Positions 1-64,000 of a DNA stretch of 64,000 nucleotides are shown here, piece by piece. The notes beneath the pieces are model-generated. The model saw only the letters and a program-made list of their open reading frames with translations. It ran no database searches and was not told the origin of the DNA. Each line of letters begins with the position of its first letter. Position 1 is the first letter of the stretch. A program made the translations under genes and the position numbers. Source of the DNA: Mobula hypostoma (Eukaryota); the NCBI RefSeq assembly GCF_963921235.1, contig NC_086108.1, forward strand, positions 4,402,001 to 4,466,000, read 5' to 3'.

Positions 1-3000
1 GATCCTAATGTTGTCCCACTCCTTCATCTAACTATCCTAGTTTTGTCTCACTGCTTCAACTCCCGATCCGGGTGTTGTCCCACTGCTTCATCTACCGATC
101 CTGGTGTTGTCACACTCCGTCACCTACCGGTCCTAGTGGTGTCACACTCCGTCACCTACCGGTCCCAGTGTTGTCCCACGGACCGGTCCTACTGTTGTCC
201 CACTCCTTCATCTACCGGTCGTAGTGTTGTCCCCCACTCCGTCATCTATATATCCTAGTGGTGTCCCACTCATTCATCTCCCGATCCTAATGTTGTCCCA
301 CTCCTTCATCTAACTATCCTAGTTTTGTCTCACTGCTTCAACTCCCGATCCAGGTGTTGTCCCACTGCTTCATCTACCGATCCTGGTGTTGTCCCACTCC
401 TTCATCACCCGATCCGAGTGTTGTCCCACTCCTGCATTTACCGATCCTGATGTTTCCCCACTCCTTCATCTACCGATCCTATTGTTGTCCCACGTTTTCA
501 TCTACCTCCCCTAGTGTTGTCCCACTCCTTCATCTACTGATCCTAGTGTTGTCCCAGTCCTTCGTCTACTGATCCTAGTCTTGTCCCACTTCTTCATCTA
601 CCTTTTCTAATGTCCCACTCCTTCATCGACCGATCCTAGTGTTGTCCCAGTTCTTCATCTACCGGTCCAAGTATTGTCCCACTGACCGATCCTAGTGTTG
701 TCCCACTCCTTCATCTACTGATCCTAGTGTTGTCCCAGTCCTTCGTCTACTGATCCTAGTCTTGTCCCACTTCTTCATCTACCGATCCTAGTGTTGTCCC
801 ACTCCTTTATCTACCGATCCTAGTGTTGTCCCACTCCGTCATCTACCGACCCAACTGTTGTCCCACTCCTTCATCGACCCATCCTAGTGTTGTCCCACTT
901 CTTCATCTACTTATCCTAGTGTTGTTCCACTCCTTCATCTAACTATCCTAGCGTTGTCCCACTGCTTCATCTCCCGATCTGGGTGTTGTCCCACTGTTTC
1001 AACGACCGATCCTGTTGTTGTCCCACTCCTTCATCTACCGGTCCTAGTGGTGTCACACTCCGTCACCTACCGGTCCCAGTGTTGTCCCATTCCTTCATCT
1101 ACCGGTCCGAGTGTTGTCCCACTCCGTCATCTATATATCCCACTGGTGTCCCACTCATTCATCTCCCGATCCTAATGTTGTCCCACTCCTTCATCTAACT
1201 GTCCTAGTTTTTTCGCACTGCTTCAACTCCCGATCCGGGTGTTGTCCCACTGCTTCATCTACCGATCCTGGTGTTGTTCCACAACTTCATCTCCCGAACC
1301 TAGTGTTGTCCCACTCCTTTATCTCCCGATCCGAGTGTTGTCCCATTCCTTCATCTACCGATCCGAGTGTTGTCCCACTCCGTCATCTACCGACCCAACT
1401 GTTGTCCCACTCCTTCATCTACCCATCCTAGTGTTGTCCCACTTCTTCATCTACTTATCCTAGTGTTGTCCCACTCCTTCATCTAACTATCCTAGCGTTG
1501 TCCCACTGCTTCATCTCCCGATCTGGGTGTTGTCCCACTGTTTCAACGACCGATCCTGTTGTTGTCCCACTCCTTCATCTAACTATCCTAGCGTTGTCCC
1601 ACTGCTTCATCTCCCGATCTGGGTGTTGTCCCACTGTTTCAACGACCGATCCTGTTGTTGTCCCACTCCTTCATCTACCGGTCCTAGTGGTGTCCCAGTC
1701 CATCATCTATATATCCTAGTGGTGTCCCACTCATTCATCTCCCGATCCTACTGTTGTCCCATTCCTTCATCTACCGATCCAAGTGTTGTACCACTCCTTC
1801 ATCTACCGGTCGTAGTGTTGTCCCACTCCGTCATCTATATATCCCAGTGGTGTCCCACTCATTCATCTCCCGATCCTAATGTTGTCCCACTCCTTCATCT
1901 AACTATCCTAGTTTTGTCTCACTGCTTCAACTACTGATCCGGGTGTTGTCCCACTGCTTCATCTACCGATCCTGGTGTTGTCCGATTCCTTCATCTACCA
2001 ATCCTATTGATGTCCCACACGTTCATCTAACAATCCTTGTGTTGTCCCACTCCTTCATCTCCCGATCGTAGTGTTGTCCCACTCCTTCATCTCCCGATCG
2101 TAGTGTTGTCCCACTCCTTCATCTCCCGATCGTAGTGTTGTCCCACTCCTTCATCAACCGATCCTAATGTTGTCCCACTCCTTCATCGACCTATCCTCGT
2201 GTTGTCCCATTCCTTATTCGACCGATCCTCGTGTTGTCCCATTCCTTATTCGACCGATCCGAGAGTTGTCCCACTCCTTCATCTACCGATCCTATTGTTG
2301 TCCCTCTCCTTCATCTACTGATCCTAGTGTTGTCACACTTCTTCATCTACCCATCCTAGTGGTTTCCCACTCTTTCACCTCCCGGTCGTAGTGTTGTCCC
2401 ACTGCTTTATCTACTGATCCTAGTGTTGTCCCACTCCTTCATCGACCCATCCGAGTGTTGTCCCACTACTTCATCTACCGATCCTAGTGTTGTCCCACTC
2501 CTTCATCTACCGATCCTAGTGTTGTCCCACTCCTTCATCTACCGATCCTAGTGTTGTCCCACTCCTTCATCTACCGGTCCTAGTGTTGTCCCACTCCTTC
2601 ATCTACTGATCCTAGTGTTGTCCCACTCCTTCATCGACCCATCCGAGTGTTGTCCCACTACTTCATCTACCGATCCTAGTGTTGTCCCACTCCTTCATCT
2701 ACTGATCCTAGTGTTGTCCCACTCCTTCATCGACCCATCCGAGTGTTGTCCCACTACTTCATCTACCGATCCTAGTGTTGTCCCACTCCTTCATCTACCC
2801 ATCCTAGTGTTGTCCCACTCCTTCATCTCCCGATCCTAGTGTTGTCCCACTACTTCATCTACCGATCCTAGTGTTGTCCCACTCCTTCATCGACCCATCC
2901 GAGTGTTGTCCCACTCCTTCATCTCCCGATCCTAGTGTTGTCCCACTACTTCATCTACCGATCCTAATGTTGTCCCACTCCTTCATCTACTGATCCTAGT

Positions 3001-6000
3001 GTTGTCCCACTCCTTCATCGACCCATCCGAGTGTTGTCCCACTCCTTCATCTACTGATCCTAGTGTTGTCCCACTCCTTCATCGACCCATCCGAGTGTTG
3101 TCCCACTCCTTCATCTACCGATCCGAGTGTTGTCCCTCTCCTTCATCAACCGATCCGAGTGTTGTCCCACTCCTTCATCTACCGATCCGAGTGTTGTCCC
3201 ACTCCTTCATCTACCGATCCGAGTGTTGTCCCACTCCGTCATCTACCGATCCTAGTGTTGTCCCACTCCGTCATCTACCGATCCTGGTGTTGTCCCACTC
3301 CTTCATCTACCGATCCGAGTGTTGTCCCACTCCTTCATCAACCGATCCTAGTGTTGTCCCACTCCTTCATCTACCGATCCGAGTGTTGTCCCATTCCTTC
3401 ATCTACCGATCCGAGTGTTGTCCCACTCCTTCATCAACCGATCCTAGTGTTGTCCCACTGCTTTATCTACCGATCCAAGTGTTGTCCCACTCCTTCTTCA
3501 ACTGATCCGAGTGTTGTCCCACTACTTCATCTACCGATCCGAGAGTTGTCCCACTCCTTCATCTACCGATCCAAGTGTTGTCCCACTCCTTCATCTACCG
3601 ATCCTGGTGTTGTCCCACTCCTTCATCTACTGATCCTGGTGTTGTCCCACTCCTTCATCTACCGATCATAGTGTTGTCCCACTCCTTCATCTCCCGATCC
3701 GAGAGTTGTCCCACTCCTTCATCTACTGATCCTGGTGTTGTCCCACTCCTTCATCTACCGATCCGAGAGTTGTCCCACTCCTTCATCTACCGATCCTGGT
3801 GTTGTCCCACTGCTTCATCTACTGATCCTAGTGTTGTCCCACTGCTTCATCGACCGATCCTAGTGTTGTCCCACTGCTTCATCTACTGATCCTAATGTTG
3901 TCCCACTGCTTCATCTACTGATCCTAGTGTTGTCCCACTCCTTCATCGACCGATCCTAGTGTTGTCCCACTCCTTCATCTACCGATCCTGGTGTTGTCCC
4001 ACTCCTTCATCTACCGATCCTAGTGTTGTCCCACTCCTTCATCTACCGATCCTAGTGTTGTCCCACTCCGTCATCTACCCATCCTAGTGTTGTCCCACTC
4101 CTTCATCGACCGATCCTGGTGTTGTCCCACTCCTTCATCGACCGATCCTAGTGTTGTCCCACTCCTTCATCTACCGATCCGAGTGTTGTCCCACTCCATC
4201 ATCTACCGATCCTGGTGTTGTCCCACTCCTTCATCTACCGATCCGAGTGTTGTCCCACTCCTTCATCTACCGATCCTGGTGTTGTCCCACTCCTTCATCT
4301 ACCGATCCTGGTGTTGTCCCACTCCTTCATCTACCGATCCTAGTGTTGTCCCACTCCTTCATCTACCGATCCGAGTGTTGTCCCACTCCTTCATCTACCG
4401 ATCCTGGTGTTGTCCCACTCCTTCATCCCCCGATGCTAGTATTGTCCCACTCCTTCATCCCCCGATGCTAGTATTGTCCCACTCTGTCTTCTACCCATCC
4501 TAGTGTTGTCCCACTTTTTCATGTACTGATCCTAGTGTTGTCCCACTCCTTCATCTACCGATCCTGGTGTTGTCCCACTCCTTCATCTACTGATCCTAGT
4601 GTTGTCCCACTCCTTCATCTACTGATCCTAGTCTTGTCCCACTTCTTCATCTACCTTTTCTAATGTTGTCCCACTCCTTCATCTCCTGATCCAAGTGTTG
4701 TCCCTCTCCTTCATCTACCAACCCTAGTGTTGTCCCACTCCGTCATCTACCGACCCAACTGTTGTCCCACTCCTTCAACTACCCATCCTAGTGTTGTCCC
4801 ACTTCTTCATCTACTTATCCTAGTGTTGTCCCACTCCTTCATCTAACTATCCTAGCGTTGTCCCACTGCATCATCTCCCGATCTGGGTGTTGTCCCACTG
4901 TTTCAACGACCGATCCTGGTGTTGTCCCACTTCTTCATCTACCGGTCCTAGTGGTGTCACACTCCGTCACCTACCGGTCCCAGTGTTGTCCCATTCCTTC
5001 ATCTACCGATCCGAGTGTTGTCCCACTCCTTCATCTACCGATCCTGGTGTTGTCCCACTCCATCATCTATATATCCTAGTGGTGTCCCACTCATTCATCT
5101 CCCGATCCTAATGTTGTCCCACTCCTTCATCTAACTATCCTAGTTTTGTCTCACTGCTTCAACTCCCGATCCGGGTGTTGTCCCACTGCTTCATCTACCG
5201 ATCCTGGTGTTGTTCCACAACTTCATCTCCCGAACCTAGTGTTGTCCCACTCCTTTACTTCCCGATCCGAGTGTTGTCCCATTCCTTCATCTACCGATCC
5301 GAGTGTTGTCCCACTCCTTCATCGACCTATCCTGGTGTTGTCCCACTCCTTCATCTATATATCCCAGTGGTGTCCCACTCATTCATCTCCCGATCCTAAT
5401 GTTGTCCCACTCCTTCATCTAACTATCCTAGTTTTGTCTCACTGCTTCAACTCCCGATCCAGGTGTTGTCCCACTGCTTCATCTACCGATCCTGGTGTTG
5501 TCCCACTCCTTCATCACCCGATCCGAGTGTTGTCCCACTCCTGCATTTACCGATCCTGGTGTTTCCCCACTCCTTCATCTACCGATCCTATTGTTGTCCC
5601 ACGTTTTCATCTACCGATCCTAGTGTTGTCCCACTCCTTCATCTACCGATCCTAGTGTTGTCCCACTTCTTCATCTACTTATCCTAGTGTTGTCCCACTC
5701 CTTCATCTAACTATCCTGGTGTTGTCCCACAACTTCATCTCCCAAACCTAGTGTTGTCCCACTCCTTCATCTACCGGTCTTAGTGTTGTCCCACTCCTTT
5801 ATCTCCCGATCCGAGTGTTGTCCCACTCTGTCTTCTACCCATCCTAGTGTTGTCCCACTTTTTCATCTACCTATCCTAGTGTTGTCCCACTCCGTCATCT
5901 AGCGATCCTAGTGCTGTCCCACTTCTTCTTCTACCGGTCCTAGTGTTGTCCCACTGACCAGTCCTAGTGTAGTCGCACTCCTTCATCTACTGATCCTAGT

Positions 6001-9000
6001 GGTGTCCCACTCCTTCGTCTACTGATCCTAGTCTTGTCCCACTTCTTCATCTACCTTTTCTAATGTCCCACTCCTTCATCGACCGATCCTAATGTTGTCC
6101 CACTTCTTCATCTACCGGTCCAAGTATTGTCCCACTGACCGATCCTAGTGTTGTCCCACTCCTTTATCTACCGATCCTAGTGTTGTCCCACTCCTTCATC
6201 GACCCATCCGAGTGTTGTCCCACTCCTTCATCTACCTATCCTAGTGTTGTCCCACTCCTTCTTCTACTGATCCTAGTGTTGTCCCACTCCGTCATCTACC
6301 GATTCTAGTGTTGTCCGATTCCTTCATCTACCAATCCTATTGATGTCCCACACGTTCATCTACCAATCCTTGTGTTGTCCCACTCCTTCATCTCCCTATC
6401 TTACTGTTGTCCCACTCCTTCATCTCCCGATCGTAGTGTTGTCCCACTCCATCATCTACCGATCCTGGTGTTGTCCCACTCCTTCATCTACCGATCCTAG
6501 TGTTGTCCCACTCCTTCATCTCCCGATCCCAGTGTTGTCCCACTCCTTATTCGACCGATCCTAGTGTTGTCCCTCTCCTTCATCTACCGATCCTAGTGGT
6601 GTCCCACTCCTTCATCTACCGATCCTATTGTTGTCCCACTCCTTCATCGACCGATCTTAGTGTTGTCACACTCCTTCATCTACCGATCCTAGTGGTTTCC
6701 CACTCTTTCACCTCCCGGTCGTAGTGTTGTCCCACTCAGACATCTACCGATCCTGGTGTTGTCCCACTCCTTCATCTACTGATCCGAGAGTTGTCCCACT
6801 CCTTCATCTACTGATCCTAGTGTTGTCCCACTGCTTTATCTACCAATCCTTGTGTTGTCCCACTCCTTCATCTACCGATCCAGGTGTTGTCCCACTCCTT
6901 CATCTACCGATCCGAGTGTTGTCCCACTACTTCATCAACCGATCCAGGTGTTGTCCCACTCTTTCATCGCCCGATCCTAATGTTGTCCCACTCCTTCATC
7001 TACCGATCCTAGTGTTGTCCCACTCCTTCATCTACCGATCCGAGTGTTGTCCCATTCCTTCATCTCCCTATACTAGTGTTGTCCCACTCCTTCATCTACC
7101 AATCCTTGTGTTGTCCCACTCCTTCATCTCCCTAACCTAGCATTGTCCCACTCTGTCATCGGCATATCCCAGTATTGTCCCTCTCCTTCACCTCCCGATC
7201 CTAGTGTTGTCCCACTCATTCATCTACATATCCTAGTGTTGTCCCACTCATTCATCTCCAGAACCTAGTGTTCTCCCATTCCTTCATCTCCCTATCCTAG
7301 TTTTGTCCCACTCCTTCATCTCCCGATCGGGGTGTTGTCCCACTGCTTGATCTACCGATCCTGGTGTTGTCCCACTTCTTTAATACCCAAACCTAGTGTT
7401 GTCCCACTCCTTCATATACCGATCCTGGTGTTGTCCCTCTCCTTCAATACCCAAACCTAGGGTTGTCCCACTCTGTCATCTCCCGATGCTAATGTTGTCC
7501 CACTCCTTCATCGACCGATCCTAATGTTGTCCACCTCCTTCATCAACCGATCCGAGTGTTGTCCCACTCCTTCATCTCCCTATCCTAATGTTGTCCCACT
7601 CCTTCATCTACCGATCCTAATGTTGTCCCACTCCTTCATCTCCCGATCCTAATGTTGTCCCACTCCTTCATCGACCGATCCTAATGTTGTCCCACTCCTT
7701 CATGTCCCTATCCTAGTGTTGTCCCACTCCTTCATCGACCGATCCTAATGTTGTCCCAGTCCTTCATCTACCGAATCTAGTGTTGTCCCACTCCTTCATG
7801 TCCCTATCCTAGTGTTGTCCCATTCCTTCATCTAACTATCCTAGTCTTGTCCCACTGCTTCATCTCCCAATTGGGGTATTGTCCCACTGCTTGATCTACC
7901 GATCCTGGTGTTGTCCCACTCCTTTAATACCCAAACCTAGTGTTGTCCCACTCCTTCATATACCGATCCTGGTGTTGTCCCTCTCATTCAATACCCAAAC
8001 CTAGGGTTGTCCCACTCTGTCATCTCCCGATGCTAATGTTGTCCCACTCCTTCATCGACCGATCCTAATGTTGTCCCACTCCTTCATCTCCCGATCCTAG
8101 TGTTGTCCCACTCCTTCATCTACTGACCCTAATGTTGTCCCTCTCCGTCATCTACCGCTCCTAGTTGTTTCCTACTCCTTCATCTGCCGATTGTAGTGTT
8201 GTCCTACTCCGTCATCTCCCAATCCTAGTGTTGTCCCAGTCCTGTATCATCTGATCTTAGTGTTGTCCCACTGCTTCATCTCCCGAACCTAGTGTTGTCC
8301 CACTCTGTCATCTCCCGATGCTAGTGTTGTCCCACTCTGTCATCTCCCGATGCTAGTGTTGTCCCACTCCTTCATCGACCGATCCTAATGTTGTCCCACT
8401 CCGTCATCTACTGATCCAGGTGTTGTCCCACTCCTTCATCTACCAATCCTGGTTTTGTCCCACTCCGTCATCTACCGATCCAGGTGTTGTCCCACTCCAT
8501 CATCTACCGATCCAGGTGTTGTCCCACTCCTTCATCTACTGATCCTAGTGTTGTCCCACTCCTTCATCTACTGACCCTAATGTTGTCCCTCTCCGTCATC
8601 TACCGCTCCTAGTTGTTTCCTACTCCTTCATCTGCCGATTGTAGTGTTGTCCTACTCCGTCATCTCCCAATCCTAGTGTTGTCCCATTCCTGTATCAACC
8701 GATCTTAGTGTTGTCCCACTCTGTCATCTCCCGATGCTAGTGTTGTCCCACTCTGTCATCTCCCGATGCTAGTGTTGTCCCACTCTGTCATCTCCCGATG
8801 CTAGTGTTGTCCCACTCCTTCATCGACCGATCCTAATGTTGTCCCACTCCGTCATCTACTGATCCAGGTGTTGTCCCACTCCTTCATCTACCAATCCTGG
8901 TTTTGTCCCACTCCGTCATCTACCGATCCAGGTGTTGTCCCACTCCATCATCTACCGATCCAGGTGTTGTCCCACTCCTTCATCTACTGATCCTAGTGTT

Positions 9001-12000
9001 GTCCCACTCCGTCATCTACCGATCCAGGTGTTGTCCCACTCCTTCATCTACCGATCCTGGTGTTGTCCCACTCCTTCATCTACCGATCCTGGTTTTGTCC
9101 CACTCCTTCATCTCCCGATCCGAGTGTTGTCCCACTCCTTCATCGACCGATCCTAGTGTTGTCCCAATCCTTCATCGACCTATCCTAGTCTTGTCCCACT
9201 CCTTCATCTCCCGATCCTCGTGATGTCCCACTCCTTCATCTCCCGATCCTCGTGTTGTCCCACTCCTTCATGTCCAGATCCTAGTGTTGTCCCACTCCTA
9301 CATCAACCGATCCGAGTGTTATCCCACTCCTTCATTCCCCGAACCTAGTGTTGTCCCACTCCTTCATCAACTGATCCTAGTATTGTCCCACTCATTCATC
9401 TACTGATTAGAGTGTTATTCCACTCCGTCATCTACTGATCCAAGTGTTGTCCCACTCCGTCATCTATCGATCCTAGTGTTGTCCCACTCTGTCATCTGCA
9501 TATCCCAGTATTGTCCCACTCCTTCATCTCCCGATCGCAGTGTTGTCCCACTCATTAATCTACATATCCTAGGGTTGTCCCACTCATGCATCTCCCCATA
9601 CTAGTGTTGTCCCACTCCTTCATCTCCAGAAACTAGTGTTCTCCCATTCCTTCACCTGCATATCCTAGTGTTGTCCCACTGCTTCATCTACCGATCCTAG
9701 TGGTTTCCCACTCCTTCATCTACCGATCCTAGTAATGTCCCACACCTTCATCGACCTATCCAAGTGTTCTCCCACTCCTTCATCTGCCTATCCTAGTGTT
9801 GTCCCACTCCTTCATCTACCGATCCTAGTAATGTCCCACACCTTCATCGACCTATCCAAGTGTTCTCCCACTCCTTCATCTGCCTATCCTAGTGTTGTCC
9901 CACTGCTTCATCTACCGATCCTAGTAATGTCCCACACCTTCATCGACCTATCCAAGTGTTCTCCCACTCCTTCATCTGCCTATCCTAGTGTTGTCCCACT
10001 CCTTCATCTCCCAAACCTAGTGTTGTCCCACTCCTTCATCTTCCGATCCTAGTGTTGTCCCACTCCTTCAATACCCAAACCTAGTGTTGTCCCACTCCTT
10101 CATCGACCGATCCTAGTGTTGTCCCACTCCTTCATCTACCCATCCTGGTGTTGTCCCACTCCTTCATCTCCCGATCCTAGTGTTGTCCCACTCCTTCATC
10201 GACCGATCCTAGTGTTGTCCCACTCCTTCATCTACCGATCCTGGTGTTGTCCCACTCCTTCATCTCCCGATCCTAGTGTTGTCCCACTCCTTCATCTACC
10301 TATCCTAGTGTTGTCCCACTCCTTCATCTACCCATCCTAGTGTTGTCCCACTCCTTCATCAACCGATCCGAGTGTTGTCCCACTCCTTCATCAACCGATC
10401 CGAGTGTTGTCCCACTCCTTCATGTCCCTATCCTAGTGTTGTCCCAGTCCTTCATCTACTGACCCTAATGTTGTCCCTCTCCGTCATCTACTGGTCCTAG
10501 TTGTTTCCCACTCCTTCATCTGCCGATTGTAGTGTTGTCCTACTCCGTCATCTCCCAATCCTAGTGTTGTCCCATTCTTTCATCTACCGATCCTTGTGTT
10601 GTCCCACTCCTTCGTCTATCGATCCTGGTGTTGTCCCACTCCTTCATGTCCCGATACTAGAGTTGTCCCACTCCTTTATCTCCCTATCCTAATGTTGTCC
10701 AAATCCTTCATCTAACTATCCCAGTTTTGTCCCACTGCTTCATCTACCGATCCTGGTGTTGTCCCACTCCGTCATCTACTGATCCTGTTGTTGTCCCACT
10801 CCTTCAATACCCAAACCTAGTGTTGTCCCACTCCTTCATCTTCCGATCCTAGTGTTGTCCCACTCCTTGGTCTGCCGATCCTAGTGTTGTCCCACTCCTT
10901 CATCTCCCGATCCTAGTGTTGTCCCACTCCTTGGTCTGCCGATCCGAGTGTTGTCCCACTCCTTCATCTTCCCATCCTAGTGTTGTTCCATTTCTTCATC
11001 TCCCGATCTGTGTTGTCCCATTCCTTCATCTACCCATCCTAGTGTTGTCCCACTCTGTCATCTGCATATCCCACTATTGTCCCACTCCTTCATCTCCTGA
11101 TCCTAGTGTTGTCCCACTCATTCATCTACATATCCTAGGGTTGTCCCACTCATTCATCTACATATCCTTGTGTTGTCCCACTCCTTCATCTCCAGAACCT
11201 AATGTTCTCCCATTCCTTCATCTCCCTATCCTAGTTTTGTCCCACTCCTTCATCTCCCGATCGGGGTGTTGTCCCACTGCTTGATCTACCGATCCTGGTG
11301 TTGTCCCACTTCTTTAATACCCAAACCTAGTGTTGTCCCACTCCTTCATATACCGATCCTGGTGTTGTCCCTCTCATTCAATACCCAAACCTAGGGTTGT
11401 CCCACTCTGTCATCTCCCGATGCTAATGTTGTCCCACTCCTTCATCGACCGATCCTAATGTTGTCCACCTCCTTCATCAACCGATCCGAGTGTTCTCCCA
11501 CTCCTTCATCTCCCTATCCTAGTGTTGTCCCAGTCCTTCATCTACTGACCCTAATGTTGTCCCTCTCCGTCATCTACTAGTCCTAGTTGTTTCCCACTCC
11601 TTCATCTGCCGATTGTAGTGTTGTCCTACTCCGTCATCTCCCAATCCTAGTGTTGTCCCATTCCTTCATCTACCGATCCTTGTGTTGTCCCGCTCCTTCA
11701 TCTCCAGAACCTCGTGTTGTCCCACTCTTTCATCTACCGATCCGAGTGTTGGCCCACTCCTTCATCTAGCGATCCGAGTGTTATCCCACTCCTTCATCTA
11801 CCCATCCTCGTGTTGTCGCACTCCTTCATCGACCTATCTAAGTGTTCTCCCATTCCTTCATCTACCGATCCTAATGTTGTCCTGCTCCTTCATCTCCCTA
11901 TCTTAGTTTTGTCCCATTCCTTCATTTCCAAATCCAAGTGTTGTCCCACTCTTTCATCTACCGATCCGAGTGTTGTCCCACTCCTTCATCTAGCGATCCG

Positions 12001-13211
12001 AGTGTTGTCCCACTCCTTCATCTACCGATCCTAGTGGTTTCCCACTCTTTCACCTCCCGGTCGTAGTGTTGTCCCACTCCATCATCTACCGATCCTGGTG
12101 TTGTCCCACTCCTTCATCAACCGATCCGAGTGTGTCCCACTCCTTCATCTCTGATCCTGGTGTTGTCCCACTCCTTCATCTCCCTATCCTAGTGTTGTCC
12201 CACCCTGTCATCTGCATATCCCAGTATTGTCCCACTCCTTCATCTCCCGATCCTAGTGTTGTCCCACCCTGTCATCCACATATCCTTGTGTTGTCCCACT
12301 CCTTCATCTCCAGAACCTAGTGTTCTCCCATTCCTTCATCTCCCTATCCTAGTGTTGTCCCACTCCTTCATCTAACTATCCTAGTCTTGTCCCACTGCTT
12401 CATCTCCCGATCGGGTGTTGTCCCACTGCTTGATCTACCATCCTGGTGTTGTCCCACTCCTTCAATACCCAAACCTAGTGTTGTCCCACTCCTTCATATA
12501 CCGATCCTGGTGTTGTCCCTCTCCTTCATCTCCAGATCCTAGTGTTGTCCCACTCCTTCATCTACCGATCCTCGTGTTGTCTCACTCCTTCATGTCCCGA
12601 TACTAGAGTTGTCCCACTCCTTCATCTCCCTATCCTAATGTTGTCCCAATCCTTTATCTAACTATCCCAGTTTTGTCCCACTGCTTCATCTCTCGATCCG
12701 GGTGTTGTCCCACTGCTTCATCTACCGATCCTGGTGTTGTCCCACTCCTTCAATACCCAAACCTAGTGTTGTCCCACTCCTTCATCTTCCGATCCTAGTG
12801 TTGTCCCACTCCTTCAATACCCAAACCTAGTGTTGTCCCACTCCTTCATCTTCCGATCCTAGTGTTGTCCCACTCCTTCATCTCCCGATCCTAGTGTTGT
12901 CCCACTCCTTCGTCTGCCGATCCGAGTGTTGTCCCACACCTTCATCTTCCCATCCTAGTGTTGTTCCATTCCTTCATCTCCCGATCTGTGTTGTCCCACT
13001 CCTTCCTCTACCCATCCTAGTGTTGTCCCACTCTGTCATCTATCGATCCTAGTGTTGTCCCACTCCTTCCTCTACCCATCCTAGTGTTGTCCCACTCCTT
13101 CATCTTCCCATCCTAGTGTTGTCCCACTCCTTCATCTCCCAATCCTTGTGTCCCACTCCATCATCTATCGATCCTAGTGTTGTCCCACTCCATCATCTCC
13201 CGATCCTAGTG
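1..13211. repeat. Large tandem satellite, 32-bp unit (consensus GTGTTGTCCCACTCCTTCATCTACCGATCCTA), roughly 410 copies, open at the window start
   Basis: The 32-nt unit repeats continuously with point variants. It ends abruptly at ...CGATCCTAGTG (~13211), where LINE-derived sequence begins. Confidence 0.97.
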
Positions 13212-13838
13212 CTAAGGACACAAGTGCAATTATGAAGAAAGCACAGCAGAATCTCTATTTCCTCAGGAGTTTGTTGAGATTCAGCACGATATCTAAGACC
13301 TTGACAAACTTCTATAGATGTGTGGTGGAGAGTATATTGACTGGCTGCATCACAGCCTGGTATGGAAACACCCATGCCCTTTAACACAGAATCCTACAAA
13401 AAGGGTAATGGATACGGCCCAGTCTATCATCTGTAAAGCCCTCCTAACCACATGAAACTCTGTCGTAGGAAAGCAGCATCCGTCATCAGAGATCCCCACC
13501 ACCCAGGCCGTGCTCTCTTCTCGCTGCTGCCATCAGGTAGAAGGTATAGGAGCCGCAGGACTCTCACCACCAGGTTCAAGAACAGTTACTACCCCCCAAC
13601 CATCAGGCTCTTGAACAAAAATGGGGAAAACTGCACTTCCTAGCCCTTCCATTGAGATGTTCCCAGAAACAACTTTAAGGACTCTTTATCTCATGTTCTC
13701 GTAATTTATTGCTATTTATTTATATTTGCACGGTCTGTTATCTCCTGCACTCTGGTTGATCTTTCATTGATCCTGTGATAGTTACTGTTCTATAGATTTG
13801 CTGTGTATGCCCACAGGAAATGACTCTCAGGGTTGTAT
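13212..13838 (+). mobile_element. Decayed 3' end of a Rex1/Babar-type non-LTR retrotransposon
   Basis: Translates as KKAQQNLYFLRS..KTLTNFYRCVVESILTGCITAWYG and RKAASVIRDPHHPGRALFSLLPSGRRYRS, the C-terminal region following RT in this group. An AT-rich 3' UTR follows. Confidence 0.75.
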
Positions 13839-14099
13839 CCGGGGGTCGGGTGGGGATGGCTAGGCAGGTGCTACACCTCGCCCAAGGGTGCCCTGTGGGC
13901 TAGCAGAGGGAAGGAGCACCTTACACCTCCTTTGGTAGAGACGTATCTCCACCCCACCACCCAAAGTTAAGAAGTATGAAAACATAAATAAGTCGTTCAT
14001 AGAGAGAGCAGGTAGTGAGGTAGTGATTATGGACCGTCCAGAAACCTGATGGTGGACGGGAAGAAGCTCTTCCTGAAACCCATCAGATTGAGCAGCATC

Positions 14100-14630
14100 A
14101 ACAGAATCAGAATGAGGCCTACGTCGTATAACTTGTTGTCTTTGCAGCAGCAGTACAATGCAATACATAATAATGGGGAAAATCTGTTAGTTACAGTGAG
14201 TGTATATAGTTAAATAAATAAAATGAATAGGAATGCAAAAGTAGTCAGGTAGTGTTCATGGGTTCAATGTCCATTCAGAAATCTGATGGCAGAGGGGAAG
14301 AAGCTGTTCCTGAATCATTGAGTTTGTGCCTTCAGGCTCCTGTACCTCCTTCCTGATGGTAGCAATGAGAAGAGGGCACGTCCTGGGTGATGGATGCTGC
14401 CTTTCTGAGGCATCGCTCCTTGGAACTGTCCTGGATACTACGGAGGCTAGTGCCCATGATGGAGCTGACTGAGTTTACAACTCTCTGCAGCTGACTTTGA
14501 CCTTGTGCAATGTCCCCCCCACCCCACCAGACAGTGATGCAGTCAGTTAGAATGCCCTCCATGGTACATCTATAGAAGTTCTTGAGTGTTTTTAGGTGAC
14601 ATTCCAAATCTCCCCAAACTCCTAATGAAG
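14100..14630 (-). mobile_element. Decayed 3' end of a Rex1/Babar-type LINE
   Basis: Minus-strand ORF 14332-14637 reads LKTLKNFYRCTMEGILTDCITVWW...KERCLRKAASI. Confidence 0.7.
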
Positions 14631-14671
14631 TCGACATTTTGGACTGAGACCCTCAATCAGGACACTGCTCA

Positions 14672-15028
14672 GTTCTTCTCTCTGGACTCTTACATCCGAT
14701 CTTCTCACCAGCCGATCACCTCCCCCTGGGTCCTCCCCTCACCCTCCCCTTTCTCCTAGGGTCCACTCTCCCCTCCTGTCCAATTCCCTCCTCTGCTGTC
14801 CCTTACCTTTCCCACCCACCTGGCTTCCCCTATCACCTTCCAGCTATCCTCCTTCCCCTCTTCCCACCTTTTTATTCAGGCATCTTCCCCCCTTCCTTTC
14901 CAGTCCCGATGACAGGTCTCAGTCCGAAACATCGACTGTTCATTCCCCTCTATAGATGGCACCTGACCTGCTGAGTTCCTCCAGCATTTTGTGTGTGTTG
15001 CTTTAGACGTCTAGCATCTGCAGAACCT
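14672..15028 (+). mobile_element. Penelope-like-element terminal-repeat fragment with a degenerate hammerhead motif at 14901-14938
   Basis: A pyrimidine-rich leader precedes CAGTC-CCGATGA-CAGGTCTCAGTCC-GAAA-CA-TC-GACTG. The shared tail CCTGCTGAGTTCCTCCAGCATTTTGTGTGTGTTGC also occurs at other loci in the window. Confidence 0.6.
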
Positions 15029-15760
15029 CTAGCACCTCTGTCTAGAAATTGTCCTTAGCCTCTTGCCTGGCGTTTATCTCACAGTGAATGTCACTCAAGC
15101 AAGTTTATTTATTGAAACTAGGTTTTTCTCGCACTTTGCTGGAACAGCTTGAAGCTCTCTTTGTCTGCATTCACATAGTGACTGTATTTCAAATCATCTC
15201 CACTTTGCAAAGCACAGTCTTTAACTTTGGACAATGCTTCCGATTTCCAGGCTGTGCCTTGTTCAAAGTTCAAACGTCAAAGTAAATTTATTATCGAAGT
15301 ACATCAGTGGCACCATAGGCAACCCACTTCTGCACTCAGAGGGTGGTGAGAGTGTGGAACGAGCTGCTAGCACAAGTGGTGCGTGTGAGTTCGATTTCAA
15401 TGTTTAAGAGAAGTTTGAATAGGTACGTGGATGGAGGGCTATGGTCCTGGTGCAGGTCGATGGGAGTCGGCAGTTTGAATAATTTTGGCATGGAGTAGAT
15501 GGGCTGAAGGGCCTGTTTCTGTGCTGTACTTTTCTATGACTCTATGAGACCACCCTGAGATTTATTTTCTTGCAGGCACTCACAGTAGAAGAAATACAAT
15601 AGAATCAGTGAAAAACTAAACACAAAGTCTGACAAACAACCAACGTGCCAAAGAAGGCCAACTGCAAACACAAAACAAACAAATAAATAAATAATACTGA
15701 GAACGCGAGTTGTAGAGTCCTTGAAAGTGAGTCTGTAGGTTGTGAAATCAGCTCAGTGTT

Positions 15761-16045
15761 GTGGTGAGTGAAATTATCCACACTGGTTCAGGAGTCTGAT
15801 GGTTGTGGGGTAATAACTGTTCCTGAACCTGGTGGTGTGGGACCTGAGGCTCATTGTGGTGAGTGAAGTTATCCACACTGGTTCAGGAGCCTGATGGTTG
15901 TGGGGTAATAACTGTTCCTGAACCTGGTGGTGTGGGACCTGAGGCTAATTGTGGTGAGTGAAGTTATCCACACTGGTTCAGGAGCCTGATGGTTGAGGGG
16001 TAATAACTGTTCCTGAACCTGGTGGTGTGGGACCTGAGGCTCCTG
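15761..16045 (-). repeat. 95-bp x3 tandem array inside a LINE 3'-end remnant
   Basis: The unit GTGGTGAGTGAAGTTATCCACACTGG...GGGACCTGAGGCTCATT starts at 15761, 15856 and 15951. Confidence 0.9.
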
Positions 16046-16521
16046 TATCAGCTTGTTGAGGAAAGGCTGATCTCTGTGGAGTGTTATGGGGTGGGAGAGG
16101 TGGAGTGAGGTAAAATGGATTTTATTTATTGTATGTATACAGCACAGTAACAGGCCTTACCAGCCTAATGAGTCCACTCCACCCAGTTATATCCATTTGG
16201 CCAACGTATCGTGCCGTGAGGAGGTCAGAAACTGGAACCTTATCAGCGTAGCACAGAGTCTTAAATCTTACTGATAATTCCAGCTCTGGGACATGCCCTC
16301 TTCTCATTGCTTGCGCCGGGGGGGGGGTACAGGAGACTGAAGACACACGCTCAGTGTTTTATAAACAGCTTCTGATATGAGCCTGTGGGCCTCCGTGCTG
16401 GGCTTCTAGGTTTTCGAGCACTTGTATTTACTAATCGTTGTCTTAATTAGAGTTGTTAAGTCCTTGGGCTTTCTGTTTCATTTTGTCAAGTTAACTGTGA
16501 CAGGCATGGGTTTTCTGCAGA

Positions 16522-16860
16522 TCTTTCTATCTATCTACCTACCTACCTACCTACCTGTCTATCTTTGTAACTATCTATATATCTAGCTATCTGTCTTTCT
16601 AGTTATATATCTATCTCTATCTATCTACCCATCTATCTGTCTATCTATCTATTTAGCTATCTACCTATCTTTCTGTCTATCTATCGCCCTCTCTTTCTCT
16701 ATCTGTCTGTCTCTCTATCACTCTATATCTATCCATCTCCTTATCTCTCTCTCTATCCATCACTCTATCTCTCTCTATTCATCTCTATTTCTCTCTCTAT
16801 CCATCATTATCTATCTCTCTCTTTCTATTTCTCTCACTCTATCTGATGATCTATCTATTT
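16522..16860. repeat. Degenerate (TCTA)n/(TC)n microsatellite
   Basis: Seen directly in the sequence. Confidence 0.9.
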
Positions 16861-17078
16861 CTGGCTTGTTATGTATTTATGGTAATTTTAAGTATTACAC
16901 TGTACTGCGGCCACAAAATAACACAGGTCACAAGTTACTTCAGTGGTAATGGACCTTATTCTGACCCTGATCACTGCTGTTCTGTGTGTTCCTGTGGTGC
17001 TGCCACAAATGGTACCGGTACCTCACTCGTGCTGGTGAAAATGAACTCACGAAGCAAAGTGCTGTCTCAACAAAGCAT

Positions 17079-18115
17079 CATCCATCGTCAAAGATCTCCG
17101 CCATCCGGGCCAGGCCATCTTCTCACAGCTCCCATCGGGATCTCATCAGCAAAGATCTCCACTATCCAGGCCAGGCCATCTTCTCACAGCTCCCATCGGG
17201 ATCTCATCAGCAAAGATCTCCACTATCCAGGCCAGGCCATCTTCTCACAGTTCCCATCGGGATCTCATCAGCAAAGATCTCCACTATCCAGGCCAGGCCA
17301 TCTTCTCACAGCTCCCATCGGGATCTCATCAGCAAAGATCTCCACTATCCAGGCCAGGCCATCTTCTCACAGCTCCCATCGGGATCTCATCATCAAAGAT
17401 CTCCACTATCCAGGCCAGGCCATCTTCTCACAGCTCCCATCGGGATCTCATCATCAAAGATCTCCACCATGTGGGCCAGGCCATCTTCTCACAGCTCCCA
17501 TCGGGATCTCATCATCAAAGATCTCCACTATCCAGGCCAGGCCATCTTCTCACAGCTCCCATCGGGATCTCATCGTCAAAGATCTCCACCATGTGGGCCA
17601 GGTCATCTTCTCACAGCTCCCATCGGGATCTCATCGTCAAAGATCTCCACTATCCAGGCCAGGTTATCTTCTCACAGCTCCCATCGGGATCTCATCATCA
17701 AAGATCTCCACCATGTGGGCCAGGTCATCTTCTCACAACTCCCATCAGGATCTCATCAGCAAAGATCTCCACTATCCAGGCCAGGCCATCTTCTCACAGC
17801 TCCCATTGGGATCTCATCATCAAAGATCTCCCCCATGCGGGCCAGGCCATCTTCTCACAGCTCCCATCAGGATCTCATCATCAAAGATCTCCACTATCCA
17901 GGCCAGGTTATCTTCTCACAGCTCCCATTGGGATCTCATCATCAAAGATCTCCACCATGTGGGCCAGGTCATCTTCTCACAGCTCCCATTGGGATCTCAT
18001 CATCAAAGATCTCCCCCATCCGGGCCAGGCCATCTTCTCACAGCTCCCATCAGGATCTCCTCATCAAAGATCTCCACCATCCAGTCCAGGCTATCTTCTC
18101 ACAGCTCCCATCGGG
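17079..18115 (+). repeat. 61-bp minisatellite, about 17 copies, amplified from a Rex/Babar-type LINE 3' segment
   Basis: The unit CAAAGATCTCCACTATCCAGGCCAGGCCATCTTCTCACAGCTCCCATCGGGATCTCATCAT has a 61-nt period (17150, 17211). The last unit runs into LINE sequence reading LPSGRRHRSLKSHSTRFRNSYFP. Confidence 0.92.
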
Positions 18116-19103
18116 CAGGAGGCACAGGAGCCTGAAGTCCCACAGCACTAGATTCAGGAACAGCTATTTCCCTTCAGTCATTCAGTTCTTGAAGCAACTG
18201 GCACAGTCCTAATCACTACCTCATTATAACAACACGTAGTCCGTTCAATAAAATGGGGTTGTTTCCTTTTGCTCAATGCCTCAGTCGGAGAGAAGCATTG
18301 GGGTCCATCATGGGCCTCCAGAGCCTCCAGGATGCAGAAAGCTCCAAACCACATGGACAGAGACAGCAAAGCACCAGATCGCTCAATTGGTCCAAAAAAA
18401 TTCATGCCAATGATAATAGAGCCAATTCTACTTTCGATTCCTGCAGTTTTGTGTGTGTTGTCAGTAGGCAGAACAAAAGAGGACCTTTGCTATGCAGCTG
18501 AGCGGGCAAATGGGGTCTAGGCTACATGTTCCATAAAGAGGTGACATTCGTAAACCTACAGCCTCAAGCAGAAGGGGGATGAGAGCACTAGGTGCACGGA
18601 AACACCACCACTTATAGGTTCCCCGCCAGCCTGTATCTCCTCCATCACCATTCGTTCACAGTCATCAGGCCCAGGCCCTGGACTGCCCTGTCTAACCCTG
18701 ATTGGGGAAGGACTTTACCACAAGGACTACAAGCAGTTCAAGAAGGCAGCTCTGCGCATCTTTCCAAGGAATAAATTTCACCAAGTGTTGAAGTGATTTT
18801 AATCATGACGGGAAGAGATTCAATACCGGAGGAAGCTACAGGCCTTCTCTCAGAAAAGTGAGCTGACTTTGGAGAGGGTCTGGAGGAGGCTGATGAAAAT
18901 GATTCTGGGAATGAAAGGGTTAACACATGGGGAGCGTTTGTTGGCTCTGGGCCTCTAGCTGCTGAGGTTTAGAAGAATGGGGTGGGGGGGGGGTTCTCTT
19001 TAAGTCTTACCAAATATTGAAAGGCCTAGGGAGAGAGGACTTGGAAAGGGAAGTCAGATTCAGAATCAGGTTTAATATCACCCGCAGAGGTTGTCATAGG
19101 TTG

Positions 19104-19397
19104 TGTGGGCACGTGGCCAAGTGGTTAAGGCACTGGACTAGCGACCTGAAGGTCGTGAGTTCGAGCCCCAGCCGAGGCAGCGTGTTGTGTCCTTGAGCAA
19201 GGCACTTAACCACACATTGCTCTGCGACGACACCGGTGCCAAGCTGTATGGGTCCTAATGCCCTTCCCTTGGACAACATTGGTGTCGTGGAGAGGGGAGA
19301 CATGCAGCATAGGCAACTGCTGGCCTTCCATACAACCTTGCCCAGGCCTGCGCCCTGGAGAGTGAATCCATGGTCTCGCAAACTAACGGATGTCTTT
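19104..19397 (+). mobile_element. tRNA-derived SINE with a CORE-like central segment
   Basis: Pol III A box TGGCCAAGTGG (19114-19124), B box GAGTTCGAGCC (~19157-19167) and CORE-like GTGTCCTTGAGCAAGGCACTTAACC. It has a 7-bp TSD, TAGGTTG (19097-19103 / 19398-19404), and a second copy lies at 27029-27346. Confidence 0.85.
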
Positions 19398-20189
19398 TAG
19401 GTTGACTTATACATATAAATTATATAAAATATATAGTTAAAATAAATAAAGTGCAAAAAGAGAAAAAAAAGTAGTGAGGTAGTGTTCATGGGTTCAATGT
19501 CCATTCAGAAATCTGATGGCAGAGTGTCTTCAGGCTCCTGTCCCTCCTTCCTGATGGTAACAATGAGAAGAGGACATGTCCTGGGTGATGGGGGTCCTTC
19601 AAGATGGATGCTGCCTTTTTGAGGCATCGCTCCTTGAAGATATCCTGGATATTTAAGACAAGAAAGTGCAGGTGCAGAAGAGAAGGACATCTATTTAGAA
19701 CAAATATGGGGTTGAATTTCTTTAGCTAGAGAGTGGTGAATCTGTGGTATTTCTGTGGAGGCCAAGTCATTGGGTATGGTTAAAGCAGAGGTTCATAGGT
19801 TCTTGATTAGTCAAAGGAGAATGGGATTGAGAGGAACAATAATTCAGCCATGATGGAATGGAGAATTGACTTGATGGGCTGAATGGCCTAATTCTGCTCC
19901 TATATCTTGTGGTCTAAATGAGAATGAACGATTCAAAGTAGATTTATTTATTAAGGTATACAACCCTGAGATTAATCTTCCCCACAGACAAAATGCCACA
20001 GATGGAAAATAAAATAAATGTGCTATGGAAACAAGAGGGAAGGGAGGGCTGGTTAAATGTTTGCAAACTTCTGGGCAGGTCGAGCAATGAGGTGGGTGGG
20101 TGCATTCCCAGCTCACTGACTGTACTGAGATTTATGAATGGGGAAACTGACCCCCTGGGATGATTGACAGCCCTCACTCAAGGGAAGTG

Positions 20190-20477
20190 GAGGCCAGGAC
20201 TATAATTCCCAGCAGGCTCTGAGGGCTGCTGTGGACTACAATTCCCAGCAGGCATCGGGGTACCCCTTTTTTCCTCTCTCTCCTCTCACTTTACCCCCTC
20301 CCCAGGAGCGCAGGCGCGGCCCCGCCCCCTCCGCACAGGTGACGTCGCTCCCCAGGCACCAGGGCGCCTGTGATTGGCTGCTTTCTGGCCGCAGCCCTGT
20401 TCCATATTCTGAATGGTCAAAATGTAATGCTAAAACCAGAATTGTGATCTACAATATCTTATAGTATCAAAATGGCG
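20190..20477 (+). promoter_or_regulatory. DPF1: DPF1 proximal promoter / 5' region
   Basis: Two ZNF143/THAP11-type motifs GGACTAYAATTCCCAGCAGGC (20197-20217, 20233-20253). Also NRF1-like GCGCAGGCGC (20308-20317), GC box CCCCGCCCC (20320-20328), CRE-like TGACGTCG (20340-20347), reverse CCAAT TGATTGG (20371-20377), and YY1/Kozak CAAAATGGCG over the ATG. The region is locally CpG-rich and free of transposon sequence. Confidence 0.8.
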
Positions 20478-20503
20478 ACAGTCATTCAGAATCCTTTAAA
20501 ATC
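20472..20503 (+). CDS. DPF1: DPF1 coding exon 1 (MATVIQNPLK-S)
   Basis: ATG in a strong context (AAAATGG), followed by donor TC|GTGAGT in phase 2. The peptide matches the recalled vertebrate Dpf1 N-terminus (MATAIQNPLKS). It joins exon 2 in frame (TC+A = Ser). Confidence 0.9.
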
Positions 20504-21162
20504 GTGAGTATCTGCAATATTTCTGCGTTGCATTTGCAATTTGCCCTGGTCTCTTTTGCATTGGCCAATACTTTAAAAACTTGCATGCAATATAGGCTTT
20601 ATATAATTAATAATATGCAAAGTGCATAGCACTCAATAATTTTCTGCACCCATGGAATAATGGAGCTTTTTTTTTGCAGGCTGCAAATTTAATGCAATTT
20701 TTTTATTGTGTGTCATTATTCCTTTATTTAGGGGTAGTTTCTTTTTTTTCCCCTTCCCCTTCCTCTGGATTTCACCCACTTCCAAACTCTTTTGATGCAG
20801 AGTGCCTCTGCTCACCTTAAAGGTGACTGGCTGTGGTGGAGTGTACATTGTAGCCCTGTGTAGAGTGTGTGGTGCGACTGCTGGTGTTACAGTGTTAGTT
20901 AATGGGTATCTGATCAAGGGCTGAACCGCAGCGAGCCGCTTCTCTTTAATGAGAAGTGGGTTTGCGGCTCGCCAGCGCCACCCGGTGGGCGGTGACTGTC
21001 AACCGCAGCTCCATTAAAGGCGCTGGCCAGCACCAGGAAAGAATACTCAGCCGACGGAAAATATCCCTCCCCACCTATTGGATAGAGTTTACAGAACCAA
21101 TTTTTTTTCATTTTTAATCACTTCCAAAGATTTTTTGGCATCTTGTTTTAAAATAATTCGGT

Positions 21163-21340
21163 GTGTAGTGGTTAGGATAGTGCCAGTGACATGAGTTCAA
21201 TTCCCACCACTGCCTGAATGTTTTTCCCCGTTACCGCGTGGGTTTCCTCTTGGTGCTCTAGTTTCCTCCCACAGTCCAAAGACATTTGGTAGGTCAATTA
21301 ATCATTGTAAATTGTCCTGTGATTAGGCTAGGGTTAAATC
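21163..21340 (+). mobile_element. V-SINE-like (HE1-type) tRNA-derived SINE remnant
   Basis: B-box-like GAGTTCAATTCC and V-domain-like GCGTGGGTTTCCTC..GTTTCCTCCCACAGTCCAAAGAC. Related remnants lie near 23205-23410, 25420-25560 (-), 29830-29915 and 60915-61190. Confidence 0.6.
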
Positions 21341-22619
21341 GATGGGGGGGGGTGGTGGTGGTGGGAGGGCTCAGTGAGCTTAAATTATATTCAAATATAA
21401 TTCAAATATTTATGTTCAAATATTTTTTATATAATGTGGGGTTAACTTGAAGTCTATTTTTGGCTGGCACAGATTTGATGGGCCAAGTGGCCTCCTGTTT
21501 GAAAAAAATGTGTTTTCGCTGCAGGAAATTTCTATAAGAATTTGCGTCAGTGATTGTTGGTACATCTGGGTGCACTGGAGCTTGCTTTCAGCTTCAGAAC
21601 GGTATCACTAGGACTATTGACACCTGAAGCCCCTGCCTCACCTGTCTTGCTGCTGTCGAAATGCACTGGGCAATCATTCCACTGTCCCCTTCCCGTCCTG
21701 CCGTCTGTAATTTCGGGTTGAGATAAGACCCTGCAGTTCACAGCCCTGCTCTCAGTCGGCCCCTCTCCACCATGTCCTCCCTCCTGCACTCTGCGTCCAC
21801 CGATTTAAACATTCTTGCCTTCACTTTCAAACCCTCCTGTGCCCTTGTTCTTACCCCTTCCGGTATCTGCAAGCCCCCTGCATTCCTTCATTCCTCTCTT
21901 TGCCACTGGCATCTCCTCCTCCCCCTTAACCCCTCCCTATGACCCTTTTCCTCTCCCTCTTCCTATATCCCTCATCCTCTCTCTCTCTCCGTCCCTTCTC
22001 TCCCCACTGTGTTTCTCTCCCCCCCCCCCCACCGTGTGTGTGTGTATATCTCTCTCTCTTTCCTCCTCTCTGGGTATATCTCCCTCTTCAACCCCTTATC
22101 TCTGTTTCTCCCCCTCTCTCCAGCACCCACTCCCACGTCTCTGTTTCACTACCCCACCCCAAGGGGCCCAGCCCCAACCCATCGGAATCCCACACAGAAA
22201 CCCTCACTTCCTCCCCAGGACCCTTGTGGAATCCCTTCTGTCTGGGGCCCTGCCCCTCACCCCCCCCTTCCTCAGGGCTCTCTCTCTCCATCTTCCCCGA
22301 AATCCCTCTCCGCTTCCTTCTCGGAAATTCATACCTTCCCGGGGATTCTCTCCAGCCTGGATCAGCTCAGTCAACCGATATCCCACCGGGAAATCTGACG
22401 TTCGACTGATGAATTCTGTGGGAGCAGGCAGCTTGTTCTTTTAACTTTGTAAAATATCTCTGTGGCTAGGGTTCCTGCATGTTCAACGTTACTAAAATAT
22501 GGGCCAATGCTACATGGTGTTTCGAGATTGCAATTCAGTATGTTGCAATATAGTATGTTGATAGAACTCCTGCCCTGCATTTGGTACATAGACTGCTGCT
22601 GCATTGAGTTTGGAATTTA

Positions 22620-23200
22620 ATAAAACATGGGCTGGTGTTACAGTGTTCCTGATCTGTGTTTAGATGTTTAATAAATGCAGGCTGGTGTTTCTGGTCTGCG
22701 TTGGCATTATTTGGTAAAACACAGGCTGGTGTTACTGTGTTTCCAGTTTGTGTTTGGCATTTAGTAAAACACAGACTGGTGTTTGGGTATTTCTGGTCCA
22801 TATTTGGCATCTAATAAAACACAGGCAGGTGTTACTGTGTTTCTGGTCTGTGTTTGGCATGTAATAAAGCACAGACTAGTGTAGGGTGTTTCTGGTCTGT
22901 GTTTGGCATCTAGTAAAACACGGGCTGGTGTTACAGTGTCTCTGTTCTGCATTTGGCATTTGGTAAAGCATAGGTTGGTGTTATGGTGTTTCTGGTCTGT
23001 GTTTGACATCTAATAAACCACAGGCTGGTGTTAGTGTTTCTGGTATGTGTTTAGATGTTTAATAAAACACGGGCTGATGCTACAGTGTATCTGATCTGTC
23101 TTTGGCATCTGGTAAAACACAGGCTGGTGTTACTGTGTTTCCAGTCTGCGTTTGGCATCTAACAAAACACAGGTTGGTGTTAAGGTGTTTCCGGTCTGGG
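22620..23200. repeat. ~50-bp degenerate minisatellite, about 11-12 copies
   Basis: Approximate unit TGTTTCTGGTCTGTGTTTGGCATCTAGTAAAACACAGGCTGGTGTTACAG. Confidence 0.85.
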
Positions 23201-23417
23201 TTTCACGCGGTAGAGTAGCGGTTTGCCTAATGCTTTACAGTGCTAGCTGTGAGGTGGAGGTTTGACTCCTGCCACTGTCTGTAAGGAATTTGCACGTGAT
23301 TATGTGGGTTTCCTCCGGGTGCCACACACATTCCAAAGACAAACCGGTTAGTAAGTCGTGGGCACGCTGTGTTGGCGCTGGAAATGTGGTGACACTTGTA
23401 GGCTGCCCCCAGCTCAT

Positions 23418-24075
23418 GAATTTCAAGTTCCAGGGTGTCGACGTCTGTGAGGATCTGTCCTGGGCCCAACATAACGATACAGTCACAAAGCAGGCACCAC
23501 AGCAGCTATACTTCGTTAGGGACTTGAAGAGATTTGGTTTGTTACCAAAGACACTTGTAAATTTCTACAGATGAACCGTGGAAAGCATTCTAACTGGCTG
23601 CATCACCATCTTCTCTTGGGGAGGGGAGGAGGGCCACTGCACAGGATCAAAATAAGCTGCAGAAAGTTGTGAACTCAGTCAGATCCATCATGGGCACTAG
23701 CCTCCATAACATCCAGGACACCTTCAAAGAGCGGTGCCTCAGAAAGGCAGCATCCATCACTAAGGACCCCCATCATCCAGAACCTGCCCTCTTCTCATCG
23801 CTACCATCAGGGAGGAGGTACAGGAGCCTGAAGACACACACTCAATGATTCAGGAACAGATTCTTCCCCTCTGCCATCAGGTTTCTGAAGGGACATTGAA
23901 CCCATGAACACTACCTCACTACTTTTTTATTCTCTTTTTGCACTATTTATTTAATTTAACTTCTAAAATCTATTTCTTACTGTAATTTACTTTCTTTATT
24001 ATGTATAGCAATGTACTGCTGCCACATAGCAGCAAATTTCATCACATATGCCGTTGATATTAAAGCTGGTTCTGA
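23418..24075 (+). mobile_element. Decayed 3' end of a Rex1/Babar-type LINE
   Basis: Reads FKFQGVDVCEDLSW...QQLYFVRDLKRFGLLPKTLVNFYR...LPSGRRYRSLK, then a 3' UTR ending ATTAAAGCTGGTTCTGA. Confidence 0.75.
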
Positions 24076-25679
24076 CCCTCGGACTGTGTTGGGTGTTGAT
24101 ACAAAGGACACGTTTCACTGTGTGTTTTGGTGTGCCTGTGACAAATAAAGCTAATCTTTAATCTTTCAAACGCAGGACGCTGTTGCGGTGTTTCTGAGTG
24201 TGTGCAGCACTTAATTAAACACAGGCAGTGTGTCTGGTCTGCGTTTCAAGCCTGGTGCAGTGCGTGTAAGAGCGGTAATAGCCTGCACAGTGCAGTTTAT
24301 TATTCCCCAGTATAAGCAGCAGTCATTCTCCGAGGGGGCAAACCTCACCCATTGTGTGAGTGTCTGGAATGCAGTCAAATCCCGGCAGGAGGGATTTAGC
24401 AGCGCCTGAGGAACAAAAGACCTGCATTTCCATAGCACCATTCCAGATGCTTCAACACAGTTTGGAGCAGGAGAGAACACTGGTCACAGCAGCTGACTTG
24501 TCCAAAACTCTTCAACACCCCTAGACAACGGATCGAGCGCACATTTGCGGTTAGGGATCGCAGACTGGTTCCCCGCACAAAATGCTGAGCAAATTCAACA
24601 GGTCAGGCAGCATCCATGGAGAGGAATAAACAGTCGACGTTTCTGGATTAAACCCTTCGACAAAAGAAGCACAGAAATGAACCCTTCAGCTCAACTAGCT
24701 GTGCTGATAATCAAGTGTTCAGGCCTGAGACGTTGACTGTTTATTATCGACAGAGGTGCTGCCTGGCCTGCTGAGTTCCTCCAGCATGTTGTGTGTGTTG
24801 CTCTGGATTTCCAGTTCCTGCAGATTTTCTGGTGTTTTTTGGCTCTCTAGATTTTGTTTATAATTTATATTTCCATTCAACCCCTCATGTCTCTGCCAGT
24901 CCCCAGCACAGCCCCATTCACAGACCCTTCCAGTCCCCAGCACAACCCCATTCACAGGCTCTCTCATTTCCCAGCAAAACCCCTCCAGTTCCCAGAGCAA
25001 TTCACAGGGCCCTCCAGTTCCCAGCAAATCCCATTCACAGATCTCCAGTTCCCAGAGCAATCTCACTCACAACATGTAAGCAGACCATTCAACCCAACGA
25101 ATCGTTGCTGACCTAGACGTTAGACTAGTCCCATTTATCTGCGTCTGGCCCATATCCAATCTTAATCTTCACTATCCATGTCTCCGTGTCTTACGTCCAT
25201 CTTCTCCCTCTACTGATGTTCACGATGATGTTCTCCTTGTATCTTCCCTCGCAGTGACATCTCTGTCAAAAGGAACTGTGTTCTGTGGGCCCCCCCTCAA
25301 CCTGGTAAACTGTTCTCAGGTGTCACAGAGTGTCACAGTATTGAAATAGGCCCTAGCAACCACCTCCCCCCGCGAGATTCCACCCCTCTCCCACACACTC
25401 TGGATGGGAATTAACCCACACACCTGCTCATCATTGGGACAAGGGAGGAAACCAGAGTGCCCCAGGGGGAATCGTGCAAACTTCTCGCACAGACAGAATC
25501 GAACCCGGGCCTCAGGCACCATGAGGCACCGTCTTTGCCCACTGCGCCCCTGTGGCCACTGGAGAATTTCCCCCGTGGGACACAGACCTGTACGAGGGGT
25601 GAGTGAATGGCTGGTAGAGGGCAAAGGTTGCATCCAGGGGGCAGAACTGGGGCAGCACAGTAGTGTAGAGTTTAACACA

Positions 25680-28600
25680 CGGTGTTCTGGCTGTCAGTTG
25701 TGGGATTCCCAGGTGGACCGAGATGCAGCTGCTTAGAGACCGTATTAGGGACCTGGAGCTGTACCTCAATGATCTTCGGTTTGTTAGGGAAAGTGAGGAG
25801 GTGATAGACAGGAGCTACAAGGAGGTAGTCACTCCAGGGCTACAGGAGACAGGTAAGTGGGTGACTGTCAGGAGAGGGAAGGGGGAATGTCAGATACTGA
25901 AGAGGACCCCTGTGGCTGTCCCCCTCAACAATGAGTACTCCATTTTGAGTACTGTTGGAGGTAATGACCTACCTGGGGGAAGCAACAGCGGCTCTGTCTC
26001 TGACACTGAGTGGCTCAGAAGGGTAGGGAACGGAAGAGGATGGCAGTAGCTGTAGGAGACTCTGTAGTCAGGGGGTCAGACAGGCGATTCTGTGAGTGCG
26101 AGAAGCAAACACGGATGGTAGTTTGCCTTCCAGGTACCAGGGTCCAAGTTGTTTCTGAACATATCCACAATATCCTGAAAAGAGGGGGAGAGCAGCCAGA
26201 TGTCATGGTACATATTGGTACCAACGACATAAGAAGAAAAAGGGAAGAGTTCCTGAAAAAAGAATACAGGGAGTTAGGAGGGAAGCTGAGAAGCAGGAGC
26301 TCAAAGGCAGTAATCTCGGATTGCTGCCTGTGCCATGCGACAGTGAGGAGGAATAGATTGAGATGGCAGATAAATGCGTGTCTGAAGAATTGGAGCGGGG
26401 AGGGGGGGATTCAGATTTCTGGATCACTGGGGCCTCTTCTGGGGCAGGTGTGACTTGTACAAAAGGGACGGGTTGCACTTGAACCTGAGGGAGACCAATA
26501 TCCTTGCGGGCAGATTTACTGGAGCTGTTGGAAGTGGTTTAACCACATATGGCAGGGAGATAGAGCTGCGGATGAGCCAGCAGGTTTACAAGTAGATGAT
26601 GGGTGTAAGATGAATGTAAGGAAAGACAAGCCAATGACTGGGTACAAATGCAGACAGAACGAAGAGTTAAATTGTACCACAGAGATAAAATTCAGAAGGG
26701 CAAACAATGCAGGACTGAAGGTGCTGTGTTTAAATGTGCGTGGCATTCGGGATAAGGTGGACGAACACATGGCGCAATTAGAGATTGGTCAGTATGATGT
26801 TGTGGGCATCATTGAGTTGTGGCTGAAAGATCATAGTTGGGAGCTTAACATCAAAGGATATACTGTGTATTGAAAGGACAGGCAGTAAGGCATAGGTGGT
26901 GGTGTGGTTCCGTTGGTAAGAGATGGAATTACATCTTTAGAAAGAGGTGACATACGGTCTGAGAATGTTGAAACTTTGTGGGTGGAGTGAAGAAAATGCA
27001 AGGGTGAAAAAAACAATTATGGAAATCACAAATAAATAAATAAAAATAGGCACCCGTTAGTCTCGTGAGACCATGGATTTGTACCTTGGAAGGTTTCCAG
27101 GGCACAGGCCTGGGCAAGGTTGTATGGAAGACCGGCAGTTGCCCATGCTGCAAGTCTCCCCTCTCCACGACACCAATGTTGTCCAAGGGAAGGGCATTGG
27201 GGCCGATACAGCTTGGCACCAGTGTCGTCGCAGAGCAATGTGTGGTTAAGTGCCTTGCTCAAGGACACACCATGCTGCCTCAGCTGAGGCTCGAACTAGC
27301 GACCTTCTAAACTGACGCCTTAACCACTTGGCCATGCGCCATCACAGGAAATCATATATAGGCCTCCAAATAGTAGCCAAGATGTGGGGTTGAGATTGCA
27401 AAGGGAGCTGGAAAAGGCTTGTAATAAGGGTAATGTCACAATTGTGTTGGGGGACTTCAATATGAAAAGGGACTGGGAAAACCAGGTTAGTGTTGGATCA
27501 CAAGAGAGGGATTTTGTTGAATACCTACGAGAAGCAGCTTGTGCTTGAGCTTACTAGGAGAAAGGCTGTCTCAGATTGGGTGTAGTGTAATAAACCAGAT
27601 TTTATTAAGGAGCTTAACGTAAAGGAACCCTTGGGAGGCAGTGATCATAATATGATTGAATTCATACTGCAGTTTGAGAGGGAGAAGCATAACTCAGTAT
27701 TGCAATGGAATAAAGGGAATTGCAGAGGTATGAGAGAGGAGCTTGCCCAGATGGATTGGAGGAGGATACTGGTGGGGATGTTAGCAGAATAGAGGTGTCT
27801 GAAGTTTCTAGGAATAGTTCACAAGGCGCAGATAGATACGTCCCACAGAAGAAGTAGTTCTCAAATGGCAGGGGTAGGCAACTATGGCTGACAAGGGAAA
27901 TTGAGGACAGCATAAAAGCCAAGGAAAGGGTATATAAGGTAGCAAAAGTGAGTGGAAAGTTGGATGATTGGCAAACTTTTAAAAACAAAAGGCAACTAGA
28001 AGGGAAAAGATGAATTATGAGGGCAAATTAGCCAATAATATAAAGCAGGATACTGAAGGTTTTTCAGTTATATAAAGAGATTGTATATTGGACCATGGAA
28101 AATGATGCTGGTAGGGTAGTAACAGGGGACAAAGAAAAATTGCAGATAAATTTGATAAGTACTTTGCTTCAGTCTTCACTGTGGAAGACACTCGCTGTAT
28201 GCCAGGAGGTCCGTGAGTGTCAGGGAGCAGGAGTGAGTGCCAATGTTCTTACAAAGGAAAAAGTGCTCGGCAAACTGAGAGGTCTTAAGGTGGATAAGTC
28301 ACCTAGGCCAGATGGACTGCATCCCAGAATCCTGAGAGAGGTTGCTGAAGAGATAACGGATGCATTGGTCCGGATCTTTCAAGAATCACTTGATTCTGGC
28401 ATGGTCCCAGAGGACTGGAAGATTGCAAATGTCACTCCACTCTTTAAGAAGGGAGGAAGGCAAAAGAGAGGAAATTATAGGCCAGTTAAACTAACCTCAA
28501 TGGTTGGGAAAGTGTTGGAGTCTATTATTAAGGTTTCAGGGTACTTGGAGACTAATGATAAAATAAGTCAAAGTCAACATGGTTTCTGTAAAGAGAAATT

Positions 28601-29830
28601 TCCCTGACAAATCTGTTAGAGTTTTTTGAGGAAGTAACAAGCAGGGTGAATAAAGGAGAGGCAGTGGATGTCACTTACATGGATTTTCAGAAGGTGTTTG
28701 TTAAGGTGCAACACATGAGGCTGCTTAACGATAAAAGCCCTTGGCATTACAGGAAAGATACTGGCACGGATAGAGGAATAGCTGACAGGCAGGAGGCAGT
28801 GAGAGGGAATAAAGGGGCCTTCGCTGGTTGGCTGCCAGTGACTAGTGGTGTTCCTCAGGGGACAGTATTGGGACTGCTACTTTTCACATTGTTTGTCAGT
28901 GATTTAGATAATGAAATTGAAGTTTGCAGATGATACGGATGGAGGGGTAAGTTGTTGCTGAGGAAGCAATGTGATTGCAGCAGGACTTCGATAAACTGGA
29001 AAAATGGGCAAAAAAGTGGCAGATGGAATACTGTTTTGGGAAATGTACGATAATGCATTTTGGTAAAAGAAACAATAGTGTGGACTATTATCTAAGTGGA
29101 GAGAAGGTTCAAACATCAGATGTACAAAGTGACTTGGGAGTCCTTGTGAAAGACTCCCAGAAGGTTAATTCACAGGTTGAGTCTGTGGTCCAATAAATCC
29201 AATGTTGGCATTTATTTCAAGAGGAATAGAATATAAGAGCAAGGAGATAATGCTGAATCTTTATGTTAGGCTGCACTTGGAGTATTGTCAATAGTTTTGG
29301 GTTCCAAATCAGAAAGGATGTGTTGTCATCGGAGAGAGCCCAGAGGAGGTTCACAAGGATGATTCCAGGAATGAAGGGGTTAACATATGAGGAGTGTTTG
29401 GCAGCTTTGGGCCTGTACTGACTGGAATGTAGGAGAATGCATGGTGATCTCATTGAAACCTACCGAATGTTGAAAGGACTTGTTAAGATGGATGTGGAGA
29501 GGATGTTTCCTATGGTCGGGGTATCCAGAACTAGAGGGCACAGCCTCAAAATTGAGGGGTGACCTTTTAGAACAGAAGTAAGGAGGAATTTTTTTTAGCC
29601 AAAGAGTGGTGAATCTGTGAAATGCTCTGTTCAGACTGCGGTGGAGGTCAAGTCCGTGGGTATATTTAAAGTAGAAGTCGATAGATTCCTAATTGGTCAG
29701 GGCTTCAAGGGATACAGTGAGAGAGCAGGTGTATGGGGTTGAATGAGATCCGGGATCAGCCATGGTGAGATGGCGGAGTGGATTCGATGGGCTGAATGGC
29801 CTAATTCTGCTCCTGTGTCTGATCTTGTGG
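25680..29830 (+). mobile_element. Near-full-length decayed CR1 LINE (ORF1 leucine zipper + SGNH esterase; ORF2 APE endonuclease + RT), interrupted by a SINE
   Basis: ORF1 motifs QLLRDRIRDLE, VGDSVVRGSD, CLPG, VHIGTND. ORF2 motifs CLNVRGIRDK, YDVVGIIELW, KSPRPDGLHPR, PEDWKIANVTPLFKKG, NYRPV, SGVPQG. There are many stops and frameshifts, and a CR1-type 3' UTR ends ~29830. Confidence 0.9.
27029..27346 (-). mobile_element. tRNA-derived SINE (same family as 19104-19397) inserted in CR1 ORF2
   Basis: Reverse complement of the 19104 SINE, with an 8-bp TSD GGAAATCA (27021-27028 / 27347-27354). Confidence 0.85.
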
Positions 29831-29914
29831 TGTAACACTTTACAGTACAGGCAACCCCGATTCAATTCCCATCACTGCCTGAAAGGTGCTTGTACGTTCT
29901 TCCCCTGACTGCGT

Positions 29915-30230
29915 GGAAATCTACCAATCTCTGCCCCAAATATACATAAAGACTTGGCCTCCACAGCTTCCTGTGGCAAAGAGTTTCACAGATTCACCAC
30001 TGTCTGGCTGAAGAGATTCCCCCTCATCTCTATTCCAAATGGACGTCCCTCTAATCTGAGGCTGTGTCTTCTGGTCTTAGATTCCCCCATCATAGGAAAC
30101 ATCCAATGCAAGTCCACTCCATCTGGGCTTTTCAACGTTCCATAGGTTTCAATGAGATTCCCTCTCATTCTTCTGAATTCCAGTGAGTGCAGGCCCAGAA
30201 CCATCAAACACTCCTCATAGAATAAGCCTA
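29915..30230 (-). mobile_element. CR1 LINE 3' fragment
   Basis: Minus-strand ORF reads LGLHSLEFRRMRGNLIETY...KTRRHSLRLEGRPF. Confidence 0.8.
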
Positions 30231-31134
30231 TATGGGAGGAAAAGGTTAGATTAATCTTAGAATAGGTTAGAGGGTCAGCACAACATTATGGGCCAAAGGG
30301 CCTGTACTGTTGTGCAAAACCAATTAAACTCGTAATTGAATGCCTAACTAAACTGATCCCTTCAGCCTACACATTGGCCATGTAGCCACAGACTTCACAC
30401 TCTGGTGCTAGTGACTGGTGTTGGTTTGCAGTCATCAGTATTTGGACCGCTACTTTTCACGGTATACGTTAGTGATCCAGAAGATGAAATTGATGGCTTT
30501 GAGGCCAAGTTTGCGTACAAAACAAAGATATGTGGAAGGGGCTGGTAGTGTTCAGGAAGCAGAAGGACTTGGGCTGATTAGGGGAATGGGCAAAGAAGTG
30601 GCAGATGGAATACTGTGTTGGCCATGCCCTTTGGTAGAAAGAATAAAGGTGTAGACTATTTTCTAAATGGGGAGTGAATTCTGAAATTGGAGGTGCAAAG
30701 GGAGTTCTCGTGCAGGCTTCTCTGAAGCATCATCTGTAGGTTGAGTCGATGGTAAGGAAGGGCAAATGTACTTTCAGAGAACTGGAATATAAGAGCAAGG
30801 ATGTAATGCTGAGGCTTTATAAGGCACTGCTCAGACCACACTTGGGGTGTTCTGGATGTCTTGTCTTCTGATTTCGGAACTCAGAGCCCTCCGATGCATT
30901 GCAGAAAGACATCACATGGAAAGATCGCAAACAGGAGAAGATCTGCTGATGCTGGAAATCTGAGCAACACACACAAAATGCTGGAGGAACTCAGCAGGCC
31001 ACGCAGCCTCTGGGAAAAAACGTACTGCCAAAGGGTCTCAGCCCGAAACGTTGACTGTACGGTTTTCCATAGATGCTGCCTGGCCTGCTGAGTTCCTCCG
31101 GCATTTTGCGCCAGTTACATGGAAGGATTGGCTA

Positions 31135-31500
31135 GGTTGGAAGAGAGTCCCAAAGACATTGGGCAGGGGTGGGAGAGAGTCCTGGGACATTGGGCAGGGG
31201 TGGGAGAGAGTCCTGGGACACTGGGCAGGGATTTGAGAGGGTCCCAAAGACATTGGGCAGGGGTGGGAGAGAGTCCTGGGACATTGGGCAGGGGTGGGAG
31301 AGAGTCCTGGGACACTGGGCAGGGATTTGAGAGGGTCCCAGGGACATTGGGCAGGAGTGGGAGAGAGTCCTGGGACATTGGGCAGGGGTGGGAGAGAGTC
31401 CTGGGACATCGGGCAGGGGTGGGAGAGAGTCCTGGGACACTGGGCAGGGATTTGAGAGGGTCCCAGGGACATTGGGCAGGGCTGGAAGAGAGTCCTGGAG
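31135..31500. repeat. 31-bp G-rich minisatellite; more diverged copies resume at 35065-35540
   Basis: Unit CCTGGGACATTGGGCAGGGGTGGGAGAGAGT with a 31-nt period (31181, 31212). Confidence 0.88.
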
Positions 31501-34500
31501 GCAATGGAGGTGGTGGTGCACGTCAGCACAAATGACTTCGGGAAGATGAGAGACATTTTGCAGCGTGACTTCAGAGAACTCGGAAGAAGTCTGAAAAGCA
31601 GGACCTCCAGGGTGGTTATCTTGGGTTTGCTTCCAGTTCCTCGTGCTGGAGAGGACATGAACAGGGAGACAGGGGATCTGAATGTGTGGCTGAGGAGCTG
31701 GTGCAGGAGGCAGGGATTTAGTTTCTTGGACCACTGGGATCTGTTTTGGGGTAAGGATGAATTGTACAGAAGGGACGGGTTGCACCTTAACAGATGGGGG
31801 ACGAGCGTTCTGGCAGGCAGATTAGCCACTGCTACACGGGTGTGATTAAACTAAGTAGTGGGGGGGGGGGACAAACTGGAAATATAAGAATGGAGTTAAA
31901 GGGAATGAGAGAATAAGAAAAGTTAAGAAAGACAACAGATTTGACGGGGCAGAAAGATCAGGAAAGGATAGGAGAGTATGGGCAAGTGCAAAAGGAATCG
32001 ATGTGAAAGGTGAGGGGAGTAAAAGTATTATTTTAAAAGGATTAAAAGTATTATATATGAATGCACGGAGTATAAGAAATGAAGTGGATGAGCTTGAGGC
32101 TCAGTTGGAAATTGGCAGGTATGATGTTGTGGGAATAACAGAGACATGGCTGCAAGAGGACCAGGGCTGGGAAATGAATATTCAGGAATATACAGACAGG
32201 TTGGCAGAGGGGGTGGGGTGGCTCTGTTGGTGAGGAATGAAATTCAGTCACTTGCGAGGGGGACATAGAATCAGGAGATGTAGAGTCAGTATGGATAGAA
32301 CTGAGAAACTAAGGGCAAAAAGACCCTGATGGGAGTTATCTACAGGCTCCCAAACAGTAGCCTGGATATAGGGTGCAAGTTAAATCAAGAGTTAAAATTG
32401 GCATGTCGCAAAGGTAATACTACGGTTGTTATGGGGGATTTTAACATGCAGGTAGACTGGGAAAATCAGGTTGGTAATGGACCCCAAGAAAGGGAGTTTG
32501 TGGAACGCCTCAGAGATGGATTCTTAGAGCAGCTTCTATTAGAGCCTACCAGGGAGAAGGCAATTCTGGATTTAGTGTTGTGTAATGAGCCAGATTTGAT
32601 AAGGGAACTCGAGGTAAAGGAGCCATTAGGAGGTAGTGACCATAATATGATAAGTTTTCAAATACAATTTGAGAGGGAGAAGGGAAGATCGGAAGTGTCA
32701 TTATTACAGTTGAACAAAGGGGACTATGGACACATGAGGGAGGAGCTGGCCAAAGTTGACTGGAAAGATACCCTAGCAGGGATGACAGTGGAACAACAAT
32801 GGCAGGTATCTCTGGGAATAATACAGAAGATGCAGGATCAGTTCATTCCAAAGAGGAAGAATGGTTCTAAGGGTAGTAAGGGGCAACCGTGGATGACAAG
32901 GACAGTATAAAAATAAAAGAGAGGAAGTATAACATAGCAAGGATGAGCTGGAAGCCAGAGGATTGGGAAACTTTTAAAAAGCAACAGAAGATAACTAAAA
33001 AGGCAATTCGGGGAGAAAAGATGAGGTATGAAGGTAAGCTAGCCAAGAATATAAAGGAGGATAGTAAAAGGTCCCGACGAAGGGTCTCGGCCTGAAACGT
33101 CGACTGCACCTCTTCCTAGAGATGCTGCCCGGCCTGCTGCGTTCACCAGCAACTTTTATGTGTGTTGCTTGAATTTCCAGCATCTGCAGATTTCCTGTTG
33201 TTTGCGAGGATAGTAAAAGCTTCTTTAGGTATGTGAAAAGGAGAAAATTAGTTAAAACCAAAGTTGGGCCGTTGAAGACAGAAGTGGGTGAATTTATTCT
33301 GGGGAACAAGGAAATGGCAGACGAGCTGAACAGGTACTTTGGATCTGTCTTCACTAGGGAAGACACAAACAGTCGCCCAGATGTAATAGTGGCCAGAGGA
33401 CCTAGGGTAACGGAGGAACTGAAGGAAATTCGCATTAGGCAGAAAATGGTGTTGGGTAAACTGATGGGACTGAAGGCTGATAAGTCCCCGGGACCTGATG
33501 GTCTGCATCCCAGGGTACTTAAGGAGGTGGCTCTAGAAATCGTGGATGCATTGGTAATCATTTTTCAATGTTCTATAGATTCAGGATCAGTTCCTGCGGA
33601 TTGGAGGGCAGCTAATGTTATCCCACTTTTTAAGAAAGGAGGGAGAGAGAGAACAGGCAATTATAGACCAGTTAGTCTGCCATCAGTGGTGGGGAAGATG
33701 CTGGAATCAATTATAAAAGATGAAATAGTGGCACATTTGGATAGCAGTGGCAGGATAGGTCCGAGTCAGCATGGATTTACGAAGGGGAAATCATGCTTGA
33801 CTAATCTTCTGGAATTTTTTTGAGGATGTAACTATGAAAATAGACATGAGAAAGCCAGTGGATGTAGTGTACCTGGACTTTCAGAAAGGTTTTGATAAGG
33901 TCCCACATAGGAGGTTAGTGTGGAAAATTAGAGCAAATGGTATTGGGGGTAGGGTACTGACATGGATAGAAAATTGGTTGGCTGACAGGAAGCAAAGAGT
34001 AAGGATTAACGGGTCCTTTTCAGAATGGCAGGCGGTGACCAGTGGGGTACCACAGGGCTCGGTGCTGGGACTGCAGCAATTTACAATATACATTAATGAT
34101 TCAGATGACGGGATTAAAATAACATAAGCAAATTTGCAGATGACACAAAGCTGGGTGGCAATGTGAAATGTGAGGAGGATGTTATGAGAATGCAGGGCGA
34201 CTTGGACAGGCTGGGTGAGTGGGCAGATGCATGACAGATGCAGATTAATGTGGATAAATGTGAGGTTATCCACTTTGGTGGCAAGAACAGGAAGGTAGAT
34301 TATTATCTAAATGGAGTCAAGTTAGGAAAAGGGGAAGTACAACGAGATCTGGGTGTCCTTGTTCATCAGTCACTGAAAGCAAGCATGCAGGTACAGCAGG
34401 CAGTGAAGAAAGCTAATGGCATGCTGGCCTTCATAACAAGGGGAATTGAGTATAGGAGCAAAGAGGTCCTTCTGCAGTTGTGCAGGGCCCTGGTGAGACC

Positions 34501-35061
34501 ACACCCGGAGTATTGTGTGCAGTTTTGGTCTCCAAATTTGAGGAAAGACATCCTTGCTATGGAGGGAGTGCAGCGTGGGTTCACTGGGTTAATTCCAGGG
34601 ATGGCGGGAATGTCATATGTTGGAAGATTGGAGCGACTGGGCTTGTATGCACTGGAATTTAGAAGGATGAGAGGGGATCTGATTGAAACATATAAGATTA
34701 TTAAGGGATTGGACACGCTAGAGGCAGGAAACATGTTCCCGATGTTGGGGGAGTCCAGAACCAGAGGCCACAGTTTAAGAATAAGGGGTAGGCCATTTAG
34801 AACAGAGTTGAGGAAAAACTTTTTCACCCAGAGGGTTGTGGATCTGTGGAATGCTCTGCCTCAGAAGGCAGTGGAGGCCAATTCTCTGGATGCTTTCAAG
34901 AAAGAGATGGATAGAGCTCTTAAAGATAGCGGAGTCAAGGGATATGGGGAGAAGGCAGGAAAAGGGTACTGATTGTGGATGATCAGCCATGATCACAGTG
35001 AATGGCAGTGCTGGCTCGAAAGGCCGAATGGCCTACTCCTGCACCTATTGTCTATTGTCTA
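31500..35061 (+). mobile_element. 5'-truncated CR1 LINE (end of ORF1 esterase plus disrupted ORF2)
   Basis: ORF1 motifs VVVHVSTND...RDGLHLN. ORF2 motifs YMNARSIRN, VGITETW, VMGDFN, GGSDH, KSPGPDGLHPR, QHGFTKGKSCLTNL, YLDFQK, SGVPQGSVLG, FADD. The tail is (CTATTGT)n. Stops and frameshifts are present. Confidence 0.93.
33071..33205 (+). mobile_element. 135-bp Penelope-like terminal-repeat insertion beginning with a minimal hammerhead motif, with 14-bp TSD
   Basis: TSD GAGGATAGTAAAAG at 33057-33070 and 33206-33219, splitting CR1 ORF2. The insert starts GTC-CCGACGA-AGGGTCTCGGCCT-GAAA-CG-TC-GAC. Confidence 0.8.
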
Positions 35062-35703
35062 ATAGCCAAAGGTGGAGGAGGGTCCTGAGGAGATTGGGAG
35101 AGGGTCCTGAGGAGATTGACCAGGACTGGCAAAGAGTCTCGGAGAGGGGGTGGGAGAGAGCTCCAGAGACATCAACTAGGAGTGTGAGCGAGCATCCTGA
35201 TTGGATTGGCTGGGAGTGGGAGAGGTCCTGGAGTGTTTAGTGAGGGTTCCAAAAGGTTTTGGGGAGAGGTGAGGGGGTTCCAGAGACATTGGGCAGGGGT
35301 TGGAGTGAGACCCTGAGACATTGGACAAGGGTGGGAGAGAGTCTCAGGGACATTGGACAGGAATGGGAGAAGGTCCCAGGGATATTGGACAGGAATGGGA
35401 GAAGGTCCAAGAGACATTAAGCAGGGGTAGGCAAGGGTCACTGGGATGTTGGGCAGGAGAGGGAGAGGATCCCAGAGGAACTGACAAGGGGTAGGAGAGG
35501 ATCCCCAAAGTATTGTTTGGGGGGTGGGAGTGAAGGTCCCGGAGGGACTGAGAGCATGGGTAGGTTTGAACACAAGGAGGATGATTTTAAAACTGTGGGT
35601 CTGATTGATGAAAGCCGGTCAACTGTTTGACTTTCAAACCTGAGCCGACCAGTGTTTGGGGCGCAGGAGTCCAGCGGTGGTCTGGAGTTGGTGGCCTAGT
35701 CTG

Positions 35704-36012
35704 CTGGAAGCGCACAGGCCTGTGTACCCTGGTCAAACACAAGCAGCTGAAAGTACACGGGTCTGTGTTCCCTGGTCAAACACAAACAGCTGGAAGCGTA
35801 CGGCTCTGTGTTCCCTGGTCAAACACAAGCAGCTGGAAGTACACGGGTCTGTGTTCCCTGGTCAAACACAAGCAGCTGGAAGCGCACGGGTCTGTGTACC
35901 CTGGTCAAACACAAGCAGCTGAAAGTACACGGGTCTGTGTTCCCTGGTCAAACACAAGCAGCTGGAAGCGCACGGGTCTGTGTTCCCTGGTCAAACACAA
36001 GCAGCTGGAAGT
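35704..36012. repeat. 43-bp minisatellite, about 7 copies
   Basis: Unit CTGGAAGCGCACGGGTCTGTGTTCCCTGGTCAAACACAAGCAG with starts at 35704, 35747 and 35790. Confidence 0.9.
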
Positions 36013-36574
36013 ACTTTGCACGGACAGACCCTGCTGTGCTGGGCGTGCCTGCCCCCCCTGGCTAAACACTCCCCCCACCCCCTCCCACACCTCTGCTGTT
36101 TCTGAGAGCCAGCACACTGCCTCTGGCTCACCCACACAATCTCACACTCAATTCTTCCCTGCGGGAAGATATTCCACCCACCCCCCAACCCGACAGGGAG
36201 CCGCTGGGCAGTAATCAGGCACACTTGTACACAGCAACTCAGCTGTCGGCACTGTAGTTACTTTTAACCCTTTCACAGCCCTCCCACCCTTCAGCACTGA
36301 CCTGAAACTAACTTACATCTGATGTTCTCAGAAATAATTTTATTCGCGTAGTTGAAGATTGGCTTTACTTGTCACTCGTACATCGACACATACAGTAGAA
36401 CGCGCCTTTTGGCGTCAATAAGCAATACGGTGTTCTGAAGTGTGATGGCAGAGGGAAGAAGCTGGCCCTAATCGTTGAGTGTCTCCTCCCTGATGGTAAT
36501 AACATGATTGGGGCGTGTCAGAGGCAGACAAAACTGGAGGAGAGCGCAGACTGTTCTGGAATGTTCTACAACTT

Positions 36575-37100
36575 GGTGTGAGAAGGCAAGGGTATAATGT
36601 TGAGGCTCCATAAGGCATTGGTCAGACCACACATGGAGTATTGTCAGCTGTTTTGGGCCCTTATCTAACGAATGATATGCTGACATTGGAGAGCTACAGT
36701 GGAGGTTCACGAAAATGATTCCGGTATTGAAAGTTTTCATCTGAGGAGCGTTTGATGGCGCTGGGCTATACGCACTGGAGTTTAGAAGAATGGGGGGGGG
36801 GATCTCATTCAAGCGTATCGAATGGTGAAAGGCCTAGATAGGGTGGATGTGGAGAAGATTTTTCCTATAGCGAGGAGTCTAAGACCAGAGGACACAGCCT
36901 CAGAATAGAGGGACGTCCATTTAGATTGGAGATGAGGAGGAACTTCTTTAGCTAGAAGGTGGTGAATGTGTGGAATTAATTGCCACAGGCGGCTGTGGAG
37001 GCCAAGTCACTGGGTATGTTTAAGGCAGAGGTTGATAGGTTCAAGAGTAGGCTTGATGGGCCTAATAGCCTAGTTCTGCTCCTATGTCTTATGGTCTAAG
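36575..37100 (+). mobile_element. Decayed CR1 3' fragment
   Basis: Similar to the 3' ends of the other CR1 copies (GTCAGACCACAC..GAGTATTG; GAGATGAGGAGGAACTTCTTTAGC; tail CTGCTCCTATGTCTTATGGTCT). Confidence 0.75.
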
Positions 37101-39649
37101 GCACCACAAAAAACACGTTAAAATTATGTAGAATCTTTAGTGATGAGGCTAAATCTCCAAAGGTCTGGGATTAAAAGCTGAAATTCTGACTTGATGATGA
37201 TGAGTGAAATTTCATCGACTCCACTCAGTGGAACTCCGTGTCCTGAGTATTCTGACCAGTGAAGCCTCTGAGTTTTCATCAGGGGCCCCCACCACCCAGG
37301 CCATGCTCCCTTCTCATCGCTGCCATCAGGAAGAAGGTACAAGAGCCTCACACCACCAGGTTCAGGAACAATTATCACCTCTCAACCATCAGGCTCCTGA
37401 ACCAAAGGGGATAACTTCACTTAACTTCATTTGCCCCATCATTGAGATGTTTTCACAACTTTCAAAGACTCTTCATCTCATGTTCTCAATATTTATTGCT
37501 TATTTATTTATTCTTTTTTTCTTTCTTACTGCATTTACACAGTTTGTTTGCAGTTTACAGTTCCTGATGTTTACAGTTCAATAGGTTTCAGTAGGTACAT
37601 TTAATGTCAGAGAAATGTATACAATATACATCCTGAAATTCTTTACAGTAACTATTCTATAGATTTGCTGAGTATACCCGCAGAAAATGAATCTCAGGGT
37701 TCTATGTGGTGACATATATGTACTCTGATAATAAAATTTACTTTGAACTTTGAACTAATGTGCAATGCAATCCCAGCATTGCACCCACCACTCTCTGCGT
37801 AAAAAAACAACCTTGCCTCTAATATTCCCCCCCCACATACTTTCCTCTGATCATGTTGAAATTATGGCCCCTGGTATTAGCCATTCCTACCCAGGCTGTC
37901 CACTCGATTTAAGCCTTTTATCATTTGTACACCTCTTGTACTTGTGTGTGGCGGCATCTGCCTGGATCAAAGTTCAAAGTAACTTTACAATCAAAGTATG
38001 TATTTGCTACCATGCACTACTTTGAGTTTCATTTCCCTACAAGCAAGTACGGGAGAAAAGAAAAGCAGTAGAATTTATGAAAACTGTATATGAACAAAGA
38101 CTGACGAACTCACAAAGGTTTTCTCTCCACTCCAATTCTTATTCTCTCTCCTTTCCCCCTTTTCCTTCCCCTTCCTCTCTTTCATTCCCTCCTCCGATCC
38201 TGCCTTCTTTTCTCCCACCCCCACCCCTTCCCCCTAGGTTCCTGGGGCCCCAGCCTAATGTCAGTGAGAATCCCGCAAACCCTTTCCCTCTCTCTTCACA
38301 GCGTTGCTGTCGATGAATACCAGGCGCGGTTCTACGGCAATCTCCCTGCACCGGTTATCCTTTAACCCCAGCCTCGTGAGGTGAAACTCTCACAGGCTCT
38401 CCTTGGCTCCCTGCCGAATACTTTAAATAGTTTTTTTCTCTACGCTCCAATCCCCCTTTATATATTTTAGCTGGGTTTACATCTGCCTGGCACATGTCAA
38501 TAATTGAAGCCATTTTGCATTCCAAGGTACAGATGGCAAAATGCCTGAACCTGTAAGTATTGTAAGTTCCTCAGATTGAAAGATTTTGCATCTATCTAGA
38601 TGCCTTCGTTGAGGTCAAAATTCCAGTTGTGGAAACTCCTTGTCTCTGAAATGGCCTCCCCATCTCCCCCCACGGCACACTTGAAAGTTGCTGGGTTGTT
38701 ATCAAAGCGAGCTAGGGTTGAATGGCCGGCCTCACTCCGTGCTGCAAGATGCACCCCAGCGGTTATGAACAGAAGGGATTTAATCCCAAACCAGGACAGG
38801 GAATATTACTGGTGTTTTTTTGTAATATATTTTACTGTTGTCGGATGTACCCAGTGACAAACCTTTTGTCAGTATTTTCCCGTTCCCATGAACTGGGGAG
38901 GTGGGTCATGGTAGTGTAACGCGATGATTCTCTGTTGCACATCGATAAAAGTTGGCCAGCAATTTTTCAGGCAGGTTAGCTCTCGTTAAACACCTCGGGT
39001 GTTCTATATAGGACCTGTTCTAAGTCCTATTCAACAACCATGTCTCGATGTCAGTCTTCACTGGCTCCCACTCCAACAGCCCCTCTGCTATTAAATCCCC
39101 ACACTAGTCCTTCAACTCCCACACTACAGCCCTCACTCTGCCTTCTCCACTCTCCCCCAACACTGGTTACTCCATCAGACATGGGCCTAGCGGCCTACCT
39201 CTCGCAGCCTAGTTCTCCTCCCTCACCATATTCCTCCCCACCATTACTGTATCCACAAGAAGCACAGCCTCAAAAGGGTAACGTCTGCCACAAACGACCC
39301 CTACCATATGGGCCATCTTCTTGCATCTTCTTGCATCTATCCATGGCCAGAGGCTACAGTAGTCCGAAGGTTCAACACCAGCTCTTGAACCAACTGACAG
39401 AACTTGAAACTCTGTCTCAGTATAGTAACAGTATGTTCACTTTGCATGAAAAAGGCCCCTTTTCTTCAAATTGTATGATTTTTGGAAAAAACCTGAATAT
39501 TGTATGTTTGTTTAATGGGACTGACTCACTCACCTGGCCCAATACTCCAGAATACCCTCAGCAAATCCCAACACTCTTCCTCTCTCACTGTCCTTCCCTA
39601 GTCTTTACTCTTACCCTTGCCCTCTCTCACTCCCTCCCCTACCCCTTCC

Positions 39650-40210
39650 TCTTCCAACCCCTCCCACCCCCACACCTCCCCTTCACCCCTCACCCTTCCC
39701 CTTCCCCCTTCCCCTTCCCCCTTCCCCTTCCCCCTTCCCCCTCACCCTTCCCCTTCCCCTTTCCCACTCCCCCTCCTCTTCCCCTTCCCCCTTCCCCCTC
39801 ACCCTTTCCCCCTCCCCTCCTCTCTCCCCTCCCCCTCCCCCTCCCTCTTCCCTCTTCCCCCTCACCCTTTCCCCTCCCCCTCCCTTCCTACCCCTCTCCC
39901 CTCCCTCCTTCCCCCTCCCCCTGCCCCTCCTCTCTTCCTGTCCTGCCTCCCCCTCCTCTCCCTCACTCACGCTCTCCCTCTCTCTGCCTCTCACTCGCGC
40001 ACACTCTCTCACTCGCACTCTCCCTCTCCCTGTCTCTCACTCGCACTCACTCTCTCTCGTACTCTCCCTCTCGCGCTCTCTCTCACTCACACACTCTCTC
40101 TCGCTGTCTCTCTCTCTCTCTGGCACTCTCTCACTCTTGCTCTTTCCCCCTCTCTCTCTTTCCCACTCCCGCTCTCGCACTCTCTCTCTCACTCACACTC
40201 TCTCTTTGCT
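39650..40210. repeat. Polypyrimidine low-complexity tract, (CCCCTT)n then (CT)n/(CTCA)n
   Basis: Seen directly in the sequence. Confidence 0.9.
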
Positions 40211-40261
40211 TCATTGGAATGCCTCTCTCTACTTCGCTGAGCTTTGTGTTACCTGGCCCCC

Positions 40262-41120
40262 TCTCCCCCTCCCCTTCAAATCCACCGGCCTCCCCTTCAA
40301 TCCCACCGGCCTCCCCTTCAAACCCACCGCGGCCTCCCCTTCAAATCCACCGGCCTCCCCTTCAAATCCACCGGCCTCCCCTTCAAACCCACCGGCCTCC
40401 CCTTCAAACCCACCGCGGCCTCCCCTTCAAATCCACCGGCCTCCCCTTCAAATCCACCGCGGCCTCCCCTTCAAATCCACCGGCCTCCCCTTCAAATCCA
40501 CCGCGGCCTCCCCTTCAATCCTATCAGCCTCCCCTTCAATCCTATCAGCCTCCCCTTCAATCCTATCGGCCTCCCCTTCAATCCTATCGGCCTCCCCTTC
40601 AAACCCACCGCGGCCTCCCCTTCAAACCCACCGCGGCCTCCCCTTCAAACCCACCGGCCTCCCCTTCAAATCCACCGGCCTCCCCTTCAATCCTATCGGC
40701 CTCCCCTTCAAATCCACCGCGGCCTCCCCTTCAAACCCACCGCGGCCTCCCCTTCAAATCCACCGGCCTCCCCTTCAAAACCACCGGCCTCCCCTTCAAA
40801 CCCACCGCGGCCTCCCCTTCAAATCCACCGGCCTCCCCTTCAATCCTATCGGCCTCCCCTTCAAACCCACCGGCCTCCCCTTCAATCCCACCGGCCTCCC
40901 CTTCAAACCCACCGGCCTCCCCTTCAAACCCACCGCGGCCTCCCCTTCAAATCCACCGGCCTCCCCTTCAATCCCACCGGCCTCCCCTTCAAACCCACCG
41001 CGGCCTCCCCTTCAAATCCACCGGCCTCCCCTTCAATCCTATCAGCCTCCCCTTCAAACCCACCGGCCTCCCCTTCAAACCCACCGGCCTCCCCTTTAAA
41101 CCCATCGGCCTCCCCTTTAA
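40262..41120. repeat. 21/23-bp minisatellite (GGCCTCCCCTTCAAAYCCACC[GC]), about 40 copies, derived from a minus-strand CR1 3' segment
   Basis: Contiguous with the CR1 remnant at 41120-41560 (-). That frame reads VEARGLGVFKGEADGFKGEAGGFEGEA..., so the CR1 'FKAEVD' segment is reiterated. Confidence 0.85.
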
Positions 41121-41560
41121 ACACACCCAGTCCCCTGGCCTCCACAGCCATCCGTGGCAATGAATTCCACAGATCCAGCACCCTCTGATTAAAGAAAGTC
41201 CTCCTCCTCTCTACTGTCAAGGGACACCCCAGTATTCTGAGGCTGCACCCTTTGGTCCTAGGTTCCCCCGCTATCGGAAACACCGTCTCCACATCCACTC
41301 CATCAAGGCCTTTCAACCTTTGATGGGTTTCAATAAGATCCTTCCCTTCCTCCTCCCCCATTCTTCTAAACTCCCGCGAGTACAGACCCAGAGCCATCAT
41401 ATATTAACCCTTTCATTCCCGGGATCATTCCCGTGAGCCTCTTCAATGTCAGCACTTCCTCTCATAGACAAAGGGCCTGAAACTACTCACAAGGTTCCAA
41501 GTGCAGCCTAACCAATGTCTCATAAATCCTCAGCGCCACATCCTTGCTTTTATATTCCAT
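41120..41560 (-). mobile_element. CR1 3' fragment
   Basis: Minus-strand ORF reads MALGLYSREFRRM...PRTKGCSLRILGCP..FFNQRVLDLWNSLP. Confidence 0.8.
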
Positions 41561-41734
41561 CACCACCCCGAGGCAAGAGAACAGGTTCCAGAAGCCTCAA
41601 GGAGAACGAGCGAGTCCCCCTCATACTCCTTTCTATTGACAGGTGAGCCCTCTGTAAGACGTTTATGTGATTATGAAACACCTAGATGGAGTAGACAGCC
41701 ATTTTCTTTCTCCCAGTGTTGGAATATCTAATAG

Positions 41735-42043
41735 CAGAGAGAGTATGGATATGGCAAAGTTATTTCCCATGGTAGGGGAGTCTAGGACAAGAAGGCACGA
41801 CTTCAGGATTGAAGGACGTCCATTTAGAACAGAGATGCGGAGAAATTATTTTAGTCAGAGGGTGGTGAATCTATGGAATTTGTTGCCACGAGTGGCTGTG
41901 GAGGCCAAGTCATTGGGTGCATTTATGGCAGTGGTAGATAAGTTTTTGATTAGTCATGGCAGCAAAAGGAATGGGGAGAAGGCAGGGGAGTGGAGATGAC
42001 TGGAGGAATTGGATCAGCCATGATTGAATGGCAGAGCAGACTC
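41735..42043 (+). mobile_element. CR1 3' fragment; its 3' UTR resumes at ~43777 after a Rex1 insertion
   Basis: Reads LFPMVGESRTRRHDFRIEGRPFRTEMRRNYFSQRVVNLWN. The UTR breaks after GCAGAGCAGACTC and continues as GGCCTACTTCTGCTCCTAT at ~43784. Confidence 0.75.
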
Positions 42044-43776
42044 ATAGTCATAGTCATAGTCATACTTTATTGATCCCGGGGGAAATTGGTTTTCGTTACA
42101 GTTGCACCATAAATAATAAATAATAATAAAACCATAAATAGTTAAATAGTAATATGTAAATTATGCCAGTAAATTATGAAATAAGTCCAGGACCAGCCTA
42201 TTGGCTCAGGGTGTCTGACTCTCCAAGGGAGGAGTTGTAAAGTTTGATGGCCACAGGCAGGAATGACTTCCTATGACGCTCTGTGCTGCATCTTGGTGGA
42301 ATGAGTCTCCGGCTGAATGTACTCCTGTGCCCACCCAGTACATTATGTAGTGGATGGGAGACATTGACCAAGATAGCATGCAACTTGGACAGCATCCTCT
42401 TTTCAGACACCACCGTCATAGAGTCCAGTTCCATCCCTACAACATCACTGGCCTTACGAATGAGTTTGTTGATTCTGTTGGTGTCTGCCACCCTCAGCCT
42501 GTTGCCCCAGCACACAACAGCAAACATGATAGCACTGGCCACCACAGACTCGTAGAACATCCTCAGCATCGTCCGGCAGATGTTAAAGGACCTCAGTCTC
42601 CTCAGGAAATAGAGACGGCTCTGACCCTTCTTGTAGACAGCCTCAGTGTTCTTAGACCAGTCCAGTTTATTGTCAATTTGTATCCCCAGGTATTTGTAAT
42701 CCTCCAGCATGTCCACACTGACCCCCTGGATGGAAACAGGGGTCACCGGTACCTTAGCTCTCTTCAGGTCTACCACCAGCTCCTTAGTCTTTTTCACATT
42801 AAGCTGCAGTTAATTCTGCTCACACCATGTGACAAAGTTTCCTACCGTAGCCCTGTACTCAACGTCATCTCCCTTGCTGATGCATCCAACTATGGCAGAG
42901 TCATCTGAAAACTCCTGAAGATGACAAGACTCTGTGCAGTAGTTGAAGTCCGAGGTGTAAATGGTGAAGAGAAAGGGAGACAAGACAGTCCTCTGTGGAG
43001 CCCCAGTGCTGCTGATCACTCTGTCGGACACACAGTGTTGCAAGCACACGTACTGTGGTCTGCCAGTCAGGTAATCAAGAATCCATGATACCAGGGAAGC
43101 ATCCACCTGCATCGCTGTCAGCTTCTCCCCCAGCAGAGCAGGGCGGATGGTGATGAACGCACTGGAGAAGTCAAAAAACATGACCCTCACAGTGCTTGCT
43201 GGCTTGTCCAGGTGGGCGTAGACACGGTTCAGCAGGTAGACGATGGCATCCTCAATTCCTAGTCAGGGCTGGTAGGTGAACTGGAGGGGATCTAAGTGTG
43301 GCCTGACCATAGGCCGGAGCAGTTCCAGAACAAGTCTCTCCAGAGTCTTCATGATGTGGGAGGTCAATGCCACCGGTCTGTAGTCGTTGAGGCCGCTGGG
43401 GCAGGGTGTCTTCGGCACAGGGACGAGGTAGGACATCTTCCACAGTACAGGAACCCTCCGGAGCCTCGGGCTCATGTTGAATACATGGCGAAGTACTCCA
43501 CATAGCTGAGGGGCACAGGCTTTGAGCACCCTGGTACTGACACCATCCAGTCCTGCAGCCTTGCTTGGGTTGAGATGTTTCAGCTGTCTTCTCACCTGTT
43601 CAGCTGTGCAGCCCACCGTGGTGGTTTCATGTGGGGAAGGGGTGTAATCATGAGAGCAGGGTGGGGACTGTGAGGAGGGGTAGGAGGGGAGAGTGGAATA
43701 TGTGTTGGTTGGGGGCCGACAACAGATGGCTCATGTGGGGGTTGGGCAGGGGTCACAATGTCACATCTGTTAAAGA
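42044..43776 (-). mobile_element. 5'-truncated Rex1/Babar LINE with RT domain (disrupted)
   Basis: Motifs NPSKAAGLDG, LNDYRPVALTSHIMKTLERL, LDPLQFTY, VMFFDFSSAF, TGAPQRTVLSPFLFTIYTSD, FSDDSA, KKTKELVVD, RLYFLRRLRSFNI. The 3' tail is (GACTAT)n. Confidence 0.9.
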
Positions 43777-44649
43777 CCCAAGTGGCCTACTTCTGCTCCT
43801 ATATATCAAGGTCCTAACTTTAAAGAAGGTGTTTGTGGCAAGTTGTCTTTTTGCACAGAATGTGCTGTGGGGGGTGATGGTAGCGGCAGATATGATAGCA
43901 GTGTTTAAGAGGCTCTTCGATACACAGATGTGCAGAGATTGGTGGAATATTTCATTCAGAGTTTCAGGAGGTTTGGTTTGTCACCAAAGACACTTGCAAA
44001 TTTCTACCAAAGTACCGTGAAGGACATTCTAACTGGCTGATATGTAGTTGGGGGTGGGTGGGGATGGAGTTGCACAAGATTGGAAAAAGGTGCGGAGAGT
44101 TGTAAACTTAGTCCACTCCAAGCCTCCGTAGAAATTCCACAGATTCACCACTCTCTGGCTAAAGAAATTCCTCCTCATCTCTGTTCTCAAGGGACGCCCC
44201 TCTATTCTGCAGCTGTGCCTTCTTGTCTTAAATATCCAGGATATCTTCAAGGAGCAATGCCTCAAAAAGGCAGCATCCATCATTAAGGACCCCCACCACC
44301 CAGGACATGCCCTCTCTTCATTGCTACCATCAGGGAGGAGGTACAGGAGCCTGAAGACCCACACTCAACGATTCAGGAACAGCTTCTTCCCCTCTGCCAC
44401 CCGATTTCTGAATGGACATTGAACCCATGAACACAACCTCACTACTTTTGCACTACTTATTCCATTTAATTTTATATATCTATTTCTTATTGTAATTCGC
44501 AGCTTTTATTTTTACTGTACTGCTGCCACAAAGACAGCAAATTTCTCAACAAATGTCAGTGACATTAAACCTGATTCTGATTCTGAACATTGGGTCGCGA
44601 GAAGGTCACGGTCAAAGAAACTTATTATCAAAGTACACACAGTCTACGT

Positions 44650-46178
44650 TGGGATGCATTAGTGATAATTTTTCAAAACTCTTTAGATTCTGGACTAGTT
44701 CCTGAGGATTGGAGGGTGGCTAATGTAACCCCACTTTTTAAAAAAGGAGGGAGAGAGAAACCGGGGAATTATAGACCGGTTAGCCTAACGTCGGTGGTGG
44801 GGAAACTGCTGGAGTCAGTTATCAAAGATGTGATAACAGCACATTTGGAAAGCGGTGAAATCATCGGACAAAGTCAGCATGGATTTGTGAAAGGAAAATC
44901 ATGTCTGACGAATCTCATAGAATTTTTTGAGGATGTAACTAGTAGAGTGGATAGGGGAGAACCAGTGGATGTGGTATATTTGGATTTTCAAAAGGCTTTT
45001 GACAAGGTCCCACACAGGAGATTAGTGTGCAAACTTAAAGCACACGGTATTGGGGGTAAGGTATTGGTGTGGGTGGAGAATTGGTTGGCAGACAGGAAGC
45101 AAAGAGTGGGAATAAACGGGACCTTTTCAGAATGGCAGGCAGTGACTAGTGGGGTACCGCAAGGCTCAGTGCTGGGACCCCAGTTGTTTACAATATATAT
45201 TAATGACTTGGATGAGGGAATTAAATGCAGCATCTCCAAGTTTGCGGATGACACGAAGCTGGGCGGCAGTGTTAGCTGTGAGGAGGATGCCAAGAGGATG
45301 CAGGGTGACTTGGATAGGTTGGGTGAGTGGGCAAATTCATGGCAGATGCAACTTAATGTGGATAAATGTGAAGTTATCCACTTTGGTGGCAAAAGCAGGA
45401 AAACAGATTATTATCTGAATGGTGGCCGATTAGGAAAAGGGGAGGTGCAACGAGACCTGGGTGTCATTATACACCAGTCATTGAAAGTGGGCATGCAGGT
45501 ACAGCAGGCAGTGAAAAAGACGAATGGTATGCTGGCATTTATAGCAAGAGGATTCGAGTACAGGAGCAGGGAGGTACTACTGCAGTTGTACAAGGCCTTG
45601 GTGAGACCACACCTGGAGTATTGTGTGCAGTTTTGGTCCCCTAATCTGAGGAAGGACATCCTTGCCATAGAGGGAGTACAAAGAAGGTTCACCAGATTGA
45701 TTCCTGGGATGGCAGGACTTTCATATGATGAAAGACTGGATGAACTAGGCTTATACTCGTTGGAATTTAGAAGATTGACGGGGGGATCTGATTGAAACGT
45801 ATAAAATCCTAAAGGGATTGGACAGGCTAGATGCAGGAAGATTGTTCCCGATGTTGGGGAAGTCCAGAACGAGGGGTCACAGTTTGAGGATAAAGGGGAA
45901 GCCTTTTAGGACCGAGATTAGGAAAAACTTCTTCACACAGAGAGTGGTGAATCTGTGGAATTCTCTGCCACAGGAAACAGTTGAGGCCAGTTCATTGGCT
46001 ATATTTAAGAGGGAGTTAGATATGGCGCTTGTGGCTAAAGGGATCGGGGGTATGGAGGGAAGGCTGGTACAGGGTTCTGAGTTAGATGATCAGCCATGAT
46101 CATACTGAATGGCGGTGCAGGCTCGAAGGGCCGAATGGCCTACTCCTGCACCTATTTTCTATGTTTCTATGTTTCTAT
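44650..46178 (+). mobile_element. Young 5'-truncated CR1 LINE; RT region open for ~380 codons, one frameshift near 45781
   Basis: ORF 44590-45795 contains PEDWRVANVTPLFKKG, QHGFVKGKSCLTNL, YLDFQKAFDKVPH, SGVPQGSVLGP, KFADDTKL. The C-terminus continues in ORF 45818-46099, and the tail is (GTTTCTAT)n. Confidence 0.93.
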
Positions 46179-46189
46179 ATGCGGAGAAA

Positions 46190-46495
46190 GGAAGTGCTTC
46201 AAGGATAACATCAAAATCAGCTGAAGAAATTCAACATCACATCTAAAATCTGGGAGGACACTTCATTCAACAGGTACACCCGGAGGAAATCTGTTCCAGA
46301 GGGAGCTGAGCTACATGAGAGCGACCACCGCTGTCCCACAGAGACCAAGCGGCAGCTGTGAAAGGCGAGAGTGAACAACCAAAAGCAACCACAGCCACCA
46401 CTTACTGCACCAGAGTGTGTGGTCCCAGATCGGCCTCCAGAGTCGCCAATAGACAACCCCTGAGGAGAACATCCTACTCGACTCGAGTGATCGTG
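46190..46495 (+). mobile_element. Possible RTE-clade LINE 3' remnant
   Basis: Degenerate FKDNIKIS-KKFNI..W and terminal C..VCG..IGL.S-like segments resemble RTE C-termini; heavily decayed. Confidence 0.4.
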
Positions 46496-47019
46496 TTACT
46501 GCTACCTTGGGATTCATCTTCTTGAAGATATTTACAGGAGAAAAGAAATGCAGTAGATTTTACAAAAATGCTGGTTGTCCATCATGTCCGACGATGACAG
46601 GAATCCTGTGCGGGAGAGTTTTTAAAGAGGAAAAGTCGTTGCACTGGGGCAGTTCCACTCTCTCAACTTCAGAAATCCGGGTCCAGTGGTACGAACAAGT
46701 GTCACAAACTGGGGTCTTCCATGGCCGTGGTGGATGACGATGACGTCTTCTGTGCCTGGTCATGCCCTTCGCTCTCCACGGAGCGTTACAGCACCGCCTT
46801 CTCACTGTAGATCTGATCCTCTGAGTGTGCCAGAGCTGACTTCACTATCCCTATTTGTCCTCTGGCTGCCCCTGTCTCGCCGGGATATGAGGCTGCCGGC
46901 TACCCTCAGCTAGTTTAGCCCGCTTGTCGAAGTGGTGTGTGGGGATGTGGCTGCTGTCACAAGCAAACAGCCGCAGGTGAGAGCTGGGTGTCCAGTGGGA
47001 GCCAAAGGTGAGTGAGCTG

Positions 47020-47380
47020 TCCCAGAATGGGCAGGACAATCCCCTTCACCAGAGGTGCCCCCCGGAATGGGCAGGACAATCTCCTTCACCAGAGGTGCCC
47101 CCCGGAATGGGCAGGACAATCCCCTTCACCAGAGGTGCTCCCCAGAATGGACAGGACAATCTCCTTCACCAGAGGTGCCCCCCGGAATGGGCAGGACTAT
47201 CCCCTTCACCAGAGGTGCCCCCCGGAATGGGCAGGACAATCTCCTTCACCAGAGGTGCTCCCCAGAATGGACAGGACTATCCCCTTCACCAGAGGTGCCC
47301 CCCGGAATGGGCAGGACAATCTCCTTCACCAAAGGTGCCCCCCGGAATGGGCAGGACAATCTCCTTCACCAGAGGTGCTA
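47020..47380. repeat. 40-bp minisatellite, 9 copies
   Basis: Unit CCCGGAATGGGCAGGACAATCTCCTTCACCAGAGGTGCCC with an exact 40-nt period. Confidence 0.93.
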
Positions 47381-47502
47381 CCCCTCCCTGGACCGGCCCA
47401 TGCACTCCAGTTTTTATGAAAAACTGTACATAAACAGACAAAGACTGACAAACGACCAATGTGCGAAAGAAGACAAACTGTGCAAATAAAACATAATAAA
47501 AT

Positions 47503-47835
47503 GGTGGATTCTGGTTAACTGTGCCATTGGTTAAACAGGGCCGCCGCTTATTTGGGACAACTCTTAAACAAGAAAAACTAATTGAGAAAATAGCCAGGAT
47601 TCCCTTTGTTTATTTGGGACATTATGCTGCTTAATTGGGACAGAGACTATAGCTGATCAGTTTCTAACTAGCATCAATTGCACAATCTTCTGTGGTCATT
47701 GGACACTACACTGTGCTTCGAGTGGGCGTTTTGTTACTCAGCTAAACAGTAGTTTGTGACTTTTTTTTAACCTTTTAACAATTTCCATGAAATTTCGGCA
47801 GCCACTTAATTGGGCGAAAAAGTACTGGTCCTGAT
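47503..47835. mobile_element. Possible non-autonomous DNA-transposon (pogo/Tigger-like) remnant
   Basis: Repeated subterminal-type motifs (GCTTATTTGGGACA, TTATTTGGGACA, GCTTAATTGGGACA, CTTAATTGGGC). The termini are degenerate. Confidence 0.35.
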
Positions 47836-47915
47836 GAACAGAATCTGTTCTATTGAGACCAAACTGTAAAGAGTCCTTGGAAGTGAGTCCTTTGTTGTGG
47901 AGTCAGTTCAGAGTT

Positions 47916-48200
47916 GTGGTGAGTGAAGTTATCCACACTGGTTCAGGAGCCTGATGGTTGTGGGGTAATAACTGTTCCTGAACCTGGTGGTGTGGGACCT
48001 GAGGCTCATTGTGGTGAGTGAAGTTATCCACACTGGTTCAGGAGCCTGATGGTTGTGGGGTAATAACTGTTCCTGAACCTGGTGGTGTGGGACCTGAGGC
48101 TCATTGTGGTGAGTGAAGTTATCCACACTGGTTCAGGAGCCTGATGGTTGTGGGGTAATAACTGTTCCTGAACCTGGTGGTGTGGGACCTGAGGCTGCTG
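47916..48200 (-). repeat. 95-bp x3 tandem array, same unit as 15761-16045
   Basis: Unit starts at 47916, 48011 and 48106. Confidence 0.9.
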
Positions 48201-48499
48201 TATCTCCTTCCCGATGGCAGCAGCATGGCCCAGATTAGACTGGACTAGTGAGTGAGCTTTAACTTTAGTTTAAATAGTTTGGCACCACCCTGTGGGTTGA
48301 AAGACCATTTCTGGTGCTTTCTGTCCAGGGTTCTGTGAGGTGCAGTTAAAATGGCCAACTAACATCTATCCGTGTCTGGTTTGTGGGATCGCACTGTACA
48401 TACCTTGCTGGGCATCTGTGAGATTCAGAGGATAGTCCCAGTAGTGGTTCAGGATGCTGGGGTAGACTTGGAAGTTGTTAAACCTGGGACCCTGTATGT

Positions 48500-49650
48500 C
48501 CAGACGGAGGGGGTAGTGTCCGGGATGGAGGAGGGCGTCTGTCCCCCTCACGGAGGGGAGGGAATTCAGTGTCCCGGACGGAGGGGTGGGAATTTGGTGT
48601 CCCGGACGGAGGGGGGGTGGATTAAGCTGGTATCCCGGATGGACGGGAGGGAATTCGGTGTCCTGGACGGGGGGGGGGGGGTGGGGAGGGATTAAGCTGG
48701 TATCCCAGATGGATGGGGAGGGAATTCGGTGTCCTGGGCGGAGGGCGGGGATGAAGCCGGTATCCCGGACGGAGCAGGGGAATTCGGTGTCCCGGACGGA
48801 GGGGGTGGAATTCGGTGTCCCGGTCAGAGTGGGGGGGGGGGAATTCGGTGTCCCGGATGGAGGGGGTGGAATTCGGTGTCCCGGACGGAGGGGGTGGAAT
48901 TCGCTGTCCCGGACGGAGCGGGGGAATTCGGTGTCCCGGACAGAGGGGGTGGAAGTCGGTGTCCCGGACGGAGGGGGGAAATTCGATGTCCCGGACGGAG
49001 GGGGAAATTCGGTGTCCCGGACGGAGGGGGGATTTCGGTGTCCCGGACGGAGCGGGGGGGGGGAATTCGGTGTCCCGGACGGAGGGGGGAGATTCGGTGT
49101 CCCGGACGGAGGGGGGATTTCGGTGTCCGGCACGGAGGGGGTGGAATTCGGTGACCCGGACGGAGGGGAGGATGAAATCGGTGTCCCAGTCAGAGGGGGG
49201 AAATTCGGTGTCCCGGACGGAGGGGGGAAATTCGGTGTCCCAGACGGAGGGGGGATGGAATTCGGTGTCCCGGACGGAGGGGGGATTTCGGTGTCCGGGA
49301 CGGAGGGGGTGGAATTTGGTGTCCCGGACGGAGGGGTGGAATTCGGTGTCCCGGACGGAGGGGGGAAATTCGGTGTCCCAGACGGAGGGGGGGAATTCGG
49401 TGACCCAGACGGAGGGGTGGATGGAATTTGGTGTCCCGGACAGAGGGGAGGGGGGAGGGCTGAATTCAGTTTACCAGACAGAGGGGAGGGAAGTCGGTGT
49501 CCTGGATGAGGGGTGGGAGGAATTCGGTGTCCCGGACTGACGGTGGAGATGAAGTCGGTGTCCCGGACAGAGGGGAGTGGGAGGGTGGAAGTTAGTGTCC
49601 CGGATGGAGGGGGTGGGGGGGGGCGGATGAAGTCGGTGTCCCGGACAGCG
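48500..49650. repeat. G-rich, CpG-rich ~24-30-bp minisatellite (GGAATTCGGTGTCCCGGACGGAGGGG)
   Basis: About 40 copies with variable G-run length, ending ~75 nt upstream of DPF1 exon 2. Confidence 0.9.
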
Positions 49651-49726
49651 GGGAGAGGTGTCAGACGGGGAGTGCAGATGGGTATCAGGTCAATGCTGAC
49701 AGCTCCTCCTATCACTCCTCCCGCAG

Positions 49727-49887
49727 ACTGGGCGAGGATTTCTACCGGGAGGCGATGGAGCACTGTCGGAGTTATAATGCCCGTCTGTGTGCGGAGAGGA
49801 GCATGAGGCTGCCATTCCTCGACTCGCAGACCGGCGTTGCCCAGAACAACTGCTACATCTGGATGGACAAGACCCACCGAGGGCCGG
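49727..49887 (+). CDS. DPF1: DPF1 coding exon 2 (161 nt; Requiem/DPF N-terminal domain)
   Basis: Encodes [54 protein letters not shown]. Has a branch-point-like GCTGAC (49695-49700), a pyrimidine tract with CCGCAG acceptor, and donor [16 protein letters not shown] and KTHRGP are DPF1-type rather than DPF2/3-type. Confidence 0.96.
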
Positions 49888-50459
49888 GTAGGTTCACCTT
49901 CCTCCCGTGTAGGGGGAACGGCAGGGGAGGGATGAGGAGATGAGGGGAGCAAGGGGATGAGAGGGGAGGGAGGGGATGGGGGGAGGAGTTTAAGGGAATG
50001 AAGGGGTGAGGGAGGGGAGGGTAACAGATGAGGATCAGGTTCGAGGTTTGGACAGGAAGTATGTTGAGTGTCAAGGGGAGAGTCATGGAATTGAACAACA
50101 CAGAAAAGGCCCTTCAGCCCAAATGGTCTATGCTGACCAATGGTCCCGTAAAATATCCCAACTGCAACGGGGCAGATGAAGTTCCTGGCGATGAGTGAGA
50201 GGAGATGGAGGAGGTGTGAGGTGGAGGGTGTTGGGGTAAATGTTGAGGATTCGGGGTGAGTTCGGAGTCGGGGTGAAGTGTTGGGATTGGTGTGCAAATG
50301 GGCGAATGGCGATGCAGATAGGTGCAGCCTATGGTTTTGGCAGTGGGAATTTTGGGGAGTTTGAAATTGAGAAAGATGCTCCAAAAATGCACAATTACCT
50401 TGCCCATCTTTGGTGAAATGGTGCTGGTACCTGTGGGGTTAACTCATTCTGTGTCCAGG

Positions 50460-51180
50460 TTGTCCCTGTGTCCGTGCTCCCTGTCCTGTGTCTGAACCCT
50501 TGTCCATGCTCCCTGTCTTGTGTCTGATCCTGTGTCCGTGTTCCCTGTCTCGAGTCTGATCCCGTGTCCGCGTTCCCTGTCTCGTGTCTGATCCTGTGTC
50601 CGTGCGCCCTGTCTTGTGTCTGAGCCTGTGTTTGTGTTCCCTGGCTCGTATCTGATCCTGTGTTTGTGTTCCCTGTCTCGTGTCTGATCCTGTGTCTGTG
50701 CGCCCTGTCCTGTGTCTGATCCTGTGTCCGCCTTCCCTGTCCCGTGCCTGATCCCGTGTCCGCCTTCCCTGTCTCTAGTCTGATCCCGTGTCCGTGTTCC
50801 CTGTCTCGAGCCTGATCCCGTGTCCGCGTTCCCTGTCTCGTGTCTGATCTCGTGTCTGATCCTGTGTCCGTGTTCCCTGTCTCATGTCGGTACCCCATGT
50901 CCATGTTCCCTGTTTTATATTCATGCAACTTGTCTGTGTTCCCTGACTTGTGTCTGTTCCTGTGTTGTGTTCCCTGTCCTGTGTTTGAGCCCTGTATCTG
51001 TGTTCCCTGTCTGTCTCATGTCTGAACCTTGGGTCTGTGTTCTGTATGTCCTGTCTGAAATCCATTTCCGTGTTCCCTGTCCTGTGTCTGATTCCTGTAT
51101 ACGTTTTCGTTGTCCCATGTCTGAGCTCTGTTTCTGTGTTTGCTGTCCCGTGTCTGAGCTCCGTGTGCGCATTCTGTGTC
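50460..51180. repeat. ~32-bp degenerate minisatellite (CTGATCCTGTGTCCGTGTTCCCTGTCTCGTGT)
   Basis: 32-nt period (50524, 50556), degenerating toward the 3' side. Confidence 0.85.
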
Positions 51181-51219
51181 AGGCAACAATTATGGCTTTA
51201 GTCCTTGGAATGTAGGAGA

Positions 51220-51700
51220 GTGAGGGGTGACCTTGTGGAGTGTTTAAAATCACTAGTAGTGACTTTGTTGAAGTGTTTAAAATCACGAGGATGACCTTGT
51301 GGAGTGTTTAAAATCACGAGTGGACCTTGTAGAGTGTTTAAAATCATGAGGGGTGACCTTGTTGAAGTGTTTAAAATCACAAAGGGTGACCTTATGGAGT
51401 GTTTAAAGTCACGAGGGGTGACCTTATGGAGTGTTTAAAATCACGAGTGAACCTTGTTGAGTGTTTAAAATCATGAGTGGTGACCTTATGGAGTGTTTAA
51501 AGTCATGAGGGGTGACCTTATGGAGTGTTTAAAATCACGAGTGAACCTTATGGAGTGTTTAAAATCACGAGTGAACCTTGTTGAGTGTTTAAAATCATGA
51601 GTGGTGACCTTATGGAGTGTTTAAAATCACGAGGGGTGACATTGTGGAGTGTTTAAAATCACGAGGGGTGACATTGTGGAGTGTTTAAAATCATGAGTGG
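51220..51700 (+). repeat. ~31-bp minisatellite (GACCTTGTGGAGTGTTTAAAATCACGAGGGGT), about 15 copies, derived from a CR1 ORF2 C-terminal segment
   Basis: Flanks read AGGAGAGTGAGGGGTGACCTT... and ...GGGAATCAAACCCAGAGGTATAAGGTT, matching the CR1 'RRxRGDLIEVFKI...SxTRGH' region. Confidence 0.8.
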
Positions 51701-51922
51701 TACAGAAGAGTGAGTACACTTGAGTCTTTCTCCAAGGGAAAGGGAATCAAACCCAGAGGTATAAGGTTGGGGGGGTGGGGGGAGAGGCTCAGAAGACACC
51801 AGGAGGGCGAATTCTCCAGGCCGAAGGGTGTTGTGTAGATAGCTCCAGAAAGTCGATGACTCTGGGATTGTACCTGTCTGAAGTTTGTAACTCGAATTGT
51901 TTTTGCTTCCCCGATCCTGCAG

Positions 51923-52030
51923 GCTTGGGCCCAGGACAGTTGTACACCTACCCGGCCCGTTGTTGGCGTAAGAAACGGCGCCTAAACATCTTGGAAGATC
52001 CACGACTTCGGCCCTGTGAAATTAAACTCG
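51923..52030 (+). CDS. DPF1: DPF1 coding exon 3 (108 nt; includes basic NLS-like WRKKRR)
   Basis: Encodes [36 protein letters not shown]. Acceptor CCTGCAG| and donor G|GTAAAA; the phase-1 join with exon 2 gives GGC (Gly). [13 protein letters not shown] is diagnostic of DPF1. Confidence 0.96.
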
Positions 52031-52679
52031 GTAAAAGAGCCTTCTTTCTAATTTTTTACTCCCTTGATCTGCACTCAGGTTTGAGGGCAAGTCTTTAAAA
52101 TGATTATTGGTGTTTTCAGTAAGTTCTCCCCTCTCCCACTTGTTTGGTGAACGAGCCCACAGCCGACCAGAGCAGGGGGTCAGCAACACTCAACGCCACA
52201 TTGACGTGGGGAGGACACTTCTATTTGTGTTCAAAACTGGGACCTGGTCCATCACAACAAAAAAATTCAAAAATGCAAAAGTCACCCCTCGTGATTCCGG
52301 AGAAACCCCTCTCCACAGAGCAATGGGATATGGAAGCAACACACACAAAATGCTGGAGGACTTAGCGGGCCAGCCAGCATCTCTGGAAAATAGTACAGTC
52401 GGCGTTTCGGGCAAAGGGGAAGGGTCCTGGCGAAGGATCTCAGCCCGAAAGGTCATCTGTACTCTTTTCCATAGTTGCTATAACTATAATAGGATCAATG
52501 AAAGATCAACCAGAGTGCAGAAGATAACAAACTGTGTAAATACTAATGTAAATAAATAACAAGAACATGAGATAATGGGATAAAGAATCCTTAAAGTGAA
52601 ATCATTAGTTGTGGGAATAACTCAATGGATGTGTGAAGTGAGTGCAGTTATCCCCTTTTGTTCAAGAACCTGATGGTTG

Positions 52680-55350
52680 GGAGCTGAATGTCCCAACACA
52701 TTCTATCGGACGGATAGGAAGGTAGGCAGAGGGGGTGGTGTGGCTCTGCTGGTAAAGATTGGCATCAAATCAGTAGAAAGATGTGACATAGGATTGGAAG
52801 CTGTTGAATCCTTGTGGGTTGAGTTAAAAAACTGCAAAGGTTAAAGGATGCTGATAACAGTTATATACAGGCCTCCCAACAGTAGCTGGGATGTGGACCA
52901 CAGATCACAACAGGAAATAGAAATGGCGAGTCAAAAGGGCAACATTATGGAAGTCATGGGAGATTTTAACATGCAGGTCGGGTTGGTAATGGGTCTCAAG
53001 AGAGTGAGTTTGTTGAATGCCTAAGAGGTGGCTTCTTAGAGCAGTTTGTCGTTGAGCCTACTAGGGGATCAGCTATACTGGATGGGGTGTTATGTAATGA
53101 ACCAGAGGTGATTAGGGAGCTTAAGGTAAAGGAACCCTTAGGAACCAGTAATCACAATATGATTGAGTTCAACTTGAAATTTGATAGGGAGAAAGTAATT
53201 CTGATGTAGCAGTATTTCAGTGGAGGAAGGGAAATTACAGTGGTATGAAAAAGCAGTTGACCAAAGAAAATTGGAAGGAGCTGGGAGAAATGAGGAAGGT
53301 GCAGGATAGATGTATTCCAAAAAAATGAAGAAATACTCAAATGGTAAAATAGTAGAACTGTGGCAGATGAGGGAAGTCAAAACTATTGTAAAAGCAAAAG
53401 AAAGGGCGCACAACAAAGCAAAAATTAGCAGGAAGGTAGAGGATCGGGAAGTTTTTAAAACCTACAGAAAGCAACTAAAAAATCATTAGAAGCGAAAAGA
53501 GGAAATATGAAAGCAAGTGAGCAAATAATATCAAAACGGATAGTAAAAGTTTTTTCAAGTATGTTAAAAATAAAAGAGAAATGAGAGTGGATATTGGACT
53601 GCTAGAAAATGAGGCAGGAGAAATAATAACGGGGGACAAGGAGATGGCTGATGAACTAAATGGGTATTTTGCATCAGTCTTCGCTGTGGAAGACACGAGC
53701 AGTGTGCCAGATGTTGTACCGTGTGATGGAAGAGAAGTGGGTGCAGTTACTATAACAAGGGAGAAGGTGCTCAAAAAGCTGAAAGACCTAAAGGTACATA
53801 AGTCACCCGGGCCAGAGGAACTGCAATCTAGGGTTGTGAAAGAGGTAGTGTTAGAGATTGAGCTGGTATTAAAAATGATCTTTCAAACATCATTGGACTC
53901 TGGCATGGTGCCATAGGACTGGAAAAATGCAAATGTCACTCCACTCTTTAAGAAAGGAGGAAAGTACCAGAAAGGAAATTATAGACCAGTTAGCCTGACT
54001 ACAGTAGTTGGGAAGATGTTAGAGTCAATTGTTAAGGATGAGGTGATGGAGTACTTGGTGACAGTACAAAGTCAGCATGGTTTCCTTAAGGGAAACCCTA
54101 CCTGATGAACCTATTGGAAATCTTTGAGGAGACTACAAGTAGGATAAATAAAGGGGATGCAGTGGATGTTGTGTATTTGGATTTTCAGAAGGCCTTTCTC
54201 AAGGTGCCACACATGAGGCTTATTACCAAGTTAAGAGCCCGTGGTATTACAGGAAAGTTACTCACATGGTTAGAGCATTGGCTGATTGGTAGGAGGCAGC
54301 GAGTGGGAATAAAAGATCCTTTTCTGGTTGGCTGCCAGTAACTAGTGGTGTTCCGCAGGGGTCGGTGTTGGGACCACTTTTTTTTATGCTGTATATCAAT
54401 GATTTAAATGACGGAATAGATGGCTTTATTGCCAAGTTTGGAGATAATACAAAGATTGGTGGAGGGGCAGGTAGTGTTGAGGAAACAGGTAGGATGCAGA
54501 AGGACTTAAGACAGATTTGGAGAATGGACAAGAAAGTGACAAATGAAATACAATGTTGGAAAATGCATGATCATGCGCTTTGGTAGTAGAAATAAATGTG
54601 CAGACTATGTTTTAAACGGGGAGAAAATCAAAAATTTGAGATACAAATGGACTTGGGAGTCCTTGTGCAAAACACGCTAAAGGTTAACTTGCAGGTTGAG
54701 TTGGTGGTGAGGAAGGCAAATGCAATGTTAGCATTCCTTTCAAGAGGTCTAGAATAGAAGAGCAGGGATGTGATGCTGAGGATTTATGAGGCATTGGTGA
54801 GGCCTCACCTTGAGTATTGTGAACAGTTTTGGGCTCCTCATCTAAGAAAAGATGTGCTGGCAGTGGAGAGGGTCGAGAGGAGGTTCACAAGGATGATTCC
54901 AGGAATGAAAGAGTTACCATATGAGGAACGTTTGATGGCTCTGGGTCTGTACTCATTGGAATTTAGGAGGATGAGGGGGAATCTTTCGAATGTTGAAAGG
55001 CCTAGACAGAGTAGATGTGGAAAGGATGTTTACAGTCTAGGAATAGAGGGCACAGCTTCAGGATAGAGGGGCGCCCTTTCAAAATAGAGATGTAGAGAAA
55101 TTTCTTTAGCCAAAGGGTGGTGAATTTGTGGAATTTGTTGCCACTTGCAGCTGTGGAGGTCAGGTCGTTGGGTGTATTTAAAGCAGAGGTTGATAGGTTC
55201 TTGGTTGGACATGACATCAAAGGTTACAGGGAGAAGGCAAGGGACTGGGGCTGCGGGGGGAAAAAAGGATCAGCCATGACTGAATGGTGGAGCAGACTCA
55301 ATGGGCCAGATGGCCTCATTCTGCTCCTATGTCTTATGGTCTTATGGTCT
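52680..55350 (+). mobile_element. Decayed 5'-truncated CR1 LINE nested in a minus-strand Rex/Babar-type 3' remnant
   Basis: ORF2 motifs YLDFQKAF, SGVPQGSVLGP, KFGDNTKIG, LVRPHLEYC. Tail (CTTATGGT)n and 7-bp TSD ATGGTTG (52673-52679 / 55351-55357). The host element continues at 55358-55650. Confidence 0.9.
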
Positions 55351-55739
55351 ATGGTTGAGGAGTAGTAACTGTTCTTAAACCTGGTGGTGAGAGTCCTGAG
55401 GTTCCTGTACCTTCTATCTAATGGCAGCAGTGAGAAGAGAGCATGGCCTGGGTGGTGGGGATCCCTGATGATGGACGCTGCTTTCCTATGACAGTGTTTC
55501 ATGTAGATGTGCTCAATGGTTAGGAGGGCTTTACCTTGATGTGCTGGGCTGAATCCACTACCTTTTGGAGGATTTTCTATTCATGGGCATTGGTGTTTCC
55601 ATACCAGGTTGTGGTGCAGCCAGTCAATACACTCTCCACCGCACATCTATACATATAGAAGTAGAAATTAGGCCATTCTTCCCATTGAGTCTGCTCTGCC
55701 ATTCCATCATTTCTAATTATTATAGCTCTCAATCCCACT

Positions 55740-56087
55740 CTGGCCTTTTACCTCTTCTCAGCTCCTATCACCTCTCCTTGGGTCCCCTCCTCCTTCCCTT
55801 TCTCCCATGGTCCACTCTCCTCTCCTATCAGATTCCCTCCTTTCCAGCCCTTTACCTTTCCCACCCACCTGGGTTCACCTATCGCCTTCCAGCTATATTC
55901 CTTACCCACCACCCCACCTTTTTATTCTGCTGTCTTCTCCCTCCCTTCTCAATTCTGAAGAAGGGCCTTGGCCTGAATCGTCGACTGTTGATTCATTTCC
56001 ATAGATGCTGCCTGACCTGCTGAGTTTCCCTGGTAACTTGTGTGTGTTGCTTTGGATTTCCAGCAACTGCAGACACTTCTCATGTTT
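55740..56087 (+). mobile_element. Penelope-like terminal-repeat fragment with a degenerate hammerhead motif
   Basis: A pyrimidine-rich leader precedes CTGAAGA-AGGGCCTTGGCCT-GAAT-CG-TC-GACTG and the shared CCTGCTGAG...TGTGTGTTGC tail. Confidence 0.6.
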
Positions 56088-57769
56088 TCCTGCCTTCTCC
56101 CTGTAACCTTTGACCCCCTTCCCTTACTACTTCCACTTTAACATTACCCAGTGGTTTGGCCTCCACATGCTGCCTGTGGCAATGAATTCCACAGATTACC
56201 TGTATGAATCACCACACGCTCTTCCTCATGTCTGTTCTAAAGGGACATCCTTCTGCTCTGAGGCTGTGTCCTCTGGTCCACATCCTCTCCACGTCCACTC
56301 TATCTAGGCCACATCTACTTGAGATACATCAACTTTGAACTTTGAACTGTGAAAAGCTTTTGTTTCCCATGCCACCTGGACAGATTACTGACTCACTGCC
56401 CGTTACGCCGCTGGTGTTTAGAGCAGCAGTGAAGATCCCCCATCTCTGGTGGTGTTCAAGGCTTCCTTCATCATGTCAGTAGCTTCCTCTCAGTTTTCAC
56501 TACTGTCAGTCATACAAGTCCCGGTGGAGACTCAGGAATACCCTCACACTCAGATGTAGAAGGATTCTTCATTGCAGTTTCCGTAACAATATTGTTTGAC
56601 CAGTCAGGGTTGTAGCCGTGAGGTGAACCCCCAAACCTGGAGGACTGGTGAACCACTCTGAGTCTGCCCTCTACCCTTTGACCTGTTTGACGTGGGTGAC
56701 CTTACCAAGAACCAAAGAACTGAGGCAAAAGCCTCAAACCACGACGAGGCTGTGGTCCTCTTGGACAAAGTACATTGATGTATTAAAAAGAAAAAAAACT
56801 GCAGAAATTGTACTGTAGTTGTTGGTAAGCAAAGTGCAGGGGGCCATGACGAGATCAAAGAGGTCTTCCTTCAGTGTGTGAGAGGTCCAGTCAAGGTCTG
56901 CCAACCCTGGGGTGAAGCTGTCTCTGAGCCTGGTGTACATGCTTTGACCTGTTTGACATGGGTGACCCTACCAAGAGCCAAAGCATGAAGCCCTGACTCC
57001 AGCCAACACAACTCTCTGGGCCATTGAGGTCTGGGCCTGCCAACACTGGGGTGAAGCTGTCTCTGAGCCTGGTGTACCTGGTTTTGTGGATTTTGTGTTT
57101 ACTTGCCAATGAAAAGAGTGCCTGTCCCAGGCGGGAGGGGCCGAATGCATGGACCGACATATCAGAATGGGAATGGGAAGGCGACTTGCAGTGGGCGATG
57201 AAAGAGCGAAGTAGCTTGACAAAGTGGTCCTCAGTCTGTGTTGGGTCTCACCGATGTAAAGCAGGCCACACTGGATACAAGTGCTGCTTCACATGGAAGG
57301 TCTATTTTTGGCCGGGAATCATGGTGAGGGAAGAGACGTAGAGGCTGGTGGGTGAAGGCAGAGGATAGTAAAACCCATCTGGAGCATCCCCGCGGCCTCC
57401 CTTCCCCCATATGTAACACTTACCAGGAGCGTTGGAGATGAAGAGATCAAAGCATTGTTGGGAACCCCTACCACCCATCCCACAATCTCTTTGACCCACT
57501 ACCCATCAGGAAGGAGGTACAGGGGCATCAGGACTAGGACTGCCAGACTGGTAGCAGCTTCTTCCCCCAGGCTGTGAGAGTAATGAATACCCTGTCACCC
57601 CCGAGGTCTCGTTCCCAGAACAGCGAGCTGCTTACTGTTTACCTGAGCTGCACAATTGATATACATTTTAAATTATATTTTATTAGCTTATCTCTGTTTT
57701 ATGTGCTGTGCGTGATATAAGTTTTGAGAGTGCACTGAGCTGCAGAGGAAGCTTTGTTCATTTGGTTGT

Positions 57770-58322
57770 ATAGTCATAGTCATACCTTATTGATCCCGGG
57801 GGAAATTGGTTTTCGTTACAGTTGCACCATAAATAATAAATAGTAATAAAACCATAAATAGTTAAATAGTAATATGTAAATTATGCCAGTAAATTATGAA
57901 ATAAGTCCAGGACCAGCCTATTGGCTCAGGGTGTCTGACCCTCCAAGGGAGGAGTTGTAAAGTTTGATGGCCACAGGCAGGAATGACTTCCTATGACGCT
58001 CTGTGTTGCATCTCGGTGGAATGAGTCTCTGGCTGAATGTACTCCTGTGCCCACCCAGTACATTATGTAGTGGATGGGAGACATTGACCAAGATGGCATG
58101 CAACTTGGACAGCATCCTCTTTTCAGACACCACCGTCAGAGAGTCCAGTTCCATCCCCACAACATCACTGGCCTTACGAATGAGTTTGTTGATTCTGTTG
58201 GTGTCTGCTACCCTCAGCCTGCTGCCCCAGCACACAACAGCAAACATGATAGCACTGGCCACCATAGACTCGTAGAACATCCTCAGCATCGTCCGGCAGA
58301 TGTTAAAGGACCTCAGTCTCCT
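57770..58322 (-). mobile_element. Short 5'-truncated Rex1 copy, nearly identical to 42050-42602
   Basis: Same 3' UTR and tail, and the same RRLRSFNICRTMLRMFYES...GGSDTLSQ C-terminus with few substitutions. Confidence 0.9.
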
Positions 58323-58697
58323 AAATAAGTATTCACCCCTCCCCCCTTGGAAGTTTTCATCTTTTATTGTTCTACAACATTGAATCACATTCGATTTAAT
58401 TTGGCTTTTTTGATACTGATCAACAGAGATAGACTCTTTCTTGTCAAAGTGGAAATAGATCTCTAAATTAATTGCAAATATAAAACACAAAATAATTGAT
58501 TGCACAAGTATTCACCCCCTTTAATATGACCCACCAAATCATCACTGGTGCAGCCAATTGGTTTTAGAAGTCACATAATTAGTTAAACGGAGATCATCTG
58601 TATACAGTCAAGGTGTTTCAATTGATTGCAGTAAAAATACACCTGTATCTGGAAGATCCAACTGCTGGTGAGTCAGTATCCTGGCAAAAGCCACACT

Positions 58698-60059
58698 ATG
58701 AGGACAAAAGAACACTCCAAGCAACTCCATGAAAGGGCTGTTGAAAAGCACAAGTCAGGAGATGGACACAGGAAAATTTCCAAGTCACTGAATATCCCCT
58801 GGAGTACAGTTCAGTCAATGATCAAGAAGTGGAAAGAATATGTCACAGCTGTAAATCTGCCTAGAGCAGGCCATCCTCAAAAACTGAGTGACCGTGCAAG
58901 AAGGGGACTAGTGAGGGAGGCCACCAAGAGACCTATGACACCTCTGGAGGAGTCACAAGCTTCAGTGGCTGAGATGGGAGAGACTGTGTATACAACCGTT
59001 GTCCGGGTGCGTCACCAGTCACAGCTTTATGGGAGGGTGGCAAAGAGAAAGCCACTGTTGGGAAAAAAAACTCACATGAAATCTCAGCTAGAGTTTGCCA
59101 GAAGGCATGAAAGTCAGCTGGAAGAAGGTGCTATGGTTTAATGAAACCAAAATTGATCTTTCTGGCCATCAGACTAAGCACTATGTTTAGCATAAGCCAA
59201 ACACTGCACATCATCAAAAACACACCATCCCTACCATGAAGCATGCTGTGGGGATGCTTCACTGCAGCAGGCCCTGGAAGGCTTGTGAAGGTAGAGGGTA
59301 AAATGAATGCAGCAAAATACAGGGAAATCCAGGAGGAAAACCTGATGCGGTCTGCAAGAGAACTGCAACTTAGGAGAAGATTTGTTTTCCAGCAAGTCAA
59401 TAACCCCAAGCATAAAGCCAAAGCTACACAGGAACGGCTTAAAAATTAACAAAGTTAATGTCTTGGAGTGACAAGTCAGAGTCCAGACTAAATGAGAATT
59501 TGTGGCTGGACTTACAATCCCCATGCAAATCTGACAGAGCTTGAACAGTTTTGTAAAGAATGGAGAAAATTGTAGTGTCCAGATGTGCAAAGCTCATACT
59601 TTATACTTTATTGTCGCCAAACAATTGATACTAGAACGTACAATCATCACAGTGATATTTGATTCTGCGCTTCACACTCCCTGGATTACAAATATTAAGT
59701 ATTATAAATATTAAAAATTTAAATTATAAATCATAAATAGAAAATAGAAAAATGGGAAGTAAGGTAATGCAAAAAAACCGAGGGGCAGGTCCAGATATTT
59801 GGAGGGTACGGCCCAGATCCGGGTCAGGATCCGTTCAGCAGTCTTATCACAGTTGGAAAGAAGCTGTTCCCAAATCTGACCGAACGAGTCTTCAAGCTCC
59901 TGAGCCTTCTCCCGGAGGGAAGAGGGACGAAAAGTGTGTTGGCTTGGTGGGTGGTGTCCTTGATTATCCTGGCAGCACTGCTCCGACAGTCTGATGGAGA
60001 CCTATCCACACAGATTCAAGGCTGTAATTGCTGCCAAAGGTGCATCTACTAAATACTGA
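58698..60059 (+). pseudogene. Tc1-like transposase pseudogene
   Basis: Paired-like HTH MRTKEHSKQL..ISKSLNIPWSTVQSMIKKWK, GRVAKRKPLL, MLWGCF and terminal AVIAAKGASTKY*. The catalytic motifs are degraded (WFNETK, QQVNNPKH), and there are frameshifts plus a LINE insertion at 59595-59990. Confidence 0.88.
59595..59990 (-). mobile_element. LINE 3' fragment (Rex/Babar-like) inserted in the Tc1 transposase
   Basis: Minus-strand RSSAARIIKDTTHQANTLFVPLPSGRRLRSLKTRSVRFGNSFFP with an (AAAGTAT)n tail. The Tc1 sequence is continuous across the insert (TGTGCAAAGCT | CTGATGGAGACCTATCC). Confidence 0.8.
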
Positions 60060-61321
60060 CTTGAGGAGGGTGTGAATACTTATGCAATCAATTATTTTGT
60101 GTTTTATATTTGTAACTAATTTAGATCACTTTGTAGAAATCTGTTTTCACTTTGACATGAAAAATTCTTATTTCTGTTGATCAGTGTGAAAAAGCAACAA
60201 ATTAAATCCACCGTGGTTCAATGTTGTAAAACAATAAAACATGAAACTTCCAAAGGGGGGTGAATACTTTTTATAGGCACTGTGTGACGTCAATAAACTT
60301 GAACTTGATAGGTAGAAGATGACCGGAGAAAGGAAGGGGCTGGAGGAGCTGGGGAGGGTGAAGGTGGGTACAGAAATGGACGGCTGATGCGAAGGGGGCA
60401 GGAAAGCTACAAGGTTAAATGAAAAGGTGAGAGTGAGGGAGATGAGGGCAGCTGATGTGGAGTGGAAATGCTAGCACAGGGCAGATGACTCAAACAGGCC
60501 ACCCATTCGAAGCTACTTATTGCACGATGTGGGACCATCCCTTTAAGATCGTCATGGCGTGCCCTTTGGGGCAGAGTGTTACAAGCCATTGATAAGCCTG
60601 ATTGATTGATGAACTACCCCGGGGTCAGTGATCAGCTCTACTCTCTGATCGATTGGCCCTTTCTTTCATACTGAAACGTGGCAGCTTGTCAGAACTGCGT
60701 GATTATCACCATTTTAACAAGGTCTGATTGGCGCTAATCAATTCTCCTTCATGGCTCCTGGGACCCAGCTAATAACTGATAGGCCATTTAATTAGTGGCC
60801 GGAGAATTAACGCTTCTTCCTCACTGACAAACTCTGAGTACACAGTTAAAACCAAGTTGGTTAAGTGGGGTTGATTCCCCGAGAAAGCCTGTGTGGTCCT
60901 GAACACTCCATGTAACATGGTACCGTAGCCATTAGCGCCATTACAGCGATCACCAATCGGAGTTCAGTCCCTGCCGCTCTCTTTAAGGAGTTTGTACATT
61001 CTCCCCATGGGGAGACCACGTGGCTCTCCTCCCACAGTCCAAGGACCTATGGGTTAGGGTTACCTGAGTTGTGGGCGTACCCACAGGAGGCATGGCTCCT
61101 GCCCCCCTGGAACATCCTGGTGTTTGTCAATGACGCAAGTCACTACATTGTCATGATATAGATGTGACAAATCAAGCTAATCTATAAGCTATGTTCGGTG
61201 CCTGACCTACAATACCGTTAATCAGAATCAGGTTTAGTATCACCAGCAAATGTTGTGAAATTTGCTGTTTTGTGGCGGCAGTACAGTGTAATAATAAACA
61301 CTGAATTACAGGAAATGTGTT

Positions 61322-61698
61322 CAGTTCTGTGCAAAAGTCTTAGGCACATCTGTGAAGTGAAGATGCTTTAAAAAATAATGAAATAAAAAGTTTCTAAATA
61401 ACAGAAGATTACTATAAAGAGCAATAAAAACTCCAAATCAATATTTGGTGTGACCATTCTTTACCTTTAAAAGTTTGTCAATTCTCTTGGGTCCACTGTT
61501 GTACGGGTTTATAACAGAATCAGCTGGTAGGTTGTTGGAGAGCTCGCCACAGTTCCTCTGCAGACTCTCGCTTGCTTCTGTCTCTCCAGGTAATCCCAGA
61601 CAGCCTCGATGATATTGAGATCAGGGCTGTATGGGGGCCACACCATCTGAAACCATATATAAAAAATCTAGCGTTCCTAAGATTTTTGCACAGTACTG
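61322..61698. mobile_element. Non-autonomous Tc1-type MITE (~377 bp)
   Basis: 26-bp imperfect TIRs: CAGTTCTGTGCAAAAGTCTTAGGCAC versus the reverse complement of the right end, CAGTACTGTGCAAAAATCTTAGGAAC. Confidence 0.75.
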
Positions 61699-62082
61699 CT
61701 TATATTAAAATTTAAAATCCATGGCTGTAGTTGAGGATTTCAGCTGCGGCAGTCTAAAATGGAAATATTTGAAGATTTCCGCCAGAGCTGCTCACACGAG
61801 CTGTAATGTCGAAGCTCATCACAAGGTGTGAAAAGTATTTGGATGGATTTCATGCTGCTTGTTTTCTGCGTTTCCTTCGCTTCCAGGCTCCTTCTCCACA
61901 AGTGCTGATCAACAGCCTAATATTTGTGCTGAAGTGATTTCGGGCACTTTGCTGTCATTCCGGAGACGTATGGGTTAGGGTTAGTGAGGAGTGCGCATGT
62001 GGTGTAGGCGTGGTAACACTTGCGAGCTGCTCCCAACACATCCCCGGACTTCGCTGGTCGTTGATGCACTGTAACTAACGTA

Positions 62083-62146
62083 TGCACACACACAGAGACA
62101 CACGCACACGCACACACAGACACACACACACTCACACACATGCACA

Positions 62147-62180
<34 letters not shown>

Positions 62181-62395
62181 GACGCACACACACAGAGAAA
62201 CACACACAGACGCGCGCACAGACACAGACACAGACACACACACAGAGACGCAGATACACACACACAGACACAGACATGCACATGTACACAGACATATGCA
62301 CACATATACACAGACACAGACACACACAGAGACGGACTCACACACAGACAGACACAGCGACACAGATACACAGGCACCACACAGACACACACAAT
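62083..62395. repeat. (CA)n/(CAGACA)n microsatellite
   Basis: Seen directly in the sequence. Confidence 0.92.
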
Positions 62396-62689
62396 ACAGC
62401 AGGGCAGGTAGCATCTATGGAAATGAATAAACAGTAAAAGTTTGGGGCCGCGACCCTTCATCTGGGGCGTGTACATTTCACGGTATGTTTCACAAATATT
62501 TTCTGATACATGTCTTTGCACTGTACTGGTGCTGTAAAATAATAAATTTCAGTGGTTGAATTTAGTATCAGAGAACATATACATTTTACAACTTGAAATT
62601 CTTACTCTTTGTTGACATCCACAAAAACAGAGAAACAACAAAGAATGAGTGACAGAAAACGAAGCCCCTCCCTCTCCCACTGCACAAGC

Positions 62690-64000
62690 AGCATCAATCC
62701 TCCCCGACTCGCCCCAACATGAGCATCAACCCCCTTCCCCTCCCCCACTCACCCCAACATGACCATCAACTCCCCGTTCCCCTCCCCCACTCACCCCAAC
62801 ATGAGCATCAACTCCCCCTTCCCCTCCCCCCACTCACCCCAACGTGAGCATCAACTCCCCCTTCCCCTCCCCAACTCACCCCAACATGAGCATTAACCCC
62901 CCCTTCCCCTCCCCCACTCACCCTAACACGAGCATCAACTCCCCCTTCCCCTCCCCCACTCACCCCAACATGAGCATTAACCCCCCTTCCCCTCCCCCAC
63001 TCACCCCAACATGAGCATCAACCCCCCTTCCCCTCCCCCACTCACCCCAATGTGAGTATCAACGTCCTTCCCCTCCCCCACTCGCCCCAACATGAGCATT
63101 AACCCCCCTTCCCCTCCCCCACTCACCCCAACATGAGCATCAACTCCCCCTTCCCCTCCCCAACTCACCCCAACATGAGCATTAACCCCCCCTTCCCCTC
63201 CCCCACTCACCCTAACACGAGCATCAACTCCCCCTTCCCCTCCCCCACTCACCCCAACATGAGCATCAACCCCCCTTCCCCTCCCCCACTCACCCCAACA
63301 TGAGCATTAACCCCCCTTCCCCTCCCCCACTCACCCCAACATGAGCATCAACCCCCCTTCCCCTCCCCCACTCACCCCAACATGAGCATCAACTCCCCCT
63401 TCCCCTCCCCCCACTCACCCCAACATGAGCATTAACCCCCCTTCCCCTCCCCCACTCACCCCAACATGAGCATCAACTCCCCCTTCCCCTCCCCCACTCA
63501 CCCCAACATGAGCATCAACTCCCCCTTCCCCTCCCCCACTCACCCCAACATGAGCATTAACTCCCCCTTCCCCTCCCCCCACTCACCCCAACATGAGCAT
63601 CAACTCCCCCTTCCCCTCCCCCACTCACCCCAACATGAGCATCAACTCCCCTTCCCCTCCCCCACTCACCCCAACATGAGCATTAATCCCCCTTCCCCTC
63701 CCCCACTCACCCCAACATGAGCATCAACTCCCCCTTCCCCTCCCCCCACTCACCCCAACATGAACATCAACTCCCCCTTCCCCTCCCCCACTCACCCCAA
63801 CATGAACATCTACACCCCCTTCCCCTCCCCCACTCACCCCAACATGAGAACAACTCCCTCTTCCCCTCCCCCACTCACCCCAACATGAGCATCAACTCCC
63901 CCTTCCCCTCCCCCACTCACCCGAACATGAGCATTAACCCCCCCTTCCCCTCCCCCACTCACCCCAACATGAGCATCAACTCCCTTCCCCTCCCCCACTG
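62690..64000. repeat. ~42-bp C-rich minisatellite (CCCCTTCCCCTCCCCCACTCACCCCAACATGAGCATCAACTC), about 31 copies, open at the window end
   Basis: Seen directly in the sequence; the minus strand is rich in G-tracts. Confidence 0.93.

Follow-up and report, generated by a model that had tools for sequence, protein, structure and literature searches.

A short insert with a minimal hammerhead motif in a decayed CR1 LINE of Mobula hypostoma, probably a solo terminal repeat of a Penelope-like family abundant in rays

Minimal hammerheads are known from Penelope-like elements (PLEs): the passages used here of Cervera and De la Pena 2014 (PMC4209133) place them in the pseudo-LTRs of metazoan PLEs, report that minimal hammerheads, even when intact, show no activity as monomers and little as dimers, and put the end of the D. 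virilis Penelope intron at the 5' limit of helix I. For Poseidon of Anolis (PAc), the relevant passages of Frangieh et al. 2024 (PMC11167929) describe a hammerhead that needs protein to cut in vitro and is dispensable for insertion. A 2026 preprint (bioRxiv 10.64898/2026.07.22.740005), in the part drawn on here, treats non-LTR retrozymes as non-autonomous PLE derivatives and includes one sampled chondrichthyan. Selected passages also record PLE copies that sit between target-site duplications (TSDs) but lacking terminal repeats (PMC2377424) and inverted arrangements in PLE insertions (PMC8557442, PMC3846280). No cartilaginous fish stands among the listed rows of Table S1 and Fig. S3 of PMC4209133. 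Our search of the literature, as distinct from Repbase and Dfam, found no dedicated description in sharks or rays of the family treated below, which may already be catalogued in those two databases.

The insert analysed here lies in a window of 64,000 nucleotides of Mobula hypostoma (the whole stretch of DNA under study). The features of the locus are as follows.

20504..49726, plus strand: DPF-family gene, intron 1, between its CDS exons at 20472-20503 and 49727-49887
31500..35060 (ends approximate), plus strand: decayed CR1-type LINE with an SGNH-esterase ORF1, an AP-endonuclease and RT ORF2, and several stops and frameshifts (Pfam, translation)
33057..33070, plus strand: left TSD copy, in CR1 ORF2 sequence, 64% A+T (flank comparison)
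33071..33205, plus strand: 135-bp insert, probably a piece from the 3' terminus (pseudo-LTR-like) of a ray repeat of very high abundance (family homology)
33071..33104, plus strand: minimal type-I hammerhead motif (published descriptor with position 4 freed)
33075, plus strand: C at core position 4, U in relatives (proteins of relatives, window copies)
33206..33219, plus strand: right TSD copy (flank comparison)

The sequence GAGGATAGTAAAAG occupies 33057-33070 and again 33206-33219 (14 bp, 100% identity), and the two copies sit at both ends of the repeat-family homology. The 3' boundary of the insert is uncertain by 1-2 nt, because another family copy continues with letters that match the start of the right TSD copy. 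When 31501-35100 was shuffled 1000 times with dinucleotides preserved, 13 of the shuffles had some exact 14-mer repeat at a spacing of 60-400 bp. Removal of the insert and one TSD copy restores the CR1 ORF2 frame NIKEDSK-SFFRYV, the site is present once in a paralogous CR1 copy at about 53545 of the window, and contigs skipping exactly 149 nt were found in all three public runs with matching contigs (5, 5 and 1 contigs). Taken together, these three observations identify the 14-bp repeat as a true TSD, and the 135-bp insert between perfect duplications described in an earlier note on this DNA is borne out by the letters, the LINE frame, the paralogue and the contigs alike. That note had also called the insert recently mobilised, which is plausible given the perfect TSD and the 1-3 differences from the majority letters over 74 testable nt, although no orthologous empty allele was seen. 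The empty-site joints in the contigs probably derive from paralogous CR1 copies and were rejected as evidence for dating the insertion.

The insert interrupts ORF2 of a dead CR1 LINE, a point absent from the earlier note, and lies in sense within intron 1 of its host gene, as had been claimed: the two CDS exons splice in frame and match Pfam DPF1-3_N (E 1.5e-26). This identifies the host as a DPF-family gene; the name DPF1 given to it before is a presumed paralogue assignment.

We scanned the window with a regex-and-pairing recoding of the Penelope-like minimal-hammerhead descriptor of Fig. S7 in PMC4209133, and the first 34 nt of the insert matched it except for a C at U4. The motif runs GTC (33071-73), CCGACGA (33074-80), an extra A (33081), GGGT/CTCG/GCCT (33082-93) and GAAA (33094-97), followed by CG, TC with C17 at 33101, and GAC (33102-04); both the letters and the scan uphold the positions assigned to these parts before. 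Cleavage is predicted after C17 (33101). Stem I has 3 bp, or 4 counting the last TSD base, stem II has 4 bp and a 4-nt loop, and a palindromic ACGT (33097-33100) replaces helix III. The strict descriptor found no site in the window, the core CUGANGA being replaced by CCGACGA in the insert; a stem I of 3-7 bp, a stem II of 3-7 bp with a loop of 3-10 nt, and GAAANNUH are all present. With position 4 freed, the insert was the sole site in the window, and any match at all appeared in three of 300 shuffled 48.7-kb windows. Three traits that lie outside the descriptor are present too, namely the A between 9 and 10.1 (33081), the palindromic 15.2-16.2 and a U-rich 5' flank.

It is highly improbable, in our judgement, that the insert is an ordinary SINE, mobilised by a LINE, whose likeness to a hammerhead arose by chance. 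LINE TSDs span a range that includes 14 bp, as here. A search of Rfam with the insert gave two weak matches at E up to 10, neither of them a hammerhead, and covariation was lacking: none of seven stem pairs had a two-sided change among 11 window pieces, which are few and degraded, and 74% of stem cells were paired in the window copies, a value below all shuffles. These points would suit a chance likeness, but the rarity of relaxed matches in shuffled windows, the additional traits just listed, a 3' end with neither poly(A) nor a CR1-like tail, and the existence of inverted and tandem forms of the family all speak against it. Exact-pattern scans of metagenome contigs, viral contigs and prokaryote genomes gave no loci, as expected for a vertebrate repeat.

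The published minimal hammerheads are among the nearest known systems. As far as the passages of PMC4209133 go, these share with the insert and its family the type-I order, a short stem I, the extra nucleotide at 9/10.1, the absence of helix III, the palindromic 15.2-16.2, the U-rich 5' flank, a majority of single dispersed copies and close pairs on opposite strands; the Fig. S3 rows for Acropora, Ixodes and a sea urchin have the core and the C-G-U-C junction as in the insert. Unlike those hammerheads, the insert carries C4 and a G-U pair at 10.1-11.1, and the ray family is without a flanking ORF in the window. Held to the strict definition, the insert departs at both U4 and 11.1; its relatives conform at U4. 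We take its motif to resemble a PLE minimal hammerhead in its working and to derive from one. The earlier assignment to the Penelope type is supported by the descriptor match (barring position 4), the extra A and the palindrome.

The same stretch had been said to fold as a type-I hammerhead. The motif match stands, but the minimum-energy fold differs, pairing CGACG with CGUCG at -10.5 kcal/mol against -6.0 for the hammerhead, and the 10.1-11.1 pair is G-U, not G-C. The hammerhead fold has a probability of about 0.0002 in the monomer ensemble, with tertiary energy outside the model, and the folding z of the 135-mer is -1.21. Setting position 4 to U moved the probability from 0.00025 to 0.00062; U4 hardly alters the predicted folding, so the misfolding is not specific to C4. 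Minimal cores usually do not appear as hammerheads in predicted minimum-energy folds.

A profile search of the window returned ten other family pieces at E<0.01 (11 with the insert); six of the pieces had served to make the profile, and one further match at E 0.43 was left out. By BLASTN, six window pieces are 75-82% identical to the insert. The pieces include the following.

14679..15037, plus strand: older family copy with a pyrimidine-rich 5' extension of ~220 bp and C4; an inverted scrap (14629-14663) lies at its 5' side
24574..24842, both strands: second inverted pair of family pieces
30914..31129, both strands: inverted pair (minus 31016-30927, plus 31030-31108) bounded by an 11-of-13 direct repeat, a probable older TSD
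52326..52480, both strands: third inverted pair of family pieces
55737..56093, plus strand: older family copy with the same 5' extension and U4
62397..62465, minus strand: further decayed family piece

Family pieces thus occur in four inverted arrangements in the window, one with the 11-of-13 flanking repeat, and a search for direct repeats (at least 8 bp) around family pieces found them at two of the eight intervals tried. Two DNA-type runs gave the insert a median summed contig depth of 48x (X1) and 42x (X5) that of the flanking CR1, a ratio that is not a copy number, the flanking CR1 being itself a repeat and the runs coming from relatives, near or distant. These depths show the family to be an extremely abundant ray repeat, a point that the earlier note lacks. 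A depth ratio of 697x in run X14 was rejected as a sign of expression, as the RNA type of that run is a guess and the data are contigs.

Read antisense, the insert gives an open frame with matches among NCBI gene models from Mobula hypostoma, M. birostris and Hypanus sabinus, which by itself would assign the window to a ray or a near relative. In four Mobula models (P0001, P0002, P0005 and P0006, matching window 33073-33204 on the minus strand) the family forms antisense terminal coding pieces; the models are Tim8A X3, TNFRSF5-like X2, STAC3 X4 and galectin-9-like X3, and the pieces are either real exonisation or an annotation artefact. A further match, P0003 (Hypanus sabinus LOC132385723), reads at least four head-to-tail hammerhead-bearing units of ~118 nt each, with a periodicity of 118 residues per three units. 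Judged from its sequence, this array is retrozyme-like and could form dimers in cis. P0004, a Vibrio repeat protein without an aligned stretch, was dropped as a chance match.

These proteins, which read the family antisense, also bear on position 4. U4 is implied in all five informative stretches (three proteins) from three ray species, the same two Mobula species and H. sabinus; the residue over position 4 is G in the window and, in the relatives, R in four stretches or, in another frame, Q in one. P0005 and P0006 are outside this count, as their alignments end before position 4. Among the five other window copies with homology over position 4, three have U, one C and one A; three further window rows with T there, probably flank, are not included. 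A public-contig table of other letters was rejected as evidence on this position, having no entries within ~30 nt of the element ends. The U4 of the relatives indicates that the family core is intact and that the insert is a variant copy, and it makes likely the earlier suggestion that C at U4 may impair this hammerhead. C4 may nonetheless mark a minor lineage, given that the window copy at 14903 has it too. At 11.1 the insert has U, whereas six of nine other window pieces with a letter there have C; P0001 implies U as in the insert, P0002 and P0003 imply C, and U at 11.1 seems to characterise a subfamily.

Alternatively, the insert could be a ribozyme active in the intron, cutting the DPF pre-mRNA as a dimer in trans with the many other family transcripts; we consider this scarcely credible. 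The sense orientation in intron 1 would suit such a role, as would the insert being the only near-descriptor site in the window and the plentiful family pieces in the run guessed to be RNA. C4 need not be fatal, as a U4C variant retains enough activity in vivo for a viroid (PMC3088659). Against this stand C4 itself, the G-U pair at 10.1-11.1, the shortened stem I and the very low ensemble probability of the fold in the monomer; eight of nine Xenopus dimers were uncut in the reported part of bioRxiv 10.64898/2026.07.22.740005, and the insert is located in a dead LINE without sign of selection. Most likely the insert does not cut its host pre-mRNA, because it is a single copy with C4 and without the outer part of stem I, and intact minimal hammerheads already show the monomer inactivity and weak dimer activity described above.

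Two window copies extend further upstream, and their 5' extensions are 77% alike and 81-82% pyrimidine; the loose ends upstream of 33071 in public contigs are also pyrimidine-rich, with an agreement of only 0.4. In the family, a CAG-ending pyrimidine tract lies just ahead of stem I, and stem I itself has 5 bp in the copy at 14903. The insert is shorter than some family members and its start lies inside stem I. PLEs can carry a 3' tail of 30-40 bp; the 3' loose ends of the ray family in public contigs fall at several positions (33144-33206). Truncation at the 5' end, pieces in inverted orientation, partly tandem forms and a hammerhead close to the 3' end together point to a Penelope-like anatomy, and our preferred reading is that the insert is probably a solo, 5'-truncated pseudo-LTR (3' terminal repeat) of an EN+ Penelope-like family massively amplified in rays. 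Of the two origins proposed in the earlier note, the two copies that reach ~220 bp upstream and the pyrimidine-rich loose ends favour a truncated Penelope terminal repeat over a separate non-autonomous element.

We infer that the mobilising protein was of the Penelope type, how the insertion proceeded, and that the insert is inactive; the steps are modelled on the Anolis Poseidon work. An intact copy would have supplied the RT/GIY-YIG protein that bound element RNA, and the endonuclease would have nicked an A+T-rich site within the old CR1 LINE. Reverse transcription would then have begun near the 3' end of the element and halted some 135 nt on, once it had passed the hammerhead, and the 14-bp duplication would stem from repair of the staggered cut. 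The hammerhead would be cargo of the pseudo-LTR, functional only as a dimer through the palindromic ACGT and probably assisted by protein. With its start 31 nt ahead of the predicted cut site, the insert is not a ribozyme-cut product, and its template was uncut there. The insert argues that insertion can proceed from uncut RNA, in agreement with the 2024 in vitro result. The described passages on Poseidon PAc (PMC11167929) likewise concern a vertebrate PLE with a pseudo-LTR hammerhead, A+T-rich targets and an internal RT start; its ORF starts at stem II, whereas the ray insert is without the start of a long ORF.

Several observations bear on how far the comparison with PLEs can be taken. Passages of PMC2377424, PMC3846280 and PMC8557442 describe 5' truncation, inverted 5' pieces, a TSD around the whole and retroelement targets, as in the ray copies; the TSDs in those passages, rotifer ones among them, are 8-10 bp, shorter than the 14 bp of the insert, which counts against the Penelope reading. 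It also counts against that reading that, within the 64-kb window, none of the family copies adjoins a GIY-YIG/RT ORF. A GIY-YIG-like remnant (CxxC...YIGET, window 57163-57288, minus strand), a high-scoring Atlas lead, probably derives from a Penelope-like ORF. It has no Pfam match, is not joined to the terminal repeat and aligns with family copies no better than shuffles do; protein searches with the remnant and with the 5' extension, which are weak tests, gave no matches.

Further points against the Penelope reading are the lack of compensatory changes in the window copies and the many family junctions 0-6 nt from 33071, a pattern that suits a defined short unit no less than random truncation. 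The insert might on that account belong to a dedicated non-autonomous element of 120-135 nt, either a SINE-like Penelope parasite or the monomer of a non-LTR retrozyme, with an RNA that begins at stem I through a TSS or splice acceptor and with amplification as a unit of its own; we think this unlikely, while giving it more weight than the two alternatives above. Seven of the 12 best junction rows, out of 58, fall at 33070/33071 with only 1-6 extra letters, several window pieces start within the hammerhead, and the P0003 array has a unit of similar size. The helix I end of the D. virilis intron (PMC4209133, passages as above) has a parallel here in the CAG-ending tract before stem I, and the preprint, as far as the part used here shows, derives tandem retrozymes from pseudo-LTRs, one chondrichthyan among them. 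However, two window copies reach ~220 bp further upstream, a self-cleaved monomer would begin at 33102 and not at 33071, and the junction rows are a small, reference-bounded subset with the top support, drawn from contigs that cannot show RNA ends. If a splice acceptor or TSS, and not cleavage, fixed the 5' end at stem I, such a unit could account for the huge copy number and the tandem arrays in place of random truncation, though we doubt it.

The family has a likeness to non-LTR retrozymes: the relevant part of bioRxiv 10.64898/2026.07.22.740005 describes short hammerhead units akin to pseudo-LTRs that occur as dispersed monomers and tandem arrays. Those elements need at least two consecutive hammerhead units, with monomer ends that self-cleavage creates and with circular RNA, whereas the insert is a single unit between TSDs; we rejected it as a non-LTR retrozyme by this tandem definition and also because its start is not at the cut site but 31 nt 5' of it.

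On the solo pseudo-LTR reading the single locus is of little import, being probably an inert repeat copy in a dead LINE in an intron, and the insert is a known kind of element and an ordinary catch. Its family has some value, standing among the most abundant sequences of ray genomes and running antisense through several NCBI gene models. TSD-bounded copies mark where Penelope reverse transcription starts and stops, and a census of such copy ends could address the role of the Penelope hammerhead in vivo.

The window has other repeats of note. Upstream of the DPF-family gene lies a 13-kb tandem array (window 1-13211) of about 414 copies of a 32-bp unit with 83% matches. Two 553-bp copies (42050-42602 and 57770-58322), 97.8% identical, represent the end of an RT-encoding non-LTR element of a young family, of which a long remnant lies at about 42200-43730 on the minus strand. 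We take 58635-59593, from its translation, to be a Tc1/mariner-like transposase remnant. The same three-unit 95-bp tandem repeat occurs at 15714-16049 and 47870-48204, 32 kb apart and 96% identical. Minisatellites with units of 32-61 bp lie at 17083-18115, 35703-36014, 47021-47378 and 51221-51701, and the 61-bp array overlaps a LINE-derived repeat found elsewhere in the window.
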